A stretch of DNA of 64,000 nt from Methanoculleus sp. (GTDB lineage: Archaea; Halobacteriota; Methanomicrobia; Methanomicrobiales; Methanomicrobiaceae), in the NCBI GenBank assembly GCA_011048835.1, contig DSDF01000045.1, positions 3,565 to 67,564 of the forward strand, read 5' to 3'. Of this stretch, positions 1 through 64,000 are shown piece after piece (position 1 is the first letter of the stretch; every line of letters begins with the position of its first letter). Below the pieces are notes generated by a model. That model did not search any database. It was given only the letters and a program-made list of their open reading frames with translations, and was not told the origin of the DNA. A program made the position numbers and the translations under genes.

Positions 1-832
1 TGGTCTCCTTGTCCCCGTGCCAGATGATGTTGATACGCCGCTTCTGCGCATCGCTGGGGTTGGGCAGGTGCCGGACCACCATGTCGAGCACGACCGCGCT
101 CAGGGGGCTGTTCTTGGCGAGGTACTTCATGTCCCCGGCTGTACACTTTTCATAGACATCCTTGAACGAGATCCCGCTCTTCTTCATGAAAGGAACTGAT
201 ACCGCCCAGTTGTAGAGAGCAGAGCCGAATGCCACCGTGCCGTCGACCGCATCCAGTTTCCAGCCGGCCTTGTAGGCCTCCTCGTTCATGCCCTTGATGA
301 GCTTGTTGACCTTGTCGATCACCTTGCCCAGGCGGATCTGCATCTCCATCTCGTCGACCTTCAGCTCATTGATGAGCCGATCCACCTTGTTGATGAAGAG
401 CACGGGGCGGACGCCCTCCTTGAGCGCCTGGCGGAGCACCGTCTCGGTCTGGGGCATGGTCCCCTCCACGGCGTCCACGAGCACCACGGCACCGTCGACG
501 GCGCGCATGGCGCGGGTCACGTCCCCGCCGAAGTCGACGTGCCCGGGAGTGTCGATCATGTTGATCAGGTACTCCTCTCCCCCGTATTCGTGCACCATCG
601 AGACGTTGCTCGAATCGATGGTGATGCCGCGGGCCTGCTCTTCCTCGTCCGAGTCCATGAAGAGCTGGCGCCCGGCGAGCTCCTCGCTGATCATGCCCGC
701 TCCTGCGAGCAGGTTGTCTGAAAGGGTTGTCTTTCCGTGATCAATGTGAGCGACGATGCCGATGTTGCGGATATGCTCCGGCTTGTCCATCAGCGTGGTG
801 ACTCGCTCAACCATCTTTTTCCGTCTTGTCAT
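1..832 (-). CDS. fusA: Translation elongation factor 2 (aEF-2), N-terminal part; the gene runs off the left edge
   Basis: Reverse translation from the ATG at 832-830 gives [42 protein letters not shown]...[12 protein letters not shown], with GTPase G1/G3 motifs. It lies downstream of S12-S7 as in the archaeal str operon. It is absent from the ORF track because the window edge truncates it. Confidence 0.9.
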
Positions 833-864
833 TGGAATCACCTGAAAAAGAGAGTTATTATGGT

Positions 865-1488
865 CTACCTGGCGGATTTGGCCACGCGTTCGCGTTCTTC
901 TTTCTTGCTCACCGAGAAGCAGCGTGTGTCCGCGTTCGCCGCAGAAATGAGCTCATCCGCGAGGCATGCGCTGACCGATTTTTTCGACTTGTGGGAGGCG
1001 TTGCGCACCCCGCGGCTGATGAAGGTGAGGGCCGAGTCGACCCTGCGCTGGGGTGCCGTGTCCACGGATTTGGGCACATTGATGCCGCCGTACTTCAGGC
1101 GCACGGTCTCCTCGCGGGGGCCCGCATTGGCGATGGCATCCACCAGCACCTCGATAGGGTTCTTCTTGGTCTTTTTGTGGATGATCTCGAATGCTTCCTT
1201 CACGATGCGGATGGTAAGCCCTTTTTTACCGGTATTGTGCTCCGTCTGCATCAGCTTGTTGATGAGGCGCTCGACGATGAGCATCTCGCTCTTGGCAAAC
1301 TGTGTTCCTGCGAGCTTGCCGCAGGAGTGCGGGACGATCATCGACTGGAGGTTGACGTACCTGACCAGTCCGGGGTCCTTGATCTGCACTTCGTTGATAT
1401 CCCAGCGGTTGAAGAGGAGGTTCTGCGGCAGCGGTTCCTGCTGTTCTCCGGCATCTACGGTCTGTTCTGCATCTGTCATGTGCATCAC
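865..1488 (-). CDS. rps7: 30S ribosomal protein S7 (uS7)
   Basis: The 207-aa ORF contains [34 protein letters not shown] and [22 protein letters not shown], typical of uS7. Its start overlaps the S12 stop by 4 nt. Confidence 0.95.
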
Positions 1489-1913
1489 CTGCGCGGTTTC
1501 TCCTTGCGTCCGAGCACCATTTCCCGGAGCGACACGTTGTTGACCGCGGTCACCTGGAACCGCACCCCGGGAATGTCTCCCTTTGAACGGCCCAGTCTGC
1601 CGCCGATCCCCTCGATGGTCACTTCATCGTGCTCGTCGATGAAATTGATTGCGCCGTCGCCCACGGCAAATGCGGTGACCTGGCGTCCGTTTTTGATCAG
1701 CTGCACGCGCACGCACTTGCGGATCGCGGAGTTCGGCTGCTTCGCTTCCACACCCACCTTCTCGAGCACAATCCCGCGTGCCTGCGGTGCTCCCTCGAGC
1801 GGGTCCGACTTAATATCCAGGCCAAGCTGGCGGCGCGAGTAGTTCACGTCTCGCCATCTGCGCTTTTTTGCGTCACGCTTGCAGGCTCTGGCTGCAAATT
1901 TTCCTTTTCCCAT
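1485..1913 (-). CDS. rps12: 30S ribosomal protein S12 (uS12)
   Basis: The 142-aa ORF contains [29 protein letters not shown], the uS12 signature. A GAGG lies about 9 nt upstream of the ATG. Confidence 0.95.
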
Positions 1914-2134
1914 TATATACCCTCAAAATTCTATTTCACAATGAGATGGGCTGACCTCTTTGAGGTAATAATTTTCGTTCGGGAATGATTTATATATTGT
2001 GGCCTCCCCCCGCGAACGGTGCATCGGCGCCGCGCCCGAAAGGCGCGGATGTCGCGGTGAGAATCATCGATTTCTGCCCGAATGCGGTCCCAGCAGGCTC
2101 ATGTCTTATATGCGCGGCTGGCGAACAGTGTACA

Positions 2135-2548
2135 ATGATTTCCCGAATATATAAGGAAGCGTATTTTGAAGCCAGCCACCGTCTCCTCCACTATGCTGGC
2201 AAATGCTTCCGGCTCCACGGCCACCAGTGGCGGGTTGAGGTCTGGATGGAGGGCCGGGTGGATGAAACGACCCGGATTCTCGTCGATTACAACTGCATCA
2301 AGGAGGTCGTCCGGCGGTTCGATCACCAGGTGATCCTCAACGTCGACGACCCCATGATCGAGTGCCTCTCCCGGTTCCAGGAGGTCGTCACGACGGACGG
2401 CGACCCGACGAGCGAGCTCCTTGCCGCAGTGATCGCACAGGCGATCAACGATGCCTGCCGCACGCAGAACCTCGATGCACGCGTGACCCGGATCCGGGTC
2501 TGGGAATCCACGAGCTGCTATGCCGAGTGCACCTATGAAGATCAGTGA
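2135..2548 (+). CDS. queD: 6-carboxy-5,6,7,8-tetrahydropterin synthase (QueD / PTPS family)
   Basis: From the internal ATG at 2135 the protein reads MISRIYKEAYFEASHRL...LHGHQWRVEV (His-rich PTPS motif). The upstream 50 codons of ORF 1985.. are unlike the family and overlap promoter-like AT-rich DNA. A TATA-like CTTATATG lies about 27 nt upstream. Confidence 0.85.
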   Translation: MISRIYKEAYFEASHRLLHYAGKCFRLHGHQWRVEVWMEGRVDETTRILVDYNCIKEVVRRFDHQVILNVDDPMIECLSRFQEVVTTDGDPTSELLAAVIAQAINDACRTQNLDARVTRIRVWESTSCYAECTYEDQ

Positions 2549-3143
2549 ACTGTTCAGGAGCATTCAGGGCGAAGGGCTCAATCAGGGATGCACCAGCGTG
2601 TTTGTCCGTCTTGCTGGCTGCAACCTCGACTGCGCGTGGTGCGATACCCGGTACGCACGCGAGGGGGGGGCCGATATGACGGTGGAGGAGGTGGCTGCGC
2701 ATATCGGCCGGCTCGGCAGGCGGCGGGTCTGCATCACCGGAGGAGAACCGCTGCTCCAGGCCGACGAGCTCCTCCTCCTGCTGGAGAGGCTTGGGGCAGA
2801 CGGCTATGACGTGGAGATAGAGACGAACGGGACGATCGACGTCCGGCCGTTTCAGGAGTACGCCGCCATCTGCATGGACGTCAAATGCCCCTCATCCGGC
2901 GAGGCGAGCGACACCTCGCTGCTCGCGTACCTGACGGCCCGGGACTGCGTGAAATTCGTGGTGAGCGGGCCCGCCGATCTGGCGTACGCGAGCGGCGTCA
3001 TCGCCCGCATACCGCCCGGCCCCGGGATCATCATTACCCCCGTTGCGGGCAGCGACGTGGCGGCGATCGCCGCGTATATTCTCGAGCACGACCTGCCCGT
3101 GCGCCTGCAGGTGCAGCTGCACAAAATCATCGGGGTAAAATGA
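2535..3143 (+). CDS. queE: 7-carboxy-7-deazaguanine synthase (radical SAM QueE)
   Basis: MKISELFRSIQGEGLNQGCTSVFVRLAGCNLDCAWCDT carries the CX3CX2C-like radical-SAM cluster motif typical of QueE. The start could instead be 2520. Confidence 0.85.
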   Translation: MKISELFRSIQGEGLNQGCTSVFVRLAGCNLDCAWCDTRYAREGGADMTVEEVAAHIGRLGRRRVCITGGEPLLQADELLLLLERLGADGYDVEIETNGTIDVRPFQEYAAICMDVKCPSSGEASDTSLLAYLTARDCVKFVVSGPADLAYASGVIARIPPGPGIIITPVAGSDVAAIAAYILEHDLPVRLQVQLHKIIGVK

Positions 3144-3814
3144 TGAAGGCGGTCTGCCTGCTCTCGGGAGGGATGGATTCCTCCACCCTCGCGTATGTTG
3201 CGCGGGACATGGGCTATGTGGTCTACGCCCTCCATATGGCCTACGGCCAGCGCACCGAGAATCGTGAACGTGAATGCGCCCGGAAAATCTCGGAATTGCT
3301 CGGCGCCGAGGAATTTCTCGAGATCAGTCTTGCCTATTTTGCCCGCATCGGGGGCAGCAGCCTCGTGGACCGTGCGATGGCGATCGCTGACCACGTGGAG
3401 GGTGAGACCGCCATGCCCTCGACCTATGTGCCGTTTCGCAACGCGAACCTGCTTTCCATTGCCACCTCGTACGCCGAGGCGAGGGGTGCGGATGCCATTT
3501 TCATTGGCGTGCAGGCATCGGACTATGCGGGGTACCCGGACTGCCGCCCCGAGTTCATCGATGCCTTCCAGCGCGTGATCGATCTGGGGACGGCGGACAG
3601 CACACGCATACGGCTCATCACCCCCTTCGTCCGCATGAACAAGGCCGATATCCTGCGCACCGGTATCGATCTCGGGGTGCCCTACGAACACACCTGGTCG
3701 TGCTACCGCAGCGACGGCCCCGCCTGCGGGCGCTGCGATTCCTGTTTCTACCGTCTGGAGGCCTTCCGGCGGGTGGGAGCCCGGGACCCGATCGCGTACG
3801 CGGAGGAGCGGTAA
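3140..3814 (+). CDS. queC: 7-cyano-7-deazaguanine (preQ0) synthase
   Basis: From the ATG at 3140 the protein reads MMKAVCLLSGGMDSSTLAY (PP-loop SGGxDS), with a C-terminal CGRCDSCFYR zinc motif. The start overlaps the queE stop (ATGA). Confidence 0.9.
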   Translation: MMKAVCLLSGGMDSSTLAYVARDMGYVVYALHMAYGQRTENRERECARKISELLGAEEFLEISLAYFARIGGSSLVDRAMAIADHVEGETAMPSTYVPFRNANLLSIATSYAEARGADAIFIGVQASDYAGYPDCRPEFIDAFQRVIDLGTADSTRIRLITPFVRMNKADILRTGIDLGVPYEHTWSCYRSDGPACGRCDSCFYRLEAFRRVGARDPIAYAEER

Positions 3815-4311
3815 TGGAGATCTATCGGGGAAAACGGCTGCGGATCGAGACGCACGATGTTGCGCTCCCCGGGGGGAGAAAAAAAGAGCGGGTGGTGGTG
3901 CGGCCGGGCGGTGCGGTTGCCATCCTCCCTGTCGAGGAGGACTGCTGCCACCTCATCCGCCAGTACCGCCACGCCATCGACCGCACCATACTCGAGGTAC
4001 CCGCGGGAACGATGGACGAGGGCGAGACGCCGGAGGAGACCGCCCGCCGGGAACTGATCGAGGAGACGGGGATGGCCGCAGAAACGCTGACCCCGCGGGG
4101 CTATATCTACACCACGCCGGGATTTACCGACGAGGTCATCCACCTGTTTGAGGCGCGCAAGCTCTCCCTCTCGAGCGAGTACGCCATGGATGAGGACGAG
4201 GTGATCGAGCCGGTGCGCGTGGCGCGTGACGCCCTGCCCGGCATGATCCGCAGCGGCGCTATCGTCGATGCAAAGACCATCTGCCTTATCTGCCGCTGTC
4301 TCGGGTGGTAG
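3814..4311 (+). CDS. Nudix hydrolase (ADP-ribose pyrophosphatase-like)
   Basis: Nudix box GTMDEGETPEETARRELIEETG. The start ATG overlaps the queC stop (TAATG). Confidence 0.8.
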   Translation: MEIYRGKRLRIETHDVALPGGRKKERVVVRPGGAVAILPVEEDCCHLIRQYRHAIDRTILEVPAGTMDEGETPEETARRELIEETGMAAETLTPRGYIYTTPGFTDEVIHLFEARKLSLSSEYAMDEDEVIEPVRVARDALPGMIRSGAIVDAKTICLICRCLGW

Positions 4312-4363
4312 CATTGCATCGCGGGTTGGTATTCCTCACCGGCATCGTTTTTGCCGCCGCCCC

Positions 4364-4537
4364 GTGCGCATCTTCCACGCGCCCCTCGACCGGGCCATCG
4401 CCTTCGATCAGGGGATGGCGCTCTTGTACCGCGCCCGTGAACCGAAGGATTTCATCGCCTTCAACAGCACCCATGGCATCTGCGACGAGGTCGATGATCG
4501 GGTGATCGCAGACGTCCTCACCTTTAATGCACCCTGA
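4364..4537 (+). CDS. Possible small hypothetical protein (about 57 aa, GTG start)
   Basis: This frame has clearly higher third-position GC than the antisense ORF 4286..4474. No recognisable domain was seen and the start is uncertain. Confidence 0.25.
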   Translation: MRIFHAPLDRAIAFDQGMALLYRAREPKDFIAFNSTHGICDEVDDRVIADVLTFNAP

Positions 4538-4576
4538 ACGTGAAGAATATATGATTCTTTACTGGAGATAGGGAGA

Positions 4577-5848
4577 ATGGCTGAAGATACCGGACTGGAT
4601 ACCGCACGAAAACAATACGAGTTCAAAAAGACGCTTGAGAAACTGGCAGAAAAGGAGGGGAGCGGGACCGAGCTGATCACCATCTACATCCCGCCCGACA
4701 AGCAGATCTCCGATGTCACCTCGCAGCTGCGCGACGAATTCGGCCAGTGCTCCAACATCAAAAGCAAACAGACGCGTACCAACGTCCAGAGCGCCATCTC
4801 TTCCATCCTTTCACGCCTGAAATACTACAACCGGCCGCCCGAGCACGGCATGGCTGTCTTCTGCGGCACCATCAAGCTCGGCGGAGACCGCACCACCCTT
4901 GACTGCACCATCATCGAGCCGCCCGAGCCCGTGGGGCTCTACATGTACCGCTGCAGCTCCCACTTCGAGCTCGAACCCCTCATGGCGATGCTCGAGGAGA
5001 AGGTGGTCTACGGGCTGATCGTGATCGACCGCAGGGAAGCCTATATCGGGTTTTTGCGCGGCAACCGCATTGAGCCCATGTCGGGGGTGACCTCCACCGT
5101 GCCGGGCAAGCAGCGCAAGGGCGGCCAGTCGGCGATGCGGTTCCAGCGGCTCCGCCTCATCGCCATCAACGAATTCTACAAGAAAGTCGGCGACCGGGCG
5201 AGCGAAATATTCCTGGCCGAGAAGGACTTCTTCGAACGGTTCAAGGGGGTGCTGATCGGGGGGCCAACGCCGACCAAGGAGGAGTTCGCGGACGGTGATT
5301 TCCTCCACCACGAGCTGCAGAAACGCATCGTCGGCCTCTTCGACGTCTCCTACACCAACGAGAGCGGGCTCGCCGAGCTGGTGGACGCGGCGCAGGACGC
5401 CCTGCGCGGCGTGGAGGTGATGAAGGAGAAGCAGGTGATGGACCGCTTCTTCAAGGAGCTCGTCAAGGATGACGGGGTTGCCGCCTACGGTGAGGAGAGC
5501 GTGCGCAAGAACCTTGAGCTGGGCGCGGTGGACACCCTGCTGCTCTCGTCGGTCCTGCGCAAGGCGCGGGTCAGGATCGAGTGCCAGAACTGCGACTATG
5601 CGGAGGAGCGAACGGTCCAGCTCGAGCCCGGAAAGAGCCTGCGCGACATGGAACTGGGCAACTGCGAAAAGTGCAGCGCCCCCCTCTACCTCGCGGATGA
5701 GACCGACATCATCGATGAGCTGACCGAACTGGCGGATGCGAGCAGCACGGGGGTGCGGATCATCTCCGACGATTTCGAGGAGGGCGCCATGCTCTACAAT
5801 GCATTTGGCGGCATTGCAGCAATTCTTCGTTACAGGACGGGATACTGA
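4577..5848 (+). CDS. prf1: Peptide chain release factor aRF1
   Basis: The 423-aa protein has the GGQ motif (PGKQRKGGQSAMRF) and an NIKS-like motif (CSNIKSKQTR). Confidence 0.95.
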   Translation: MAEDTGLDTARKQYEFKKTLEKLAEKEGSGTELITIYIPPDKQISDVTSQLRDEFGQCSNIKSKQTRTNVQSAISSILSRLKYYNRPPEHGMAVFCGTIKLGGDRTTLDCTIIEPPEPVGLYMYRCSSHFELEPLMAMLEEKVVYGLIVIDRREAYIGFLRGNRIEPMSGVTSTVPGKQRKGGQSAMRFQRLRLIAINEFYKKVGDRASEIFLAEKDFFERFKGVLIGGPTPTKEEFADGDFLHHELQKRIVGLFDVSYTNESGLAELVDAAQDALRGVEVMKEKQVMDRFFKELVKDDGVAAYGEESVRKNLELGAVDTLLLSSVLRKARVRIECQNCDYAEERTVQLEPGKSLRDMELGNCEKCSAPLYLADETDIIDELTELADASSTGVRIISDDFEEGAMLYNAFGGIAAILRYRTGY

Positions 5849-7512
5849 TGTTTCTAGCGACCTACCAAGCGATCGAAAAGGCCCTGAGGGCGAGCACCGG
5901 CGTTGAGGACGTGCAGCTCGTCGACGGCGGCGAACATGCCGACCTCGCCTCCACCGTGGCGTTCAGGCTGGCAAAAGAGCGAAAAAAAGCCCCCGCGGCG
6001 ATTGCGCAGGATATCGCCGCGGCGATCGCCGGCACGCTGGACGACCTGGATGTGACGGTCGAGGTGATCGGCCCCTACATCAACTTCATCTTCGGCAGCC
6101 GGTATGCCAGCCGCGCGGCGGAAGCGGCGCTCGTCGAGGGCTACGGGCAGCTCCCTGCGCGGCAGGAGGCTGCCTGCATCGAGCACACCAGCGCAAACCC
6201 GAACGGCCCGTTGCATGTCGGGCATATCAGGAACTCGATCATCGGCGATACCCTGGCCCGAGCATTCCGCAAGGCCGGCCACCCGCTCGAGGTGCAGTAC
6301 TACCTTAACGACATGGGACGCCAGATCGCCATTGTTTCGTGGGGCTTCGACACCCTCGCCATCGAACCCCATGAGGGAGAGAAGGGCGACCACTATATCG
6401 CCCGCGTCTATGTCGCCGCCAACCGGGCGATCGGCGACGACCCGGCGATCGTCGCCGAGATCGATCGGAGGATGGCGCGTATCGAGCAGGGGGACCCCGA
6501 GATCGTCGGGAAATTCCGGCATGTCGTCTCGATGTGCGCCGAGGGCATCAAAGCGACGCTCGATCGGCTCAACGTGCACCACGACCGCTACATCTGGGAG
6601 AGCGATTTCGTCCGGAACGGGCAGATGGAGACCACCCTCGACCGGATCGCGAGCCTGCCCGAGTGCAGCCACGACGACGTCCTCTCCCTCGATCTCACCG
6701 GGTGCGGCTTTGAAAAGCGCTACGTACTCCGCCGAAGCGACGGGACGTCGGTTTACGCGGCCCGCGATCTCGCCTACCATATCTGGAAGGGCAGCAATTT
6801 CGACGATATTATCGACGTGCTCGGCGCCGACCACAAGCTGATCGGTGCCCAGCTGATTGCCACACTCGGGCTGCTCGGGGAGAACGCGCCCGAAATCGTC
6901 TATTTCGAGTTCGTCTCCCTTCCCGAGGGCTCCATGAGCACGCGGCGGGGCACCTTCGTCTCCGCCGACGAGCTGATCGACGAGGTCACCGAACGGGCGC
7001 TCGAGGAGGTGACCGTCCGCCGCCCCGAGCTCGACCTGGATGAGCGTCTCGCCATCGCCCGTTCGGTGGCGGTGGGTGCCATCAGGTACGACATCGTCCG
7101 CGTCTCGCCCGACAAGAGCACCGTCTTCGACTGGAAGGAGGCGCTGAACTTCGAGCGGCAGAGCGCCCCTTACATCCAGTACGCCCACGCCCGCGCCTGC
7201 AGCATTCTCGCCAGAGCAGGGGAGTTCGAGGCGGCATGCGACCTTGCGACCGACAACGAGATCGCGCTCGCAAAGCACATCGCCCGCTTCCCCGTGATGA
7301 TCGCGAGGGTGGTTGAAGAGCGACGACCGCACATGCTCGCCACCTATGCCCGGGAGCTCGCAGACCTCTTCAACCAGTTCTACCGGTACGAACCGGTGCT
7401 GAAAAGCGGGGGTGCGGTGCGGGACTCACGGCTCACCCTCGTGAAAGCGGCGCAGAACACCCTCCGGGAAACTCTCGAAACCCTCGGTATCGATGCACTC
7501 CGAAGCATGTAA
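5848..7512 (+). CDS. argS: Arginine--tRNA ligase
   Basis: Class I HIGH motif (NPNGPLHVGHIRNS), an MSTRRG KMSKS-like motif, and a C-terminal DALR anticodon-binding region. The start overlaps the aRF1 stop (TGATG). Confidence 0.95.
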   Translation: MFLATYQAIEKALRASTGVEDVQLVDGGEHADLASTVAFRLAKERKKAPAAIAQDIAAAIAGTLDDLDVTVEVIGPYINFIFGSRYASRAAEAALVEGYGQLPARQEAACIEHTSANPNGPLHVGHIRNSIIGDTLARAFRKAGHPLEVQYYLNDMGRQIAIVSWGFDTLAIEPHEGEKGDHYIARVYVAANRAIGDDPAIVAEIDRRMARIEQGDPEIVGKFRHVVSMCAEGIKATLDRLNVHHDRYIWESDFVRNGQMETTLDRIASLPECSHDDVLSLDLTGCGFEKRYVLRRSDGTSVYAARDLAYHIWKGSNFDDIIDVLGADHKLIGAQLIATLGLLGENAPEIVYFEFVSLPEGSMSTRRGTFVSADELIDEVTERALEEVTVRRPELDLDERLAIARSVAVGAIRYDIVRVSPDKSTVFDWKEALNFERQSAPYIQYAHARACSILARAGEFEAACDLATDNEIALAKHIARFPVMIARVVEERRPHMLATYARELADLFNQFYRYEPVLKSGGAVRDSRLTLVKAAQNTLRETLETLGIDALRSM

Positions 7513-8386
7513 GGCCCTCAAAAAGCAGGGCTACCAGTTCTTCAACGACCGCTCCTCCGCAGCGCTCAAGCCGTGCATGTGGAACAAGCGGACGCTGCGG
7601 GGCGGGGAGATGTGCTACAAGCACACCTTCTACGGCATCGAGAGCCACCGCTGCGTCCAGATGACGCCGATCCTCCGGTGCAACCAGCGGTGCCTCTTCT
7701 GCTGGCGCTCGATGGAGCACGAGGTTGTTGAGGAGGAGGAGATCGATCCCGCCGAGATCGTGGAGAGGGTCCCGGCGCTCCAGAAAAAGGCGCTCTCGGG
7801 GTTCAAGGTCTCGCAGTACGTCACGCCGGAGCGCTTTTCCGAGGCGCTCGACCCCACTATGGTGGCCATCTCCCTCTCCGGCGAGCCGACCTGCTACTCC
7901 CGCCTCCCCGAGCTGATCGATCTCTTCAACGGGGAGGGCTACACAACGTTCCTGGTCAGCAACGGCACGAGGCCCTGGGTGCTCGAGCGGTGCCGGCCCT
8001 ACCAGCTCTACGTGTCCCTGGATGCGCCGGACCGCGAGACGTATCTGCGGATCTGCCGGCCGAAGGGCGATTACTGGGAATTCCTCCAGGAGAGCCTCAC
8101 CTCGCTGGCCTCCCGCCGTTCGGTGATCCGCGTAACCGTGGTGCAGGGACTCAACGATTTCGGTGCGGAGGGCTATGCCCGGATGATCCAGGACTCGGGG
8201 GCGGACTTCGTCGAGGTCAAGGGATACATGTATCTTGGATACAGTCGAAAAAGGCTTTCACGGGAGAACATGCCGGAACACGAGCATGTGCGGGAGTTTG
8301 CAGAGGCGATTGCGGAGCACTGCGACTATCGCCTGCTCGATCAACGTCCCATCTCACGCGTGGTCTGTCTGGAGCGAGGTCCATGA
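7493..8386 (+). CDS. taw1: tRNA 4-demethylwyosine synthase (radical SAM Taw1/TYW1)
   Basis: [48 protein letters not shown] carries the auxiliary and radical-SAM Cys clusters typical of TYW1. It overlaps the argS 3' end by 20 nt. Confidence 0.85.
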
Positions 8387-9963
8387 GGTTCGATGCCGAC
8401 AAATTCAGGAAACTGTCACGGGAAGATTTTGAAACAGCGTGGTATACGGGTCCGGAGGTGCTGACGCCCCCTGGTGTTGCGGGCACCTACCCGCGCCGGC
8501 GCTACCGGCGCGCGAGCCCCCACCCGATCAGCGAGACGATTCAGCGCCTGCGGCAGGTGTACCTGTCGATGGGGTTCGATGAAGCGTGCAACCCCCTGAT
8601 GATCGAGGAGAAAGATGTCTACCGCCAGTTCGGGCCTGAGGCGAGCGCCGTGCTCGACCGGGTGTTCTACTTAGGGGGCCTGCCGCGGCCCAACGTGGGG
8701 ATCGCGCAGGCGCAGATCGAGCGGATCGGCGCCATTACCGGCCGGGCCCTCAGCACTGAACACGCGAACAAGATGCGGGAGACCCTCCACGCCTACAAGA
8801 AATCGGTCATCGACGGCGACGAGCTGACCCACGAGATCGCATCGGTGCTCGAGGTTGACGATGCGGTCGCCCTGCGGATCCTCGATGAGGTGTTTCCTGA
8901 ATTCAAGGAACTGGCCCCGGAATCGTCGCGGACGACCCTGCGCAGCCACATGACGAGCGGATGGTTCATCTCCTTAGGTGCGCTCTGGGAGCATGCGCCC
9001 CTCCCGATACGGCTCTTTTCGGTGGACCGCTGTTTCCGGCGCGAGCAGGAGGAGAGCGCCACCCGCCTGATGACCTACCACTCGGCATCCTGCGTGGTGG
9101 CGGCGGAGGATGTCACCAACGAGGAGGGCAAGGCGGTGAGCGAGGCACTGCTCTCCGCGTTCGGGTTCACCGATTTCAAATTCCTCCCGGACGAAAAACG
9201 CTCCAAGTACTATATGCCGGACACGCAGACCGAGGTCTACGCACGCCACCCGGTGCACGAATGGGTGGAGGTGGCGACGTTCGGGATGTACAGCCCTTCG
9301 GCGCTGGGCGAGTACGGCATCGAGGTGCCGGTGATGAACCTCGGGCTCGGCGTGGAACGGCTGGCAATGCTCGCCTATCAGGCCGACGACGTGCGCCGCC
9401 TCACCTTCCCCCAGTTCTTCCCGCACTCCCTCTCCGATCGCGCCATCGCCGCGCAGGTTGGCCTGCGCGAGGAGCCGGCAACGGTTGCGGGACGGCACCT
9501 TGCCCTTGCCATCCGCGAGGGTGCCGCAACGCATGCCGCCGAGCCCGGCCCCTGCTCGTTTGCGGTATGGGAGGGCTCTCTCGGGCACACCGCGATCAGG
9601 GTGTTCGTGGAAGAGCCGGAATCGAACACCAGACTGCTCGGCCCTGCCTGTTTCAATGAAATTTTCGTCTACCAGGGTTCGGTGCTCGGCGTCCCGGACA
9701 CCGACAAGTGGGCGGAGGTGCGAAAACTGGGCGCCTCCACCGCCATCACCTATCTCGATGCGGTCGCCAACCTTGCCGCCGCACGCATCGAAGACGCGGC
9801 ACGCTGCGGCGGTGAGACGACGGTGCAGGTGAAGATTGTGAAACTCCCCGGCGACATCAACGTGAAAATCGGGGAATCCGCCATGCGGTTCATCACGGAC
9901 AACAACAAAAAGGTGGATGTGCGGGGCCCGGTGTTCATGACCGTCCGCTCCGAACTGGCCTGA
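8383..9963 (+). CDS. sepS: O-phosphoserine--tRNA(Cys) ligase (SepRS)
   Basis: From the ATG at 8383 the protein reads [23 protein letters not shown]...[11 protein letters not shown]...[13 protein letters not shown], a PheRS-alpha-like class II core typical of SepRS. ATGA overlap with taw1. The upstream part of ORF 7990.. is an artefactual extension. Confidence 0.85.
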
Positions 9964-10138
9964 GCCGGACGGGCCACAATTCCCCCTGCTGCGCGGCCCT
10001 GCGGGGCGCCCCGCGGCGGGGGTGGTTTTCATGCACCACAGCCATTTTTTATTCCATTGGGTTCAAGGATTATCGTTCTGGATAACCCATAAAGCATATC
10101 TTTTTAAATTGTCTTGTGCCACCCAGAGTTACCCCGGG

Positions 10139-11656
10139 GTGATCGCGATCGAACAAGGATTCCGCAGGATATTTGATATTTTTAGAAACGGGGCCACGGC
10201 CTTTCCTTTAAAGGATGCCCTCGGCGGAATCGAGCTGCAACGAGCCCTCGATTATGTGCTCTGGGACGGGCTGGCCACGCAGGTCATGGTCACCCTTACC
10301 GCGGGGATATTTCTGGTGGCGTTCGCGCTCGAGCTGGGGGCATCCAATACGGTCATCGGGCTGCTCGCCGCCATTCCCCCGCTCGCGGAACTCTTCCAGA
10401 TTCCGGCGATCTATATCGTTGAGAAGGTGAGAAACCGGCGCTTTCTCGTCGTGCTCAACTCGTTGCTGGCGCGGTGCTTCTGGGTTCCCATCGCCGCCAT
10501 TCCTTTCGTCTGTCCGCCGGATCTCGCCATCCCCGTACTGATTGCCTCGATGTGCCTGTACGCCACCTTTTCGGCAATCTCCCACTGCGGCTGGAACTCG
10601 TGGATGCGGGACCTCATACCGCAGGACCGGCTTGGCGAGTTCTTCTCCCGGCGGATGAAGCTCTCCACCATCTGTGCCATCATGCTCAGCCTCTGTGCGG
10701 CCGCCTTTATCGATGTATGGGGGCTTCGCATGCCGGGAGCTTTGGCGTCCGGCTACTCGATGGTATTCATGGTGGGGTTCGGCGCAGGGCTTGTGGGCGT
10801 GTACTACCTTTCGAGGACGCCCGAGCCGAGGATGCTCCCCGCAGAAAGCCACCATTTCACCAGGCTTCTTGCCGCTCCCGTCAGGGATAGCAATTTCAGG
10901 AACCTGCTGGTATTTCTCGGCTCGTGGAACTTCGCCGTCAACCTGGCCGCGCCCTTCTTCACGGTGTACATGCTCACCCTGCTCGGCCTTGAGATCACCT
11001 GGGTCATCGCGTTCTCGGTACTCAGCCAGTTGGTGAGCGTCGTATCATTCCGCATCTGGGGGAGTGCCGCCGACAGGTTTTCCAACAAATCGGTGTTGAA
11101 GGTGAGCGGGCCGCTCTTCATGGTCTGCATCCTCGCATGGACCTTCACCACCCTTCCCGATGTCCACAGCCTCACCATCCCGCTGCTCATCGCCATCCAC
11201 GTCCTGATCGGCATCTCCACCGCTGGCGTCAACCTCGCCAGCGGGAACATCAGCCTCAAACTCGCCCCGCAGGGGAAAGCCACTTCTTACCTTGCAAGCT
11301 CTACTGTGGTCAACTCCCTTGCAGCGGGAATCGCCCCCATCATGGGCGGTCTTTGCGCTGATTTCTTCGCCGCCCGTGAGCTCTCCCTCATCCTTACCTG
11401 GAAGGACCCGGTCTCCATCGTGGCGTTCGAAACCCTGGATCTCCAGCACTGGGACTTTTTCTTCTTCTTTGCCTTTTTCATCGGGCTGTACTCGATCTAC
11501 CGCCTCTCCAGAGTCCACGAGAGCGGGTGTGTCACCGAGCACATCCTCCTGCAGGAAATGGCGGCGGAAGTGAAACGGGAGATGCGCAACCTCTCCACTG
11601 CCGGCGGCCTGCGGATGCTGCTGCGTTTTCCCATCACGCGGCTGCGGGACCGGTGA
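10139..11656 (+). CDS. MFS-type transporter (about 12 TM)
   Basis: Repeated hydrophobic helices run throughout. The track ORF opens at 10022 but crosses AT-rich promoter-like DNA. A GTG at 10139 lies about 30 nt downstream of a TTTTTAAAT TATA-like box. The start is uncertain. Confidence 0.65.
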   Translation: MIAIEQGFRRIFDIFRNGATAFPLKDALGGIELQRALDYVLWDGLATQVMVTLTAGIFLVAFALELGASNTVIGLLAAIPPLAELFQIPAIYIVEKVRNRRFLVVLNSLLARCFWVPIAAIPFVCPPDLAIPVLIASMCLYATFSAISHCGWNSWMRDLIPQDRLGEFFSRRMKLSTICAIMLSLCAAAFIDVWGLRMPGALASGYSMVFMVGFGAGLVGVYYLSRTPEPRMLPAESHHFTRLLAAPVRDSNFRNLLVFLGSWNFAVNLAAPFFTVYMLTLLGLEITWVIAFSVLSQLVSVVSFRIWGSAADRFSNKSVLKVSGPLFMVCILAWTFTTLPDVHSLTIPLLIAIHVLIGISTAGVNLASGNISLKLAPQGKATSYLASSTVVNSLAAGIAPIMGGLCADFFAARELSLILTWKDPVSIVAFETLDLQHWDFFFFFAFFIGLYSIYRLSRVHESGCVTEHILLQEMAAEVKREMRNLSTAGGLRMLLRFPITRLRDR

Positions 11657-11747
11657 AGGACCTCTCCGCCGTGGCTGCGTGCAGGTGCCGCCAGCAAATT
11701 TTATCCCCGCGTGCGCCCCTCCATTTCCGGAGGGAAGAGACCTGGCG

Positions 11748-12290
11748 TTGCAGTATCGCTCCACCGTGCTGTTTGTCGCCGATATCGGCAGGGCGACGTC
11801 GCTGTACCGGACCGTGCTGGAGCAGGAGGTCGTGTTCGACGGCGGCACAGGGGTGGTATTTTCTTCGGGCATCGTTCTGCGGCAGAATGCGAAGGCACCC
11901 TCTCTGCCGGAGCAGGAAGCGGCCCGCGGGGGTTCTGCGCCCCGCATGGAGATCTATTTTGAAACCGACGATATCGACGACGTTGCCGACAGGGTCTTTG
12001 AGGCCGACCTCAGGCCCCTGCACCCGGTGGCGGAGAACCCGTGGGGCCAGCGAATCCTGCGGTTCTTCGACCCCGATGCGCACCTCATCGAGGTGGGCGA
12101 ACGGGTCGAGTGCGTCGTGCGCCGGGAAGCGGCGTTCGGGATCCCCGCCGAGTTGATCGCCCTGAAAACCCGTCTTCCCGTGCCCCGCGTCCTCGCCATT
12201 CTTGCCGGCGACCCCGTGTCTGCATGCAGGCAGCAGAAGCATCATATGGGACCTGCCACAATCACTCCCCAGAATACATCCATGCGGTGA
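11748..12290 (+). CDS. VOC (glyoxalase/bleomycin-resistance) family protein
   Basis: STVLFVADIGRATSLYRTVLEQEVVFD...RILRFFDPDAHLIEVGE is typical of the VOC beta-alpha-beta-beta-beta module. The proposed TTG start follows a GGAGGG; the track ORF starts at 11679. Confidence 0.6.
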   Translation: MQYRSTVLFVADIGRATSLYRTVLEQEVVFDGGTGVVFSSGIVLRQNAKAPSLPEQEAARGGSAPRMEIYFETDDIDDVADRVFEADLRPLHPVAENPWGQRILRFFDPDAHLIEVGERVECVVRREAAFGIPAELIALKTRLPVPRVLAILAGDPVSACRQQKHHMGPATITPQNTSMR

Positions 12291-12298
12291 GGCGATCG

Positions 12299-14236
12299 AT
12301 GCGAGGTGCTCCGGGGAATGAAGGATGCGATCTGACGCGGTTTTCAGCCCGGGATATCGACCGGTTCAGGCATGGCAGCCACACCCGCCTGTGCGATCAT
12401 TTCGGTTCCCATATCTGCACCTGCGACGGGGAGCGGGGAACGTACTTCGCCGTATGGGCTCCTGCCGCGGCATCGGTCTCGGTGATCGGCGACTTCAACG
12501 ACTGGGACGCGGGCGTGCACCCCCTGCACCGGTGCACCGGCGATGCGGGGATCTGGGAAGGCTTTGTCCCCGGCGTCGACCGGGGGGACCGGTACAAATA
12601 TCACGTCGCGTCCACGCAGGACGCTTACGCCTCTGAAAGAGGGGACCCGTTTGCACGGTACTGGGAAGGTCCGCCGGGCACGGCATCGGTCGTATGGAAT
12701 CCCGCGTACCGGTGGGAGGACGGGGCATGGATGCGCACGCGGGCACGACGCCACGACCCGGGCGCCCCCCTCGCGATCTACGAGGCCCATCTCGGTTCAT
12801 GGCGGAGGGTTCCCGAGGAGGGCGACCGTCCTCTCTCCTACCGGGAGATTGCAGTTCCCCTCGCCGAGCACATCGTCGATGCGGGATTCACCCATGTCGA
12901 GTTTCTCCCGGTAATGGAGCACCCGTTTTACGGGTCGTGGGGCTACCAGACGTGCGGGTATTTCGCCCCCACGAGCAGGTACGGCACGCCCGAAGATTTC
13001 ATGCACCTCATCGACACCCTCCACCGGCACGACATCGGGGTCATCCTCGACTGGGTCCCCTCCCACTTTCCGGACAACAGCCACGCTCTTGTCTTCTTTG
13101 ACGGGACCCACCTCTACGAGCATCCTGATCCCCGCCGGGGCTTCAACCCGGAATGGAACAGCTATGTCTTTGACTACGGGAAACACGAGGTGCGCCAGTT
13201 TTTGATCAACAGCGCGCTGTTCTGGCTCGAGCAGTACCATGCCGACGGGCTGCGTGTCGATGCCGTGGCATCGATGATCTACCTTGACTACGGACGCGAC
13301 GACGGAAGGTGGCTTCCCAACGTGCACGGGGGACGGGAGAACCTTGAAGCGGTGGCATTCCTTCGCACCCTCAACCGCCATATTGCCGATCGCTGCCCCG
13401 GAGCGCTGCGTATCGCCGAAGAGTCCAGCGAGTGGCCCCGGGTTACCGGCAGGTTGTACAGCGGCGGTCTGAGCTTCGACCTGAAATGGAATATGGGCTG
13501 GATGCACGACACCCTCCGCTACTTTACGCAGGACCCTCTCTTTCGCAAACACGCCCATCAACACCTCACGTTCAGCAGGGTGTACGCATTCAAGGAACAG
13601 TTCCTGCTCCCCCTCTCCCACGACGAGGTCGTCTACGGCAAGCGGTCGCTGCTCAATAAGATGCCCGGCGATAACTGGCAGCAACGCGCCAACCTCCGCA
13701 TCCTGCTGGGCTACCAGTACACCCACCCCGGCAAAAAGCTGCTCTTCATGGGCGGGGAGTTCGGGCAGTGGCGGGAGTGGTACCACGAAGCGAGCCTCGA
13801 CTGGCATCTCCTCAACACCCCTGCCCATGCGGGAATATTTGCATGGGTTGCCGCGCTCAACCGGCTCTACCGCTGCGAACCTGCCCTGCACGAATGCGAT
13901 TTCGAGCCGCAGGGATTCGAGTGGATCGACTGCGCCGACGCAGACCAGAGCGTCCTCGTCTTCCTTCGCCGGGGGAAATCGAGCCCCGAACCTCTGGTGG
14001 TGGTCTGCAACTTCACCCCGGTGCCCCGGTCCGGCTACCGGGTCGGGGTTCCCCTGCCCGGACGGTGGAGCGAGGTCCTCAACAGCGATGCGGTGCGGTT
14101 CGGGGGCAGCGGCGTGATAACCGGGAGTGTGCGCACCACGGAACCGGTTGCCTGCCACGGGCGGGACCACTCCCTTGTCCTGACCCTCCCCCCGCTGTCG
14201 CTGCTGGTGCTCAGGCGGACGGGGGCGGGCGTATGA
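12299..14236 (+). CDS. glgB: 1,4-alpha-glucan branching enzyme (GH13)
   Basis: GH13 conserved regions are present: GLRVDAVASMIYLDY, IAEESSEWP, LPLSHDEVVYGKRSL. An N-terminal CBM48-like YFAVWAPAAASVSVIGDFNDW is also present. The start is placed at the ATG at 12299 after the VOC stop. Confidence 0.9.
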   Translation: MRGAPGNEGCDLTRFSARDIDRFRHGSHTRLCDHFGSHICTCDGERGTYFAVWAPAAASVSVIGDFNDWDAGVHPLHRCTGDAGIWEGFVPGVDRGDRYKYHVASTQDAYASERGDPFARYWEGPPGTASVVWNPAYRWEDGAWMRTRARRHDPGAPLAIYEAHLGSWRRVPEEGDRPLSYREIAVPLAEHIVDAGFTHVEFLPVMEHPFYGSWGYQTCGYFAPTSRYGTPEDFMHLIDTLHRHDIGVILDWVPSHFPDNSHALVFFDGTHLYEHPDPRRGFNPEWNSYVFDYGKHEVRQFLINSALFWLEQYHADGLRVDAVASMIYLDYGRDDGRWLPNVHGGRENLEAVAFLRTLNRHIADRCPGALRIAEESSEWPRVTGRLYSGGLSFDLKWNMGWMHDTLRYFTQDPLFRKHAHQHLTFSRVYAFKEQFLLPLSHDEVVYGKRSLLNKMPGDNWQQRANLRILLGYQYTHPGKKLLFMGGEFGQWREWYHEASLDWHLLNTPAHAGIFAWVAALNRLYRCEPALHECDFEPQGFEWIDCADADQSVLVFLRRGKSSPEPLVVVCNFTPVPRSGYRVGVPLPGRWSEVLNSDAVRFGGSGVITGSVRTTEPVACHGRDHSLVLTLPPLSLLVLRRTGAGV

Positions 14237-14254
14237 TACGGGAGGTGACGAAAT

Positions 14255-16702
14255 ATGGCCGAAGAGCATGACCCGGGTGATCAGCAGGCGGAAGAGCGCT
14301 ACATCTGCATCCACGGTCATTTCTACCAGCCGCCGCGCGAAAACCCGTGGCTTGACGCGGTGGAAGTGCAGGACGACGCGTATCCCTACCATGACTGGAA
14401 CGAGCGGGTCTGTGCCGAGGCCTATACACCAAACGATTCGGCGCGTATTCTCGATGCAAGGGGAGAAATTGTCGATATCGTCAGCAACTACGAGAAAATC
14501 AGCTTCGATTTCGGGCCCACGCTGCTTGCGTGGATGGAGGAGCATGCACCGGAGGTCTACGCAGCAGTGCTCCGTGCCGACCGGGACAGCAGGAGGAGGT
14601 TCTCGGGCCACGGCAGCGCCATCGCCCAGTGCTACAGCCACCTGATCATGCCCCTCGCACCCGAATCCGACCGCCGCATGCAGGTGATCTGGGGGTGCCG
14701 GGATTTCCGGCACCGGTTCGGCCGGGCGCCGGAAGGGATGTGGCTCCCGGAAACGGCGGTGGACCTTCCAACTCTCGATTTCATGGCCGAACAGGGGATC
14801 CGGTTTACCATTCTCGCCCCGCACCAGGCGGCACGGGTGCGCCCCCCGGACGAGGATGTCTGGTGCGAGGTGGCGCGGGGGAGTCTCGACACCTCGATCC
14901 CCTACCGCTGCATGCTCCCTTCGGGGCGCACCATCGATCTCTTCTTTTTCAACCGCCCGATTGCCGACGCTATCGCTTTTGGCGACCTGTTGAAGAGCGG
15001 CAGGCGGCTGGCGGAGCGGTTGAGCGGATGCCTGCCCTCCTGCACCGGTCCGGCGCCGCTGCTGCACGTCGCCACCGACGGGGAGACCTTCGGCCACCAC
15101 CACCGGTTCGGTGAAATGGCCCTCGCATACTGCCTCCGGGAGATCGACGATCAGGGCATGGGCACCCTCACCATCTACGGCGAGTACCTCGACCGGCACC
15201 CTCCCTCCTGGGAAGTGGAGGTGCGGGAAGGGACGTCGTGGAGCTGCAGCCACGGTATCGAGCGCTGGCGGTCCGACTGCGGGTGCCAGACGGGAGGTGA
15301 TCCCCACTACCGGCAGGGGTGGCGGGCACCGCTCAGGGCGGCGATTGAGGGGCTGCGTGCCGGGGCCGGATCCTGCCTCGACGAGGCCCTCCCCCGCCTC
15401 GTGAAGGATCCCCGGGGCGCGTGCGAGGACTATATCGAAGTGCTGCTCGTTCGCAACGCCGATACCGTGCGCCGGTACCTCGCCTCCCATGCCCGGCACC
15501 CCCTCTCCCCCGACGAGGAGGTGGCGCTTCTCAGGCTGATGGAGATGTACCGGCACGCAATGCTCATGGCGACGAGCTGCGGATGGTTTTTCTACGACAT
15601 CGCCGGCATCGAGGCCGTGCAGGTGCTCAGGAACGCGGCGCGGGTGATGGACCTGCTGCGCGAGGCAGGAGTGCAGGATCCCGAGCCCGCGTTCCTCGCC
15701 ACGCTGGCGCTGGCGGAGAGCAATTTTCATGAATGCGGCAACGGTGCGGAGGTCTACGAGCGCTTCGTGCGCCCTGCGGTTGTGGACCTTCCCCGCGCCG
15801 CCCTCCACGGTGCGGTGCGCAGCCTCTTCCCCGCGCTCGCCGTCGACGGCGCGTGGTACCATTTTACCGTCGGCTATGAAGCCTTCGAGTGTGTCTCGTC
15901 GGCGGTGGGAACGCTCGCCACGGGCAGGATCTACCTCCGCTCCGGCCTCACGCACGCCGAAGGTACCTACATGGTTGTTGCGTTTTTCGGCGCGGATCAG
16001 CGGATCGCTGCCGGCGCCGGGCCCCCCTCTATGCCGCACCCTGCGGAGCTCCCCGGAGCGCTGCACCGCGGCGATGCGGAAACGGTCGTGCGCCTGATCG
16101 CGGAGGCGTACCCGTTCCGCGTATCCAGCTGGGGGGATCTCTGCAGGGATGAGCGCCGGCGTATCTTCGAGCACCTCCTCGATCCCTCCCAGCAGTCGTT
16201 CCATCGCGCAAACGAGAGCGTCGCCGACCGGCATGCCGCGTTGCTCCGGGAGCTCGTGAAAGGGCGGGTCCGGCTCTCCCCGTCCCATGAGACCTGGCTC
16301 GCGGCGGCCCTCGGGGACCGTCTGGCACAGATGCTTTGCGCCGATCGCATCGATGTCGCCCGCCTGGCCCCCGTAGCCGTACAACTGCGCCGCCTTCCGG
16401 AAAAGACGGATCCTGTGCCTTTGAACCGTGCATTCTCCACAGCGCTCTCCCGCATGTGTGCGGCCCTCGCCCGCAACCCTGACAACCGCGAGCTGATGGA
16501 TGACATCCTCCTTCTCTTCGCCTCGCTCGATGCCCTCCCCCTCTGCCCCGATCTCCGCGAATGCCAGACCATCATGTTTGCGCTCGCACGAGTGCACCTC
16601 GCGCCGCAGCGCGAGCGGTCGGCGCAGGGAGATGCTGAGGCGAAGGCCTGGGTGGACGGGCTGCAGCGGATCGCCGGCCGCCTGGGGATCCATACCGGGT
16701 AG
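14255..16702 (+). CDS. GH57-family alpha-glucan enzyme with a long C-terminal extension (DUF3536-like)
   Basis: The N-terminus ICIHGHFYQPPRENPW and the later TDGETFGHHH match GH57 conserved regions. 815 aa. Confidence 0.8.
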   Translation: MAEEHDPGDQQAEERYICIHGHFYQPPRENPWLDAVEVQDDAYPYHDWNERVCAEAYTPNDSARILDARGEIVDIVSNYEKISFDFGPTLLAWMEEHAPEVYAAVLRADRDSRRRFSGHGSAIAQCYSHLIMPLAPESDRRMQVIWGCRDFRHRFGRAPEGMWLPETAVDLPTLDFMAEQGIRFTILAPHQAARVRPPDEDVWCEVARGSLDTSIPYRCMLPSGRTIDLFFFNRPIADAIAFGDLLKSGRRLAERLSGCLPSCTGPAPLLHVATDGETFGHHHRFGEMALAYCLREIDDQGMGTLTIYGEYLDRHPPSWEVEVREGTSWSCSHGIERWRSDCGCQTGGDPHYRQGWRAPLRAAIEGLRAGAGSCLDEALPRLVKDPRGACEDYIEVLLVRNADTVRRYLASHARHPLSPDEEVALLRLMEMYRHAMLMATSCGWFFYDIAGIEAVQVLRNAARVMDLLREAGVQDPEPAFLATLALAESNFHECGNGAEVYERFVRPAVVDLPRAALHGAVRSLFPALAVDGAWYHFTVGYEAFECVSSAVGTLATGRIYLRSGLTHAEGTYMVVAFFGADQRIAAGAGPPSMPHPAELPGALHRGDAETVVRLIAEAYPFRVSSWGDLCRDERRRIFEHLLDPSQQSFHRANESVADRHAALLRELVKGRVRLSPSHETWLAAALGDRLAQMLCADRIDVARLAPVAVQLRRLPEKTDPVPLNRAFSTALSRMCAALARNPDNRELMDDILLLFASLDALPLCPDLRECQTIMFALARVHLAPQRERSAQGDAEAKAWVDGLQRIAGRLGIHTG

Positions 16703-16754
16703 GAGAGGATTTATCACGGGTGTGGATCCGTACCAGGGGTACGGAAGGTTTCAG

Positions 16755-18254
16755 ATGGCATCGAGAGCATGCGGCATACTGGCGCACATCACGTCCCTGC
16801 CCTCAGGTTTCGGCATCGGCGATATGGGGCCGGGAGCCTGCTGTTTTGTGGACTGGCTCGCACGCGGCGGGCAGCGGTACTGGCAGATCCTGCCCATCAC
16901 CCCGGTCAACCCGGGCGGTTCGTGGTCGCCGTATCATGCGACCTCTGCGTTCGCCTGCAATCCCCTGCTTGTCAGCCCCGAACTCCTCTGCAACGACGGC
17001 CTCCTCGATCGCCCAGAGATCGAGGGCTGCCCCTCATTTCCCGGGGACCGGGTCGATTTTCCGGCGGTTCTGGATTGCAAGCGCCGGCTCCTCGACCTCG
17101 CCTGCCGGCGGTGCATCGAAGACGGGGTGCTCTCTCCTGAATACGAACGATATGCCGCAGCGAACGCAGGCTGGCTCGATGAATATGCGCTCTTTTCCGC
17201 CATCAAATCGCATTTCAGGGGCAAGAGCTGGGTCCACTGGCACCCCGACCTGCGCACCCGGGCCCCCGGTGCCTGTGCGGAGATGGCACTCCGCCTGCAG
17301 GACGAGATCGCCCGGGAAAAATGTTCCCAGTTCCTTGTTGCGCGGCAGTGGGAGGCGCTCAGGAGGCACTGCGAAATGCGCGGGGTACAGGTTATCGGCG
17401 ACATGCCGGTCTACGTCGACCATGACAGCGTTGATGTGTGGGCCCACCAGGAGTTCTTCAACCTGGACGCTGAGGGGCATCCGGTCACCGTTGCCGGCGT
17501 GCCACCCGACTACTTCAGCGAGACCGGACAGCGCTGGGGAAATCCTGTCTACCGGTGGGATGCGCTCCGGAATGCGGGGTTCTCGTGGTGGATCGATCGA
17601 GTGGCGCGCAACCTTGCCCTCTTCGATCTGGTGCGCATCGATCATTTCCGGGGTCTTGTCGCGTACTGGGAGATCGATGCAGGAGAACCAACAGCCATCC
17701 ACGGCAGGTGGGTCTCCGCCCCGGCGGGCGCGTTCCTCCGGTCCCTGCAGAGGCATTTTGCCTGTCTTCCCCTCATCGCCGAGGACCTGGGTGACATCAC
17801 CGCCGATGTGCGCGAGGTCATGCGCGAGTTCGGGCTTCCTGGGATGCGGGTGCTACAGTTTGCCTTTGGCGAGAATTCTCCCGAAAGCCCCCATATCCCG
17901 CACAATGTGGAGCGGAACTGCGTCTATTATACCGGCACCCACGATAACAACACCTCTCGCGGCTGGTACGAGGGGGATGCAGGCCCCGGCGAGAGGCACC
18001 GGCTCTCCCGGTACATCGGCCGGGAAGTACCATCGCAGCACGTGCACAGAGAGGTGGTCCGCCTGGCGCTGATGTCGGTCGCGGATCGGGTGGTCATCCC
18101 GCTGCAGGACGTGTTGGGCGTCGGTGCGGAGGGGCGGATGAACCTCCCCGGCACCGTCTCGGGCAACTGGGCCTGGCGCGTGCTCCCCTCGCAGGCGGGG
18201 GACGATGCGGCGGATCGCCTCGCCGAGCTCTGCGCGCTCTACGGCAGGAAATGA
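16755..18254 (+). CDS. malQ: 4-alpha-glucanotransferase (amylomaltase, GH77)
   Basis: From the ATG at 16755 the protein reads MASRACGILAHITSLPSGFGIGDMG, with VPPDYFSETGQRWGNPVYRW and RIDHFRG (GH77 motifs). Confidence 0.9.
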   Translation: MASRACGILAHITSLPSGFGIGDMGPGACCFVDWLARGGQRYWQILPITPVNPGGSWSPYHATSAFACNPLLVSPELLCNDGLLDRPEIEGCPSFPGDRVDFPAVLDCKRRLLDLACRRCIEDGVLSPEYERYAAANAGWLDEYALFSAIKSHFRGKSWVHWHPDLRTRAPGACAEMALRLQDEIAREKCSQFLVARQWEALRRHCEMRGVQVIGDMPVYVDHDSVDVWAHQEFFNLDAEGHPVTVAGVPPDYFSETGQRWGNPVYRWDALRNAGFSWWIDRVARNLALFDLVRIDHFRGLVAYWEIDAGEPTAIHGRWVSAPAGAFLRSLQRHFACLPLIAEDLGDITADVREVMREFGLPGMRVLQFAFGENSPESPHIPHNVERNCVYYTGTHDNNTSRGWYEGDAGPGERHRLSRYIGREVPSQHVHREVVRLALMSVADRVVIPLQDVLGVGAEGRMNLPGTVSGNWAWRVLPSQAGDDAADRLAELCALYGRK

Positions 18255-18266
18255 CGTCGGGGCGGG

Positions 18267-18587
18267 TTATATGGGGGTCTTTCCAAGACGGAGATCGTCG
18301 ATGATATCGGCGAATTCTTCTAGCGTGAATGCCTTGAGCGTGCTGATGGTGACGACTCCCTGCACCGTGAGGCCGAGGATGAAGTCCATGGCATCGCGGT
18401 CCTCAGGCGCGTCCCCGATGGCAACGAAATCGTATTCTCCCATGACGGGATAGATTTGCAGATTGCCCTTGCAGCACATGTCAAAAATCTGGTTCGCCCC
18501 ATCGATCCACTTGATCGTGTTTTTCAGTTCATTCCTCCCTTTATCCGTCAGTTTCAACAGGAAAATGTACTTGGACATCCTTTTCAT
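18267..18587 (-). CDS. GYD-domain small protein
   Basis: MSKYIFLLKLTDKGRNELKNTIKWIDG...PVMGEYDFVAIGDAPED contains the GEYD/GYD motif. The start is M23 or M26 of the track ORF. Confidence 0.6.
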   Translation of the reverse strand: MKRMSKYIFLLKLTDKGRNELKNTIKWIDGANQIFDMCCKGNLQIYPVMGEYDFVAIGDAPEDRDAMDFILGLTVQGVVTISTLKAFTLEEFADIIDDLRLGKTPI

Positions 18588-18688
18588 CCCACGATGCGCA
18601 CCTTTGCACCCGGGGTATATGAAGGATTCGGGAGATCGGGAAACGGCATTCATTCCACTATGGGTCCGGTGGTCAGGGCGCCTTTCTA

Positions 18689-19987
18689 TTACCGCAGGGT
18701 GTAGTTCAGGATGTCGAGATGGTCCATGATCAGGCGGGTGATCAGGAATCGCTCCCGGACAGTCTGCCGCCCCCGGCGCCCCACCTCCTCGCCGAGCCCG
18801 GGGTCATCGAGCACCTCGATGATGCGCTCGACAAATCCGTCTTCGTCCAGGGGGTCTACTAAAAATCCGTTCTCTCCGTCGGTAATCTGGGCCGGAATGC
18901 CCCCCACGTTGGAGGCGACGACCGGCCGCCCCTTCCAGAGCGCCTCGGTCACCGTGAGCCCGAACCCCTCGCGCAGCGACTTCTGGATGATGACGTCGGA
19001 ACTCCGCTGCAGGGTATTGACCAGGATGTTGTTTTCGCTGGTGATCAGGATGATATCCCCCGCTTCCTCCCCGCCGTGCACGCCGGCAATGACGCACTCG
19101 GTCTCGGCCGTTTCCTCCGCTTCGATATCCGGGAACTGACCGCAGATACGCGTCGCCGCACCGCACTGCCGCTCGACATCATCGAAGATCCTCAACCCCT
19201 CGGGATCGTCCGACGCCATGCTCCCGCAGAGCACCAGCCGGCAGTCGACCTCTTCCTTGACTTTCCGATACACGCCGACAACCCCGCCCGGGTCTTTCCA
19301 CTTGTCAAACCTCGAGATCTGCGTGATGATGGGTTTGTCGGTGGGGATCCCGAATTTCTCGAGGTACTTGTCGACGAGATCCTGCGGAAGGTCCTTGTTC
19401 TTCGGCGAGAGGGGATCGATTGCCGGGAGAACCACGCGCTGCTCGACGGGGAGATCCTCGCGGAGATATGCCTCGCTGGAGACGATCATCATGTCGTACC
19501 TGATGATGAACCCCTTGAGGTAGTCCCACACGCGGTTGTTGGGGTTGGTGAGGTCAACGTGGCAGCGCCAGATCCAGGGCTGCTTTTTTCGTTTGAACTT
19601 GATGAGCGGGAGCGGTTGGGGATCGTGCACGATCACGCAGTCGTGATCGATGTGGGTGTAGGTGGAAAAATCCCTGCTTGCTTCTTCGTAGAGCTGCTGC
19701 TTCATCGGGGTGAAGTGGATGGATTCGCCCTGTAGCGCATTATGGAATTTCTTGGTGATGCTGAAGAAATCGGGGTTGCCGTGAAAGATCCTCCATCCCA
19801 TGTCGATGCCGACATCGTTCATGAGAGGAATGATCGACGATATCATTTCGGCCACGCCGCCCCCCTGGTAGGTGGAGTTGATGGCCATGATATGCTTGCC
19901 GTGAAGGCCTTTTGCATTCCGGTGGATCGCATGGAGTTCCTGGTCGCTGATGATCCCCCTGTACTCGTCAAGGCTGTTCAGGTTCAC
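18689..19987 (-). CDS. treT: GT4 glycosyltransferase, trehalose glycosyltransferring synthase (TreT)-like
   Basis: INSTYQGGGVAEM, FDKWKDP, DDPEG and SLREGFGLTVTEALWKGRPVVASNVGGI match the TreT/GT4 pattern as I recall it. Confidence 0.7.
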   Translation of the reverse strand: MNLNSLDEYRGIISDQELHAIHRNAKGLHGKHIMAINSTYQGGGVAEMISSIIPLMNDVGIDMGWRIFHGNPDFFSITKKFHNALQGESIHFTPMKQQLYEEASRDFSTYTHIDHDCVIVHDPQPLPLIKFKRKKQPWIWRCHVDLTNPNNRVWDYLKGFIIRYDMMIVSSEAYLREDLPVEQRVVLPAIDPLSPKNKDLPQDLVDKYLEKFGIPTDKPIITQISRFDKWKDPGGVVGVYRKVKEEVDCRLVLCGSMASDDPEGLRIFDDVERQCGAATRICGQFPDIEAEETAETECVIAGVHGGEEAGDIILITSENNILVNTLQRSSDVIIQKSLREGFGLTVTEALWKGRPVVASNVGGIPAQITDGENGFLVDPLDEDGFVERIIEVLDDPGLGEEVGRRGRQTVRERFLITRLIMDHLDILNYTLR

Positions 19988-20082
19988 CTCCTCCTGCCGC
20001 AGTGCGGCATCGCATGAACAACCGGAATGCCGCGCTCACTGTCTCTTAAACGATTCCATCCATAAGAATGTGTCGGGGAAAC

Positions 20083-22305
20083 CTACGTTGCGGACAGAAT
20101 TCGTCTGTGCTCGCCGCATGTGGCGCATTCGGACAGCAGGTGCCGCACCTGGTCCAGCGACACCATACTGAACCGCGCCTTCGAGGGTTCGAGCCCGACC
20201 TTGATGGAATACGCGCTCGCCGGGAGCGCCCCGAAGAGGTATTCGTCGGTCCAGTCGTCGCCGAGGGCGAGAATGAAGTCCCATTCGGCCCGCGAGATCC
20301 AGTGCTGTGCGGCGCGTCCCTTGTTGATGCTGGCGTTTTTCACCTCGATGACCTTGTTGCCTTCGAGAATGTCGATACCCCGGTTGGCGGTGAAATCGAT
20401 CAGGGTGTCCTTGAGCTCGATCGCCCGCGTGACGCCGAGTTCGGGGTCCGCCTTGCGGTAATGCCAGACCAGTGAGTAGGGTTTTACCTCCACAAAGGTG
20501 CCCGGGGTGCGCTCCACGAACCTCTCGAGCACGGGAAGGACCTCCACTTTCCAGTCGTCATCGAGCGCCTCGATCATCTCCCATGCACCGCCCCGCTCCC
20601 GTATCCAGATGCCGTGTTCGGCGATGAACCCCACATCAAATCCGCCGAACCACCGCTCGAGCGTCTCTTTGTCCCTGCCGCTGATAATCACCACCTCGTT
20701 GCCGGGTATCGCGATCAGGTTCTTCATAATTGTCGTTAATTCTCGATCAGGGACTGCTTTTTCGGGCCGGGCCGCGAAGGGAACCAGTGTCCCGTCATAG
20801 TCGAGCAGGATCAGCCGCGAATCGCTTGAGCGGTACTCCCCGAGGAGGCGGAAGCGCAGGTTCTGCGAAAGGAGGCGTGCTTCCAGCTCCATCTGGTGTT
20901 TCCTGACGGATCTCAGGCGCTGGAGGAAATCCTCCGCCCAGCGCTGGACATGGTAGCGCTGGAGCCGGTTCTGCATCCCCCGGTTGCGTTCGATCTGCTC
21001 CTGTTCGGGCATGGCGAGTGCGGTCTCGATGGCCTGCACGATCCCGTCCTCGTCAAAGGGGTTGACGATCACCGCCTCGCCCAGCTCCATCGCCGCTCCC
21101 GCCATTTCGCTGAGAATGAGCACGCCCCGTCCGTCCTCTTTCGTGGCGAGGTACTCCTTGGCCATCAGGTTCATGCCGTCGCGCAGCGGCGTCACCACGG
21201 CGACGTCGGCGGCATGGTAGAGTGCGACGAGATTTGAGAACGGGAGCACGTCGTAAAAGTACTGGATCGGCGTCCAGTCAAGGGTCCCGTATTTGCCCAC
21301 GATGTTGCCGATCAGCTCGTCGACCTCTTTTTTCAGCGACTGGTACTGGGTCACGGTGGTCCGCGAGGGGACGGCAACCACGATCATCACCACCCTGCCC
21401 CGCCAGTCGGGATTCTTTTCTAAAAATACGTCGAACGCCTTGAGCCTCTGGGGGATGCCCTTGGTATAGTCGAGCCGGTCGAAGGAGAGCAGGATTTTCT
21501 GGTTGGCGTATTTTTTCCGTATCTGGTGGATCTCTCTGCGGACATCGCTCCGGTGCACCGATTCGGCAAACCGGGTATAATCGATGCCCATGGGAAAGGT
21601 ATCTGCCCTGACAAGCCGGGTTCCCGCCTTGATCTCGCCATAGCTGTGCTCGTACCCCACCATCCTGCGGACACTGGTGAGGAAATGGCGGACATAGTCA
21701 TAGGTATGGAACCCGACCAGATCCGCTCCCAGCAGGCCGCGGAGCAGCTCCTCCCGCCATGGCAGCATGCGGAAGAGTTCGTTGGAGGGAAACGGAATAT
21801 GCAGGAAAAAGCCGATTGCGGCATCCGGGATACGCTCCCTGATCATCGCGGGAAGGAGCATCAGGTGGTAGTCATGGACCCAGATGGTATCGCCTTCCCG
21901 GTACTGCGCAACGACCGCATCGCAGAATCTCCTGTTCACCGAGCGGTATGCTTCCCAGGTACATGTGTTCCATGAACATAGCGACCTGAAATAGTGGAAT
22001 AGCGGCCAGATGGTGGAATTGCAGAACCCCCCATAGTAGTGCTCGATCTCGTCTTCGGGAAGGTGAACGGCACGGCAGGCAATCTCCTCCAGCGACGCGT
22101 CAATCGCTTTCTTCTGCTGGTCGTCGAGGTGTTCCGACGGGATGCCCGACCATCCGATCCACGTGCAATCGTACGTGCTGTAAAATGAGCCAAGGCCTGT
22201 CGACAACCCCCCGACGCTCGGCTCAACGGTAACATTTCCGTCATCCAGGATGAGGTTCACCGGGAGACGGTTTGCAACAATAAGTATTCTCTGCATTGGC
22301 GGCAA
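20083..22305 (-). CDS. otsAB: Bifunctional trehalose-6-phosphate synthase/phosphatase (OtsA-OtsB fusion)
   Basis: The N-terminal GT20 domain has [18 protein letters not shown] and [10 protein letters not shown]. The C-terminal HAD domain has LLDYDGTL and ISGRD. Confidence 0.9.
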
Positions 22306-22558
22306 CTCAAAAACCGAAATTTCCGGCGATTATTGAATTTTTATGTTGCCATGATATTAATTATTTACCCTCTATATTATTGCACATATTTTTATCGACC
22401 TGCAGGCCCCGATCCCGGCCGGGACCATTCTCGTCGGCCTGCTGTCTATTCTTTGGAATTTATATTCTATGAAGGCGTACATAGCGCCATATGCACACGC
22501 CCGGCGCCGTTCGGCAGCAGTCTCGCATCCGATTGTCCGCAGCACATACTGGATACCC

Positions 22559-23956
22559 ATGAACAACATCTGGATTCTTGCAGTAATTGTTGGATTGGTA
22601 TGCCTCGTGCCCTCCGGGGCGGCAGCACCCGAAAGTCCGGTCTGTACATGGTACTTCACCGCCGTGGGATGCAGCAACTGTGCCGATATCGATCCCCTTG
22701 TGCTCGGTGACTGGCTGGAGACATACCCCGACCTCGTGGTGATCGAGTATGAACTCTATGAACACGCAGGGAACGCTCCCGTGTATGACCGGTTTATCGG
22801 GCAGTATAACCTCGAATACGGGATCCCGCTGTTTTTCATCTCCCCCGACTCTGCGCTGCGGGGCGTCCGCCAGATCACCCGGGAGGGTCCGACCGTGCTC
22901 AACGGGATCGACGGGGAAGTGGGCGTCCTGCACCTTGCCTCCTTGCGCATAGCTGAGCTCGAGGGCTCTCCGAAGATCTGGTGCAGGGATCGCATCCTGA
23001 TCCGCTCGGGTGCGGGAGGCGATGATGCCCTTCTGCGGCAGGTGCTCGTCGCCGATGATGTCGGTGTGGCGCTCGAAGGGCACGTGGTTGCTCCCTGCGA
23101 GCCAGATGTCGTGAAACGGTCGGGAAGCGGGGTTGCCTTTGACCATGCGGTGCGGGTGGAAGGATGGATCGTCCAGTGGCGAGGGGCGCCACTGCGTGAT
23201 CCCGTCTCGCCCGTATTGTCCGCACCGTCAGGCGAATCCCGCATGATGAATGGGACCGCACCGCCGCATACCCTCCCGAAAATCGTTGCCCTCGCCTTCG
23301 TCGATGCCGTCAACCCCTGCGCACTGGCCGTGCTTGCGCTCGTGCTGATGAGCGTCATGGCGAGCAGCGCCGGATCGCCCAGGAGGGTACTGTGGGCGGG
23401 GATTGCATTTTCGGCCGCCATATTTATCATGTATTTCATCTACGGCCTCGTCATCGTGAGCCTCTTTTCGCTTGCGGCTGAGGTGGCGGGGATGCGGCAG
23501 ACGGCAGGCCTCATCCTCGGGTCATTCGCCATTCTGCTCGGGGCGGCGCAGCTGTACGATGCACGGGTCGCCGGAACCGGGAAGTCCGTCACCGGTATGC
23601 CCGAAGGATTCCGCTCCACCGTCAGCCGGCTCGTCGCTTCCATCTCCTCGGTTCCCGGGGCGTTCCTGATTGGGATGCTTGTCACGGTATTTCTCCTCCC
23701 CTGCACTATTGGGCCGTATATCATCGCCGGCGGCGTGCTCTCCCCCATGGGCCTCATTGCGACCCTTCCCTACCTGCTCCTGTACAACGCGATCTTTATC
23801 CTTCCCATGCTCGCCATCACGGCGGCAGCAGGGCTTGGGCTGGGCAGGACGGAACGGTTTTCGGCGTGGAGGAAAAAGCACCTACGGGCCATCCACGCTC
23901 TCTCCGGCGTCATCATGCTCGTCTTCGGGTTCGGGCTCGTAACCGGGTTGTTCTAA
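22559..23956 (+). CDS. Fusion of an extracytoplasmic thioredoxin-like CxxC domain with a CcdA/DsbD-type membrane thiol-disulfide transporter
   Basis: A signal anchor MNNIWILAVIVGLVCLV is followed by GCSNC (CxxC at 22670-22681). The C-terminal 6-TM region has conserved Cys in VNPCALAVL and LLPCTIGPY, as in CcdA. Confidence 0.7.
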   Translation: MNNIWILAVIVGLVCLVPSGAAAPESPVCTWYFTAVGCSNCADIDPLVLGDWLETYPDLVVIEYELYEHAGNAPVYDRFIGQYNLEYGIPLFFISPDSALRGVRQITREGPTVLNGIDGEVGVLHLASLRIAELEGSPKIWCRDRILIRSGAGGDDALLRQVLVADDVGVALEGHVVAPCEPDVVKRSGSGVAFDHAVRVEGWIVQWRGAPLRDPVSPVLSAPSGESRMMNGTAPPHTLPKIVALAFVDAVNPCALAVLALVLMSVMASSAGSPRRVLWAGIAFSAAIFIMYFIYGLVIVSLFSLAAEVAGMRQTAGLILGSFAILLGAAQLYDARVAGTGKSVTGMPEGFRSTVSRLVASISSVPGAFLIGMLVTVFLLPCTIGPYIIAGGVLSPMGLIATLPYLLLYNAIFILPMLAITAAAGLGLGRTERFSAWRKKHLRAIHALSGVIMLVFGFGLVTGLF

Positions 23957-23975
23957 GCGGTGCGGGGCCGCAGGT

Positions 23976-24482
23976 CTACCCGAGCATCGCCTCCAGATCC
24001 CGGCACACGGCGGGCAGTATGCGGTCCCATTTCTCCCTGCCGAGGGCCCGCAGGAGGGCATCAGCCCGTGCCTTGATCGCCTCGATCTCCGCAGGCCCCC
24101 GGAGGGCGATGGTGGCGAGCAGGGTGCCGGTGGTCGTGCGAAACCGCTGCGAATACCATTCCATCCTGCCGATTTCATCGATGACGATATATGGATGCTC
24201 CGGTGCATTGAGGCGGATCGCCCCGAGAAACGCCTCGAATCCCTCCACATCGACCCCGTACTTCCCGACCCTGCAGGGGCCCCCGATGCGGGTGTGGGCG
24301 AGGAGGCCCCGGCCCCCCTCAAATCCCACGAGGGCGAATCCCGCTCTTCTTCCCTCTTCTCTGATCTCTTCGGTGTAGAACCCGCCGAAGGGCCGCCCTG
24401 CAAACGCTTCTGCAACGCGCGTGATGAGGGTCGTCTTGCCTGAACCCGGCGGTCCCGTGACGAGCAGGTTGGTGCGGGCGAC
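23976..24482 (-). CDS. THEP1/NTPase-1 family nucleoside-triphosphatase
   Basis: MVARTNLLVTGPPGSGKTTLITRVAE (Walker A) and YIVIDEIGRME (Walker B). The track ORF extends to 24542. Confidence 0.75.
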   Translation of the reverse strand, partial: VARTNLLVTGPPGSGKTTLITRVAEAFAGRPFGGFYTEEIREEGRRAGFALVGFEGGRGLLAHTRIGGPCRVGKYGVDVEGFEAFLGAIRLNAPEHPYIVIDEIGRMEWYSQRFRTTTGTLLATIALRGPAEIEAIKARADALLRALGREKWDRILPAVCRDLEAMLG

Positions 24483-24547
24483 CATGGTCTTCCGGCACGA
24501 GGGTGCGGCGCATCCATGCATAGCCTTTTTGTCCGGACGCACTCACG

Positions 24548-26815
24548 TCAGCTGCCGCCGGCAAGCAGTGCGACGATCTCCTCAAGTACCATTTCCGTCG
24601 CCTGTTTGTCCAGCGGCTGGTTGTCGTTGCCGCATTTCGGCGAATAGATGCACCCGGGGCACCCGTCGTCGCAGGGGCACTCCCGCACCACGGCGAGGGC
24701 GGCGGCGGCGATCGCCTCGAAGAGCGCGTATCCCTTCTCCGCAAGCCCGATCCCCCCTTCGACCCCGTCGTAGATCAAAATGGCGGGGGAACCGGTCGAA
24801 GGGAACCACGACGATGAAAACCCCCCGATGTCCCGCCGGTCGCAGAGCACGAGGGAAGGCATGATGCCGATGAGTGCATGCTCGGCGCCGTGGAGCCCGC
24901 CCGCGAGGTGAAGGCCGGCGCGGGCGAGACGGTCGCATACCGTTTCGGGGATGGTGCACCAGACCCCCTTCGTGGCAAACCGGAGCGGGGGGAGATCGAG
25001 CGGTTCGGTTGCGATCACCCGGTCGTACCGTTTGATGCGGTACGAAACCGTGTGCTCCACCACCTCCACGTCGCCGAACACGAGGCCGAGACCACCGGCG
25101 TCCCTGCGAAACCGCCCGGCGATGATCCTCGCCTCGATGGTGGTCAGGGGTTCGGTGGAGAGATCGGTCTCCTCCTTTCTCAGGCGTATGCGGTGGGCTT
25201 CGACATCGAGGTCGTCGACGAGGTATGTCTCTCCCTGGTGCAGGAACACGGCGCCCGGGTGCGCCTCCCGAAACGCCTGCGACCGGTCTATGGTCTCGAG
25301 CACGGATCCGTTGCACAGAACGCGGTAGGTCTCCCCGGACCCCGACCCGAGACCGACCGCTTCGGTCGCTCGTCCCCGTCCTGCATAGATCCACCGCCCC
25401 TTGCTCATCCTGAGCAGGTACTGCGCCTCGAGCGCGCCGGCGATCTCTGCCGATCCGTCCCCGAAATAGCGTGCACAGTCGGCGGCAGCAAGTGGGGCCT
25501 CGGCCGCGGCGCAGAGCAGGTGACCGGCGACGATGTAGGGGTTTGCCAAATCGATGATGGCATGCTCGCTCGCGCCTTCGAACAGCGCGCCCGGGTGGTG
25601 CATGAAGAACTGGTCGAGGGGGTTATGGGAAGCGACCAGGGCGGCGAAGGACCCGTCATTCCGCCTGCCGGCGCGCCCTGCCTGCTGCCGGGTCGCCATG
25701 ATCGATCCCGGATACCCGGCGATGATCACCGCGTCGAGTGTGCCGACATCGATTCCCACCTCAAGTGCGTTCGTCGACACGAGCCCCCGTATATGCCCGC
25801 ATTTCAGGTTCTCCTCGAGTTCCCGTCTTGTCCCGGGTAGGTACCCGGCCCGGTAGGCGGCGAGCGCCGCCCCCTCCTCTCCCGCCGTCACGAGTGCTGC
25901 GCGCGTATGGAGGGCGAGCAGTTCGGCGTGTTTTCTCGAGGTGGTGAAGCAGAGTGCCTGCAGGCCGTGCTGAATGCACCGGGCGAGAAGATCGCGGGCA
26001 GCCCGGTGAGTGGAGCCCTCTCCCGCCCCCTCTGAATACGGGTTGCAGAGGAGAAACTGCGTCTCCCCGCGGGGCGATCCGTCGTCGTCGATCACCGTCA
26101 CTGGCATCCCGCAGAGGCGGCAGGCGAATTCGCCCGGGTTTGCCACCGTGGCCGTGGAGAGCACGAACTGCGGCGTCCCGCCGTGGAGGTGGGCGATGCG
26201 CAGCAGCCGTCGCAGGAGGAACGCCGCGTGGGAACCGAACACGCCCCGGTAGCGGTGCGCCTCGTCGATGACCACGAACCGCAGGCGGGAAAAGAACGTC
26301 CGCCACCGATCGTGCCACGGGAGAATCTGGTGGAGCTCGTGGGGGTTGGAGAGCAGGATCCTCGCCCGCTCCCGTAGTGCGGGCCGCCGCGAGCGCGGCG
26401 TGTCGCCATCGTAGACCGCGCACCCCGTGGTGATGCCGGTGTACTGCTCGATCTCCCGGATCCCCTTCAGCTGGTCGTGGGCCAAAGCCTTGGTCGGGTA
26501 GAGGTAGAGTGCAGTTGCATCCGGGTGTTGTACGAGGCGTTCGAAGACGGGTAGGTTGAAGGCGAGGCTCTTTCCCGAGGCAGTTGCGGTGGTCATGATA
26601 ACGGATCTGCCCTCCCGGATCGCCTCGATGGCGGCGCACTGGTGGGAGTACAGGCGTATCCTGCGGCGGGCGAGATAGGCTTCGAGCGGTTCGGGGAGTG
26701 GCGGTACGAGCGATCCGAAGACCGCCTCCCGTGCGGGAGTCACTTCGATGTGCGCGATGCTCCGGCGCGTCTCCTGGTGCTGTTCAAGTGCGGCCAAGAG
26801 ATCAGGGATTGCCAT
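24548..26815 (-). CDS. DEAD/DEAH-box helicase with C-terminal DUF1998 zinc module (YprA/MrfA-like)
   Basis: Motif I TATASGKS, motif II VVIDEAHRY, motif VI QQAGRAGRR, and a C-terminal 4-Cys cluster CPCDDGCPGCIYSPKCGN. 755 aa. Confidence 0.85.
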   Translation of the reverse strand: MAIPDLLAALEQHQETRRSIAHIEVTPAREAVFGSLVPPLPEPLEAYLARRRIRLYSHQCAAIEAIREGRSVIMTTATASGKSLAFNLPVFERLVQHPDATALYLYPTKALAHDQLKGIREIEQYTGITTGCAVYDGDTPRSRRPALRERARILLSNPHELHQILPWHDRWRTFFSRLRFVVIDEAHRYRGVFGSHAAFLLRRLLRIAHLHGGTPQFVLSTATVANPGEFACRLCGMPVTVIDDDGSPRGETQFLLCNPYSEGAGEGSTHRAARDLLARCIQHGLQALCFTTSRKHAELLALHTRAALVTAGEEGAALAAYRAGYLPGTRRELEENLKCGHIRGLVSTNALEVGIDVGTLDAVIIAGYPGSIMATRQQAGRAGRRNDGSFAALVASHNPLDQFFMHHPGALFEGASEHAIIDLANPYIVAGHLLCAAAEAPLAAADCARYFGDGSAEIAGALEAQYLLRMSKGRWIYAGRGRATEAVGLGSGSGETYRVLCNGSVLETIDRSQAFREAHPGAVFLHQGETYLVDDLDVEAHRIRLRKEETDLSTEPLTTIEARIIAGRFRRDAGGLGLVFGDVEVVEHTVSYRIKRYDRVIATEPLDLPPLRFATKGVWCTIPETVCDRLARAGLHLAGGLHGAEHALIGIMPSLVLCDRRDIGGFSSSWFPSTGSPAILIYDGVEGGIGLAEKGYALFEAIAAAALAVVRECPCDDGCPGCIYSPKCGNDNQPLDKQATEMVLEEIVALLAGGS

Positions 26816-27884
26816 ACCATTCCTCGAAAAGGCGCTGGAAAAGGCGGGCGAGGGTGACCACGTCCTGCCGGTTGTGTTCGACGATGGGGATGAGGGGGCC
26901 CGGGTTGCCGGTCTTCAGGTATGTCGCGTAGAATTCCGGGACCATGGCGGACGGGACGTCATCCGTCCGCCGGGCACCATGCATCAGGTGCTCGAGTGTC
27001 TGCAGCCTGCAGTCCGGCAGATCGTGTTTCCACCGCCGCCGTGCAAAATGGAGCAGATCGTAGTGGGAGATGCCGGCCACGCCCGGATGGCCGTAGTAGG
27101 CCCTGCGGTCGTTAAAATAGGGCAGGTCGAAGGACCGCCCGTTGAAGGTGACGAGCGCGGTGCGGTCACGCTGGACGTGGGCGCATGTCGCGAGGATGGC
27201 GGCCTCCTCCTCGGCGATATCGCGCAGCAGGTACTGGCACACTTCGATCTCCCCACCTGCAATTCTTCCTGCACCGAACAGGATGATCGGCCGGGAAAAG
27301 AGCCCGAGGGTCTCGATATCGAAAAAGAGAAAATCCTCGATGGCATGAAAGGCCGAGAGCCCGAGGAGGCGCGGGTGCGAGGCGGGGTACCGGTGCATGA
27401 CCATGCGCCTCATCTCGCCGGGATCCGACCGGTCCAGAAGCGCGAGACCCCGGGCGTGCGCGCGATACCGGGGATGGCTGCAGAGATCGTGGAGGGTCGC
27501 ATAGCCCCTCCTCCTCAGTCTGGCTTCGATTTTCGGTCCGATTCCGCAAACGAGGGTGAGATCGGAGGAGAGCCGTTCGCGGATGCGGTGCGGGTCCGGT
27601 ACCCGCAGATCTATCTGCTCGCGGCTCGTGATTTTATAGCAAGCACCGCAGGGGGTATCGATCTCGGCGCCGCAGAACAGCTCCTCGAGCGTTCGGCCAG
27701 CATGGTGCTCGGCAAGGGTCTGTTTCAGCCGCACCGCGCGTGCATACTCCGAGGAAAACAGGCAGGAACCTGCAAAGCCGACTGCGAAAATGTTTCCGTC
27801 GCGGGCGACCTCGTATTCCTGCTGGCTGTCGATACGCTGCCGCCAGCTGTCGGCGACGGTGGTGACAAGGGGCCCCGTTCCCAT
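26802..27884 (-). CDS. RNase H-like (DEDDh) exonuclease with N-terminal helix-hairpin-helix (YprB/MrfB-like)
   Basis: FFDIETLGL (DxE), FNGRSFDLPY and VEHNRQDV (H..D), with an upstream HhH LVCGIGPKIEARLRRRGYATLHDL. The start is placed at the ATG at 27884, because the longer track ORF overlaps the divergent gene at 28030. The stop overlaps the helicase start by 14 nt. Confidence 0.75.
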   Translation of the reverse strand: MGTGPLVTTVADSWRQRIDSQQEYEVARDGNIFAVGFAGSCLFSSEYARAVRLKQTLAEHHAGRTLEELFCGAEIDTPCGACYKITSREQIDLRVPDPHRIRERLSSDLTLVCGIGPKIEARLRRRGYATLHDLCSHPRYRAHARGLALLDRSDPGEMRRMVMHRYPASHPRLLGLSAFHAIEDFLFFDIETLGLFSRPIILFGAGRIAGGEIEVCQYLLRDIAEEEAAILATCAHVQRDRTALVTFNGRSFDLPYFNDRRAYYGHPGVAGISHYDLLHFARRRWKHDLPDCRLQTLEHLMHGARRTDDVPSAMVPEFYATYLKTGNPGPLIPIVEHNRQDVVTLARLFQRLFEEWYGNP

Positions 27885-28029
27885 GGCTCTGCAAGGAGAG
27901 TTCTGCGGGAGTATGCACAACAATCGTGGGCGTGTGGTGTGAAAGTGTTCCCTCCTGCGTTCGGCGGAAAGACGCGGAAATATCGGAAAAACCATATCCG
28001 CCGAAAAAGACCTGAAAGGTACAGGAACA

Positions 28030-29145
28030 ATGGGAATGAAATCACACACCTGCATCGCAGTATGCATCCTATTTCTGGCGCTGACGCTGGGGGGAGGCTG
28101 CCTCGAGGCCGTGCTCGGTTCCTGCCCGCCGGCCGAGTACCCGCGCATCGTTCCTGCAGATCTGGCTGGCCCCATGCAGCCTGCGACCTTTTCGTACCGG
28201 TTTATGAACGATGCGGTAACCGTCACCGTCCCTCTCGACGCAGGCATCTACGAGGGCGCTCGAAACGCGGATAAGTTTGCGTATCTCTTCGAGGATCTGG
28301 AGGAGGAGGAATGGCTTGCCGGGTACTACCGGGCGTTTGTATTTGATGAACATCTCGACGGCCTGTTTGCCGGTCTGCACGACGCCTTCGCATCCGTCCG
28401 GACCACGATGGACCTTGACGATGACGAATGTCTTGAACTCATGGCGGTGTTCGTCCAGTCTCTCCCCTACGAGAGCGATGATGCAGCCGGAGAACCCCGG
28501 TTCCCCATCGAGACGATCGCGGACGGGAGGGGCGACTGCGATGACAAAAGCATTCTCCTTGCCGGCCTGCTCGCCCGGGAAGGCTACGACGTCGTGCTGC
28601 TCTTTTTTAAGCCCGAACAGCACATGGCAGTCGGCGTGCGGGCCGACGGGTGCTCGTACGGCACGACGGGCTATGCGTTTATCGAGACCACCAATGTCAG
28701 TTTTGTGGGCGTGGCTCCTGCCGCGCTGGAGGACGGGCTGGCGATCAGCTCCGATCCGGTCGTGATCCGGATCGGGGAAGGGATGAAGGGGTACGGGAGG
28801 TGTGACCAGACGGCGTATATCGACGCTGCGCTGCATGACGTACTGGACCGGATTGCATCCGGAGAACCGGACCTCCGGCGTGCACACGATGACCTGGCGG
28901 CGGCGTATGCGTCCCTCGAGGAGCTAAGAACGAGAATGGATACGCTTGCGGCGTCGGGGAGAATCGGGGAGTACAACAGTCTCGTCCCTGACTACAACCG
29001 GCAGGTGCAGGAGTATAATGAACAGCTGGAGGAGGTGTCCGGGCGCCAGAATGAATACAATCGAACCATCGAGGTGTACAACTACATCATCACCCACCCG
29101 CACGACCGTACGGGGACCTATGCGTGGCTGAGGGAGCATGCCTGA
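28030..29145 (+). CDS. Putative lipoprotein with a transglutaminase-like cysteine-protease core and a C-terminal coiled-coil/xYN repeat tail
   Basis: A signal peptide with lipobox-like LALTLGGGC; GRGDCDDKSILLAGLLAREGYDVVLL...HMAV...ETT (a Cys-His-Asp/Glu-type core pattern); and a C-terminal EYN/DYN/EYN/EYN/VYN periodic motif. Confidence 0.55.
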   Translation: MGMKSHTCIAVCILFLALTLGGGCLEAVLGSCPPAEYPRIVPADLAGPMQPATFSYRFMNDAVTVTVPLDAGIYEGARNADKFAYLFEDLEEEEWLAGYYRAFVFDEHLDGLFAGLHDAFASVRTTMDLDDDECLELMAVFVQSLPYESDDAAGEPRFPIETIADGRGDCDDKSILLAGLLAREGYDVVLLFFKPEQHMAVGVRADGCSYGTTGYAFIETTNVSFVGVAPAALEDGLAISSDPVVIRIGEGMKGYGRCDQTAYIDAALHDVLDRIASGEPDLRRAHDDLAAAYASLEELRTRMDTLAASGRIGEYNSLVPDYNRQVQEYNEQLEEVSGRQNEYNRTIEVYNYIITHPHDRTGTYAWLREHA

Positions 29146-29482
29146 GGTTGGGTGCCCCCTGGGTGGCGAGCCGGTCGTGCCGCCCGCATGCGCAGATCAG
29201 TTCCCATGCACGGGCGTTTTCCTGCCGGCCCGCGGCAACGAACGGCAGCATTCCTTCGACATCTGGTTGTTTCTGATGATCTGCGGGTGGCGTGATGCCC
29301 GTTCTGCAAGATGTGTGAACGTCTCGAACATAGAATGAAACAGAGATATCCGAATATATGGCACTGTTCCGTGCGAGGGGCGAAAGTAATCACCGCCGCA
29401 GGATCGAGCAGGGCCCTGCCCCCCGCTCGAGTCACTCTTCGGACGCTTCCTCCCGAACGAACCATTATTATCAGGTATTGCC

Positions 29483-29543
29483 AAATGAATCATGGATTTT
29501 TAGATGGATGCCCTGACGACACCCATCCTGTCAGGATTCATTT
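29483..29543. promoter_or_regulatory. Nested inverted repeats immediately upstream of sufC (candidate operator)
   Basis: AAATGAATC (29483-29491) pairs with GATTCATTT (29535-29543). Inside it, GGATG pairs with CATCC and CCTGAC with GTCAGG. A perfect palindrome ATCCTG-T-CAGGAT lies at 29525-29537, about 14 nt before the ATG. Confidence 0.35.
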
Positions 29544-29550
29544 CTAAAAG

Positions 29551-30297
29551 ATGCGAGCTGGTCTGATGTTACGAATCGAGGATCTTCACGTGGAAATTGG
29601 GGGCAAGGAGGTGCTCCACGACATCAACCTCCACATCGGCGAGGGAGAGACCCACGTGCTCATGGGGCCGAACGGCTCCGGAAAAACCACCCTTATCCGG
29701 ACGATCATGGGGTTTGGCGATTACCATGTCACCCGGGGAGCCATTCTGTACAGGGGCAGGGATATCACCAACCTCCCCATTCACGAACGGGCACGCTACG
29801 GGATAGGGCTCATGTTCCAGCGCCCTCCGACGATCGCCGGTCTCAAGCTCGGAAAAATGCTGGTCGCCACGTCCGGGAACCGGCCCGAAGAGGTTGCCGA
29901 ATACGCCGCAGCCATGAACATGGCGGAGTTTCTCGACCGTGACATCAACGCTGGATTCTCGGGCGGCGAGATCAAGCGCAGCGAGGTGCTCCAGCTCATG
30001 ATCCAGCAGCCCGATTTCGTGATGCTGGATGAGCCCGAAAGCGGGGTCGATCTGGAAAACATCTCTCTCATCGGGTCGGCTATCGCCAAACTCCTCGAAA
30101 AGGACCGCCATATCGTCAGCCGTCATAAAAGCGGCCTTATCATCACCCATACCGGCTACATCCTCGACTATATCGAGACCGATGGCGGGCACATGCTGTG
30201 CGACGGGGAGATCCGGTGCCACGGGAACGCGCGGGAGATGCTCCAGCTGATCAAGGCAAAGGGGTACCGGGAGTGCATCGAATGCAAAAAAATATAG
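29551..30297 (+). CDS. sufC: Fe-S cluster assembly ATPase SufC
   Basis: Walker A GPNGSGKTTL, ABC signature FSGGEIKRSEVLQL, Walker B FVMLDEPESGVD. The start may be M6 at 29566. Confidence 0.9.
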   Translation: MRAGLMLRIEDLHVEIGGKEVLHDINLHIGEGETHVLMGPNGSGKTTLIRTIMGFGDYHVTRGAILYRGRDITNLPIHERARYGIGLMFQRPPTIAGLKLGKMLVATSGNRPEEVAEYAAAMNMAEFLDRDINAGFSGGEIKRSEVLQLMIQQPDFVMLDEPESGVDLENISLIGSAIAKLLEKDRHIVSRHKSGLIITHTGYILDYIETDGGHMLCDGEIRCHGNAREMLQLIKAKGYRECIECKKI

Positions 30298-31394
30298 AGG
30301 AACTGGAGTCACTGTCCGCCGAGGATAAAAAGCGCCTCGCGATTACCGGTCTTGAAGTGGATTCCCTCAACAGGTGCGGCAGCTTCTTCCAGATCGACCA
30401 GGAAATTGTCTATTCGTCATGCGAATACGAGGGTATCGAGATACTCACACTTGAAGGGGCGCTGGCAAAGTACGCATGGATGGAGCAGTATTACTGGAAG
30501 CTCGTGGAGAAGGACAGGGACGAGTACACGCGCTATGTTGCAGACCAGTCGCATCCCAAGGGATACGTGGTCATCGCGAAGAAGGGCAGCAAAAATATCC
30601 TTCCCCTGCAGACCTGCCTGTTCCTCGCCCACGAATCGATCCAGCATGTCCACAATATCATCATCGCCGAAGAAGGCGCCGAACTTCACCTGATCAGCGG
30701 GTGCGCGAGCAGTGCGAGCACGGAGCATGGCGCGCACTACGGGGTCACCGAATTTTACGTGGGCAGGAACGCCCGGATCAGCACGACCATGATCCACACG
30801 TGGGGCAGGGAGATCGAGGTCTATCCGCGCAGCGCGGCGAGGGTCGAGGAGAACGGCACCTTTCTCTCCAATTATGTCGCCATGAGCCCGGTGAAGAACG
30901 TGCAGATGTACCCCGTTGCCGAGCTCGTGGGAGAAGGGGCAGTTGCACGGTTCAACAGCGTGGTCGTTGCCTTGCCGGGCTCCTGTCTCGACCTCGGGTC
31001 GCGGGCGATCCTCTCGGCGAAGGATACCAGCGCAGAGCTGATCTCGCGCGCCATCACCCGGGGCGGGACGGTGATCGCCCGCGCCCACATCCTCGGCGAG
31101 GTGGAGGATACAAAGGGCCATATCGAGTGCAAGGGCCTCATCCTCGAGGACGGGATCATCCACGCCATCCCGGAGATCGAGGGGTGGGTGACCGGCACCG
31201 AGCTCTCCCATGAAGCCGCTGTGGGGAAGATCGCCCGCGAGGAGATCGAATACCTGATGTCGCGCGGGCTGGACGAGGATGAAGCCACCGCCACCATCAT
31301 CAGGGGCTTTCTCGATGTGAAGATCGAGGGCCTTCCCGACATGCTCCAGAAGCAGATCGACGCTGCAATTGATGCCGCTGAATCAGGGTTCTGA
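30282..31394 (+). CDS. sufB: Fe-S cluster assembly scaffold, SufB/SufD family
   Basis: From the ATG at 30282 the product is about 370 aa with the beta-helix-type SufBD core (HNIIIAEEGAELHLISGC...TMIHTW...HEAAVGKI). It overlaps the sufC 3' end by 16 nt. Confidence 0.8.
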   Translation: MQKNIEELESLSAEDKKRLAITGLEVDSLNRCGSFFQIDQEIVYSSCEYEGIEILTLEGALAKYAWMEQYYWKLVEKDRDEYTRYVADQSHPKGYVVIAKKGSKNILPLQTCLFLAHESIQHVHNIIIAEEGAELHLISGCASSASTEHGAHYGVTEFYVGRNARISTTMIHTWGREIEVYPRSAARVEENGTFLSNYVAMSPVKNVQMYPVAELVGEGAVARFNSVVVALPGSCLDLGSRAILSAKDTSAELISRAITRGGTVIARAHILGEVEDTKGHIECKGLILEDGIIHAIPEIEGWVTGTELSHEAAVGKIAREEIEYLMSRGLDEDEATATIIRGFLDVKIEGLPDMLQKQIDAAIDAAESGF

Positions 31395-31400
31395 TGTGCA

Positions 31401-32051
31401 ATGGATGAGGAAGAGTATACCCGGGCCCGCCGGAGGATGGTGGAGCGCCAGATCGAGGCGCGCGGGATCAGTGATCCGCGTATCCTGAAGGCGATGGAAG
31501 AGATCCCCCGTCATCTCTTTGTGCCGGAGACCTACCGTTCCGCAGCCTACGATGACGGCCCCCTCCCCATCGGGCACGGGCAGACCATCTCTCAGCCCTA
31601 TATAGTCGCCCTGATGACCGATATGCTGGATATCGGTCCGGATGACCGGGTGCTGGAGATCGGGGCGGGGAGCGGCTACCAGGCGGCAATTCTCGGGCGG
31701 CTTGCCCGGGAGGTGGTCACCGTCGAGCGCCTCCCCGACATCGCCGCCCTCGCGCGCCGGAACCTCGGGACGGTCGGGGTGTCGAATGTCATGGTCGTGG
31801 AGGGAAACGGCACGCTCGGGTATGCGGATCGTGCGCCCTACCAGGGGATTATCGTCACCGCGGCAGCGCCCGATGTGCCCCGGCCGCTCATCGACCAGCT
31901 GGCCGAAGGGGGGCGTCTCGTCGCTCCCGTGGGCAGCAAAGGACTGCAGGTGCTGGAAAAAGTGGTGAAAAAAGATGGCCGGATTATCAGGACATCCCAC
32001 GGCGGGGTGATGTTCGTCCCCCTCATCGGTGACCATGGGTGGGAGGAGTGA
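31401..32051 (+). CDS. pcm: Protein-L-isoaspartate O-methyltransferase
   Basis: GHGQTISQPYIVALM and VLEIGAGSGYQAAIL (SAM motif I). Confidence 0.9.
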   Translation: MDEEEYTRARRRMVERQIEARGISDPRILKAMEEIPRHLFVPETYRSAAYDDGPLPIGHGQTISQPYIVALMTDMLDIGPDDRVLEIGAGSGYQAAILGRLAREVVTVERLPDIAALARRNLGTVGVSNVMVVEGNGTLGYADRAPYQGIIVTAAAPDVPRPLIDQLAEGGRLVAPVGSKGLQVLEKVVKKDGRIIRTSHGGVMFVPLIGDHGWEE

Positions 32052-32203
32052 CCGGGGGTGCCGCGTGATGCCGCGTCGTTTCCTGATGGAGGTGTGTCTG
32101 CCGGTATCCCCCGCCGCTGCAGAGGCAAAGGGATATTTATCACCCCGTTGAAATATTTTTTAGCGGATTTTTTGCTGGAGGGACCACGATTATTCATGTA
32201 CTG

Positions 32204-32959
32204 ATGGTTGACGATGAGGAGGTGCTGCTCGTCGTCGCCAAGGTGTTTCTGGAACGTTCCGGTGATATGAAAGTAGATACCGTCCAGTCGGCCGCCGAAG
32301 CGATGAGAAAACTCGATCATGCCTCGTACGACGTCATCATCGCCGATTACGAGATGCCCCGGATGGACGGGATCACCTTCCTCAAAGCGGTGCGCGCCAG
32401 GTATCCCAGCATCCCGTTCGGGATTTTTACCGGGAAGGGACGAGAATGGGTGGTAATCGAAGCGCTGAACAGCGGTGCCGATTTTTATCTGAAAAAGGGC
32501 GGCGATCCCAAGGCCGAGTTTGCGGAACTGATGCATAAAATCCGCCGAGCCGTCGAGCGGAAAGACACCCTCGAGCAGCTGAAGGGCATCCAGGAACGGA
32601 TGGAATTTGCCGAAACCATTGTAGAAACACTGCAGATCCCCCTGTTCGTCGTAAACGAGGCCATGCAGCTGGTCCGGGCGAACCGCGCCTTCTACCAGGC
32701 GCTTGATATCGCCCCGGAAAAAGCGCAGGGAGAAATTATTTTCGACATTGGAGATGGTGTGTGGAATATCCCGGAACTCCGAGAGCTGCTTGAGGCGATA
32801 CTGGAGGAGGAGGCCGAGTGCCAGGCGGTGAATATCACTTCGAGCATCGATGGGATGAGCAGGAGCCTGCGCCTGACCGGCTGGGAGCTCGAGCAGGATC
32901 CCGGGAAAGATCGCTGCGTGCTGGTCGCCGTTCAGGACGTGCCCATCTCTTCATTATGA
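32204..32959 (+). CDS. Response regulator: CheY-like receiver fused to a PAS-like domain, no DNA-binding output
   Basis: An acidic pocket DDEE, phospho-acceptor context DVIIADYEMPRMDG, FTGKG and YLKKG are followed by a PAS-like C-terminal half (IPLFVVNEAMQLVRANRAFYQALDI). Confidence 0.75.
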   Translation: MVDDEEVLLVVAKVFLERSGDMKVDTVQSAAEAMRKLDHASYDVIIADYEMPRMDGITFLKAVRARYPSIPFGIFTGKGREWVVIEALNSGADFYLKKGGDPKAEFAELMHKIRRAVERKDTLEQLKGIQERMEFAETIVETLQIPLFVVNEAMQLVRANRAFYQALDIAPEKAQGEIIFDIGDGVWNIPELRELLEAILEEEAECQAVNITSSIDGMSRSLRLTGWELEQDPGKDRCVLVAVQDVPISSL

Positions 32960-33076
32960 TCGTCACCTCGCCGGCCATTCTTCCGTCATGCACCCGGGTA
33001 TTCGTGCCGGACGGCACCGCCGGTGATCATTGTTATATCGCCTGAGGGCGACCACGCAAGAGGATTGTGGAACGAA

Positions 33077-33688
33077 ATGACCTATATCGATATTACCCGA
33101 GACCTCGGGGAGCACACGCCAATGTACCCGGGTGATACCCCGTTTTCCATGGAGCGCATCGACAAGGAGAATTACACCACGCATGCGCTGTCCCTCGGCA
33201 CCCATACCGGAACCCATATCGATGCCCCCGCCCATTTCATCGCGGGAGGGCGGACCGTGGATGCACTCGCTCTCTCCACGCTCATCGGGAATGCATGGGT
33301 GGCTGACCTCTCGGGCGAAGGGCCGGCGCTTCTGCCCCGCCATTTCGCCTCCTGCCCTGAGGGCATGGAAAGGGTGCTCGTGAAAACCTCGTTTTCCGGC
33401 CAGCAGGCCTTTTCTGCCGACTATCCCTCTCTCTCGCATGATGCGGCGGAGTACCTGGCATCCCGCGGAATCCTGCTGATCGGCGTCGACACCCCGTCGG
33501 TGGAGGCATTCTCGGGCGATGGATCGCTCCACCGCTTCCTCCTCGGACGCAACATCATCGTGATTGAACTGCTGGACCTCTCGGCAGTACAGGAGGGACA
33601 GTACTGCATGATCGCGCTTCCCCTCCGCCTTGCCGGGCTCGACGGGGCTCCCGCCCGGGTGGTGCTTCGCGCAGGGAGTGGTGGGTAA
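33077..33688 (+). CDS. Cyclase / kynurenine-formamidase family metallohydrolase
   Basis: SLGTHTGTHIDAPAHF (HxGTHxDxPxH motif). The start is placed at MTYIDITRDL. Confidence 0.75.
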   Translation: MTYIDITRDLGEHTPMYPGDTPFSMERIDKENYTTHALSLGTHTGTHIDAPAHFIAGGRTVDALALSTLIGNAWVADLSGEGPALLPRHFASCPEGMERVLVKTSFSGQQAFSADYPSLSHDAAEYLASRGILLIGVDTPSVEAFSGDGSLHRFLLGRNIIVIELLDLSAVQEGQYCMIALPLRLAGLDGAPARVVLRAGSGG

Positions 33689-34297
33689 ATGACGGTGATG
33701 GAAGAGGCCCGGGACGCGTTTCAACAATCCGTATGCGGCACCGGGTGCGATGACGGGATGGTTGTCCTGCGACGCTGCCCGGACGCCCCGACCTGCCAGT
33801 ACCAGCAGGGGGCCTGTATCGAGGCGGTCTATGGCGGAAAGAACGCCCAGGTCGCTTCAAATTATCCTATTTCCGCCTCGACCAGGGTTTCGTTTCTCTT
33901 CGGGGCGCAGTTCGACAGCCCGCAGAAGAGAACGGCGGCAGCCGCCATCATGAACGTAGTGATGAATTTTCTCTGCCTTGCGAGAATATCCCGGTCCTGC
34001 CTTCCGGCATCGTTCGATCCCTGCCGGTCGTACCTTGAGGACGAGCTTCGGGGGATGCGGGTATTCTGTTCGGGGTTTCGTGACAGGCCAACCGGCACAC
34101 TCGGCCTCGACGTGGTGGATGACCCCGAACACGCCGATGTCCTGTTAATCTCCGGCAACGGGGTGTTCTCCGGGCAGGGTCTTGCTATTCTCGAGCGCTA
34201 CCGTACAAACCGCAGGATCATCATGGTCGGGCCGGAGACGGCAGCGGCTGCAGCGCTCCTCAAAATCGAGCACTGGTGCCCCTTTGGCCGCCAGTGA
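33689..34297 (+). CDS. Cys-rich hypothetical protein with a Rossmann-like C-terminal half
   Basis: The ORF directly abuts the cyclase stop. No family was recognised with certainty. Multiple Cys residues are present (CGTGC, CPDAPTCQYQQGAC, WCPFG). Confidence 0.5.
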   Translation: MTVMEEARDAFQQSVCGTGCDDGMVVLRRCPDAPTCQYQQGACIEAVYGGKNAQVASNYPISASTRVSFLFGAQFDSPQKRTAAAAIMNVVMNFLCLARISRSCLPASFDPCRSYLEDELRGMRVFCSGFRDRPTGTLGLDVVDDPEHADVLLISGNGVFSGQGLAILERYRTNRRIIMVGPETAAAAALLKIEHWCPFGRQ

Positions 34298-34430
34298 AAT
34301 GGGGATTGCCCTCCCCATGTACGTACCCTGCGGGTTTCTTCGGTAGCCGGCATAAAAAAATCGTGCGCAACCGGGGATGGCGGTGTCTCGCGGGGATCAT
34401 TTATTTCTTCATCCTGAGAGATGTTCATCT

Positions 34431-35675
34431 ATGCTCTTCGGCTCATCCGGGATACGCGCACTGTACGACCGATCGCTTCTGGATCGTGCGCTTGCGGTCG
34501 GATCAGCAGTCGGCATGCGGGCCGGACGGGTCGTTCTGGGCAGGGATACCCGCACGACGGGCCCAATCCTCGCGCATGCCTTTTCTGCAGGCGTCCTTTC
34601 CTCAGGGGGGGATGTGCTTGACGGTACTATCGCACCCACGCCCACGGTCGCCTTCGCGACCCGCCATGCCGGTGCCGGCTGCACGATCACCGCATCGCAT
34701 AATCCCGAACCCTATAACGGGATGAAGCTCGTCAACCCCGATGGTTCCGCATTCACCAGAGCGCAGCAGGTTAGTGTCGAGCGGGAGATAGCAGAGCGGC
34801 ACTGGCAGGACTGGAAATCGCAGGGACGCTTCGCTGCAGCAGACATCATCTCCCCTCACCGGGAATCGATACTGCGTTCCGTCGCTCCTGAAGGAGAATT
34901 GTCGGTGGTCCTCGACTGCGGCAACGGTGCGGGGAGCAGGATCACCCCCGATCTGCTCGGTGCGGCCGGGATCCGGGTGTTCTGCCTGAATTGCAATATC
35001 AACGGAACATTCGCCCGCCCTTCCGAGCCGCTGGAGACAAACCTCCCCTATATCGGCGAGATGATCCGGGCATGCAATGCAGCTGCGGGCATCGTCCATG
35101 ATGGCGATGCAGACCGCATGATGGCGTTCGACGGGCGGGGACGGTTTATAAGCGGCGACCACCTGCTGATGCTGTTCGCCCGCTACCTTGGCGCACAACG
35201 CGTGGTGACCACGGTCGATGCCTCGATGGCCATCGACGAGATTGCGGAGGTGCAGCGCACCCCGGTGGGTGACAGTTACGTCTCCGAGCATCTCCTTTCC
35301 TGGGGTGATTTCGGCGGCGAACCCTCGGGAAGCTGGATTTTCCCGGATCACACGCTGTGCCCGGACGGCATCTATGCGGCAGCCCTTTTCGCCCGGATCG
35401 CCTCCGAGTGGGATGTCGCCGCAGAAGTCGATGCCATGCCGCGATACCCGATCGTCCGTACCTCCTTTCCTGTCGCAGACCCGCACACCCTCCTTCGCCA
35501 GCTGGGGGCCGAGGTGCCGACCGACGGGATCCGCATCGAGGAGGAGGACGGATGGTGCCTTATTCGGGCGAGCGGCACCGAGCCCAAGGTCCGTATCACC
35601 GCAGAGGGGAAGACAAAGGCGATCGCCGAGACGATGGCGGATAGAGGCCATACAATGGTGAAACAAGTGCAATAA
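34431..35675 (+). CDS. glmM: Phosphoglucosamine/phosphohexose mutase
   Basis: MLFGSSGIRA and the active-site loop TASHNPEPYNGMK; metal loop VHDGDADR. Confidence 0.85.
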   Translation: MLFGSSGIRALYDRSLLDRALAVGSAVGMRAGRVVLGRDTRTTGPILAHAFSAGVLSSGGDVLDGTIAPTPTVAFATRHAGAGCTITASHNPEPYNGMKLVNPDGSAFTRAQQVSVEREIAERHWQDWKSQGRFAAADIISPHRESILRSVAPEGELSVVLDCGNGAGSRITPDLLGAAGIRVFCLNCNINGTFARPSEPLETNLPYIGEMIRACNAAAGIVHDGDADRMMAFDGRGRFISGDHLLMLFARYLGAQRVVTTVDASMAIDEIAEVQRTPVGDSYVSEHLLSWGDFGGEPSGSWIFPDHTLCPDGIYAAALFARIASEWDVAAEVDAMPRYPIVRTSFPVADPHTLLRQLGAEVPTDGIRIEEEDGWCLIRASGTEPKVRITAEGKTKAIAETMADRGHTMVKQVQ

Positions 35676-35689
35676 TCCTGTGGAGCGCA

Positions 35690-36895
35690 ATGACAATGCA
35701 GTGTGTGATACTTGCAGCAGGCGAGGGCAAACGGATGCGGCCCCTGACCGCGTCACGGCCCAAGGTAATGCTTCCCGTGGCGAACAGGCCGATGATCGAG
35801 CACCTCATCATCGCCGCGCGGGAATGCGGGATTGAGGATTTCATTCTCGTCGTGGGATACGGCGAACAGGAGATCAGGAAGTACTTCGGCGACGGGGCGT
35901 CAAAGGATGTGTCCATCCATTACGTCACCCAGCGCCAGCAGCTCGGCACCGCGGACGCACTCCGGGCTGCCGAGCCCCTCATCCGGGGACGGTTCCTGCT
36001 CATGAACGGGGACATGATCCTCAAAGCCGGGGATATCAAGGCAATCTGTGACCGAAATGCCCCCTGCGTGGGAATTTTCCCTGGCACCCATCCCGAGCGG
36101 TTCGGCGTGGTTACGGTGGATGGAGACCGCGTGACAGGACTCGTGGAAAAATCATCGAAACCGCCGAGCAATCTCATCAACGCAGGCGTCTATCTCTTCG
36201 AAAAGAGCATCTTCGACCTCCTCCCGGGGCTGAAGATCTCGGAGCGCGGTGAATACGAGCTCACCGACGCCCTCTTCCAGTATATCGAGGACGGGGGGCT
36301 GGCCGCGCACCGGTTGTCGTTCTGGCTGGATATCGGCGCCCCCTGGAATCTCATCGATGCAAACGAGGTGATGATGAAGGACCTGCAAACCGATGTTCTG
36401 GGTGAGATTGAAGAGGGCGTATTTATTTCAGGTCCGGTTTCCCTCGGAAAGGGGAGCGTTATCAAATCGGGCACCTGCATCGAAGGGCCCTGCACGATAG
36501 GTGAAGACTGTAGGATCGGGCCCCACGCATATCTCAGGGGGTCGACGGCAATCGGGAGCGGCTGCCACATCGGCCACTCCACGGAGATTAAAAATTCCGT
36601 CATCCTCTCGGGAACAAAGATCCCTCATTTCAACTATATCGGGGACTCCGTGATCGGCAGCGGCTGCAATTTCGGGGCGGGAACAAAAATCGCCAACCTG
36701 AGGCACGACCATACTATTATAAAATCCGGTGGATATATTACGGGGAGAAAAAAATTCGGTGCAGTAATTGGCGACAATGTGCAGTTCGGCATCAACTGCT
36801 CAATCAACGTGGGCTGTGTGGTGGGGAGCGGGGTGAAGGTGGCCCCCCACCAGCATATCCACGGAACCATCGCAGACAACACGACAATCCGGTAA
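35690..36895 (+). CDS. glmU: Bifunctional sugar-1-phosphate nucleotidyltransferase / left-handed beta-helix acetyltransferase (archaeal GlmU-like), copy 1
   Basis: N-terminal ILAAGEGKRMRPLTASRPKVMLPV (NTP-transferase G-loop). The C-terminus has hexapeptide repeats (IGSGCHIGHSTEIKNSVI...IGSGCNFGAGTKI). Confidence 0.8.
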   Translation: MTMQCVILAAGEGKRMRPLTASRPKVMLPVANRPMIEHLIIAARECGIEDFILVVGYGEQEIRKYFGDGASKDVSIHYVTQRQQLGTADALRAAEPLIRGRFLLMNGDMILKAGDIKAICDRNAPCVGIFPGTHPERFGVVTVDGDRVTGLVEKSSKPPSNLINAGVYLFEKSIFDLLPGLKISERGEYELTDALFQYIEDGGLAAHRLSFWLDIGAPWNLIDANEVMMKDLQTDVLGEIEEGVFISGPVSLGKGSVIKSGTCIEGPCTIGEDCRIGPHAYLRGSTAIGSGCHIGHSTEIKNSVILSGTKIPHFNYIGDSVIGSGCNFGAGTKIANLRHDHTIIKSGGYITGRKKFGAVIGDNVQFGINCSINVGCVVGSGVKVAPHQHIHGTIADNTTIR

Positions 36896-36904
36896 GGGAG
36901 AACC

Positions 36905-38059
36905 ATGCAGGCAGTAATTCTGGCAGGAGGCGAGGGATCGCGGCTTCGGCCGCTCACCCTGAGCAGACCGAAGGCAATGATTCCGCTGGCAAACCGGCCT
37001 ATCATCGACTATGTCATTCAGGCGCTGATTGAAAATGGCATACGAGACATCATCGTTGTCGTCGGGTACCGCAAGGAGCATGTCATCCGTCATCTCAACC
37101 GGTTTGATATACCGATACGCATTGTCGTGCAGAGAAAGCAGCTCGGTCCCGCCCATGCCCTCAGGTGCGCCGAGGCGGCGCTATCGGGTGACTTCATCCT
37201 GCTGCCCGGAGACAATTATATCGATGCTGCCTCGATCGGCAAAATAAAAAAAGAGCCCTCTTCACTGCTGATCAAGGAGCATCCATATCCCTCGAACTTT
37301 GGGGTTGTCTCAATCCGGGAGGGTTTCGTGACCGGCATTGTGGAAAAACCCGTCTACTCCCCCCGCGTTACCGTCAGCACAGGCATCTATCACCTGAAAC
37401 AGGACATTTTTTCATATCTCCTCGAGGGAGATGAGATTCCGGACGCCATTGTGTCGATGATTGCGGACGGGTACAAATTCCGGGCCGTTCCCGCTGACCA
37501 GTGGCACGACGCGGTCTATCCGTGGGATCTCCTCGGCATCAATTCGCGGGTCATGAAATCGGGTCCTCCCCTGAAAAGCGGAACTATCGATGGGATGTCG
37601 ACGATCCGGGGCACTGTCAGGGTTGGAGAGGGAACGGAGATCGGGCCGAACTCGACCATTCTCGGCCCGGTGATCATCGGCGAGAGCTGTGATATCGGTC
37701 CCAATACCTGCATCATGCCCAATACCAGCATCGGGTCGCGGGTGCATATCGAACCGTTCACCTTCCTCGAAAATTCGATTCTCATGGACGACGTAAGGAT
37801 CGGCTCCCATTCCCGCTGCGTTGATGCGGTGGTGGGAGAGGGGGCGAGGCTTGCCAACCAGACCACCATCAGAACGGGCAATTACCGTTTCGAAGTGGAC
37901 GGGAAGTTGCTCGGTGGGAAATTCGGGGCGATTCTTGGCGAACGGGTTACGTCTGCTCCCTTTACCGTGCTACACCATTGCATCGTGGGCAACTATGTGT
38001 CGATTGAAGAAGGACGAACGCTCTCGGGCACCATTCAGGATCATGTCGTGGTGAAGTAA
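36905..38059 (+). CDS. Sugar-1-phosphate nucleotidyltransferase / LbH-domain protein (GlmU-like), copy 2
   Basis: ILAGGEGSRLRPLTLSRPKAMIPL plus C-terminal hexapeptide repeats. It is a paralogue of the preceding gene. Confidence 0.75.
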   Translation: MQAVILAGGEGSRLRPLTLSRPKAMIPLANRPIIDYVIQALIENGIRDIIVVVGYRKEHVIRHLNRFDIPIRIVVQRKQLGPAHALRCAEAALSGDFILLPGDNYIDAASIGKIKKEPSSLLIKEHPYPSNFGVVSIREGFVTGIVEKPVYSPRVTVSTGIYHLKQDIFSYLLEGDEIPDAIVSMIADGYKFRAVPADQWHDAVYPWDLLGINSRVMKSGPPLKSGTIDGMSTIRGTVRVGEGTEIGPNSTILGPVIIGESCDIGPNTCIMPNTSIGSRVHIEPFTFLENSILMDDVRIGSHSRCVDAVVGEGARLANQTTIRTGNYRFEVDGKLLGGKFGAILGERVTSAPFTVLHHCIVGNYVSIEEGRTLSGTIQDHVVVK

Positions 38060-38060
38060 C

Positions 38061-39800
38061 ATGTGCGGCATTGTCGGGTATATCGGGATCAGGGAGGCGG
38101 CGCCCGTCATTGTGGAGGGCTTGAAACGTCTCGAGTATCGCGGCTACGATTCGTTCGGCATCGCCACCCTCAACCGGACGCTGTCAACGATGAAGAAGTG
38201 CGGCCGGATCTCCGAAAACGAGCATTGTGCGGTCGATCTTTGCGGGAAGATCGGGATAGGCCACACCCGCTGGGCGACGCACGGGAAGCCCGATGATCTC
38301 AATGCGCACCCGCACACCGATTGCACGGGGAGCATCGCGGTGGTGCATAACGGCATCATCGAGAATTACGCGGAGCTCAAACGCGCATTGCGAGAACGGG
38401 GGCATGTATTCTCTTCTGAGACGGATACCGAAGTCATCGCCCATCTGATCGAGGAGCACTACGCGGGAGACCTGTTCGATGCAGTCAGGGCAGCTCTTGC
38501 GCACCTCGAGGGGTCGTACGCCGTCCTTGCCCTGGCGAAAGATGACCCCCGCATCATCGCCGCCCGCAATGCAAGCCCCCTCGTGATCGGGATCGGCGAT
38601 GGCGAGCTGCTGGCCGCCTCCGATGTGACGCCCCTCCTCGATCATACCCGGCAGGTCATCTTCCTCGAGGACGGGGACACCGCCACCATCACGCCCGGGC
38701 AGGTCACCATCTGGAACGGCAGTGGCCCTGTCGAGCGGCCCGTGAGCATGGTCGAATGGGACGTTGAGAGTGCCAAAAAGGGCGGGTTTGAGCATTTCAT
38801 GATAAAGGAGATCTATGAGCAGCCGGACGTCTTCTTCGATACCGCCTCATCGATCAAGGACGGCGAGATCATCGACGCCCTGCGGGAGTGCGGGGGCATG
38901 ACCCTCGTCTCCTGCGGCACCTCCTACCACGCGGCATTGATCTTTCGCTATCTCGCTGAAAAGATTTGTTCCATCCCCGTGCGGGTCGAACTCGCGTCCG
39001 AGTTCAAGTACTACGCCCCGCCTCTCCGGGGAATGGTCGTCGGCGTCACCCAGTCGGGGGAGACCGCGGACACCATCGCCGCCCTCAAAAAAGCGCGCCA
39101 GTTCAACTGCACGACCCTGGGGATCACCAATGTTCTGGACAGTTCGGTCACCCGCATCGCCGACCACACGATGTACACGCGTGCGGGCCCCGAGATCAGC
39201 GTTGCCGCAACGAAATCGTTTATCGCCCAGCTGGCAGTGTTCCTGCAGATTATCAATCTCCTGCAGGAAAACCGGTACGAAGAGGAGATGGCCATGGTCC
39301 ACCGGCAGATTGAGGACTGTCTCTTGCTCGATCTGGTCGAGGCGGTCGAGATATGCGGGCGGGCCGACCACGTTTTTTTCGTCGGCCGCGGGCCGTATTA
39401 CCCCGTCGCCCTCGAGGGCGCCCTGAAACTGAAGGAGATTTCCTATATCCACGCGGAGGGGTATGCTGCAGGAGAACTGAAACACGGCCCCTTTGCACTG
39501 CTCTCGGAGAAGACCCCGGTGATCGCGCTCTGCCTCCCCGGGGAGAGCTACGCGGTCATGCTCTCGAATATCAAGGAGATGAAGGCCCGGAGCGCCCCTA
39601 TTATCGCCATCGGCGTCGAAGGCGATCGTGAGCTCGGAGAGATCGTCGATATCCTGATCGGTTTGCCGAAATGTCGGCTCTTCGGGGGGATTTTGATGAG
39701 TTCGGTGGTGCTGCAGCTGCTCGCGTATCACACGGCAAGGATGCTGGGCCGCGATATCGACAAACCGAGGAATCTGGCAAAGAGCGTGACGGTGGAATGA
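38061..39800 (+). CDS. glmS: Glutamine--fructose-6-phosphate aminotransferase
   Basis: N-terminal MCGIVGY (Ntn Cys), two SIS domains, and a C-terminal KPRNLAKSVTVE. Confidence 0.95.
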   Translation: MCGIVGYIGIREAAPVIVEGLKRLEYRGYDSFGIATLNRTLSTMKKCGRISENEHCAVDLCGKIGIGHTRWATHGKPDDLNAHPHTDCTGSIAVVHNGIIENYAELKRALRERGHVFSSETDTEVIAHLIEEHYAGDLFDAVRAALAHLEGSYAVLALAKDDPRIIAARNASPLVIGIGDGELLAASDVTPLLDHTRQVIFLEDGDTATITPGQVTIWNGSGPVERPVSMVEWDVESAKKGGFEHFMIKEIYEQPDVFFDTASSIKDGEIIDALRECGGMTLVSCGTSYHAALIFRYLAEKICSIPVRVELASEFKYYAPPLRGMVVGVTQSGETADTIAALKKARQFNCTTLGITNVLDSSVTRIADHTMYTRAGPEISVAATKSFIAQLAVFLQIINLLQENRYEEEMAMVHRQIEDCLLLDLVEAVEICGRADHVFFVGRGPYYPVALEGALKLKEISYIHAEGYAAGELKHGPFALLSEKTPVIALCLPGESYAVMLSNIKEMKARSAPIIAIGVEGDRELGEIVDILIGLPKCRLFGGILMSSVVLQLLAYHTARMLGRDIDKPRNLAKSVTVE

Positions 39801-39902
39801 GGATTCTTTTTATCGCCACGCCCCCCATCTGTACCTGGAGAGCGGCAAACCCGGCATAATCGGCATAGGATCGGCCGGTCTACGAGAGAAAGAGGCAGCA
39901 AC

Positions 39903-41036
39903 ATGGTGTCCGGGTATGCAGTCATGATCGTCGGTTTCGTGTTTGCGGGGGTTGCGCTCATCCCGTATGCGGTCTTCCTTGCAGGCATCATGTTCGGGAA
40001 AAAATCCCAAACTACTGTTCTTCGCGAAGATTTGCCCCCGATCTGCATTATCATGGCAGCAAACAACGAAGCGGATGTGATCGCAGAACGCTTGAACAAC
40101 ATTCTCGCCTCGTCATATCCCCCGGATCGCTACGAGATTCTCGTGGTCGATGATTGCTCGTCTGATGCCACTGCCGCAATTGCACGCGGTGTGCTCGACC
40201 GGGCGGGTGTGCAGTACACGATCCTCGCGAATGAAAATCGTTCGGGAACCAACCGTTCGTACAACCGCGCCATGCGTTCGGCAGCTCACGAGATCATCGT
40301 CACGACCGATGCCAACAAATTTTTCGCACCCGACGCGCTCTCGCTCGTGGTATCCCGCCTGGTCTCGAATGACGAGATCGGCGCCGTCTGCGGCGACCAG
40401 AGGCCTCTGTGCGGAGGACAGGAAAACCGGGTGCGAGGAATGGAGGCGGAATACCGGAACATATACGGCAGGATGTGTGACTGGGAGAGTGTGATCGACT
40501 CGACGTACAATTTCAACGGCCCGCTGGTGGCATTCAGACGATCCGCCATCCCGTATATCGAAGAGCGGTGCGGCGCTGATGATGCGAACACTGCGTTCGC
40601 CGCGATCCGGAACGGGTATCGCGCCGTCTATGAAACTGGTGCGGTCGTGTACGAACGCGTCCCTGAAACATTTAAGTTCCAGTATCGCCAGAAAATCCGG
40701 CGGGCAACCCGGCTTATCGAGTCGACGCTGGCAAACTTCGATCTGCTCCGTGAAAAGCGTCCGTTTTCACGGTATTTCTATCCCCTGCGGATATTCATGT
40801 ATCTCGCCACACCGGTGCTGTTCTTTACCGGGGTTTTTCTCCTCTTTTTCGGCCTCTTTCTGGAACACCCGGTCTTCGGGGCGATTGCGTGTGTGATGGT
40901 AGCCGTCTCATTGGCACTGTTCAGGAAAAACCTTCTTTCGGCGTTTATACTCAATCAGGTATATCTCCTTGTCGGTCTGCTGCATGTCGGCAGGGACATG
41001 AGGGTATGGGAGAGCACCTCGATTCTGGGGAAATAG
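39903..41036 (+). CDS. Family 2 glycosyltransferase, membrane-anchored
   Basis: ICIIMAANNEADVI, VVDDCSSD, TDANKF (DxD-like), and flanking TM helices. Confidence 0.75.
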   Translation: MVSGYAVMIVGFVFAGVALIPYAVFLAGIMFGKKSQTTVLREDLPPICIIMAANNEADVIAERLNNILASSYPPDRYEILVVDDCSSDATAAIARGVLDRAGVQYTILANENRSGTNRSYNRAMRSAAHEIIVTTDANKFFAPDALSLVVSRLVSNDEIGAVCGDQRPLCGGQENRVRGMEAEYRNIYGRMCDWESVIDSTYNFNGPLVAFRRSAIPYIEERCGADDANTAFAAIRNGYRAVYETGAVVYERVPETFKFQYRQKIRRATRLIESTLANFDLLREKRPFSRYFYPLRIFMYLATPVLFFTGVFLLFFGLFLEHPVFGAIACVMVAVSLALFRKNLLSAFILNQVYLLVGLLHVGRDMRVWESTSILGK

Positions 41037-41127
41037 CGTATTTCTTTTGAAATAGTATCATTTTCCGATTTTGTATAGAATTACACAATTTATATGGTTG
41101 CACCACCATGTATTCTTGGGAGAATCA

Positions 41128-43578
41128 ATGCGTGCTATCAACGATCCAAAGGTGCGATATATTTTTATTGCAGCGTTAATCCTCATCTTTTCCTGTATTG
41201 CTCTCTGGGCCCGTCTCCTTCCCCAGGACACCATTGTAATGGAGAACTGGGTCAATCTGCTCGGCAATGATCCCTGGTACACTCTCCGGCAGCTCGAAGC
41301 GAGTCTTGCCCATTTCCCCGCCTATCCATGGTTCGATCCGATGACCGAATACCCGACCGGGAACACTATCCACTGGGGGCCGCTGTTTACTACCATCATC
41401 GGGGCCATCTGCCTCCTTTCCGGTGCAGTGGCGAGAGCGGACGTTATGTACATCGCCTCACTTGTGCCGCCCCTGATGGGCATGGCGATGGTTCCGCTGA
41501 TGTATTTTATCGGGAAGAAGGTCGCGGACTGGAAGACCGGCCTTCTCGCATCAGCGTTTATTGCGGTGGTCTCCGGACAGTATTTCTACCGCTCGCTCTT
41601 CGGGTTTGTCGATCACCATATCGCAGAGACGCTGTTTAGCACGCTGTTTGCCCTCGCCTACATCGTCGCCATCACCTTTACGCGTCACAACCCCCCGGAT
41701 TTCAAAAACACCGCAACTCTGACAAAACCGGCAGTCCTGTCGGTACTTGCCGGGATTGCATATCTCCTCGGGCTGTTCGTGATGCCGACGATGATCCTGT
41801 TCGCCCTGATCGTAGCGGTATTCACCGTGGTCCAGTTCGTCGTCGATTTCTACCGGTCGCGCTCCAGCACCGATCTCCTGTTCATCAATGCAATTGTCTT
41901 TGCCGTGGCAATCATCGGCCTGCTGGCATTCGGGCTCAAGCATGGGGGGCTTTCCCTTTCCCGTTACTCCATGGGGCATGTCTATGCCTATCTTGCGGTG
42001 ATCGCAGGCACCGGCGCACTCTATGCGGTTTCGCATGTTCTGAAGGATAAACCGAAACACTACTATCCGCTCGCCCTCGCCGGCGGCGCCATTGCAGGAT
42101 CGCTCGTGCTGTACCTGGCATCGGGGGCGCTTTTCGATGTGCTTATCGGCAACTTCTACTCGTTCTTCGGCGAGAAGGCGACCACGCTGACCATCCAGGA
42201 AGCGCGCCCCTGGGACTTCGAATCGGCCTGGACGACCTTCCACTACGGTCTCCTCCTCATGGCCGGGGGCGCCGGAGTGCTCGTGTACCGCAACTGGCGG
42301 GAAGAGCATCCGCACCAGGTCTTCGTGCTCATCTGGTCGGCAATCATCCTCTTCTCGACCATGCGCCACGTGCGCTACGAGTATTACCTGGCAGCCAATG
42401 TCGCCCTGCTGGCGGCAATTTTTGTCGGTTTTGCCCTCGATGCGGGCTCCCCTGCGCTGATGGGGCTGCTCGCCGGGAAGAAAAAGGAAGAGCCCGTGGT
42501 TGAAAAGAAGGGGAAAAAAGGAAAAACGAAGCGCAAACAGGAGGAACAGAAGGGTGCCATCGCACCCCGCTCCTCGTCCGCACCCGCGGTTCTCCTCATC
42601 GCAGGCATAGTCCTCTCCCTCCTCTTTGCGGGCTCGTCCCTGTCTGCGGACCTCGAGCTCGGCAGCGGCATCGGCGGAGGAATGGAACGCGACTGGAGGG
42701 AGGCACTCGAGTGGATGGGAGAGAATACGCCGGATACCGGCGTGGACTACTATGCCATCTATGACCGGGAGACCTTCGAGTATCCCGAGGAGTCCTACGG
42801 TGTCATGTCCTGGTGGGACTACGGTCACTGGATCACCTTCGTGGCAAAGCGCATTCCCAACGCCAACCCATTCCAGCACGGCGTTGCCGGCCCGAACGGG
42901 GCTGCGGCATTCTTTGTCCAGCAGTCGGAAGAGGCCTCCTCGGCCATCCTGGATACACTGGGTACCCGCTATGTGGTCACCGATATCATGATGGACACCT
43001 CTAAGTTCTGGGCGATGGCTACCTGGTATGATGAGGAGAAGGGTTCTTCGGGCTATGAGTTTCGGGTGGCAAACCAGCAGGGACAGACCATATCACTCTA
43101 CACGAACGAGTATTTCCAGACGATGATCGCGCGGCTGCATAATTTCGACGGCTCGATGGTCGAGGGAGGCGCCGGCTTTCCGGAGGCGCTCGGCGAGTAC
43201 AGGGGCGTCGGGGTGAGCCAGCTGCCGGTCGTGCCGGTCGAGGACGTACCCGCGCTGCGGCATTACCGCCTGATCCACGAATCGCCGACCAACGTCTTCA
43301 ATACCGATCAGATCGATTTGAAGTACGTCAAGGTCTTCGAGTACGTGCCGGGGGCGGTCATCAACGGAGAGGGGACCATCGAGGTTACCATGGTGAGCAA
43401 TACGGGACGTGAATTCGTCTACCGGCAGGAGAGCATTGACGGCCGGTTCATCGTTCCCTATTCCACGCAGGACAATCCCTATGATGTGCGGGCGACGGGC
43501 CCCTACCGCATCATCGCAACCGGTGAGATGATCGGGGTTTCGGAAGATGCAGTGGTGAACGGAATGTCTGTCACCTGA
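41128..43578 (+). CDS. aglB: Archaeal oligosaccharyltransferase AglB (STT3 family)
   Basis: A multi-TM N-terminal half and the WWDYG motif (MSWWDYGHW, 42811-42825). The start is at the ATG at 41128 after an AT-rich promoter region. Confidence 0.9.
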   Translation: MRAINDPKVRYIFIAALILIFSCIALWARLLPQDTIVMENWVNLLGNDPWYTLRQLEASLAHFPAYPWFDPMTEYPTGNTIHWGPLFTTIIGAICLLSGAVARADVMYIASLVPPLMGMAMVPLMYFIGKKVADWKTGLLASAFIAVVSGQYFYRSLFGFVDHHIAETLFSTLFALAYIVAITFTRHNPPDFKNTATLTKPAVLSVLAGIAYLLGLFVMPTMILFALIVAVFTVVQFVVDFYRSRSSTDLLFINAIVFAVAIIGLLAFGLKHGGLSLSRYSMGHVYAYLAVIAGTGALYAVSHVLKDKPKHYYPLALAGGAIAGSLVLYLASGALFDVLIGNFYSFFGEKATTLTIQEARPWDFESAWTTFHYGLLLMAGGAGVLVYRNWREEHPHQVFVLIWSAIILFSTMRHVRYEYYLAANVALLAAIFVGFALDAGSPALMGLLAGKKKEEPVVEKKGKKGKTKRKQEEQKGAIAPRSSSAPAVLLIAGIVLSLLFAGSSLSADLELGSGIGGGMERDWREALEWMGENTPDTGVDYYAIYDRETFEYPEESYGVMSWWDYGHWITFVAKRIPNANPFQHGVAGPNGAAAFFVQQSEEASSAILDTLGTRYVVTDIMMDTSKFWAMATWYDEEKGSSGYEFRVANQQGQTISLYTNEYFQTMIARLHNFDGSMVEGGAGFPEALGEYRGVGVSQLPVVPVEDVPALRHYRLIHESPTNVFNTDQIDLKYVKVFEYVPGAVINGEGTIEVTMVSNTGREFVYRQESIDGRFIVPYSTQDNPYDVRATGPYRIIATGEMIGVSEDAVVNGMSVT

Positions 43579-43583
43579 GGTCC

Positions 43584-44555
43584 ATGGCCTGTTCTGTGAT
43601 TACCGGCGATGTGTTCGCCTCCCACGATCTGCCGTCGCACGCGGAATGCGGTGAACGCCTGCGTTCGGCGCTCAGCGGGGTGCCCGAGGGATTGAAGGTC
43701 CTCCCGCCGGTCAGGGCGACGATCGAGGACCTGGAGCGGGTGCACCATCCCCAGCATGTGCGCCTCCTGCGCGAGCTCTCCAGGGGCGTCCGGTTTATCG
43801 ATCCCAGCACCTATGTCACTCCGGCGTCATTCGATGTCGCGCTGTATGCGGCGGGATCCGCAATACGCGCCCTCGAGCGCGCCCTTGATGGAGAGCGGTG
43901 CTTTGCCATGGTCCGCCCGCCGGGCCATCATGCGGAACCCGACCGTGCGATGGGGTTCTGTCTCTTCAATAACGTCGGGGTCGCGGTCGCTCGCGTTCTT
44001 GCCCAGAAAACCGTCGACCGCGTCGCCATCATCGACTGGGATCTCCACCACGGAAACGGCACCCAGAAGATATTCTACCGCGATGATCGTGTGCTCTTCT
44101 GTTCGATTCATGAGTGCGGGGCATTTCCGCGCACCGGGTGGATCGATGAGGTGGGGAGCGGGTCGGGAAAAGGGTATACCCTCAACGCCCCCCTGCGGGC
44201 AGGGGCGGGGATCGACGACTACGCCCTGATCTTTGAGGATATATTCTTTCCTGCAATTGAGCGCTTCGCCCCTGATATCATCGTTGTTTCCGCTGGGCAG
44301 GACTCTCTCTCGGACGATCTGCGGGGAAATATGGATCTCAAGCCCGAGGATTACGGGGTTCTCACCAGTATCGTCAAGGAGATTACCGGGGGCCCGCTCG
44401 CCCTCGTCCTCGAGGGAGGGTACGGCCCATCCCACGGGGACGCCATCCGCCACATCTTCGAATCGCTCCGGAATAGATCCTACGAGTATACCTGCGAGAA
44501 CGCGCGCCCGAGCAGCCACCGCCTCGCGGGTACGCTCAAAAAACTTCTCCTGTGA
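43584..44555 (+). CDS. Histone-deacetylase-family (class II HDAC/acetylpolyamine amidohydrolase-like) Zn hydrolase
   Basis: RPPGHHA, DWDLHHGNGTQ and EGGY motifs. It starts 5 nt after the aglB stop. Confidence 0.8.
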   Translation: MACSVITGDVFASHDLPSHAECGERLRSALSGVPEGLKVLPPVRATIEDLERVHHPQHVRLLRELSRGVRFIDPSTYVTPASFDVALYAAGSAIRALERALDGERCFAMVRPPGHHAEPDRAMGFCLFNNVGVAVARVLAQKTVDRVAIIDWDLHHGNGTQKIFYRDDRVLFCSIHECGAFPRTGWIDEVGSGSGKGYTLNAPLRAGAGIDDYALIFEDIFFPAIERFAPDIIVVSAGQDSLSDDLRGNMDLKPEDYGVLTSIVKEITGGPLALVLEGGYGPSHGDAIRHIFESLRNRSYEYTCENARPSSHRLAGTLKKLLL

Positions 44556-44567
44556 TCCTCGGAAGCA

Positions 44568-45752
44568 CTATGCTTCTTTGCGGCGCGTGCGCGTACTGTC
44601 CATATAGGACACCTCGAAGTCCGGGATGATGACCCTGACCACCGGCACCACCGTCCGGGTGAGATCGCAGACGAGCACCCGTTCGCTGTACGGTTCGATC
44701 TCCTGCAGGCAGACGGCGATATCCTCATCGATGTACGCCGTGCTCAGGTCGGGCACCTCTCCGATGCAGATCTCTTCGGCATCGGCAAACCACATCTTGT
44801 TCAGGCGTTTCAGGCGCTCATATCCTGCCTTCTGCAGGAAATTTTCCCTGACCTGCTCGTTTCGCCCTCCCTGGAGGTAACTGCCCCTGCTCTGCGCCAC
44901 TTCCGTAAGGGCGCGGAGTGCTGCGATCTCCGGGCTCGTATGGGTTCCTGATCCGATGACCAGCATCGCCGGATCCCGCGTCACCGTATCGTCTGCAGCG
45001 GCTGCAACGGTGGGAAGGCGTGTTTTTCCGTCCAGGATCCAGAGGTGGATGTCGATCCCGTGGTCCTCGAACATCTGCATCATCTCCCGTGCTGGGCCGT
45101 CCTTTTTCAGGAGAAGCCTGCGGCCGAGGTTGCGATCCCGCTCTGCCGTGGAGAGCGCGTCCCGCTCGACCACTTCGAGCACGGCGTGCAGGATGGCCTC
45201 CTCGATCACATTACCGCTTGCCAGACCGTTGGTGTCGCTGCGAAACAGCGGCTGGACCATCCCCATGGAATCGTAGGGATGAAACACCGCGTTGCTGGGG
45301 ACATGGATCGGTTCATCGTTTATAATATCCCACGAGGGCGTCCAGTGCAGTTTCTCGCCGACCTCCAGCGACCTCGGCAGGATAAGGTCATGGGGATCGA
45401 GTGCCCGCCTGATGCCCAGCTCTTCATAGCTGGTGATTTCCATGTGGTCTCCCCGGTACTCCGCACTGAACCGTTCAACCGCCTCCATCATGGCCGAGAT
45501 TTCTGCCAGAATCGGTTCTTTCCCCTTCCCCGCATGGAATGCGGTGGCGCCCAGGGCGGCCCGGGGGCGGATGGCGCAGAACACCGGCAGGCCCAGCCGG
45601 TCAAGGTGGGTGACATCGATGACCTCCTGCACACCTATCTGCCCCATGAGCGGTTTTACTGTTGCATAGGTCTCTTCCGGGGACTGCACGCGGTGAGTGC
45701 CGTCGAAAAACCGTTTCCTGATATGGCGTAAGGCGATCGGATCCATTTTCAT
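44568..45752 (-). CDS. ycaO: YcaO-domain protein (methanogenesis marker protein 1 type)
   Basis: FDGTHRVQSPEETYATVKPLMGQIGV...DRLGLPVFCAIRP...KGKEPILAEISAMMEAVERF is a typical YcaO N-terminal region. 394 aa. Confidence 0.85.
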   Translation of the reverse strand: MKMDPIALRHIRKRFFDGTHRVQSPEETYATVKPLMGQIGVQEVIDVTHLDRLGLPVFCAIRPRAALGATAFHAGKGKEPILAEISAMMEAVERFSAEYRGDHMEITSYEELGIRRALDPHDLILPRSLEVGEKLHWTPSWDIINDEPIHVPSNAVFHPYDSMGMVQPLFRSDTNGLASGNVIEEAILHAVLEVVERDALSTAERDRNLGRRLLLKKDGPAREMMQMFEDHGIDIHLWILDGKTRLPTVAAAADDTVTRDPAMLVIGSGTHTSPEIAALRALTEVAQSRGSYLQGGRNEQVRENFLQKAGYERLKRLNKMWFADAEEICIGEVPDLSTAYIDEDIAVCLQEIEPYSERVLVCDLTRTVVPVVRVIIPDFEVSYMDSTRTRRKEA

Positions 45753-45908
45753 GATCTTAGAACCGCATGGTTTTCAATATTTCCTCGCAAACCGCACTAC
45801 CGGCATCTCCGCCATCGATGAATATCGCGCCCTCTCCTGCCATGAGCGGAGACGAAATGAGATAATGGATGGCGGACCGCTCCGGCCCCCCTTCCGACCG
45901 GGGCGATC

Positions 45909-46331
45909 TTACTCGCCGACGGGAATCGTCGTCAGTTTCACCGACTCGACGCCCTTCTGCGACATCAGCCGTTCTGCGATATTCTTGAGTTCCTTGCCGT
46001 CCCCCCTGAGGAGGATGACTTCCAGGCATTTCTGATGGGTGACGTGGGAATGCAGGGATGCCTGAATGGTATCCATGTATTCGTGCTGCACTTCGGTCAG
46101 CGACTGGAGGAGGCCACGCTGCTCATGGTCATATACCATGGTGATCACTCCCTGCCGCTCCCCTCTCACATCCGACATCCACTGGTAATAGGTAATGTAA
46201 TTCCTGATGGCATCGCGGATCCCCTCTGATCGTGAGGAGTAGCCGCGATAATGAAGAATCTCATCAAATTTGTCCAGCAAATTCTTGGGGAGGGAAATTC
46301 CGATCCTCGAGAGGTCTGTTTCCGTATTCAT
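45909..46331 (-). CDS. nikR: Nickel-responsive regulator NikR (ribbon-helix-helix + ACT-like metal-binding domain)
   Basis: RIGISLPKNLLDKFDEIL...YSSRSEGIRDAIRNYI (RHH), with a His/Cys-containing C-terminal domain (HEYMDTIQASLHSHVTHQKCLEV). Confidence 0.85.
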   Translation of the reverse strand: MNTETDLSRIGISLPKNLLDKFDEILHYRGYSSRSEGIRDAIRNYITYYQWMSDVRGERQGVITMVYDHEQRGLLQSLTEVQHEYMDTIQASLHSHVTHQKCLEVILLRGDGKELKNIAERLMSQKGVESVKLTTIPVGE

Positions 46332-46558
46332 GAGATCACCGCACACACCGTAGGAGAAACTGGTCTACGAATTCAATATAATATTATAAACCTTACTTAA
46401 AATATATGCTTTTAGTTGCAATATTTGGCATAGTTTTTCATAAGCGGCGGACGGCCGTCCACCTCGTCCGGTCACGGAAAAAGGGGGATCCGCCATCCCG
46501 TTTCACCGCGCATGTATAAGTAGTGCGATCATATAATGATAAGGAGGTTCGGTCAACA

Positions 46559-47791
46559 GTGCGAGATGTGGATATACCCAGTGTCAATATTGGATTGGTC
46601 GGGCATGTCGATCACGGGAAAACAACCCTTGTGAGCGGCCTTACCGGGGTCTGGACCGATCGGCACAGCGAGGAAGTAAAGAGGGGGATCTCGATCCGGC
46701 TCGGGTATGCCGATGCGACGTTCTACCGGTGTCCGGCGTGCGAAGGATCCGATGCATACTCGACTTTCCCCACATGTCCGCATTGCGACGGCAGGGGAGA
46801 GCCTTTCAGGACGGTATCGTTTGTCGATGCACCGGGGCACGAAACACTCATGGCGACCATGCTCAGCGGATCGGCGATCATGGACGGCGCAATGCTCGTC
46901 ATTGCGGCCAACGAACCCTGCCCCCAGCCCCAGACCAAAGAGCACCTGATGGCGCTGGAACTTGTGGGGATAGAGAGGATCGTGATCGTCCAGAATAAGA
47001 TCGATGTGGTCTCCCAGGCTGACGCGATCGACCACTATCACCAGATAAAAAAGTTCGTCAGGGGAACCATTGCGGAAAAAGCCCCCATTATTCCCGTTTC
47101 GGCACAGAAAGGCATCAATATTGGGGCGCTCATCGAGGCCCTCGACGAGTATATTCCCGAACCGGACCACGAGCCTGAGGCACCGCCCCATATGCTCATC
47201 GCACGTTCGTTCGACATCAATAAGCCCGGGATCAGCTGGCGCGAGGTGATGGGCGGCGTGATTGGCGGCTCGCTGACCCAGGGAATGGTGAGAGAAGGAG
47301 ACGATATTGAAATCCGTCCGGGCAGGCAGACACAGGTCGAAAACCGGGTGATCTGGGAGCCGATAACCACGAAGGTCACCTCCGTTAATACCGGTGCGAA
47401 GAAGGTGGCTGAAGCAACGCCTGGCGGCCTGATCGCACTGGGAACCAAACTCGACCCCGCCCTCACCAAGAGCGATGCGCTTGCAGGTCAGGTGGCGGGG
47501 CATGTCGATAAGCTCCCACCGGTCTGGGACCGGCTGTCATTCAAAGTCACGCTGATGGAGCGGGTCGTGGGCTCCGATGACGAACTCAATATCGAGCCTC
47601 TCCGCCACAAGGAGCCGCTCATGCTCTCGGTGGGTACGGCGGTCACGGTGGGCGTGGTGGTCAATGCCAAGAAAGATGTGGTCGATGTCGTGCTCAAACG
47701 GCCTGTCTGTGCGGCGGTCGGGACCCGGATTGCCATCAGCCGTCAGGTGGGCGGACGATGGCGCCTGATCGGCATGGGAACACTGATGTGA
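46559..47791 (+). CDS. eif2g: Translation initiation factor aIF2 gamma subunit
   Basis: [20 protein letters not shown], and a zinc knuckle CPACEG...CPHCDG. The GTG start at 46559 is preceded by AAGGAGG; the track ORF starts at GTG 46523. Confidence 0.9.
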
Positions 47792-48171
47792 CCCTCGTCC
47801 TGCTGGACGCGAACGCGTTGATGATGCCGGGACAGTTCGGCATCGATCTCTTCGGGCAGATCGGTGAGCTCGTGGGGTCCTTCGAGCCCCTCGTCCTTGA
47901 AGAGGCGAAGGGAGAGCTCATGGGCTTATCCCGGGGATGCGGACGGCATGCGGCCGCAGCCCGCATGGGGCTGATCCTTGCGGAGAGGTGCACGACCATT
48001 CCCGCATCGCCCCGTGGCGGTCCGGTGGATGCGAAAATCGCCCGCTTCGCCGAAGCGCACCGGTGCATGGTGGCCACCAACGACCGGGAGCTGCGGCAGC
48101 ATCTCCTCAGCCGCGGAATAGATGTAATATTCATAAGAAAGCAGAAAACATTAGAACTGATTCGGAGTTAG
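47788..48171 (+). CDS. PIN-domain protein (Fcf1/Utp24-like, conserved neighbour of aIF2gamma)
   Basis: [12 protein letters not shown]...[13 protein letters not shown] (acidic PIN residues). The GTG start overlaps the aIF2gamma stop (GTGA). Confidence 0.65.
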
Positions 48172-48178
48172 CGATCGT

Positions 48179-48751
48179 ATGTATTACCGGGTAACACTCG
48201 AGGATAAGGTGAGGGTTCCGCCCCAGAGGCTTGGCGAAGACCTCTATAAGGTCGTTCTCAACGTGCTTCAGGAGCAGCTGGAAGGCAGCATTGACAAGGA
48301 GATCGGTATTTTCATCGCCGTGACAAAAGTGCTTGATGTCGGGGAGGGTGACCTGATCCCCGGCGACGGTGCGGTCTATTATGACGTGACGTTTGACGCC
48401 CTGGTGCTCCGGCTCTCCCTCCAGGAGGTCATCGAGGGCGCGGTGGTGGAGACCACGAGTTTCGGTGCATTTATCAGCCTCGGCCCCATCGACGCGATGC
48501 TGCACGTGAGCCAGATCTCCGACGATTTCATCAACTACGACGAGAAGAACGGACGCCTCGTGTGCCAGGAGTCAAAACGCCAGATCGGGGTGGGCGACGG
48601 GGTGCGTGCCCGTGTCGTGGCCCTTAGCCTCAACGAGCGCGAGCCCCGAGAGAGCAAGATCGGGCTGACCATGCGGCAGGCGGGGCTGGGCACGGAGGCG
48701 TGGCTCAAGGAAGATTTCGAGAAGGAGCAGGCGGAACATGGTAGTGCGTAA
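48179..48751 (+). CDS. rpo7: DNA-directed RNA polymerase subunit Rpo7 (E')
   Basis: MYYRVTLEDKVRVPP with an S1 domain (GAVVETTSFGAFISLGPIDAMLHVSQI). Confidence 0.9.
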   Translation: MYYRVTLEDKVRVPPQRLGEDLYKVVLNVLQEQLEGSIDKEIGIFIAVTKVLDVGEGDLIPGDGAVYYDVTFDALVLRLSLQEVIEGAVVETTSFGAFISLGPIDAMLHVSQISDDFINYDEKNGRLVCQESKRQIGVGDGVRARVVALSLNEREPRESKIGLTMRQAGLGTEAWLKEDFEKEQAEHGSA

Positions 48752-48938
48752 AAAGCAGCAGAAGGTCTGCCGGCAGTGCCACCGGGTTGTCGACGGGGAG
48801 GCCTGCGTGATCTGCGGCAGCACTAACCTTTCCGATGATTGGGCAGGATACCTGGTGATTATCGACCCGGAGCGTTCGGATATTGCAAAAAAAATGAATA
48901 TAACCCTCCCCGGCCGGTATGCATTGAAGGTTCGCTGA
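48738..48938 (+). CDS. spt4: Transcription elongation factor Spt4 (RpoE'')
   Basis: The 66-aa product has a Zn ribbon CRQCHRVV...CVICGS and DDWAGYLVIIDP. Confidence 0.85.
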   Translation: MVVRKKQQKVCRQCHRVVDGEACVICGSTNLSDDWAGYLVIIDPERSDIAKKMNITLPGRYALKVR

Positions 48939-49429
48939 TGTACCGGCTTCCCGACAGGCACAGGGACGCATTGCGGGAACCTTTCGGGCTCCTGTTCCCC
49001 GATCTCGGTGATGCATCCGGGATGCTCGAAGGAAGGCATGTTTATTCGGTGGGAGACGTGGTCACCCACAATCTCTTGCAGCGCGGGGTTGCGCCGGATG
49101 TTGCCATCATTGACGGGTACACGCAGCGCGTCCCCTGCACCCGGACCCCGATCTTTCTCGCACCCCGTCTTGTGGTCGAGAACCCGCCGGGCACGATCAC
49201 CGAAGCGCTCATCGAGGCCATCCGCTACGCGGTGGCCCACCCGCCGGTGCTGATTTTTGTCGAGGGCGAGGAGGATCTCGCCGTGATCCCGCTGGTGATC
49301 GAGGCGCCGCCCGGTTCTGCGATCGTCTACGGCCAGCCGGGCGAGGGCGTGGTGATCCGGATTGTCGATGAGGCGGCAAAAGAACAGGCGCACGAGTATT
49401 TTGCGCTCTTTGAACGGGAAGGAAATTGA
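48938..49429 (+). CDS. DUF359 protein (GTP-dependent dephospho-CoA kinase family)
   Basis: MYRLPDRHRDALREPFG...SVGDVVTHNLL...AIIDGYTQR...VEGEEDLAVIP. The ATG overlaps the spt4 stop (TGATG). Confidence 0.7.
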   Translation: MYRLPDRHRDALREPFGLLFPDLGDASGMLEGRHVYSVGDVVTHNLLQRGVAPDVAIIDGYTQRVPCTRTPIFLAPRLVVENPPGTITEALIEAIRYAVAHPPVLIFVEGEEDLAVIPLVIEAPPGSAIVYGQPGEGVVIRIVDEAAKEQAHEYFALFEREGN

Positions 49430-49495
49430 AGGGCTGCGGTCCGGATGGATCGCCAATTTTTAAATACGTTCCTCGACAATATTTTAGGGATATCG

Positions 49496-49792
49496 ATGGA
49501 ATTTGAATTTATCAGGGATGAGAGAAATGAGCTCCTCGCACGGAGAGAACTTGATTTTGTCCTCACTTTCGAGGGGCCAACCCCGTCACGGCAGGAGATC
49601 CTGGGTAAACTCTGTGCCCTGAAGAATATTGGCGAGCAGGTGATCGTGCTCGACTCCTTGAAGACCACCTTTGGAAAACAGGAGCTCATTGGCACTGCAC
49701 GCGTATACGACGATGCGGAGACCCTGAATAAGACCGAGCGCGAGTACCTTGCAAAGCGCGGCCAGGCCAAAGCAGAGGAAGAGGGGGCGTAA
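49496..49792 (+). CDS. rps24e: 30S ribosomal protein S24e
   Basis: [35 protein letters not shown] is a typical eS24 N-terminus; about 98 aa. Confidence 0.85.
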
Positions 49793-49796
49793 GCGA

Positions 49797-49952
49797 ATGG
49801 CAGTGAAACGTAGCAGCTATTACACGGTCGAAGGTGATTCCGTCACCATCAACAAGCGCCACTGCCCGCGCTGTGGGCCGGGCATTCTCCTTGCTGACCA
49901 CAAGGACCGCCTTGCGTGTGGAAAATGCGGGTATACCGAATTTAAGACATAA
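49797..49952 (+). CDS. rps27ae: 30S ribosomal protein S27ae
   Basis: The 51-aa product has a Zn ribbon CPRCGPG...CGKCGY. Confidence 0.85.
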
Positions 49953-49957
49953 TTTCG

Positions 49958-51538
49958 ATGCCTGATCTGGGGCACGTCGTGCTGGGCATTGAGGGTACTG
50001 CATGGAACCTCAGTGCCGCTCTTTTTGGTGACCGGCTCTTCTCACTCTATTCTTCGCCCTATGCTCCCGTGCAGGGGGGGATCCACCCGCGGGAGGCGGC
50101 CCAGCACCACGCGTCGGCGATGAAGGAGGTGATCGGGCGGGTGCTGGAGAGCGGGCCGCTTCCCACCGCAGTCGCCTTCTCGCAGGGCCCGGGGCTCGGC
50201 CCCTGCCTTCGCACGGTTGCCACCGCCGCGAGGACACTCGCCCTTGCGCTCGGCGTGCCGCTGGTGGGGGTGAACCACTGCGTCGCGCACGTGGAGATCG
50301 GGCGCTGGGCGACCGGCTGCGACGATCCGATCGTGCTCTACGCAAGCGGCGCGAACACGCAGGTCCTTGGCTATCTCAATCAACGCTACCGTATCTTTGG
50401 TGAAACGCTCGACATCGGCCTCGGCAACGCCCTCGACAAATACGCCCGGAGCAGGGGTCTCGCTCACCCGGGCGGCCCCGCCATCGAGGCGCTTGCCCGG
50501 AAGGGCACGCCGGTCGACCTGCCCTACACGGTCAAGGGCATGGACCTTGCGTTTTCCGGGCTGGTGAGCGCAGCCAAAGAGAGCCCGGCGCCGGTCGAGG
50601 ATGTCTGTGCCGGTTTGCAGGAGACGGCGTTTGCGATGTGCGTCGAGGTCACCGAGCGGGCGCTCGCCCACGCGGGCAAGAGCGAGGTGATGCTCGTCGG
50701 CGGGGTCGGCGCCAACGCCCGCCTGCAGGAGATGCTCGACCGGATGTGCCGGGAGCGGGGGGCCTCATTTTTCGTGCCCGAGAAGCAGTATCTCGGCGAC
50801 AATGGCGCCATGATCGCCTATACCGGCAGGATCATGCTCGAAGCCGATCAGGTCCTCTCGCTCGAGACCTCCCGCGTCATTCCGGGCTTTCGCTCCGACG
50901 AGGTGGAGGTGGCATGGCGCCGCGATACGGGGGCATTCGCGTATCACCGCGCCGATGTGATCGAGCAGGGCAGCGCCCGCGGTGCGGAGGCGGTGGTCAC
51001 CCGCGTCGGTCCTGATGTCGCCAAACGGCGCCTCGGCAAGGGCTACCGCGTGCCGTCGCTCGACCAGCGGCTGATCACCGAACGCACACGGGCGGAGGCG
51101 CGTATCATCGCCATGGCCCGCCGCGCGGGCGTGCCCACGCCGGTTATCAGGGATATCACCCGGGACACGATCATCATGGAGTGCATCGAGGGCAGTCTGC
51201 TCAAGCATGTCCTCGACGAGCGCACCGCCCGGGAAGCAGGACGCGTGGTGGGCAGGCTGCACGGCGCCGGCATCGTGCACGGCGACCTGACCACGAGCAA
51301 TATTATCCTCCGCGATGAAACGTGCGTGCTGATCGATTTCGGGCTGGCGCAGGTGACCTCGGAGATCGAGGCTCGGGGCGTGGACGTCCACGTCTTTTTC
51401 CAGACCCTGAAGAGCACGTCCGCCGATGCGCCTGCGCTCCGGGCTGCGTTCATCGAGGGGTACGAAGCCTCGTTTCCAGCGGCGGCTGAGGTCATCGAGC
51501 GGGAGCGCGCAATCGAGGCGCGGGGGAGATACCTGTGA
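49958..51538 (+). CDS. Kae1-Bud32 fusion (tRNA t6A synthesis, KEOPS core)
   Basis: The N-terminal ASKHA-fold Kae1 has GIEGTAWN, VNHCVAHVE and LVGGVGAN. The C-terminal Bud32 kinase-like domain has IVHGDLTTSNIIL and LIDFGLA. Confidence 0.9.
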   Translation: MPDLGHVVLGIEGTAWNLSAALFGDRLFSLYSSPYAPVQGGIHPREAAQHHASAMKEVIGRVLESGPLPTAVAFSQGPGLGPCLRTVATAARTLALALGVPLVGVNHCVAHVEIGRWATGCDDPIVLYASGANTQVLGYLNQRYRIFGETLDIGLGNALDKYARSRGLAHPGGPAIEALARKGTPVDLPYTVKGMDLAFSGLVSAAKESPAPVEDVCAGLQETAFAMCVEVTERALAHAGKSEVMLVGGVGANARLQEMLDRMCRERGASFFVPEKQYLGDNGAMIAYTGRIMLEADQVLSLETSRVIPGFRSDEVEVAWRRDTGAFAYHRADVIEQGSARGAEAVVTRVGPDVAKRRLGKGYRVPSLDQRLITERTRAEARIIAMARRAGVPTPVIRDITRDTIIMECIEGSLLKHVLDERTAREAGRVVGRLHGAGIVHGDLTTSNIILRDETCVLIDFGLAQVTSEIEARGVDVHVFFQTLKSTSADAPALRAAFIEGYEASFPAAAEVIERERAIEARGRYL

Positions 51539-52080
51539 AGATCGTGGTGGTCACCAGCAACCCGAACAAGGCCCGTGAAGTGGCGGCGTTTTTCGAAGGG
51601 GTCTGTGAGGTCGAGCATGTCCCGCTGGAGTGCCCCGAGTTCCGGCACGATGATGTGGGGGAGATCGCCCGGGAAAAGGCGCGGTTTGCCTTCGAGCAGC
51701 TGCAGGTGCCCCTGATTGCGGACGACACGGGGTTTTTCATTCCCGCCCTCTGCGGGTTCCCCGGGCCCTATGCGGCCTACGTGCTGGAGCGGATAGGCCT
51801 CGAGGGGATCGTGCGGTTGATGGAAGGGAAAGACGACCGGTCCGCGTATTTTGAAACCGCGATCGCGCTGGCGGACGGGAGCGGCGTGCGCGTGTTTCGG
51901 GGAAGGATTGACGGCCGGGTCGTCGAGCCGCGGGGCGAGGGCGGATTCGGTTACGACCCGATCTTCGAGGTCGCTGGCAGGACGCTGGCCGAACTGCCCC
52001 TTGCGGAAAAGTCAAGAATTTCTCATCGGGGCCGCGCGCTCGATGCGTTGAAGGCGTGGCTCGCAGCGGGGCAGAGATGA
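51535..52080 (+). CDS. Non-canonical purine NTP pyrophosphatase (Ham1/RdgB family)
   Basis: VVTSNPNKAREV and GFGYDPIF...SHRGRA. The GTG start overlaps the previous stop. Confidence 0.85.
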   Translation: MKIVVVTSNPNKAREVAAFFEGVCEVEHVPLECPEFRHDDVGEIAREKARFAFEQLQVPLIADDTGFFIPALCGFPGPYAAYVLERIGLEGIVRLMEGKDDRSAYFETAIALADGSGVRVFRGRIDGRVVEPRGEGGFGYDPIFEVAGRTLAELPLAEKSRISHRGRALDALKAWLAAGQR

Positions 52081-52159
52081 TCCCGGCCTTTCTGCTATCC
52101 AAACTCTTATGAGCGTGCGGTTCCTTCTTATAAGAGCAGTAATGAGGGGTAAGTGAACT

Positions 52160-52306
52160 ATGGCAAGATTTCCCGAAGCAGAGGCACGGTTGCTCAATGT
52201 AAAGATCTGCATGAAATGCAACGCACGCAATGCGCCCCGTGCAACCCGCTGCAGAAAATGCGGATACGAGAATCTCAGGCAGAAATCAAAAGAGCGGAAA
52301 GGATAA
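52160..52306 (+). CDS. rpl40e: 50S ribosomal protein L40e (48 aa; below the ORF-track length cut-off)
   Basis: Hand translation gives [48 protein letters not shown], a CxxC...CxxC zinc ribbon typical of eL40. Confidence 0.85.
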
Positions 52307-52311
52307 ACAAA

Positions 52312-52323
52312 TTTTCCTTTTTT
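52312..52323. terminator. Oligo-T tracts between the convergent L40e and DUF1917 genes
   Basis: ATTTTCCTTTTTTG: archaeal terminators are typically T-runs. Confidence 0.35.
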
Positions 52324-52329
52324 GCGCAG

Positions 52330-52980
52330 TTACGCACTGTAAAAGGTCACTTTTTTTCCTTTCTCGCTGTATTCACCGAGATAGGTCTCGATATTGCGCT
52401 TGTAGCCGATGCGCTGCTCGACGCCGAGATCGGCGAGTTGGCGCCGGACGCGCATCACGTCCACTTCGTCCTCCCAGTTCTCCGTATACACGTAGATCAC
52501 TTTCCGCGTGTCCCGTGAATCGGGGTTTGGTTTGGCGGTGCTCACCTTGGCGGAGATTCCCAGCGTTCCCCGGCAGGTCGCGTCCCGGATGCGCTGCCAC
52601 ATGGCGTCCACCTCGTCCTCGTCGAGGAAGATGAGCCATTTCCCTCCCTTTTCATTATCGACTTCCTCGGGGCGATATCCGGGGCCGTCCTGGATGATCC
52701 AGTACATCTGGGTGGTCCGTGTGGGGGTAACGCCTTCTCCCTGGCGCAATTGAGCGTAGATGCCTTCTGGGTGCGTGAACCGCTGAAGAAGCGCCTCGGC
52801 AAGCTGCGGGTAATCCTCATGAAATAATGCGAAAATCTCTGTGAAATCCTGCAGGAAATCGATCTCCTTTTCCACCAGTTCAAAAAGAACGTGGCCGCGG
52901 GCCTGCAGTTCCTTGTTCAGAAGAATTTCGAAGAGGCCGTATGCCACATCTCCGAGTGCATGCTCTTCGGCGTTTTCCAT
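52330..52980 (-). CDS. DUF1917-like (Bles03-like) protein
   Basis: GKWLIFLDEDEVDAMWQRIRDATCRGTLGISAKVST...VIYVYTENWEDEVDVMRVRRQLADLG...IGYKRNIET matches my recollection of the DUF1917 pattern. The start is at MENAEEH. Confidence 0.5.
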   Translation of the reverse strand: MENAEEHALGDVAYGLFEILLNKELQARGHVLFELVEKEIDFLQDFTEIFALFHEDYPQLAEALLQRFTHPEGIYAQLRQGEGVTPTRTTQMYWIIQDGPGYRPEEVDNEKGGKWLIFLDEDEVDAMWQRIRDATCRGTLGISAKVSTAKPNPDSRDTRKVIYVYTENWEDEVDVMRVRRQLADLGVEQRIGYKRNIETYLGEYSEKGKKVTFYSA

Positions 52981-53089
52981 AGTAGATTGTTGAAAAAAGC
53001 GACAAAAAAATATTTTCATTCTCATGGAGGGGCAGCGGCCCCGAGAAAAAATGCGTCCTGCGGCCGTTCTCGCATGCGAAAACCCCGTT

Positions 53090-53860
53090 TCAGCGCATCG
53101 TTTCCAGGATCAGGGTGGCCGCGCGTTCGCCGGATAGAAGCATTCCCCCAAAAATCGGGCCCATGCGGTGTTCGCCCGCGACCGCGTTGGCCGCCATGCC
53201 GGTGACGACGAGCCCGGGGAAAATCTCTCTGGTGTGGCCGACGATCATGGCTTCGGCGCGGTCCGCCCACATCGGCCCCTCTCCGGCCACGGTCACCATG
53301 CCCCCCTTGGACGCCACCATGTGCGCCACCACGGCGTCATGGCCCGTGGCGTCCACGGTATAGCGGCAGGCGATGGTGAGCGGGTCGACATGCAGCCCCG
53401 CCATCTCCACCGGCGTCCAGTTGATGACCAGCCCGCTCACCCTCCGGTCGTCCTTGATAACGACGTCTTCGACGAAGGTGAGGTTGAAAAATTCCGCACC
53501 CGCGTCGCACGCGGCGGCGGTCAATTTCGCCACGGCCTCGACGGACTTTGCCACGTAGTATCCCTCCTCGAAGGCTTTGCAGGCGATGGAGAAGTGGTCG
53601 AGCAGCCGTTTCGCCTCCTCCTGAACGACGATGCGGGGAAACATCATCCCTCCTCCCCACATCCCCCCGCCGATGGAGAGCTTCTTTTCGATCACGCCTA
53701 CCTTCACCCCCTGTTCGCCAAGGAGGGCGGCACAGGCGAGGCCTGACGGTCCCGCACCCACCACGGCAACCTCGAGATCCACGTAGTCGAGCATGACCCT
53801 ACTCTGCTCGGAGAGAATCGCCCGGGTTATCGTCACCTCATTGAGTTTCATCTTCGTCAC
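53090..53860 (-). CDS. thi4: Thiazole synthase Thi4 (archaeal type)
   Basis: VAVVGAGPSGLACA (FAD/NAD fold), IGGGMWGGGMMF, and DATGHDA with no Cys in this motif. That fits the sulfide-dependent archaeal class, based on my recollection of the motif. The start is GTG 53860 or ATG 53851. Confidence 0.85.
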   Translation of the reverse strand: MTKMKLNEVTITRAILSEQSRVMLDYVDLEVAVVGAGPSGLACAALLGEQGVKVGVIEKKLSIGGGMWGGGMMFPRIVVQEEAKRLLDHFSIACKAFEEGYYVAKSVEAVAKLTAAACDAGAEFFNLTFVEDVVIKDDRRVSGLVINWTPVEMAGLHVDPLTIACRYTVDATGHDAVVAHMVASKGGMVTVAGEGPMWADRAEAMIVGHTREIFPGLVVTGMAANAVAGEHRMGPIFGGMLLSGERAATLILETMR

Positions 53861-54068
53861 GCACCAGTTAGGTGGGTGCGGAAACTAATAGTATTTTATA
53901 TTGCGTTTGATGTTCTGGTGCGGTTGTGGACGTCTCCGAACGCTCTTTTCCGGGGGACGACGTCAAGCAGGTCTGTGGCCGGCGCGACGACGGCGAGCGG
54001 GGAGGTGTGCCTGGCTATCCTGCCTGCAGGCGAATATATTTACCCGCAGAATAGAATATTTGAGTAGG

Positions 54069-54950
54069 ATGAAATGGAAACGTGACTTCGGGCTGACCCT
54101 GCGATCCCTGCTCACGGGGTTTCTGCTCCTTATCGTATACCTGATATTCCTCTCGGTGCTGTTCGTGCTTTTCCCGGGAATGAGCATCCAGGGGTATGTG
54201 CTGATCATCGCATTGTTTGCGTTCATCCAGTACTACTTCTCCGACAAGATGGTGCTCTGGAGCACGGGCGCCCGTATTGTGGAGGAGGATGAGTACCCTG
54301 AGCTCCATGCCATGGTGGCGCGCCTGAGCGCAGAAGCCGATCTTCCCATGCCGAGGGTGGCGGTCATGCCCTCGCCGGTACCGAACGCGTTCGCCACCGG
54401 CAGGAGCCCGAAGGCCGCAGTGGTGGCGGTGACCGACTCCATTATGCGCCTGCTTGACCGCGACGAACTCGAGGCGGTGCTGGCCCACGAGCTGAGCCAC
54501 GTGAAAAACCGCGATGTGCTCACCATGACCGTCGCCAGTTTCTTGAGCATGCTGGCGTTCATGATCATGCGGTATGCCCTCTTCTTTTCGATGGGCAACC
54601 GGCGGGAGAGCGGCGGGATCCTCCTTGCATGGATCGTCTCGATCATCGTGTGGGTCGTGAGCACGCTCTTGATCAGGACGCTCTCCCGGTACCGGGAATT
54701 TGCCGCCGACCGCGGGTCGGCTTACATCACCGGCAACCCGCGGGCCCTGGTCAGCGCGCTGAACAAGATCAGCGGGCGGATGGACCGGATCCCTGCGGAG
54801 AAGAAGAAGGAGGTGGAGGGCGCAAACGCCTTCTTCATCATCCCTGCGCTCTCGGGCCAGAGCCTGATGGAGCTCTTCTCCACCCACCCCCCGCTGGAAA
54901 AAAGGGTGGCGGCGCTGGAGGCCCTGGAATCCGAACTCCGCGGGTATTGA
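54069..54950 (+). CDS. htpX: Membrane zinc metalloprotease HtpX
   Basis: HELSHVKNRD (HExxH), four TM segments, and C-terminal STHPPLEKR. The start is at MKWKRDF. Confidence 0.9.
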   Translation: MKWKRDFGLTLRSLLTGFLLLIVYLIFLSVLFVLFPGMSIQGYVLIIALFAFIQYYFSDKMVLWSTGARIVEEDEYPELHAMVARLSAEADLPMPRVAVMPSPVPNAFATGRSPKAAVVAVTDSIMRLLDRDELEAVLAHELSHVKNRDVLTMTVASFLSMLAFMIMRYALFFSMGNRRESGGILLAWIVSIIVWVVSTLLIRTLSRYREFAADRGSAYITGNPRALVSALNKISGRMDRIPAEKKKEVEGANAFFIIPALSGQSLMELFSTHPPLEKRVAALEALESELRGY

Positions 54951-54983
54951 GAGAGGGAGTGTGGGCTCCCCCTCTTCACACGG

Positions 54984-54996
54984 ATATTTTAATAAT
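54984..54996 (+). promoter_or_regulatory. TATA-like box upstream of the tRNA pair
   Basis: ATATTTTAATAAT lies about 35-40 nt before the tRNA-Gly 5' end. Confidence 0.35.
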
Positions 54997-55027
54997 TTGT
55001 CACGCACAAGTATGTAGGCAATACGGT

Positions 55028-55098
55028 GCATCGATGGTCTAGTGGCATGACTTTGGCCTTCCAAGCCAATAGCCCGGGTTCAATTCCCGGTCGATGCA
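55028..55098 (+). tRNA. tRNA-Gly (anticodon UCC)
   Basis: Hand-folded cloverleaf: acceptor GCATCGA/TCGATGC, anticodon stem TTGGC/GCCAA with loop CTTCCAA, T-arm CCGGG-TTCAATT-CCCGG. No encoded CCA. Confidence 0.9.
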
Positions 55099-55111
55099 TT
55101 GTACCACAGGC

Positions 55112-55185
55112 GGGCTCGTGGTCTAGCTGGTTATGACGTCGCCTTCACACGGCGGAGGTCTCGAGTTCGAATCTCGACGAGCCCA
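55112..55185 (+). tRNA. tRNA-Val (anticodon CAC)
   Basis: Acceptor GGGCTCG/CGAGCCC, anticodon stem TCGCC/GGCGG with loop TTCACAC, T-arm TCGAG-TTCGAAT-CTCGA. No encoded CCA. Confidence 0.9.
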
Positions 55186-55457
55186 TCCCTATTCTCCAAA
55201 TAAGAATCGTATCGGTTTTCTGATTCGGCTACATTGCTTTTCTTTTTTATTCGCTCTTTGTTCCTCATGCAATGCAACTGCAGTCGCTGCTGGCGTATCG
55301 CATCCGCATTCCATGCCAACATACGTCTATTATTCGGGTTTTCAGGCCTTTGTGTCACGAAACGAATGATTCTATATTTTCTCGTGTGACGTTTTCCGTT
55401 TCAGTATCCGGCTGTATTGCGGGATTGAGGATTAACAAGACGCCATACTGAAAAATG

Positions 55458-55465
55458 TATAAATA
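55458..55465 (+). promoter_or_regulatory. TATA box (TATAAATA) for the rhodopsin gene, implying a leaderless or near-leaderless mRNA
   Basis: It is centred about 27 nt upstream of the ATG at 55489 and preceded by an A-rich BRE-like GAAAAA. No SD-like sequence lies between them. Confidence 0.5.
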
Positions 55466-55488
55466 CTACCGGTCAGCATCCCTCGGCC

Positions 55489-56097
55489 ATGGCAAGCGAG
55501 ATCATCGTCTTTCAAATCGGCGCAATGATTTTTGCAGCGTCTTCCGTTGTGTTCCTGGTTGGCGGCACGAAAAAACTAAATTTCGACACGGAATTTTTTA
55601 TCAGTTTCATCACCAGCATGAGTTATGTGGTGATGAGCCTGGCCATAGCGACGACCGTTGCACTGGGAGGGGGGACAATTTACTGGTCGCGGTGGTTGTT
55701 CTATATGGCGGCCTGTCCTTTGCTGATGTATGATGTCGTGAGAATTTCGACGGGATCAACCCGAGAGTATCCCGTATTTGCCCTCCTCACCTGCCTGACC
55801 ATGTTCAATGGATTTCTTGCCAGCTTCGTCGTAAGCTCATCCCGGTGGATTTTCTTTCTCTTTGGTTCTGCGGCATTCATAGGCCTTCTTTATATGGTTT
55901 CGCGGGGCCAGAAAAACCGTGCCTCAAAAACGCTCAAACCATTCGTCTACATCGGGTGGTCCCTGTTTCCGGTAGTATTTCTCCTTGCTCCGACTGGTTT
56001 TGGAATCTTCGACGCCCCCGTCACGGCATTCCTGTATCTTCTGCTTGATCTGGTGACGAAACTATGGTTTGGCATCATTACGATCAGGATGAAGTAG
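55489..56097 (+). CDS. Microbial (type-1) rhodopsin, schizorhodopsin-like, 202 aa
   Basis: Seven hydrophobic helices. Helix 3 IYWSRWLFYMAACPLLMYDV aligns to bacteriorhodopsin IYWARYADWLFTTPLLLLDL. Helix 6 reads WSLFPVVF (BR: WSAYPVVW). Helix 7 DLVTKLWFG aligns to BR DVSAKVGFG, placing the Schiff-base Lys at K191 (AAA, 56059-56061). Confidence 0.85.
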   Translation: MASEIIVFQIGAMIFAASSVVFLVGGTKKLNFDTEFFISFITSMSYVVMSLAIATTVALGGGTIYWSRWLFYMAACPLLMYDVVRISTGSTREYPVFALLTCLTMFNGFLASFVVSSSRWIFFLFGSAAFIGLLYMVSRGQKNRASKTLKPFVYIGWSLFPVVFLLAPTGFGIFDAPVTAFLYLLLDLVTKLWFGIITIRMK

Positions 56098-56540
56098 CCT
56101 GCACGTGGCAGAGCGCTCCACATACGAAGCACGAGGAGCGGTTGCACCATATATTCCATCGCCTGAAACGGCATCGTGTGGTCCTCCTCCGAACCAGGTC
56201 CCCTGAACAGTATCCATTTAATAAGCAAAGAGCAGATTTCCCGAAATTTCAAAGACAACCAGCAGTGTATCTATCGCCCGGGCTGCAATCAGGGATGCTC
56301 CCCGGAAGGGTGGATCGTCCGTATCAGGGCATCGAATCCTGAATGCGTATCGCAGCGGATCGGGTCCGGCCCTGGGGGACCGCGGCCAGCACGGTGCAAA
56401 TAGACCAACATTTTTTATACAATCTCGAGGATTCTCGAAGCGGACTTTCGGGGAGCGTAGAGGAGATCCCGCGGGCCGGGTAGGGCCACAACGATCCGGA
56501 CACGCGCCCGACGCAGAAGGCCGAATGGAGAAGATTTGCC

Positions 56541-58079
56541 ATGAGAGACAGGACAGACCCTGCGAATACATTGCCGGGGAAGGCAGCGTCGTACTGGCTT
56601 GAGACGATACCGGAAACCCGCCACCCTCCTCTTTCCGGAGACATACAGGTGGATGTGGCGATCCTCGGGGGAGGAATGGTGGGTATCACCTCCGCCCTTC
56701 TCCTGAAGGAGGCCGGACTGTCGGTGGCGGTGATCGAGGCCGACCGCATCGTTCACGGCGTCAGTGGGCATACGACGGCGAAGGTCACCTCCCAGCACCA
56801 CCTGATCTATGACTGGCTCCTGGAGCAGTTCGGGATGGATAAGGCACAGATGTACGCAGAATCGAACCAGACGGCGATAGGGCGGATCGATGCTCTCTCC
56901 CGGGGGCACCGGATAGACTGCGATCTGATCTTTCGTTCTGCATACGTGTATGCCGGCACCGAGCAGTCCGAAGAGCGGATACGGGATGAGGTGCGGGCAG
57001 CCCGGAGCCTTGGACTGCCGGCGGCGTTCGATGCAGACGTGCCGCTGCCCTTTGCTACGTACGGTGCAATCCGTTTCGACAACCAGGCGCAGTTCCATCC
57101 CGGGAAATATCTCAGCGGTCTGGCCCAAACGATCCCCGGCGACGGGAGTGCCATCTACGAGAAGACACGTGCTCTGGAGATCCGGGAGGGGGAGCCGATG
57201 GTGGTGAAGACCGGGAGGGGATCCGTGCGGGCGACGGATGTGATCCAGGCGACCCATGTGCCATTCCACGACAAACCAGGGTTATACTTCGCTCGATTGC
57301 ACCAATCCCGGTCGTACGCCATTGCGGTGCGGATTGATGAGACGTTCCCAGAGGGCATGTTCATCAATGCGGAGAGTCCGGTGCGATCGCTCCGTTCCCA
57401 GCCGGCGGAGGGCGGTGAACTTGTCCTGGTCGGGGGGGATGAACATCGTACGGGAGAGGGGAATCCTACGACCGATCACTACCGCCATCTGGTTGCGTGG
57501 GCCCGCTCTCTCTACTCCGTGCAGTCCATCGACTACCGCTGGTCCACCCAGGACACCATGCCCCTGGACCGGGTTCCCTATATCGGAAGGCAGACACCGG
57601 ACCAGGATCATCTCTATGTGGCGACAGGATTCCGAAAATGGGGGATGACTGCCGGCACCGTGGCGGCGATCATCCTCTCGGATATGATCCTGGGCAATTC
57701 CAATCCCTGGGCGGAGGTATACGATCCCTCACGCTTCAAGCCGCTCAGTTCAGCCCGGCCCGCCTTTGAGCAGGTGACTGCGACGGCGAAAGGTTTCGTG
57801 GGTGCCCGGCTTACGGGAGCCCCCGAAGAGGCGTCACAGCTTGCGCCCGGCACCGGTGCGGTGGTTGAGGTGAAGGGGGAGAAGGGGGGAGCCTACCGGG
57901 ATCCTGATGGGGTTCTCCATACCTTCGATCTCTCCTGCCCGCACATGGGGTGCCTTGTTGCGTGGAATGCCGCAGAGAAGAGCTGGGACTGTCCCTGCCA
58001 TGGTTCGCGGTATACGGCAATGGGGGACGTGCTCCATGGCCCTGCGGTGAAGGGTCTCAAGAAGAAGGGTCAGCACTAA
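56541..58079 (+). CDS. FAD-dependent oxidoreductase (DAO family) fused to a C-terminal Rieske [2Fe-2S] domain
   Basis: N-terminal VAILGGGMVGITSALLL (dinucleotide fold). C-terminal CPHMGC...(17)...CPCHGSRY (CxH...CxxH Rieske motif, about 57934-58010). Confidence 0.8.
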   Translation: MRDRTDPANTLPGKAASYWLETIPETRHPPLSGDIQVDVAILGGGMVGITSALLLKEAGLSVAVIEADRIVHGVSGHTTAKVTSQHHLIYDWLLEQFGMDKAQMYAESNQTAIGRIDALSRGHRIDCDLIFRSAYVYAGTEQSEERIRDEVRAARSLGLPAAFDADVPLPFATYGAIRFDNQAQFHPGKYLSGLAQTIPGDGSAIYEKTRALEIREGEPMVVKTGRGSVRATDVIQATHVPFHDKPGLYFARLHQSRSYAIAVRIDETFPEGMFINAESPVRSLRSQPAEGGELVLVGGDEHRTGEGNPTTDHYRHLVAWARSLYSVQSIDYRWSTQDTMPLDRVPYIGRQTPDQDHLYVATGFRKWGMTAGTVAAIILSDMILGNSNPWAEVYDPSRFKPLSSARPAFEQVTATAKGFVGARLTGAPEEASQLAPGTGAVVEVKGEKGGAYRDPDGVLHTFDLSCPHMGCLVAWNAAEKSWDCPCHGSRYTAMGDVLHGPAVKGLKKKGQH

Positions 58080-58167
58080 CCCCCGGCCCCTCCTGTACGC
58101 GAAGGGGGTGTTCTGGCATCGGTCGGTCTTCGCAGGTCGGACGTTCGAATCCCGGAGAACCCGTCAA

Positions 58168-58173
58168 TTTTTT
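58168..58173. terminator. Oligo-T tract between convergent genes
   Basis: CAATTTTTTGCG lies between the stop at 58079 (+) and the stop at 58253 (-). Confidence 0.35.
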
Positions 58174-58252
58174 GCGATTCATCCCATGAAAGGGGGGTTT
58201 GGGCATTGAAATGCCCGTGAGAGCCTTGATCGGCTCAACCATCCAGTCCCCG

Positions 58253-59731
58253 CTACTCCCCGCTCCCCGGGTCGAATTTTATGGCCCGATCGTACACTAT
58301 CTCTGCGTAGGAAGGTCCGGTTTGGGTAGCTTCCTCCAGGTAGAGCCTCCATGCAATGAACATCGGCTGGTCCAGATCAATGCCGTAGCCTCCCACACCG
58401 GAGGGAACCTCGAAGCAATACTGTTCGCCTTCGCAGTCCCTGGCGACTTTATAGGCGTACAGGTACTGCGCATTCGGATTGTCCGGCAGGTACTCCCCGG
58501 CAGTTCCGTTGAAATCGGCATCGGTGATCGATCCGACGCCGTTCCAGATGTCTGCTCCATACAGGGCGAAGTTCGTGTATGTCGCCTTGCCTGTAGCGGC
58601 ATGGTTGACCCCGTAGACGATGATGAACTCATCGGTATCGTTGCCCAGCGTAAGCGGTGGCTCTCGCAGGAAGTCATAGTACTGCGTGGTGTCAAAGAAG
58701 GGCGGCGTTGGCGAATTGGCAGTCTGATTTGCGGTCCACAAGTACACGGCATCGTTGGTCGGGCCGACGGCGTCGATCCCCCGCTGGATTGCGTCACTCC
58801 CTATCGGGACTCCGGGGGCCGTCGGCAGCTGCGTGGCGCTCAGGTTGCTGTATCGTTCGAGGATCGCGCTCTCGAGTTCATCGAGGTCGTCCGTCAGGTC
58901 AAACTCCGTCTGCCCGGTTCCCCGGACTCGCAGCTCCGGATAGTCGTACGGATCCAGTTCCGTCGTGGTGGTGGGCGTCACCCGGAAGATGGTCGCCGGG
59001 GTGTTGTTGATGTACTCGTTGCCGGCCTGCGTGTCCGTGAAGAGAGCCGGGCGGATGTATACGGCGAACCTATCGGAGTCGTTCTCAAGCCCCATCCTCA
59101 GTATGGACGTGGGGAACACCTGGGTGTTCATGATGTCCTCGGAGTACCCTGCTGAGCTGGCGGCGGCGCGGATGCGCTCGTCGATCCCCCGGTCTGCCGT
59201 AGAGACGATCATCGTCGTCTGGTTGAACGGCTCTCCCGGTTCCCCACCGGTATTGATGACCAGGTTGTTCAGCGGATCGGCGATGTTGGCAAAGATCCAC
59301 CGTAGCTCGTTGTCGTACGTCCTGCTCAAGAGGTAGGGATCGTAGCTGAAGTACCGGCACTCCGGCGGTGTCCTTCCGACGAAGACGATGGCCTCATCGG
59401 GGCCGAGGCTCCAGAATGCTGATGTGTTTCCGCTCATGCCGAGTTCTTCTGTTATCGCCGCAATCCGTTCGTCCACCGCATACCCCGGGGCAGGCGGAAC
59501 GAAATATACCAGGTATCTCGTGGCAGGATTGTTGCCATATGCAGACGGCAGCACTCCTGCCTCATAGAGCTGAATGAAATCGAAGAACCCTAACTCGCCT
59601 TCCTGCACGGTGTAGCCTTCCTGTTCCAACGCCAGGCGAAACGCCTCTGTGTCGCCGAACTCTCCTTCCTGTGCAAGGGCGGGCCCTATTAACAGGGCTA
59701 CTACAAGTGAGAATAGTATATATCGTCTCAT
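58253..59731 (-). CDS. Secreted hypothetical protein, rich in N-glycosylation sequons
   Basis: A signal peptide MRRYILFSLVVALLIGPALAQ. 492 aa, with many N-x-S/T sites (NTS, NQT, NNT, NLS, NDT, NGT and others). No family was recognised. Confidence 0.7.
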   Translation of the reverse strand: MRRYILFSLVVALLIGPALAQEGEFGDTEAFRLALEQEGYTVQEGELGFFDFIQLYEAGVLPSAYGNNPATRYLVYFVPPAPGYAVDERIAAITEELGMSGNTSAFWSLGPDEAIVFVGRTPPECRYFSYDPYLLSRTYDNELRWIFANIADPLNNLVINTGGEPGEPFNQTTMIVSTADRGIDERIRAAASSAGYSEDIMNTQVFPTSILRMGLENDSDRFAVYIRPALFTDTQAGNEYINNTPATIFRVTPTTTTELDPYDYPELRVRGTGQTEFDLTDDLDELESAILERYSNLSATQLPTAPGVPIGSDAIQRGIDAVGPTNDAVYLWTANQTANSPTPPFFDTTQYYDFLREPPLTLGNDTDEFIIVYGVNHAATGKATYTNFALYGADIWNGVGSITDADFNGTAGEYLPDNPNAQYLYAYKVARDCEGEQYCFEVPSGVGGYGIDLDQPMFIAWRLYLEEATQTGPSYAEIVYDRAIKFDPGSGE

Positions 59732-59927
59732 ATACGCTCACCCTGAGCGTAATACCATCTGAGCGATAAAAATGCTTCGGCAATGCACCAGGCCGGCTCG
59801 TGGAGAGTCCGGTCGATGGCGGCGATCGGCCACGACCTCTCATTTCCAGGTGATGTTCGATGAATGCTCTCGCACATCCCTTCAAACCTGTATTCGGCTG
59901 CAACACCTGACCTCTCTCCACGCGTAG

Positions 59928-60206
59928 GCGTCTTCTGGGACCGGAGTCCACAGTCTGACGGCGCTTGCACGGATGATCCTTCTGGCGGGTATCACCCGCA
60001 GCGTCCACCTCGTTCTCCTCGCCGGTCGCCGCCGGTTCGCAGACGCGGGATTCCCGTGGGCAACGCTCTTTTTTTCCTTCGAGTGGCCCTCTGTCGTAAA
60101 TGCGCTGGACATTCTTGCATGGGACGTTGTTTTTGCCCTCTCCATGCTCTTTGCCGCACCCGTCTTTCCTATCGGCCGACTGAAGAAGACCGTTCGGATC
60201 TCATGA
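59928..60206 (+). pseudogene. Small membrane-protein ORF, probably the 5' piece of a frameshifted gene
   Basis: ORF 59973..60206 encodes 2-3 hydrophobic helices and ends in an ATGA overlap. The next frame continues with two more helices (MIVSGALRLSWLIGVPL...GILGYVGVSLVVFPLLAVVF). Confidence 0.35.
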
Positions 60207-60403
60207 TCGTGAGTGGCGCATTGCGTCTCTCATGGTTGATCGGGGTGCCGCTCGTCGATGTGAGCATCCGGAATATCGGCATCCTGGGCTACGTCGGGGT
60301 TTCGCTTGTCGTGTTCCCCTTGCTGGCGGTCGTCTTCGAACGTGCCGACAGGTGCCAGAAAGTAAACCTTGAACCGCCGGCACATCCCACGTTACCATCG
60401 AAC

Positions 60404-61249
60404 ATGCCGGACCCCACCGACCTCGAACCGACAGCAGCGCTGGTGATGCTCTGGGCGCGTGATCTCTACCGGACCGGCAGCGCCGCACGGTTCTACTCCG
60501 GCCTCGACCTTGCCGCGGGCGAGCCGATGCGGCGGGAGTGCGAAGCGGTCTGCCCGTGGTATGCGGAGGTCATCCTGAACCGGAAATGGTTCATCAGGGA
60601 GATCACGGTCAGATTCGTCGCCGATGTGTGCGCCCCCTGCCAGGTCGTCGTCCCGGCCGCGGGGAAGTCTCCTCTCGCCCTCGAACTCCTGGACGCCTGC
60701 GAAGATCGGATCGCATCGGTGATCGAGGTTGATATCGAGGGGATGGAAGAGAAGCAGCACCTCTATGAACGGGCAGCCCCGGCCCATGCCGCCACGATCC
60801 GGTGCGTTCCTGCCGACCTTGCCGACCTTCCGGGCACGGCCGCGGCGATCGCCGGCGCCGGCTACGACCCTGACCTCCCGACGGTCGTCATCCTCGAAGG
60901 GGTCTCCTACTACATCCCTCCTGCCGTTCTCTCCGGGATATTTTCGCTCTTTGCCTCTCCCGACCAGAAGAACCGGGCAATCGTCGAGTATCTGCTCCCG
61001 TGCCGGCTCATAGCGGAGAAGCGGCGCAATATCCCCCGCAGGATATGGCGGATCATCAACCACGACTGCAATCCGGGCGGGACTGTCACCTACAGCCCCG
61101 AAGAGATGGAGCAGGTGCTCGCCCATGCAGGCTGCGATAGTGTCGTCCAGCACTCCATGCACCAGATCGAGCCCGCCCGGACCGGCGCGAACCGGTACTT
61201 CCCCGCCATTGCCGATGGTTGGATCGCAATCGCCAGCGGCTGGCTGTGA
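60404..61249 (+). CDS. Class I SAM-dependent methyltransferase (leucine carboxyl methyltransferase-like family)
   Basis: VVPAAGKSPLALEL...VIEVDIEGMEEKQ...CVPADLADL...PTVVILEGVSYYIPP follows the LCMT-type GxG...E.D...K...D...EGV..Y pattern. The frame is open upstream to 60203 (TM helices) and to 59864. Confidence 0.7.
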   Translation: MPDPTDLEPTAALVMLWARDLYRTGSAARFYSGLDLAAGEPMRRECEAVCPWYAEVILNRKWFIREITVRFVADVCAPCQVVVPAAGKSPLALELLDACEDRIASVIEVDIEGMEEKQHLYERAAPAHAATIRCVPADLADLPGTAAAIAGAGYDPDLPTVVILEGVSYYIPPAVLSGIFSLFASPDQKNRAIVEYLLPCRLIAEKRRNIPRRIWRIINHDCNPGGTVTYSPEEMEQVLAHAGCDSVVQHSMHQIEPARTGANRYFPAIADGWIAIASGWL

Positions 61250-61693
61250 GGGCCGGGTCCGCACGATCCGCCGAAGGTCACGCAGGGACCGGGCGATGTA
61301 CACCTTCACGGAAGTGATCGAGGACGATCGCCCGGAGATCGCAGGCGTTCCCGCATCCCTACGACTCAGAATGCTATCCCATGGCTCTAATCAGGATCAC
61401 ATCAGAGCCAGGAGGACACCCGGAAGGGATCGCAAACCAGAAAATAGCTCCGCGTTCATATCGGGGGTCAGAGAGGGCCATATCGTCCCTTGGGTCCCTG
61501 CCCAGAACTTCTCGAAGTAGTCAGCGCGATATCCCGGTCGGTGATGACCCGAATGTCGGCACACGATACGAACGGTCCCGGGATATGGGAGGTACAGGGC
61601 GGCGAGCACGTATTTTGGATCGATTCTCCTCGACAACCGCAACTCGAGCGGTCAGTTGAGAAAAGGCAGGGCATCCCATCCGCCGTCCTGCGC

Positions 61694-62461
61694 TCATGGT
61701 GAAGTCCCGGTTCGGCGCCGGCCGGTATCTCCTCTCCCGATCATGCTCTTGTACCAGACAAACCAGGGGGTGTCCAGGAGACCGATGATGTTTTTCGCAA
61801 CGATCTGGCCGATGATCAGCGGCAGCAACGGAGCCACCCCGAAGAAGGCAAGCGTCACGAAGATGACCGAGTCGAGGGTGAGGTTGGCCGCATCGCTCAC
61901 CGTGGTTCGGAGCCAGACGTACGGATTTACAAGTGCACTGTCCGCAAATGCCTCCTCCCGCCTCAGGAACCTGTCTTTCAGGCTGGCAAAGATCCAGGCG
62001 TCCAGATTGGCGGTGATCAGAAATGCCACCCAGCTTGCTGTCGTAATCCGCAGGGAAAGGGAAAAGATGTTCTGCCAGGCCTCTTCATAGCCGAAGAGGG
62101 GGGCGGGGGTGAGCGTGTTTCCGATGGCGATGAGTATCGTCAGGAGCACCTGGGTGGCAAAGGCGAGAAGTATTGCCGCGTGCGTCATCCGCTCGCCATC
62201 GACTTCGTTGATCATATCGATTATCTGCGCGATGAAAGGGTAGACGAAGACTGAGGCCGGGGCAAAGAAGGTGAACGCCACCAGATCGAAGACGATCACC
62301 CGGGTGGCAAGCACCTGTGAGGCTGCGAGGTAGATGATATAGAACCCGGTGAGGGCTGCAAAGGCGTATTCCCGGTGTCGTCGCACGATATATACCGATA
62401 TATAGGTGACAAGGGAGAGCCCGATCACCCAGTACACCCAGACCAGCATCCCATCCGGCAT
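61694..62461 (-). CDS. yhhQ: VUT/YhhQ-family (DUF165) queuosine-precursor transporter
   Basis: A 255-aa multi-TM protein with ASQVLATRVIVFDL, ASWVAFLITANLDAWIFASLK and LDTPWFVWY, typical of YhhQ. A TATAAAAAA box lies about 35-40 nt upstream on the minus strand. Confidence 0.75.
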   Translation of the reverse strand: MPDGMLVWVYWVIGLSLVTYISVYIVRRHREYAFAALTGFYIIYLAASQVLATRVIVFDLVAFTFFAPASVFVYPFIAQIIDMINEVDGERMTHAAILLAFATQVLLTILIAIGNTLTPAPLFGYEEAWQNIFSLSLRITTASWVAFLITANLDAWIFASLKDRFLRREEAFADSALVNPYVWLRTTVSDAANLTLDSVIFVTLAFFGVAPLLPLIIGQIVAKNIIGLLDTPWFVWYKSMIGRGDTGRRRTGTSP

Positions 62462-62700
62462 ACGGCAGGGAATGATGCGGTGGAGAGGGCATAATCTTTT
62501 TTATACGCTCGCCATGCATCCAGCGTCCAATCCCCTTGCTGTTCTGCGGATTGGGAAGGCGATGAATCCAGCGACACTTCCTTTCTGAGGCCGCACTGCG
62601 TGTTTGGCCATGGGGTTGTCGGATATCACCGCCCACCGGTGAGTGATGATTCGGTGGCCCGGCAGTAATCATTAATACTACCTGCCACTACGGTCATCCG

Positions 62701-63045
62701 GTGAAACTGATGGGTGATGAGGGAGAGCTGTTCACGGTCGGCCTGTGGACCGTGAAATCCGGAAATGAAGAAGAATTCGTTAAAAAATGGCAGGCATTTG
62801 CCCGGTGGTCGCTGGATGCCATGGAGGGCGGCAGCTGGGCGTACCTGCTGCAGGATGCGGAACAGAAAAACCGGTTCATCTCGTTCGGCCCCTGGGATTC
62901 CCTTGAAACCATTGCCGCGTGGCGAAACAAACCCGAATTCAAATCGGCCATCGCCGAATTCAGGGACCTCTGTGAAGAGGTAACCCCCGGGACGATGAAG
63001 GAGGTGGCCCATCTCACGATACCATCAGCGCCAGCGCCGAGGTGA
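62701..63045 (+). CDS. ABM (antibiotic biosynthesis monooxygenase)-like ferredoxin-fold protein
   Basis: FTVGLWTVKSGNEEEFVKKWQAF...FISFGPWDSLETIAAWRNKPEFK is typical of small ABM domains. The start is GTG 62701 or ATG 62710. Confidence 0.6.
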   Translation: MKLMGDEGELFTVGLWTVKSGNEEEFVKKWQAFARWSLDAMEGGSWAYLLQDAEQKNRFISFGPWDSLETIAAWRNKPEFKSAIAEFRDLCEEVTPGTMKEVAHLTIPSAPAPR

Positions 63046-63055
63046 GGAGATATCG

Positions 63056-63841
63056 ATGGAGACGGTCAGGTCGAAGGACGGAACAGCGATCGCCTACGAG
63101 CGAAGCGGGGCGGGGCCCGCGCTGGTGCTGGTGCACGGCACCACGTCAGCCCACGAACGCTGGGCGCCTCTCCTCCCCATGCTGGAACCCACCTTCACCG
63201 TGTACGCCGTCGACCGGCGGGGCCGGGGCCAGAGCGGGGATTCGGCAGATTACTCCCTCGAGAGCGAGTATGAGGATATCGCTGCCGTTGTGGATTCTAT
63301 TGTCAAGCCGGCAAGTCTCCTGGGCCACTCCTACGGGGCATTGATCTGCCTCGAAGCAGCGCTCCGCGTCACGAACCTCGATAGACTCATTCTCTACGAA
63401 CCGCCGATACCGACAGGGGTGCCCATCTATCCTCCCGGGGCACGGGCCAAAATCCAGAACCTCCTCGATGCGGGGGACCGCGAGGGTGTCCTGCTCGCGT
63501 TTTATCGAGATGTTGTTGAGATCCCGGAACCCCAGATCGCGATAATGCGAAAGGAGCCTGCCTGGGTGGCCCGGGTGGCAGCGGCGCACACCATTCCACG
63601 GGAATTCGCGGATGAAGACTATGTATTCGAGCCTTCGCGCTTTTCGGACCTGAATGTTCCTGTCCTGCTCCTGCAGGGCGAGAACAGTCCCCGGCACCTC
63701 AAAGCGGGCACTGAGGCGGTGCATGCGGCGTTGCCCGACAGCAGGATTGCCGTCATGCCCGGGCAGCAGCACGTCGCGATGAGCACTGCACCGGAACTGT
63801 TTGTGCGCGTAATCACCGAATTTTTGTTTGCATCTGGTTGA
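63056..63841 (+). CDS. Alpha/beta hydrolase
   Basis: LVLVHGTTS and the nucleophile elbow LLGHSYGA; a His lies near the C-terminus (GQQHVAM). An SD-like GGTGAGGAG lies upstream. Confidence 0.8.
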   Translation: METVRSKDGTAIAYERSGAGPALVLVHGTTSAHERWAPLLPMLEPTFTVYAVDRRGRGQSGDSADYSLESEYEDIAAVVDSIVKPASLLGHSYGALICLEAALRVTNLDRLILYEPPIPTGVPIYPPGARAKIQNLLDAGDREGVLLAFYRDVVEIPEPQIAIMRKEPAWVARVAAAHTIPREFADEDYVFEPSRFSDLNVPVLLLQGENSPRHLKAGTEAVHAALPDSRIAVMPGQQHVAMSTAPELFVRVITEFLFASG

Positions 63842-63885
63842 GGCGCTATGGGGGGAAAACGATGCCCGATAGTGAGGGAGGATGA

Positions 63886-64000
63886 ATGGATACCGCAGCA
63901 GTAGACGGGATCACCCTTGCGTCCGAGGTTTCAGGAACCGGTGAGCCAGCGATCTTCATTCACGGTGCTCTTATCGCGGATTCGTTCCGGCCGCTGTTGT
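63886..64000 (+). CDS. Second alpha/beta hydrolase-like gene, 5' fragment cut by the window edge
   Basis: MDTAAVDGITLASEVSGTGEPAIFIHGALIADSF resembles the N-terminus of the preceding gene. An SD-like GGGAGG lies upstream. Confidence 0.5.
   Translation, partial: MDTAAVDGITLASEVSGTGEPAIFIHGALIADSFRPLL

Follow-up and report, generated by a model that had tools for sequence, protein, structure and literature searches.

Three minus-strand genes and their products

The window analysed here, a stretch of 64,000 nucleotides from Methanoculleus sp. (Methanomicrobiaceae), carries three co-directional open reading frames on its minus strand, as the original prediction had described. These are an mrfB-like gene for a DEDDh 3'-5' exonuclease of 360 amino acids (26802-27884), an mrfA/yprA-like gene for an SF2 DEAH DNA helicase of 755 amino acids (24548-26815) and a gene for a THEP1-family P-loop NTPase of 169 amino acids, counted from its probable ATG (23976-24485). 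The ORF coordinates confirm that the last 14 nt of the exonuclease gene are shared with the start of the helicase gene (26802-26815, minus strand), an arrangement that should couple the translation of the two proteins. Upstream, a divergent intergenic region (27885-28029), presumed to hold the promoters, separates mrfB from a conserved gene for a 371-amino acid lipoprotein on the plus strand (28030-29145). The product of this gene has no Pfam or NCBIfam match, and we treat it as context and not as part of the system.

The exonuclease ORF spans 26802-28247 and, because the starts of its homologues fall in the same column of alignment A1, the gene start was placed at ATG 27884. The protein matches PF13482 (9.6e-35), and MrfB (PDB 8un9) is its top PDB match both by sequence (3e-23) and by fold (E 5e-9, MrfB core, using an AF2 model with a pLDDT of 85), which bears out the prediction of an MrfB-type partner. 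Its N-terminal region carries a helix-hairpin-helix (HhH) motif and its C-terminal part is an RNase_H_2 domain, with no TPR. The catalytic domain (residues 183-351; 26832-27338, minus strand) aligns with residues 69-240 of 8un9_A, the MrfB core chain; the motifs DIET (189), NGRSFD (248) and HNRQD (337) were located directly and the DEDDh residues are invariant across the 20 aligned homologues. The HhH motif, L-x-L-x2-GIG ... RGY-x-T/S-x3-L, occupies residues ~109-135 (27480-27560, minus strand); L111, G114, G116, G127 and L134 are invariant in alignment A1, with I115 nearly so, and the stretch is helical in the model with pLDDT >90. As no Pfam HhH domain is found in the protein at E<=0.01, the assignment leans on the motif and the model. 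The module probably serves for sequence-independent DNA binding, replacing the bacterial TPR.

Direct inspection of the helicase located the predicted motif I (ATASGKS, 77), motif II (DEAH, 184) and motif VI (QQAGRAGR, 377), together with the four-cysteine cluster CPCDDGCPGCIYSPKC (713) of an MZB/DUF1998 zinc-binding domain (residues 644-723; 24647-24886, minus strand; PF09369, 1.3e-22). The Pfam domains found are DEAD, Helicase_C, WHD_HRQ1 and MZB. Against the PDB, the helicase aligns over its full length (residues 26-724) with residues 28-731 of B. subtilis YprA/MrfA (6znp) at E 3.3e-133, compared with 8e-20 for Lhr and 5e-6 for the Hel308 model, so that the assignment to the YprA/MrfA type and not to Hel308/Lhr stands. 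In a tree of the helicases, those of the Methanomicrobiales form one clade with support of 100/100, over a backbone that is unresolved.

The third gene is, as proposed, a THEP1-family NTPase. It matches PF03266 (2e-31) with a score well above the cut-off, possesses Walker A (GPPGSGKT) and Walker B (IVIDEIG) motifs and resembles the small P-loop NTPases of the THEP1/NTPCR family, namely the human cancer-related NTPase NTPCR (2i3b, 3.5e-23) and Aquifex aeolicus AQ_1292 (1ye8, 1.2e-16). It differs from its relatives in scoring 109 bits, where these score 130-150, with positions 1-156 of the 168-position model matched, and it reaches 115 bits against NF010248, for which the cut-off is 156 bits. 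The NTPase ORF extends over 23976-24542, and a GTG at 24542 does open the frame 5 nt past the helicase stop, as first noted, but neither this GTG nor the next ATG is kept in a 93%-identical relative. ATG 24485, unlike the upstream in-frame starts, is conserved in three genomes (W, L105 and L106), which makes 62 nt the probable length of the real spacer (24486-24547, minus strand). Runs of T in this spacer are all shorter than five residues and, with no T-tract terminator there, THEP1 may in this genus be partly read through from the upstream pair. Within it lies an A-rich element, ACAAAAAGGCTAT (24520-24532), which is conserved in the same three genomes and may, from its sequence, be a candidate internal BRE/TATA-like promoter, possibly THEP1's own.

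Conservation of the exonuclease-helicase pair and its place among known systems

An MrfA-like MZB helicase is present in 93 of 121 Methanomicrobiales genomes, and in 89 of those 93 a PF13482 exonuclease gene lies no more than 4 kb upstream on the same strand; in none of the 93 is such a gene found downstream. Elsewhere in the phylum, the exonuclease-then-helicase order occurs at 29 of 70 MrfA-like matches. Judged by HSP ends, the two genes overlap or abut in 20 related loci too. The pair, in this order, is thus strongly conserved.

Its closest known counterpart is the B. subtilis pair MrfA (YprA) and MrfB (YprB), the mitomycin repair factors of Burby and Simmons (2019), Roske et al. (2021, PDB 6znp) and Manthei et al. 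(2024, PDB 8un9). The helicase shares with B. subtilis MrfA its SF2 DEAH character, its length and the order RecA1, RecA2, WH, OB/connector and four-Cys MZB, the exonuclease shares with MrfB a DEDDh RNase_H_2 domain (PF13482) with all five catalytic residues, and in both organisms the two genes are adjacent and co-directional. Unlike the B. subtilis pair, the one described here places the exonuclease gene first, with the 14-nt overlap, so that the predicted reversal of gene order is upheld; its exonuclease lacks the C-terminal TPR and carries ~80 extra N-terminal residues with the conserved HhH; and its host is an archaeon of the Methanomicrobiaceae.

The MrfAB/YprAB branch to which the pair belongs is already described, and is distinct from the defence branches of the family; MrfA homologues are also known to occur in archaea (PMC12458937, PMC7797055). 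In common with that branch and with the 'YprA only' repair branch (Bell et al. 2025, PMC12458937), the helicase has neither the insertions nor the nuclease fusions seen in the defence branches. The same preprint describes the nucleases of the YprA family as fused to the helicase C-terminus or supplied by downstream genes, whereas the nuclease gene lies upstream both in this locus and in all the Halobacteriota sampled. What sets the pair apart from bacterial MrfAB is this reversed order and the N-terminal HhH module in place of a C-terminal TPR. The helicase also matches, over its full length, TIGR03817, the helicase/secretion-neighbourhood DEAH-box family that includes the DUF1998-bearing SftH of M. 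smegmatis (positions 3-739 of 742, 758 bits). This score is under the model cut-off of 874 bits and there is no Tad-like secretion neighbourhood here; furthermore, the SftH-type helicases are 'YprA only', without a partner exonuclease, as are most Solirubrobacterales and Chloroflexota loci that we examined.

The surroundings of the pair are also conserved. By tblastn, the 371-amino acid gene stands beside the exonuclease in L085, L088-L091, L095, L096, L098-L100 and L107, so that in several families of the Methanomicrobiales it is conserved next to mrfB. Synteny in several families is also seen for the lipoprotein, pcm and otsAB genes that flank the pair. The locus is part of a core-genome synteny block, conserved yet eroding, that reads pcm, sufCB, lipoprotein, mrfB, mrfA, (amzA), THEP1, ccdA-fusion, otsAB.

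This setting bears on the suggestion that helicase and nuclease together defend against viruses or plasmids, as a module akin to the DUF1998-helicase systems DISARM, Druantia, Dpd and ARMADA, which we judge highly improbable. Unlike defence islands, the locus is single-copy and vertically inherited, and in most genomes of the order it occupies a conserved housekeeping position. The PADLOC models BrxHI, DruE, DrmA and DpdJ/F do match the helicase (E 1e-38 to 1e-16), and members of the YprA family play a central part in several defence systems (PMC12458937), but the matches are confined to the SF2 core (residues 55-388, for example) that far longer models have in common with it. The helicase is colinear with repair-type MrfA, is of equal length and has no large insertions, while separate MZB helicases of 1600-1850 amino acids that resemble the defence type are held by the same genomes. 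A methyltransferase, DrmB/C, DruH and other partner genes were not found nearby. With partial helicase-core matches, missing partners and housekeeping synteny, a defence-system reading is unsupported.

The THEP1 gene as a neighbour of the pair

The original prediction treated the three genes as a unit and had itself proposed their co-occurrence in other genomes as the measure of this. The exonuclease does accompany the helicase, as set out above, but THEP1 does not: it stands directly behind the helicase in 5 of the 45 Methanomicrobiales genomes having both (one more has it at 6.7 kb) and in none of the 15 genomes with both genes from the rest of the phylum, figures obtained by scoring 20-26 of ~60 first-look THEP1 candidates per genome, so that a few copies could be missed. 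As the three-gene co-occurrence is not conserved in other genomes, the trio is not a conserved unit. Of the 80 THEP1 loci in the GTDB species set that are closest to this one, those with the helicase upstream all belong to Methanomicrobiales, and no bacterial one has THEP1 directly behind the helicase. In their phyletic profiles, THEP1 and the helicase are either independent or negatively associated, the odds ratio being 0.61 (p 0.29) for the class sample and 0.21 (p 4e-6) for the phylum sample.

One may still ask whether the three genes are one module in this lineage, with THEP1, a small nonspecific NTPase, as a co-transcribed accessory of the pair that acts, for example, as a loader, a regulator or a sensor of lesions or nucleotides. 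Co-directionality and the short, terminator-free spacer are consistent with this, as is the spread of the adjacency over three families of Methanomicrobiales (G000/G040/G110, G012 and G008); given this spread and the helicase-tree backbone, we take the adjacency to be old and long retained in some lineages. The junction looks operonic in G008, where the helicase stop and the beginning of THEP1 overlap or abut. Farther afield, a Poribacteria contig (L079) carries helicase, pcm and THEP1 tightly co-directional, which is unexpected by chance, and in G142 THEP1 follows a distant MZB helicase at 2.5 kb. We nevertheless hold the module to be quite unlikely. Beyond the low adjacency counts and the lack of positive association between profiles, the junction is interrupted in relatives: G110 has 305 nt there, including a small membrane ORF, and L107 has an archaemetzincin gene, while the gap measures ~380 nt in G012; in two further relatives (G015 and G049) the archaemetzincin occurs alone. 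THEP1 stays in place where the helicase is lost (G047) and where both repair genes are lost (G031). Moreover, it is the one full-length copy in this genome, and most genomes with a THEP1 gene carry it at a different place. None of the in-frame starts upstream of ATG 24485 is conserved, and the conserved A-rich element suggests a separate promoter.

THEP1 is therefore most likely a neighbour kept by local gene order and not a dedicated subunit of a repair machine: it is located here as a member of the synteny block, as the cell's single general THEP1 gene. To our knowledge, no function has been established for the THEP1/NTPCR family in any organism, and so nothing links it to DNA repair. Neither THEP1 nor any other NTPase is mentioned in PMC12458937.

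Proposed mechanism and physiological substrate

Overall, we read the locus, with a probability of about 0.7, as a vertically inherited two-gene repair operon of the MrfAB (YprAB) kind, exonuclease then helicase, of which THEP1 is most likely no dedicated subunit. The sequence and fold assignments, the overlap and the conservation of the pair across the phylum are direct results; the steps that follow are drawn from studies of MrfA/MrfB in B. subtilis and of SftH in M. smegmatis. By analogy, the helicase would move along single-stranded DNA in the 3' to 5' direction, with the OB, connector and zinc-binding MZB domains of its canopy gripping the strand, and would peel the damaged strand from a nick or gap. 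The free 3' end would then be passed to the Mg2+-dependent DEDDh exonuclease, whose conserved N-terminal HhH module probably contributes the sequence-independent DNA binding, and be degraded, so that bulky adducts would be excised independently of UvrABC. The substrate of the archaeal pair, whether mitomycin-type adducts or other, is an extrapolation from the bacterial one. In agreement with the original prediction, the literature searched yielded no experimental work on an archaeal MrfAB pair.

We consider it unlikely that the pair is instead a general 3'-end or fork-processing machine, acting on stalled forks, recombination intermediates or R-loops, with the mitomycin link specific to Bacillus. 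Only close relatives complement one another, and a divergence of function in distant homologues has been suggested on that account (Burby and Simmons, 10.1101/426304); the accessory domain of the archaeal exonuclease differs (HhH versus TPR); MrfA has no specificity for mitomycin-damaged DNA (PMC7797055); and strict anaerobes such as methanogens would presumably not meet mitomycin often. None of the present results speaks directly against this alternative. On the other side, yeast Hrq1 and plant and fungal homologues also protect against mitomycin C (PMC7797055), which suggests a broadly conserved lesion class. The two readings share their biochemical mechanism and differ only in the physiological substrate.

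Identity of the exonuclease and the helicase

The three genes considered here are co-directional open reading frames on the minus strand of the window, encoding an MrfB-like exonuclease (26802-27884), an MrfA (YprA)-like helicase (24548-26815) and a THEP1-family NTPase (23976-24542), and every motif that the original prediction named for them was found in the three proteins. The helicase carries the SF2 core motifs I (ATASGKS at 77), II (DEAH at 184) and VI (QQAGRAGR at 377), and Pfam matches extend from the DEAD and Helicase_C domains (PF00270, 6e-32; PF00271, 6e-14) to an HRQ1-type winged helix (WHD_HRQ1, 6e-09) and, over the full model at residues 644-723, to the MrfA zinc-binding MZB/DUF1998 domain (PF09369, 1.3e-22). 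The four zinc-binding cysteines of the C-terminus form the cluster CPCDDGCPGCIYSPKC. The best solved relative is YprA/MrfA of Bacillus subtilis (6znp, E = 3.3e-133), with residues 26-724 aligning colinearly to residues 28-731 of that chain; Lhr-type helicases rank next amongst the PDB matches at 8e-20 and the Hel308 model matches at 5e-6, which bears out the proposed kinship with YprA rather than with Hel308 or Lhr. By these sequence features the protein is a helicase of the MrfA/YprA type, in the repair branch of the family. Judged by overall length (755 amino acids against 751 residues in the 6znp chain) and by colinearity, a comparison coarser than residue level, it appears to be free of defence-type insertions and of a nuclease fusion.

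The match to TIGR03817, an NCBIfam model (hypothetical equivalog) for a helicase/secretion-neighbourhood DEAH helicase, reaches 758.5 bits over the full model and falls short of the cut-off of 874; the model describes an SftH-like actinobacterial group, of which the window helicase is a relative lying outside the equivalog. In a tree of helicase sequences extracted as tblastn HSPs, those of the Methanomicrobiales form a single clade (100/100 support) on a backbone without resolution. The nearest loci come from MAGs labelled Methanomicrobiaceae, whose helicases are 93% and 82% identical to that of the window.

The exonuclease was called as an ORF at 26802-28247 on the minus strand, with the protein start at 27884. 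Homologues from 19 other loci begin at the methionine encoded at this position (alignment A1) and we therefore take the protein to be 360 amino acids long, the length assumed at the outset. It contains an RNase_H_2 domain (PF13482, 9.6e-35), in which the DEDDh residues D189, E191, D253, H337 and D341 align to the MrfB motifs and are invariant in 20 homologues, and its sole sequence match in the PDB is the MrfB catalytic core (8un9, 3e-23). Modelled with AlphaFold2 on the basis of 20 homologues (pLDDT 84.9), the protein likewise has 8un9_A as its first Foldseek match (E = 5.1e-09, TM 0.63 normalised to the target), with the DnaQ, PolB-exonuclease and TREX folds following at 1e-4 or weaker, at least four orders of magnitude behind. 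The identification as an MrfB-like DEDDh exonuclease thus holds by domain, by catalytic residues and by best match in both sequence and fold.

The architecture of the protein differs from that of its namesake. In MrfB of B. subtilis the exonuclease core lies between an unstructured N-terminus and a C-terminal TPR (PMC11194089), whereas the exonuclease domain of the window protein is C-terminal (183-351 of 360) and no TPR follows it: Pfam gives no match to a C-terminal TPR, the protein ends 9 residues past the exonuclease-domain alignment, and a long helix (329-357) both closes the domain and ends the predicted model. The Pseudomonas aeruginosa homologue of MrfB also lacks the TPR, which is therefore not universal in the family (Burby and Simmons, 10.1101/426304). 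The N-terminal part, at residues of about 45-180, is modelled with a pLDDT of 79-96 and holds a helix-hairpin-helix (HhH) signature, L-x-L-x2-GIG ... RGY, that is invariant in the alignment and seen in the model. This HhH module plausibly stands in for the TPR as an element for DNA contact or scaffolding.

Layout, conservation and role of the pair

The helicase gene begins 14 nt before the exonuclease stop, an overlap confirmed from the coordinates, and this overlap of the two genes points to their translational coupling. Amongst the 121 Methanomicrobiales genomes of our class sample, 93 (about three quarters) encode an MrfA-like MZB helicase, and in 89 of these 93 a PF13482 exonuclease in the same orientation lies upstream at a distance of 4 kb or less; a downstream PF13482 exonuclease was found in none of the 93. 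Our archaeal sampling covers the window's own phylum; in the phylum sample of 161 genomes, 29 of the 70 MrfA-like hits outside the Methanomicrobiales have an upstream exonuclease, the rest being 'YprA only'. The gene order is reversed with respect to mrfA-mrfB, as the original prediction had it for the window, both there and in the 89 paired loci of the order, and the exonuclease gene also lies upstream of the helicase throughout the sampled phylum wherever the two are paired.

It had also been hinted that the helicase, through its DUF1998 module, might be related to phage defence. PADLOC does report matches to the helicase, though these are partial, restricted to the core and made to much longer models, and the helicase is not of the long type with insertions. 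No partner genes of DISARM, Druantia, Dpd or ARMADA systems (DrmB, DrmC or a methyltransferase; DruH and others; the Dpd cluster; BrxHII-like with PglX-like proteins) occur in the roughly 8 kb to each side, and the locus moreover sits in a conserved housekeeping position; we have rejected the defence reading on these grounds. Separate MZB helicases of 1600-1850 amino acids are present in many Methanomicrobiales of the class sample (genomes G014, G048, G107, G109, G052, G056 and others); they look like the Druantia/ARMADA defence type, distinct from the repair gene of ~750 amino acids, and the class-sample search found none in the window's genome.

What the pair would do can be drawn from the literature on MrfA, MrfB and SftH. 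The helicase would translocate along single-stranded DNA in the 3' to 5' direction, by a 'skipping-rope' mechanism, displacing the damaged strand and passing its 3' end on to the exonuclease, an Mg2+-dependent enzyme; the expected outcome is a UvrABC-independent excision. Burby and Simmons (10.1101/426304) suggest that function has diverged between distant homologues. Archaea have previously been noted to possess MrfA homologues (Roske et al., PMC7797055), and the pair in the window is an ordinary repair operon of an already-described kind; the upstream nuclease gene and the HhH in place of the TPR are lineage-typical features on which neither Bell et al. (PMC12458937) nor Roske et al. dwell. 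The pair opens no new kind of system. Its significance is rather that a helicase-exonuclease route of the MrfAB type would be common amongst methanogens and their relatives, as a component of genome maintenance passed on by vertical inheritance, that the fixed archaeal layout, with the exonuclease first, predicted translational coupling and HhH for TPR, is of use for annotation, and that the archaeal pair makes a reasonable target for a first genetic test of the MrfAB pathway in archaea.

An orphan mrfB-like exonuclease, for which no MrfA-like MZB helicase was found, occurs in genome G047 (locus L090:3332-4378) and in ten other genomes of genus g10 (G001, G004, G011, G018, G022, G024, G062, G101, G105 and G112), where it may act alone or with another helicase. 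The contig JBDKTK010000178.1 of a Syntrophaceae MAG bears an exonuclease-then-helicase pair of the Methanomicrobiales type (L004:4842-8232) on a bacterial contig, flanked by genes for a PAS-GGDEF diguanylate cyclase and CorA; its helicase is 49% identical to that of the window and is placed within the archaeal clade (100/100 support). This pair is a candidate either for inter-domain transfer between syntrophic partners or for a binning or assembly chimera.

The THEP1 NTPase and its relation to the helicase

The third gene encodes a protein with intact Walker A (GPPGSGKT) and Walker B (IVIDEIG) motifs that matches PF03266 at 109.5 bits (2e-31), well above the Pfam cut-off of 23.9 bits, and whose PDB matches are human NTPCR (2i3b, 3.5e-23) and Aquifex AQ_1292 (1ye8, 1.2e-16). 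Its score against the NCBIfam equivalog NF010248, 115 bits, lies below the cut-off of 156, and from its sequence we regard it as a somewhat divergent or shortened member of the THEP1 family. It is the sole full-length THEP1 of a genome that is 96% complete. The PF03266 score is lower than that of relatives (109 against 130-150 bits) and covers model positions 1-156 of 168, and the alignment to human NTPCR shows small deletions after Walker B. To our knowledge, THEP1 has been assigned no function in any domain of life, the human homologue NTPCR included.

The original prediction had the NTPase reading frame open 5 nt beyond the helicase stop, and it does open there, at GTG 24542. The first in-frame ATG thereafter (residue 8) is ATA in L105, the locus of the 93%-identical relative, whereas ATG 24485, just before the P-loop strand, is kept in the window, in L105 and in a further homologous locus, L106; the conserved ATG therefore likely gives a THEP1 of 169 amino acids and a spacer of 62 nt in place of the 5-nt gap. 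No T-run able to act as an archaeal terminator is present in this spacer. An A-rich element within it, ACAAAAAGGCTAT (24520-24532), is likewise retained in L105 and L106 and may be a weak, putative BRE/TATA-like promoter.

The genome searches for THEP1 scored part of the first-look candidates of each genome, such that the following counts are lower bounds: THEP1 occurs in at least 62 genomes of the class sample, and both helicase and THEP1 in at least 45. THEP1 immediately follows the helicase in 5 of the 45 Methanomicrobiales genomes where both were found: the window's own genome and a second of its genus, one of a different genus in that family, and one from each of two further families. One further genome of the class sample has THEP1 6.7 kb downstream. 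Outside the order, adjacency was seen in 0 of the 15 phylum-sample genomes with both genes found, the nearest case being a separation of 2.5 kb from a helicase that is 29% identical. Co-presence of the two genes has an odds ratio of 0.61 for the class sample (p 0.29) and of 0.21 for the phylum sample (p 4e-6), so that the presence of THEP1 does not follow that of the helicase. Most of the 80 nearest THEP1 loci within the GTDB species set are bacterial, and only three, all from Methanomicrobiales, have a helicase upstream. The top-ranked papers of a literature search on THEP1 and helicases draw no connection between them, and the text of Bell et al. (PMC12458937) contains neither 'THEP1' nor 'NTPase'. 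The idea of a conserved MrfB-MrfA-THEP1 trio does not survive these figures; with it and the defence hint set aside, the identity of the MrfB/MrfA pair and its reversed order are what stands of the earlier interpretation.

Local gene order around the trio

The trio is surrounded by housekeeping genes, namely pcm, sufCB, a lipoprotein gene, a CcdA-type fusion and an otsA-otsB fusion, with pcm at 31401-32051 on the plus strand, 3.5 kb from the exonuclease-helicase operon. In several families the divergent lipoprotein gene, pcm and otsAB are again present around the block, and its junctions vary. In genome G008 THEP1 begins at or within the end of the helicase gene; a gap of 305 nt containing a small hydrophobic ORF separates the two in G110, and one of about 380 nt in G012; amzA (archaemetzincin) stands between helicase and THEP1 at locus L107. 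G015 and G049 have the helicase followed by amzA and no THEP1, while G023 has an amzA-THEP1 pair 6.7 kb off the helicase. G047 has no helicase and retains exonuclease, amzA, THEP1 and otsAB in order, and in G031 both repair genes are gone with amzA-THEP1 still beside the conserved lipoprotein gene. The region is an old core-genome synteny undergoing reshuffling. THEP1 holds its position with or without the helicase, the reverse of what one would expect from a three-gene operon under selection, and the appended THEP1 is best explained by local gene order.

The competing view is that some of the Methanomicrobiales, and a lineage of Poribacteria perhaps independently of them, have recruited THEP1 as an accessory NTPase of MrfB-MrfA. 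We consider this improbable, and leave a real THEP1-helicase link in some lineages a small chance because the G008 junction resembles that of an operon, because the adjacency is old and because of a cluster on the Candidatus Poribacteria contig WJIO01000427.1 (L079:2-2880). There, an MrfA-like helicase, pcm and THEP1 are co-directional, the pcm start abutting the helicase stop and THEP1 following 88 nt after pcm; this is the only bacterial helicase-THEP1 proximity found. Were the link real, the old and partly eroded adjacency would be the trace of a functional association and would provide the first cellular context or functional clue for THEP1/NTPCR, a universally conserved NTPase.

The same cluster led us to test pcm as a general partner of THEP1 or of the helicase. 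It was rejected, as pcm is near the block only through the local synteny of the Methanomicrobiales; one Spirochaetota genome has, at two loci, a weak methyltransferase match next to THEP1. Archaemetzincin (HELGHTxGLxHC) was likewise considered as the 'real' partner of THEP1. It immediately precedes THEP1 in four loci (L107:5416-6510, L090:4438-5594, L091:5154-6223 and L089:3308-4362) and is absent beside THEP1 in the homologous loci L103 and L104 and in the window, for which reason it too was discarded. At L107 the archaemetzincin frame continues into THEP1 with no stop between them; either an AmzA-THEP1 fusion or an indel error may account for this, the source being a long-read MAG. The ORF in the helicase-THEP1 gap of G110, a genome from another genus of the window's family, encodes ~80 very hydrophobic amino acids (MMVIGLILGIIFLLLMILGG...; L085:5769-6073).

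Finally, divergent from mrfB in the window is a gene (28030-29145, plus strand) for a protein of 371 amino acids with no Pfam or NCBIfam match. It has an N-terminal hydrophobic, lipobox-like segment and a GRGDCDDKS motif, the latter suggesting a transglutaminase- or papain-like core, and the gene keeps its place beside mrfB at 11 or more loci spanning several families.

Follow-up and report, generated by a model that had tools for sequence, protein, structure and literature searches.

The locus discussed here raises the question of what a light-driven, retinal-binding pump is doing in the genome of an anaerobic methanogen: which protein it is, how its gene came to be there, and where its chromophore would come from. 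We give a probability of about 93% to a reading in which the protein is MsSzR, a schizorhodopsin (SzR) that pumps protons inward by the published mechanism, with a gene that was acquired horizontally and a retinal supply that lies outside the window, by which we mean the whole 64-kb stretch of DNA analysed. The gene itself is the following:

55489..56097, plus strand: MsSzR coding sequence, a schizorhodopsin-family retinal protein according to its Pfam PF01036 match, its PDB matches and its residue numbering

This open reading frame (ORF) starts with ATG and encodes 202 amino acids plus a stop, exactly as first described, so the compact 202-residue protein proposed in an earlier, sequence-only reading is borne out. 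That reading had made its case depend on a rhodopsin profile hit, and the Pfam search returned Bac_rhodopsin (PF01036) at 85.3 bits (E 5.7e-24; cut-off 24.6), with the match spanning residues 4-200 of the protein and positions 3-219 of the 224 in the profile. The rhodopsin match is far beyond chance. The heliorhodopsin profile PF18761 did not match the 202-residue protein even at E <= 10, and a heliorhodopsin identity was rejected on this basis; NCBIfam yielded no meaningful match to it. Among known structures, searched in a copy of the PDB without the MsSzR cryo-EM coordinates, the top matches were AntR (9or2; 4.2e-29, 104.9 bits) and SzR4 (7e4g; 9.9e-29, 103.7 bits), both leading every other rhodopsin class by around 45 bits, as sensory rhodopsin II, the chloride pumps, bacteriorhodopsin (BR) and all the rest were found at 2e-15 or worse and at no more than 60.2 bits. 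One of the homologues (P0030) also carries the NCBI name schizorhodopsin.

The alignment of individual residues points in the same direction. We used MAFFT to align BR with 112 representatives of homologue clusters, which came from a search of around 5.8 billion proteins. The ten residues named in the sequence-only reading (R68, F71, A75, C76, P77, D82, W157, P161, D187, and K191) are all present in the translation, and every one of them falls in the BR column claimed for it (R82, D85, T89, T90, P91, D96, W182, P186, D212, and K216, respectively), including K191, whose placement in the K216 column had been singled out as decisive. The codons of interest are as follows:

55699..55734, plus strand: helix-3 stretch F71-Y72-M-A-A75-C76-P77-L-L-M-Y-D82, from a codon-by-codon reading and the alignment; F71 corresponds to BR D85, A75 to T89, C76 to T90, and D82, the cytoplasmic proton acceptor, to D96
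56047..56049, plus strand: D187 codon GAT, the single Schiff-base counterion, corresponding to BR D212 and SzR4 D184
56059..56061, plus strand: K191 codon AAA; this Lys, which forms the Schiff base with retinal and corresponds to BR K216, does not vary among the full-length homologues
56092..56094, plus strand: codon of K202 at the C-terminus, which forms salt bridges with D82, D33, and E35 in published work

The traits of schizorhodopsins can be read from these positions. Phe at the BR D85 position, which is completely conserved in SzRs and AntR (PMC8040798), is present as F71; the Cys at the T90 position is C76; the carboxylate at the D96 position is D82, an Asp and not a Glu; and the Asp and Arg at the D212 and R82 positions are D187 and R68, with the counterion role of the former being known for D184 of SzR4 (PMC8040798). 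The compact size is found as well, since the 202 residues can be aligned over their whole length with the SzR4 chain of 210 residues, whereas alignment to longer type-1 rhodopsins requires gaps between TM5 and TM6. The trait that is absent is the Ser at the T89 position, where the protein has A75. Given that this Ala is both a documented exception and, as discussed below, a clade-wide trait, we consider it to be subfamily variation, and membership in the schizorhodopsins stands. Thus, with AntR and SzR4 as the best structural matches and the key residues aligned with BR, the family assignment of the sequence-only reading was correct. The same positions led us to reject two other identities. 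An outward proton pump of the BR type (DTD/DTE) would have Asp at the D85 and Thr at the T89 positions, where this protein has F71 and A75. The xenorhodopsins PoXeR, NsXeR, and RmXeR resemble MsSzR in being light-driven inward proton pumps with the type-1 fold, but they form a separate clade in which the proton is trapped on a cytoplasmic acceptor, and NsXeR has an Asp at the D85 position and a Pro at the D212 position, in contrast to F71 and D187 in the window protein.

The primary functional paper on MsSzR is reportedly that of Kawasaki, Konno and Inoue (2021, Chem Phys Lett). A recent preprint describes cryo-EM structures of two methanogen schizorhodopsins, including MsSzR from a Methanoculleus sp. 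metagenome-assembled genome (MAG) deposited as GenBank DSDF01000045.1 (bioRxiv 10.1101/2025.10.20.683367). The MsSzR model in that work comprises residues 1-202, and the residues cited are L30, F32, D33, E35, A75, D82, R85, I86, and K202 (10.1101/2025.10.20.683367), all of which the window ORF carries at the published numbers, with K202 at its C-terminus. The shared length of 202 residues and the agreement of every cited position imply that the ORF is MsSzR, and the protein is also 100% identical over all 202 residues to a MAG protein annotated as “hypothetical protein ENN85_04080 [Methanoculleus sp.]” (P0001). Judging from length, residue numbering, and identity with ENN85_04080, by which no difference was detected, the ORF is therefore the already characterised MsSzR. 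The earlier statement that homologues had been noted in Methanoculleus and that the family was not new holds, but this is exactly MsSzR and not a mere homologue. MsSzR comes from a hot spring and pumps protons inward in E. coli (10.1101/2025.10.20.683367 and 10.1101/2025.10.15.682728, citing earlier work); it is active up to 80 °C and has been called the most thermostable rhodopsin reported (second-hand in the same two preprints); and its cryo-EM structure at 2.67 Å contains all-trans retinal on the TM7 lysine (10.1101/2025.10.20.683367, 10.1101/2025.10.15.682728). Thus, the protein, its family (since 2020), and the peculiarities of A75 and D82 are already known, and, with the exact protein already studied both biochemically and structurally, the locus matters little as a discovery.

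The comparison with the characterised relatives is nevertheless useful for placing these peculiarities. SzR4 (PDB 7E4G), the FSE prototype and an inward proton pump, is similar to the window protein in having around 200 residues, is alignable with it over residues 4-198 (E 1e-28), and shares the Arg, Phe, Tyr, and Cys, the W..P of TM6, the single counterion Asp, and the Lys; the identity between the two is around 33% in the HMMER local alignment and 37% in the preprint, a gap that we attribute to the alignment method. Two helix-3 positions differ. Glu81 of SzR4 is replaced by Asp, and Ser74 is replaced by Ala, even though S74A abolishes pumping in SzR4 (PMC8040798): in the study of Higuchi et al. 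(2021, PMC8040798), E81D retained activity, whereas E81Q, S74A, and the C75 mutants lost it. MsSzR further differs from SzR4 in a TM2 that is one turn shorter, in an incomplete hydrophobic gate, and in the stabilisation of D82 by K202 and R85 (10.1101/2025.10.20.683367). AntR (PDB 9OR2), the top PDB match, has an FSE-type helix 3 and is similar in family and approximate size, but it belongs to a bacterial (cyanobacterial) subgroup and is cold-adapted, and pumping persists in its E81Q mutant, which makes the carboxylate less important in AntR. MtSzR from Methanoculleus taiwanensis, the other schizorhodopsin from a Methanoculleus-type methanogen, is also a thermostable inward proton pump with an Asp acceptor (D87), but it keeps the hydrophobic gate, owes its thermostability to a different basis, and has a published identity to MsSzR of 44%, a figure that would be in line with separate acquisition of the two genes.

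The sequence-only reading of helix 3 as “FAD” is confirmed by F71, A75, and D82 in their BR columns, but its view that this variant was an open matter did not survive, as the relevant facts are already in print (PMC7148096, PMC8040798, 10.1101/2025.10.20.683367). For instance, 58 of the 63 SzRs considered by Inoue et al. (2020, PMC7148096) carry a Glu or an Asp where BR has D96, and the preprint notes that around 95% of SzRs have a Ser near the Schiff base where MsSzR has A75, that no compensating extra water was seen, that MsSzR pumps despite the Ala at the S-of-FSE position, and that D33 and E35 form part of the D82 network that replaces the hydrophobic gate of SzR4 and MtSzR (10.1101/2025.10.20.683367).

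What our homologue set adds is the distribution of the motif. Among the 112 representatives, FAD was found in 71, FSE in 14, FSN in 10, and FSD in 6, frequencies that are biased because the search was centred on the query. When the 96 full-length sequences were placed in a neighbour-joining tree, the common ancestor of the 65 FAD proteins spanned 69 tips, the four others being FSD or FTD; judged from this tree, “FAD” marks a large monophyletic clade. Within it, E35 and D82 are invariant across the 65 full-length FAD proteins, as is the Cys corresponding to C76; the equivalent of K202 is a Lys in 64 of them and ends the protein in 49; a basic residue (K, R, or H) is found at position 85 in 60; and position 33 varies between S, D, and G. 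The pattern of E35, D82, position 85, and C-terminal Lys is not similarly conserved in the FSE, FSN, or FSD sequences. Given this clade-wide conservation, A75 and the D82-K202-E35 network appear to be hallmarks of a large subfamily, most of which is uncharacterised, and not an oddity of a single protein. Few of the relatives carry names, and those that do are from Bathyarchaeota, Thermoproteota, Thermoplasmatota, and Methanomicrobiaceae. On a more speculative view, the clade would represent a mechanistically distinct schizorhodopsin subfamily that uses an electrostatic relay and does without the Ser; in the literature searched, MsSzR was the only one of its members found to have been characterised.

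A separate observation concerns the FSN group (P0079-P0081, P0085-P0087, P0094, P0097, P0106, and P0107), whose members are SzR-like, have 214-217 residues, and carry an Asn at the BR D96 position, so that they lack the cytoplasmic carboxylate; E81Q abolishes pumping in both SzR1 and SzR4 (for SzR4, PMC8040798). One member is found on a contig labelled [Eubacterium] cellulosolvens (L092, 3966-4613), where none of 11 neighbours has a Pfam match, while another (L093, 10001-10492) adjoins carotenoid-type Amino_oxidase, SQS_PSY, and UbiA genes.

Drawing on published work on MsSzR, SzR1, and SzR4, the mechanism can be outlined as follows. All-trans retinal forms a protonated Schiff base with K191, D187 is the only counterion, and F71 takes the place of the extracellular acceptor of outward pumps. 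Upon isomerisation by light, the Schiff-base proton exits on the cytoplasmic side, attracted by the negatively charged D82, which is kept deprotonated not by a hydrophobic gate but by a network of salt bridges with K202, R85, D33, and E35; reprotonation of the Schiff base from the outside then results in net inward proton transport. The methanogen would have received the gene for this pump horizontally from an archaeon that is not a methanogen, and for its retinal the apoprotein would rely in vivo on genes elsewhere in the genome or on neighbours in the microbial mat.

The evidence for transfer comes from the position of the gene, for which the following features are needed:

55027-55099, plus strand: tRNA-Gly(UCC), found with ARAGORN and Rfam
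55112-55185, plus strand: tRNA-Val(CAC), found with ARAGORN and Rfam, a conserved landmark directly upstream of a variable slot
55205..56239, no strand assigned: SzR-only cassette of 1,035 bp, delimited by blastn breakpoints against locus L009 at 55204 and 56240

In each of the eight Methanomicrobiales loci examined, the gene for an M48 peptidase is followed by this pair of tRNA-Gly and tRNA-Val genes. What follows tRNA-Val is variable. From 52000 to 58263, the window is collinear with a Methanomicrobiaceae MAG (M17C-73-02; L008/L002) at 91.8% nucleotide identity, and the SzR of L008 is 94% identical in protein to that of the window. In the equally close L009 (95% identity for the M48 peptidase and 86% for a DAO-Rieske oxidoreductase), there is no SzR: homology to the window ends at 55204, which is 19 nt past tRNA-Val, and restarts at 56240, with the slot filled by another segment of 1,765 bp containing ORFs of 266 and 161 residues. 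This segment (11130-12894) also has a low GC content (0.50) and two genes, and it occupies the same slot after tRNA-Val. The slot is a hot spot for gene replacement. No SzR was found within 10 kb in 77 of 80 Methanomicrobiales loci. In the window, SzR is the sole gene inside the cassette, whose GC content is 0.48 compared with 0.606 for the whole window; part of this low GC is an amino-acid effect of encoding a membrane protein, and the GC3 of SzR (0.60) is only moderately under that of the neighbouring genes (0.66-0.83). From this arrangement, we infer a single-gene cassette that was acquired horizontally in a variable slot by tRNA-Val, which fits the published view of SzR genes crossing phyla as well as the fact that the two SzRs from Methanoculleus are 44% identical.

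Around the cassette, no direct repeats resembling att sites and copying the 3′ end of tRNA-Val were found, and the window contains no integrase. An 11-nt repeat with one mismatch (55170-55180 and 56421-56431) was considered as an att site and rejected, as it lies outside the breakpoint and was judged to be due to chance. Elsewhere, a phage-type integrase gene (L090, 11861-12811) lies 1.2 kb downstream of an SzR of the FAD clade (P0052), which hints at carriage by a mobile element in that lineage. The vicinity of the cassette contains a second variable spot, 2 kb from SzR: on the minus strand of the window, 58253-59731 encodes a 492-residue protein with an N-terminal signal-like sequence and no Pfam match, which is 79% identical in L009 and is replaced in L008 by Cupin_2, DUF3303, and Imm5_like genes.

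The sequence-only reading had allowed for a decaying gene. The comparison with the L008 orthologue came out against decay, since dN is 0.039 and dS 0.181, giving a dN/dS of 0.215 with the reading frame intact in both, and the approximately 130 bp upstream of the ATG are almost identical between the window and L008. Judging from this ratio and from the near-invariant promoter-proximal DNA, the SzR gene is not decaying but is kept under purifying selection. Within the conserved upstream region, we read a putative archaeal promoter:

55450-55455, plus strand: BRE-like A-rich GAAAAA, read from the sequence, part of the inferred promoter
55458-55465, plus strand: TATA box TATAAATA of the inferred archaeal promoter, ending 23 nt upstream of the ATG

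No Shine-Dalgarno sequence was visible upstream of the SzR ATG. Provided that the predicted promoter is functional, this spacing suggests that the SzR mRNA is leaderless or has a very short leader.

The question of the chromophore is raised by the content of the window. The cleavage by which the Blh/Brp-type beta-carotene 15,15'-dioxygenases form retinal requires O2. A Pfam scan of around 60 ORFs, covering essentially the whole 64-kb window, found no SQS_PSY, Amino_oxidase, lycopene cyclase, BCD/Blh, or RPE65 domain, which supports, at the level of Pfam, the earlier statement that crtB-, crtI-, crtY-, and blh-like genes are missing from this stretch. The downstream DAO+Rieske oxidoreductase (56541..58079) was considered as a partner in chromophore formation and rejected: it is absent from other SzR loci, and L009 has a copy at 86% identity and no SzR, so it is not a dedicated SzR partner.

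Other SzR loci are different in this regard, as carotenoid genes adjoin SzR in three non-methanogen loci. In L094, the nearest relative outside the Methanomicrobiales (65% identity), Amino_oxidase, FA_hydroxylase, and UbiA genes lie by SzR (511-4277), and in L089, also of the FAD clade, there are Caroten_synth, Amino_oxidase, SQS_PSY, and UbiA genes (13088-17116) as well as a photolyase; the third, L093, is of the FSN type. Further loci of the FAD clade contain heliorhodopsin, thioredoxin and its reductase, KatG, a flavodiiron protein, SOD, and UvdE. Given this difference between an opsin-only cassette and opsins found next to carotenoid and stress genes, it appears, from the gene content of these loci, that the opsin came to the methanogen without the light- and oxygen-related genes found alongside SzR elsewhere. 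As to where the retinal would come from instead, our guess is that uptake from mat neighbours is the most economical source.

Two smaller observations were made in these loci. In two unrelated contigs, a heliorhodopsin gene adjoins an SzR of the FAD clade or lies less than 1 kb from it (L006 2651-3433/L007 1148-1930; L091 8468-9181). A SOUL (haem-binding) gene is found immediately upstream of SzR in two loci, and DUF1722 is found near SzR in two loci, with the following coordinates, which are not assigned singly to one or the other:

L089, 9287-9808: SOUL or DUF1722
L091, 9385-9900: SOUL or DUF1722
L088, 10702-11250: SOUL or DUF1722
L089, 12051-12617: SOUL or DUF1722

Three other explanations of the locus have to be weighed against that of an acquired, working pump. 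The protein might serve the methanogen mainly as a sensor of light or of the redox zone, with light being a sign of nearness to the oxygenated, illuminated surface of the mat, or as a brake lowering the proton-motive force, rather than as a pump relevant to energy. Pumping protons inward lowers the proton-motive force instead of building it, the physiological role of SzRs is called elusive in the literature, and the FAD-clade loci mentioned above place the opsin among genes for light, UV, and oxygen stress (heliorhodopsin, photolyase, UvdE, SOD, KatG, and thioredoxins). However, no transducer, kinase, or chemotaxis genes are linked to SzR in the window or in L008, and the preprints report efficient proton transport in E. 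coli, so we consider this explanation possible but unlikely. Less likely still is that SzR is a recently transferred passenger, present in a strict anaerobe as a retinal-free apoprotein with no function in vivo. The missing synthesis genes in 64 kb, a cassette consisting of the opsin alone where L089, L093, and L094 have carotenoid genes beside it, and the lack of SzR in the close relative L009 would all be expected of a passenger. A functionless gene is nevertheless difficult to reconcile with a dN/dS of 0.215 at a dS of 0.18 between two lineages, with both frames intact and the promoter-proximal DNA nearly identical, all of which indicates selection for an expressed protein, or with a retinal pocket and transport residues that are fully intact. 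Retinal uptake from neighbours is, moreover, a known strategy of other rhodopsin-bearing microbes without blh, which also counts against this explanation.

The remaining explanation is that SzR does not truly belong to the methanogen, the contig being misassembled or misbinned. The atypical GC of the segment and the fact that the nearest homologues come from other archaeal phyla could be cited in its favour, but genes syntenic in Methanomicrobiales lie on both sides (upstream the M48 peptidase and the two tRNAs, downstream DAO-Rieske), the contigs that carry the protein reach 361 kb in length, the contig of its 94% orthologue has 447 kb, and the window is collinear across the junctions, at the 91.8% nucleotide identity given above, with a second MAG that was assembled independently. 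Contig chimerism is effectively ruled out by this synteny in independent assemblies, and the chance that the gene is foreign to the methanogen is close to nil.

Returning to MsSzR as a horizontally acquired inward pump, the context of the gene sharpens two questions, namely, how a strict anaerobe is supplied with retinal and what use a methanogen has for a pump that lowers the proton-motive force. The sequence-only reading had left both the source of the chromophore and the physiological role open. We can tentatively propose an answer, which we consider less likely than not to be correct: a strictly anaerobic methanogen would keep, under selection, a transferred opsin-only cassette with no chromophore pathway of its own, would obtain retinal from oxygenic or aerobic neighbours in the mat or through an O2-independent route, and would use the inward pump as a light switch acting on the proton-motive force or the cytoplasmic pH, tied to the day-night cycle of the mat. 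In the same proposal, the FAD clade, with its E35 and C-terminal Lys, would be a widespread and distinct SzR subfamily.

Regarding the host, the methanogen origin assumed at the outset is supported both by the genes of the window and by the synteny of the M48, tRNA-Gly, and tRNA-Val genes with Methanomicrobiales. The window contains methanogen or archaeal genes such as those for O-phosphoseryl-tRNA synthetase (SepRS), YcaO, AglB, eRF1, and a Kae1-Bud32 fusion, as well as Thi4, eIF2-gamma, and archaeal ribosomal proteins. A query with the M48 peptidase returned 80 loci, all labelled Methanomicrobiales or Methanobacteriota except for one 2-kb contig labelled Anaerolineales. This peptidase (54069-54950) is 97% and 95% identical to those of the two closest MAGs and only 69-74% identical to those of named Methanoculleus species (loci L008-L087), so the host may lie outside Methanoculleus sensu stricto, and the label “Methanoculleus sp.” may conceal a separate lineage at the level of genus.

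Some further observations concern the rest of the window. Between 28250 and 29550, around 1.3 kb contain long ORFs that overlap on both strands, with no gene recognisable by Pfam. Four ORFs, at 48131..48505 and 48572..49456 on the minus strand and at 16720..18072 and 28277..28765 on the plus strand, were rejected as spurious, as they overlap true genes in another frame or strand. The true genes in the stretches with spurious ORFs are as follows:

48179..48751: Rpb7
48839..49429: DUF359
16500..18254: GH77

Finally, the region from 12041 to 22305 contains glycogen and trehalose genes, encoding a GlgB-like branching enzyme, a GH57 protein with DUF3536, a GH77 4-alpha-glucanotransferase, TreT, and a TPS-TPP fusion, a block that would fit a thermophile making compatible solutes.
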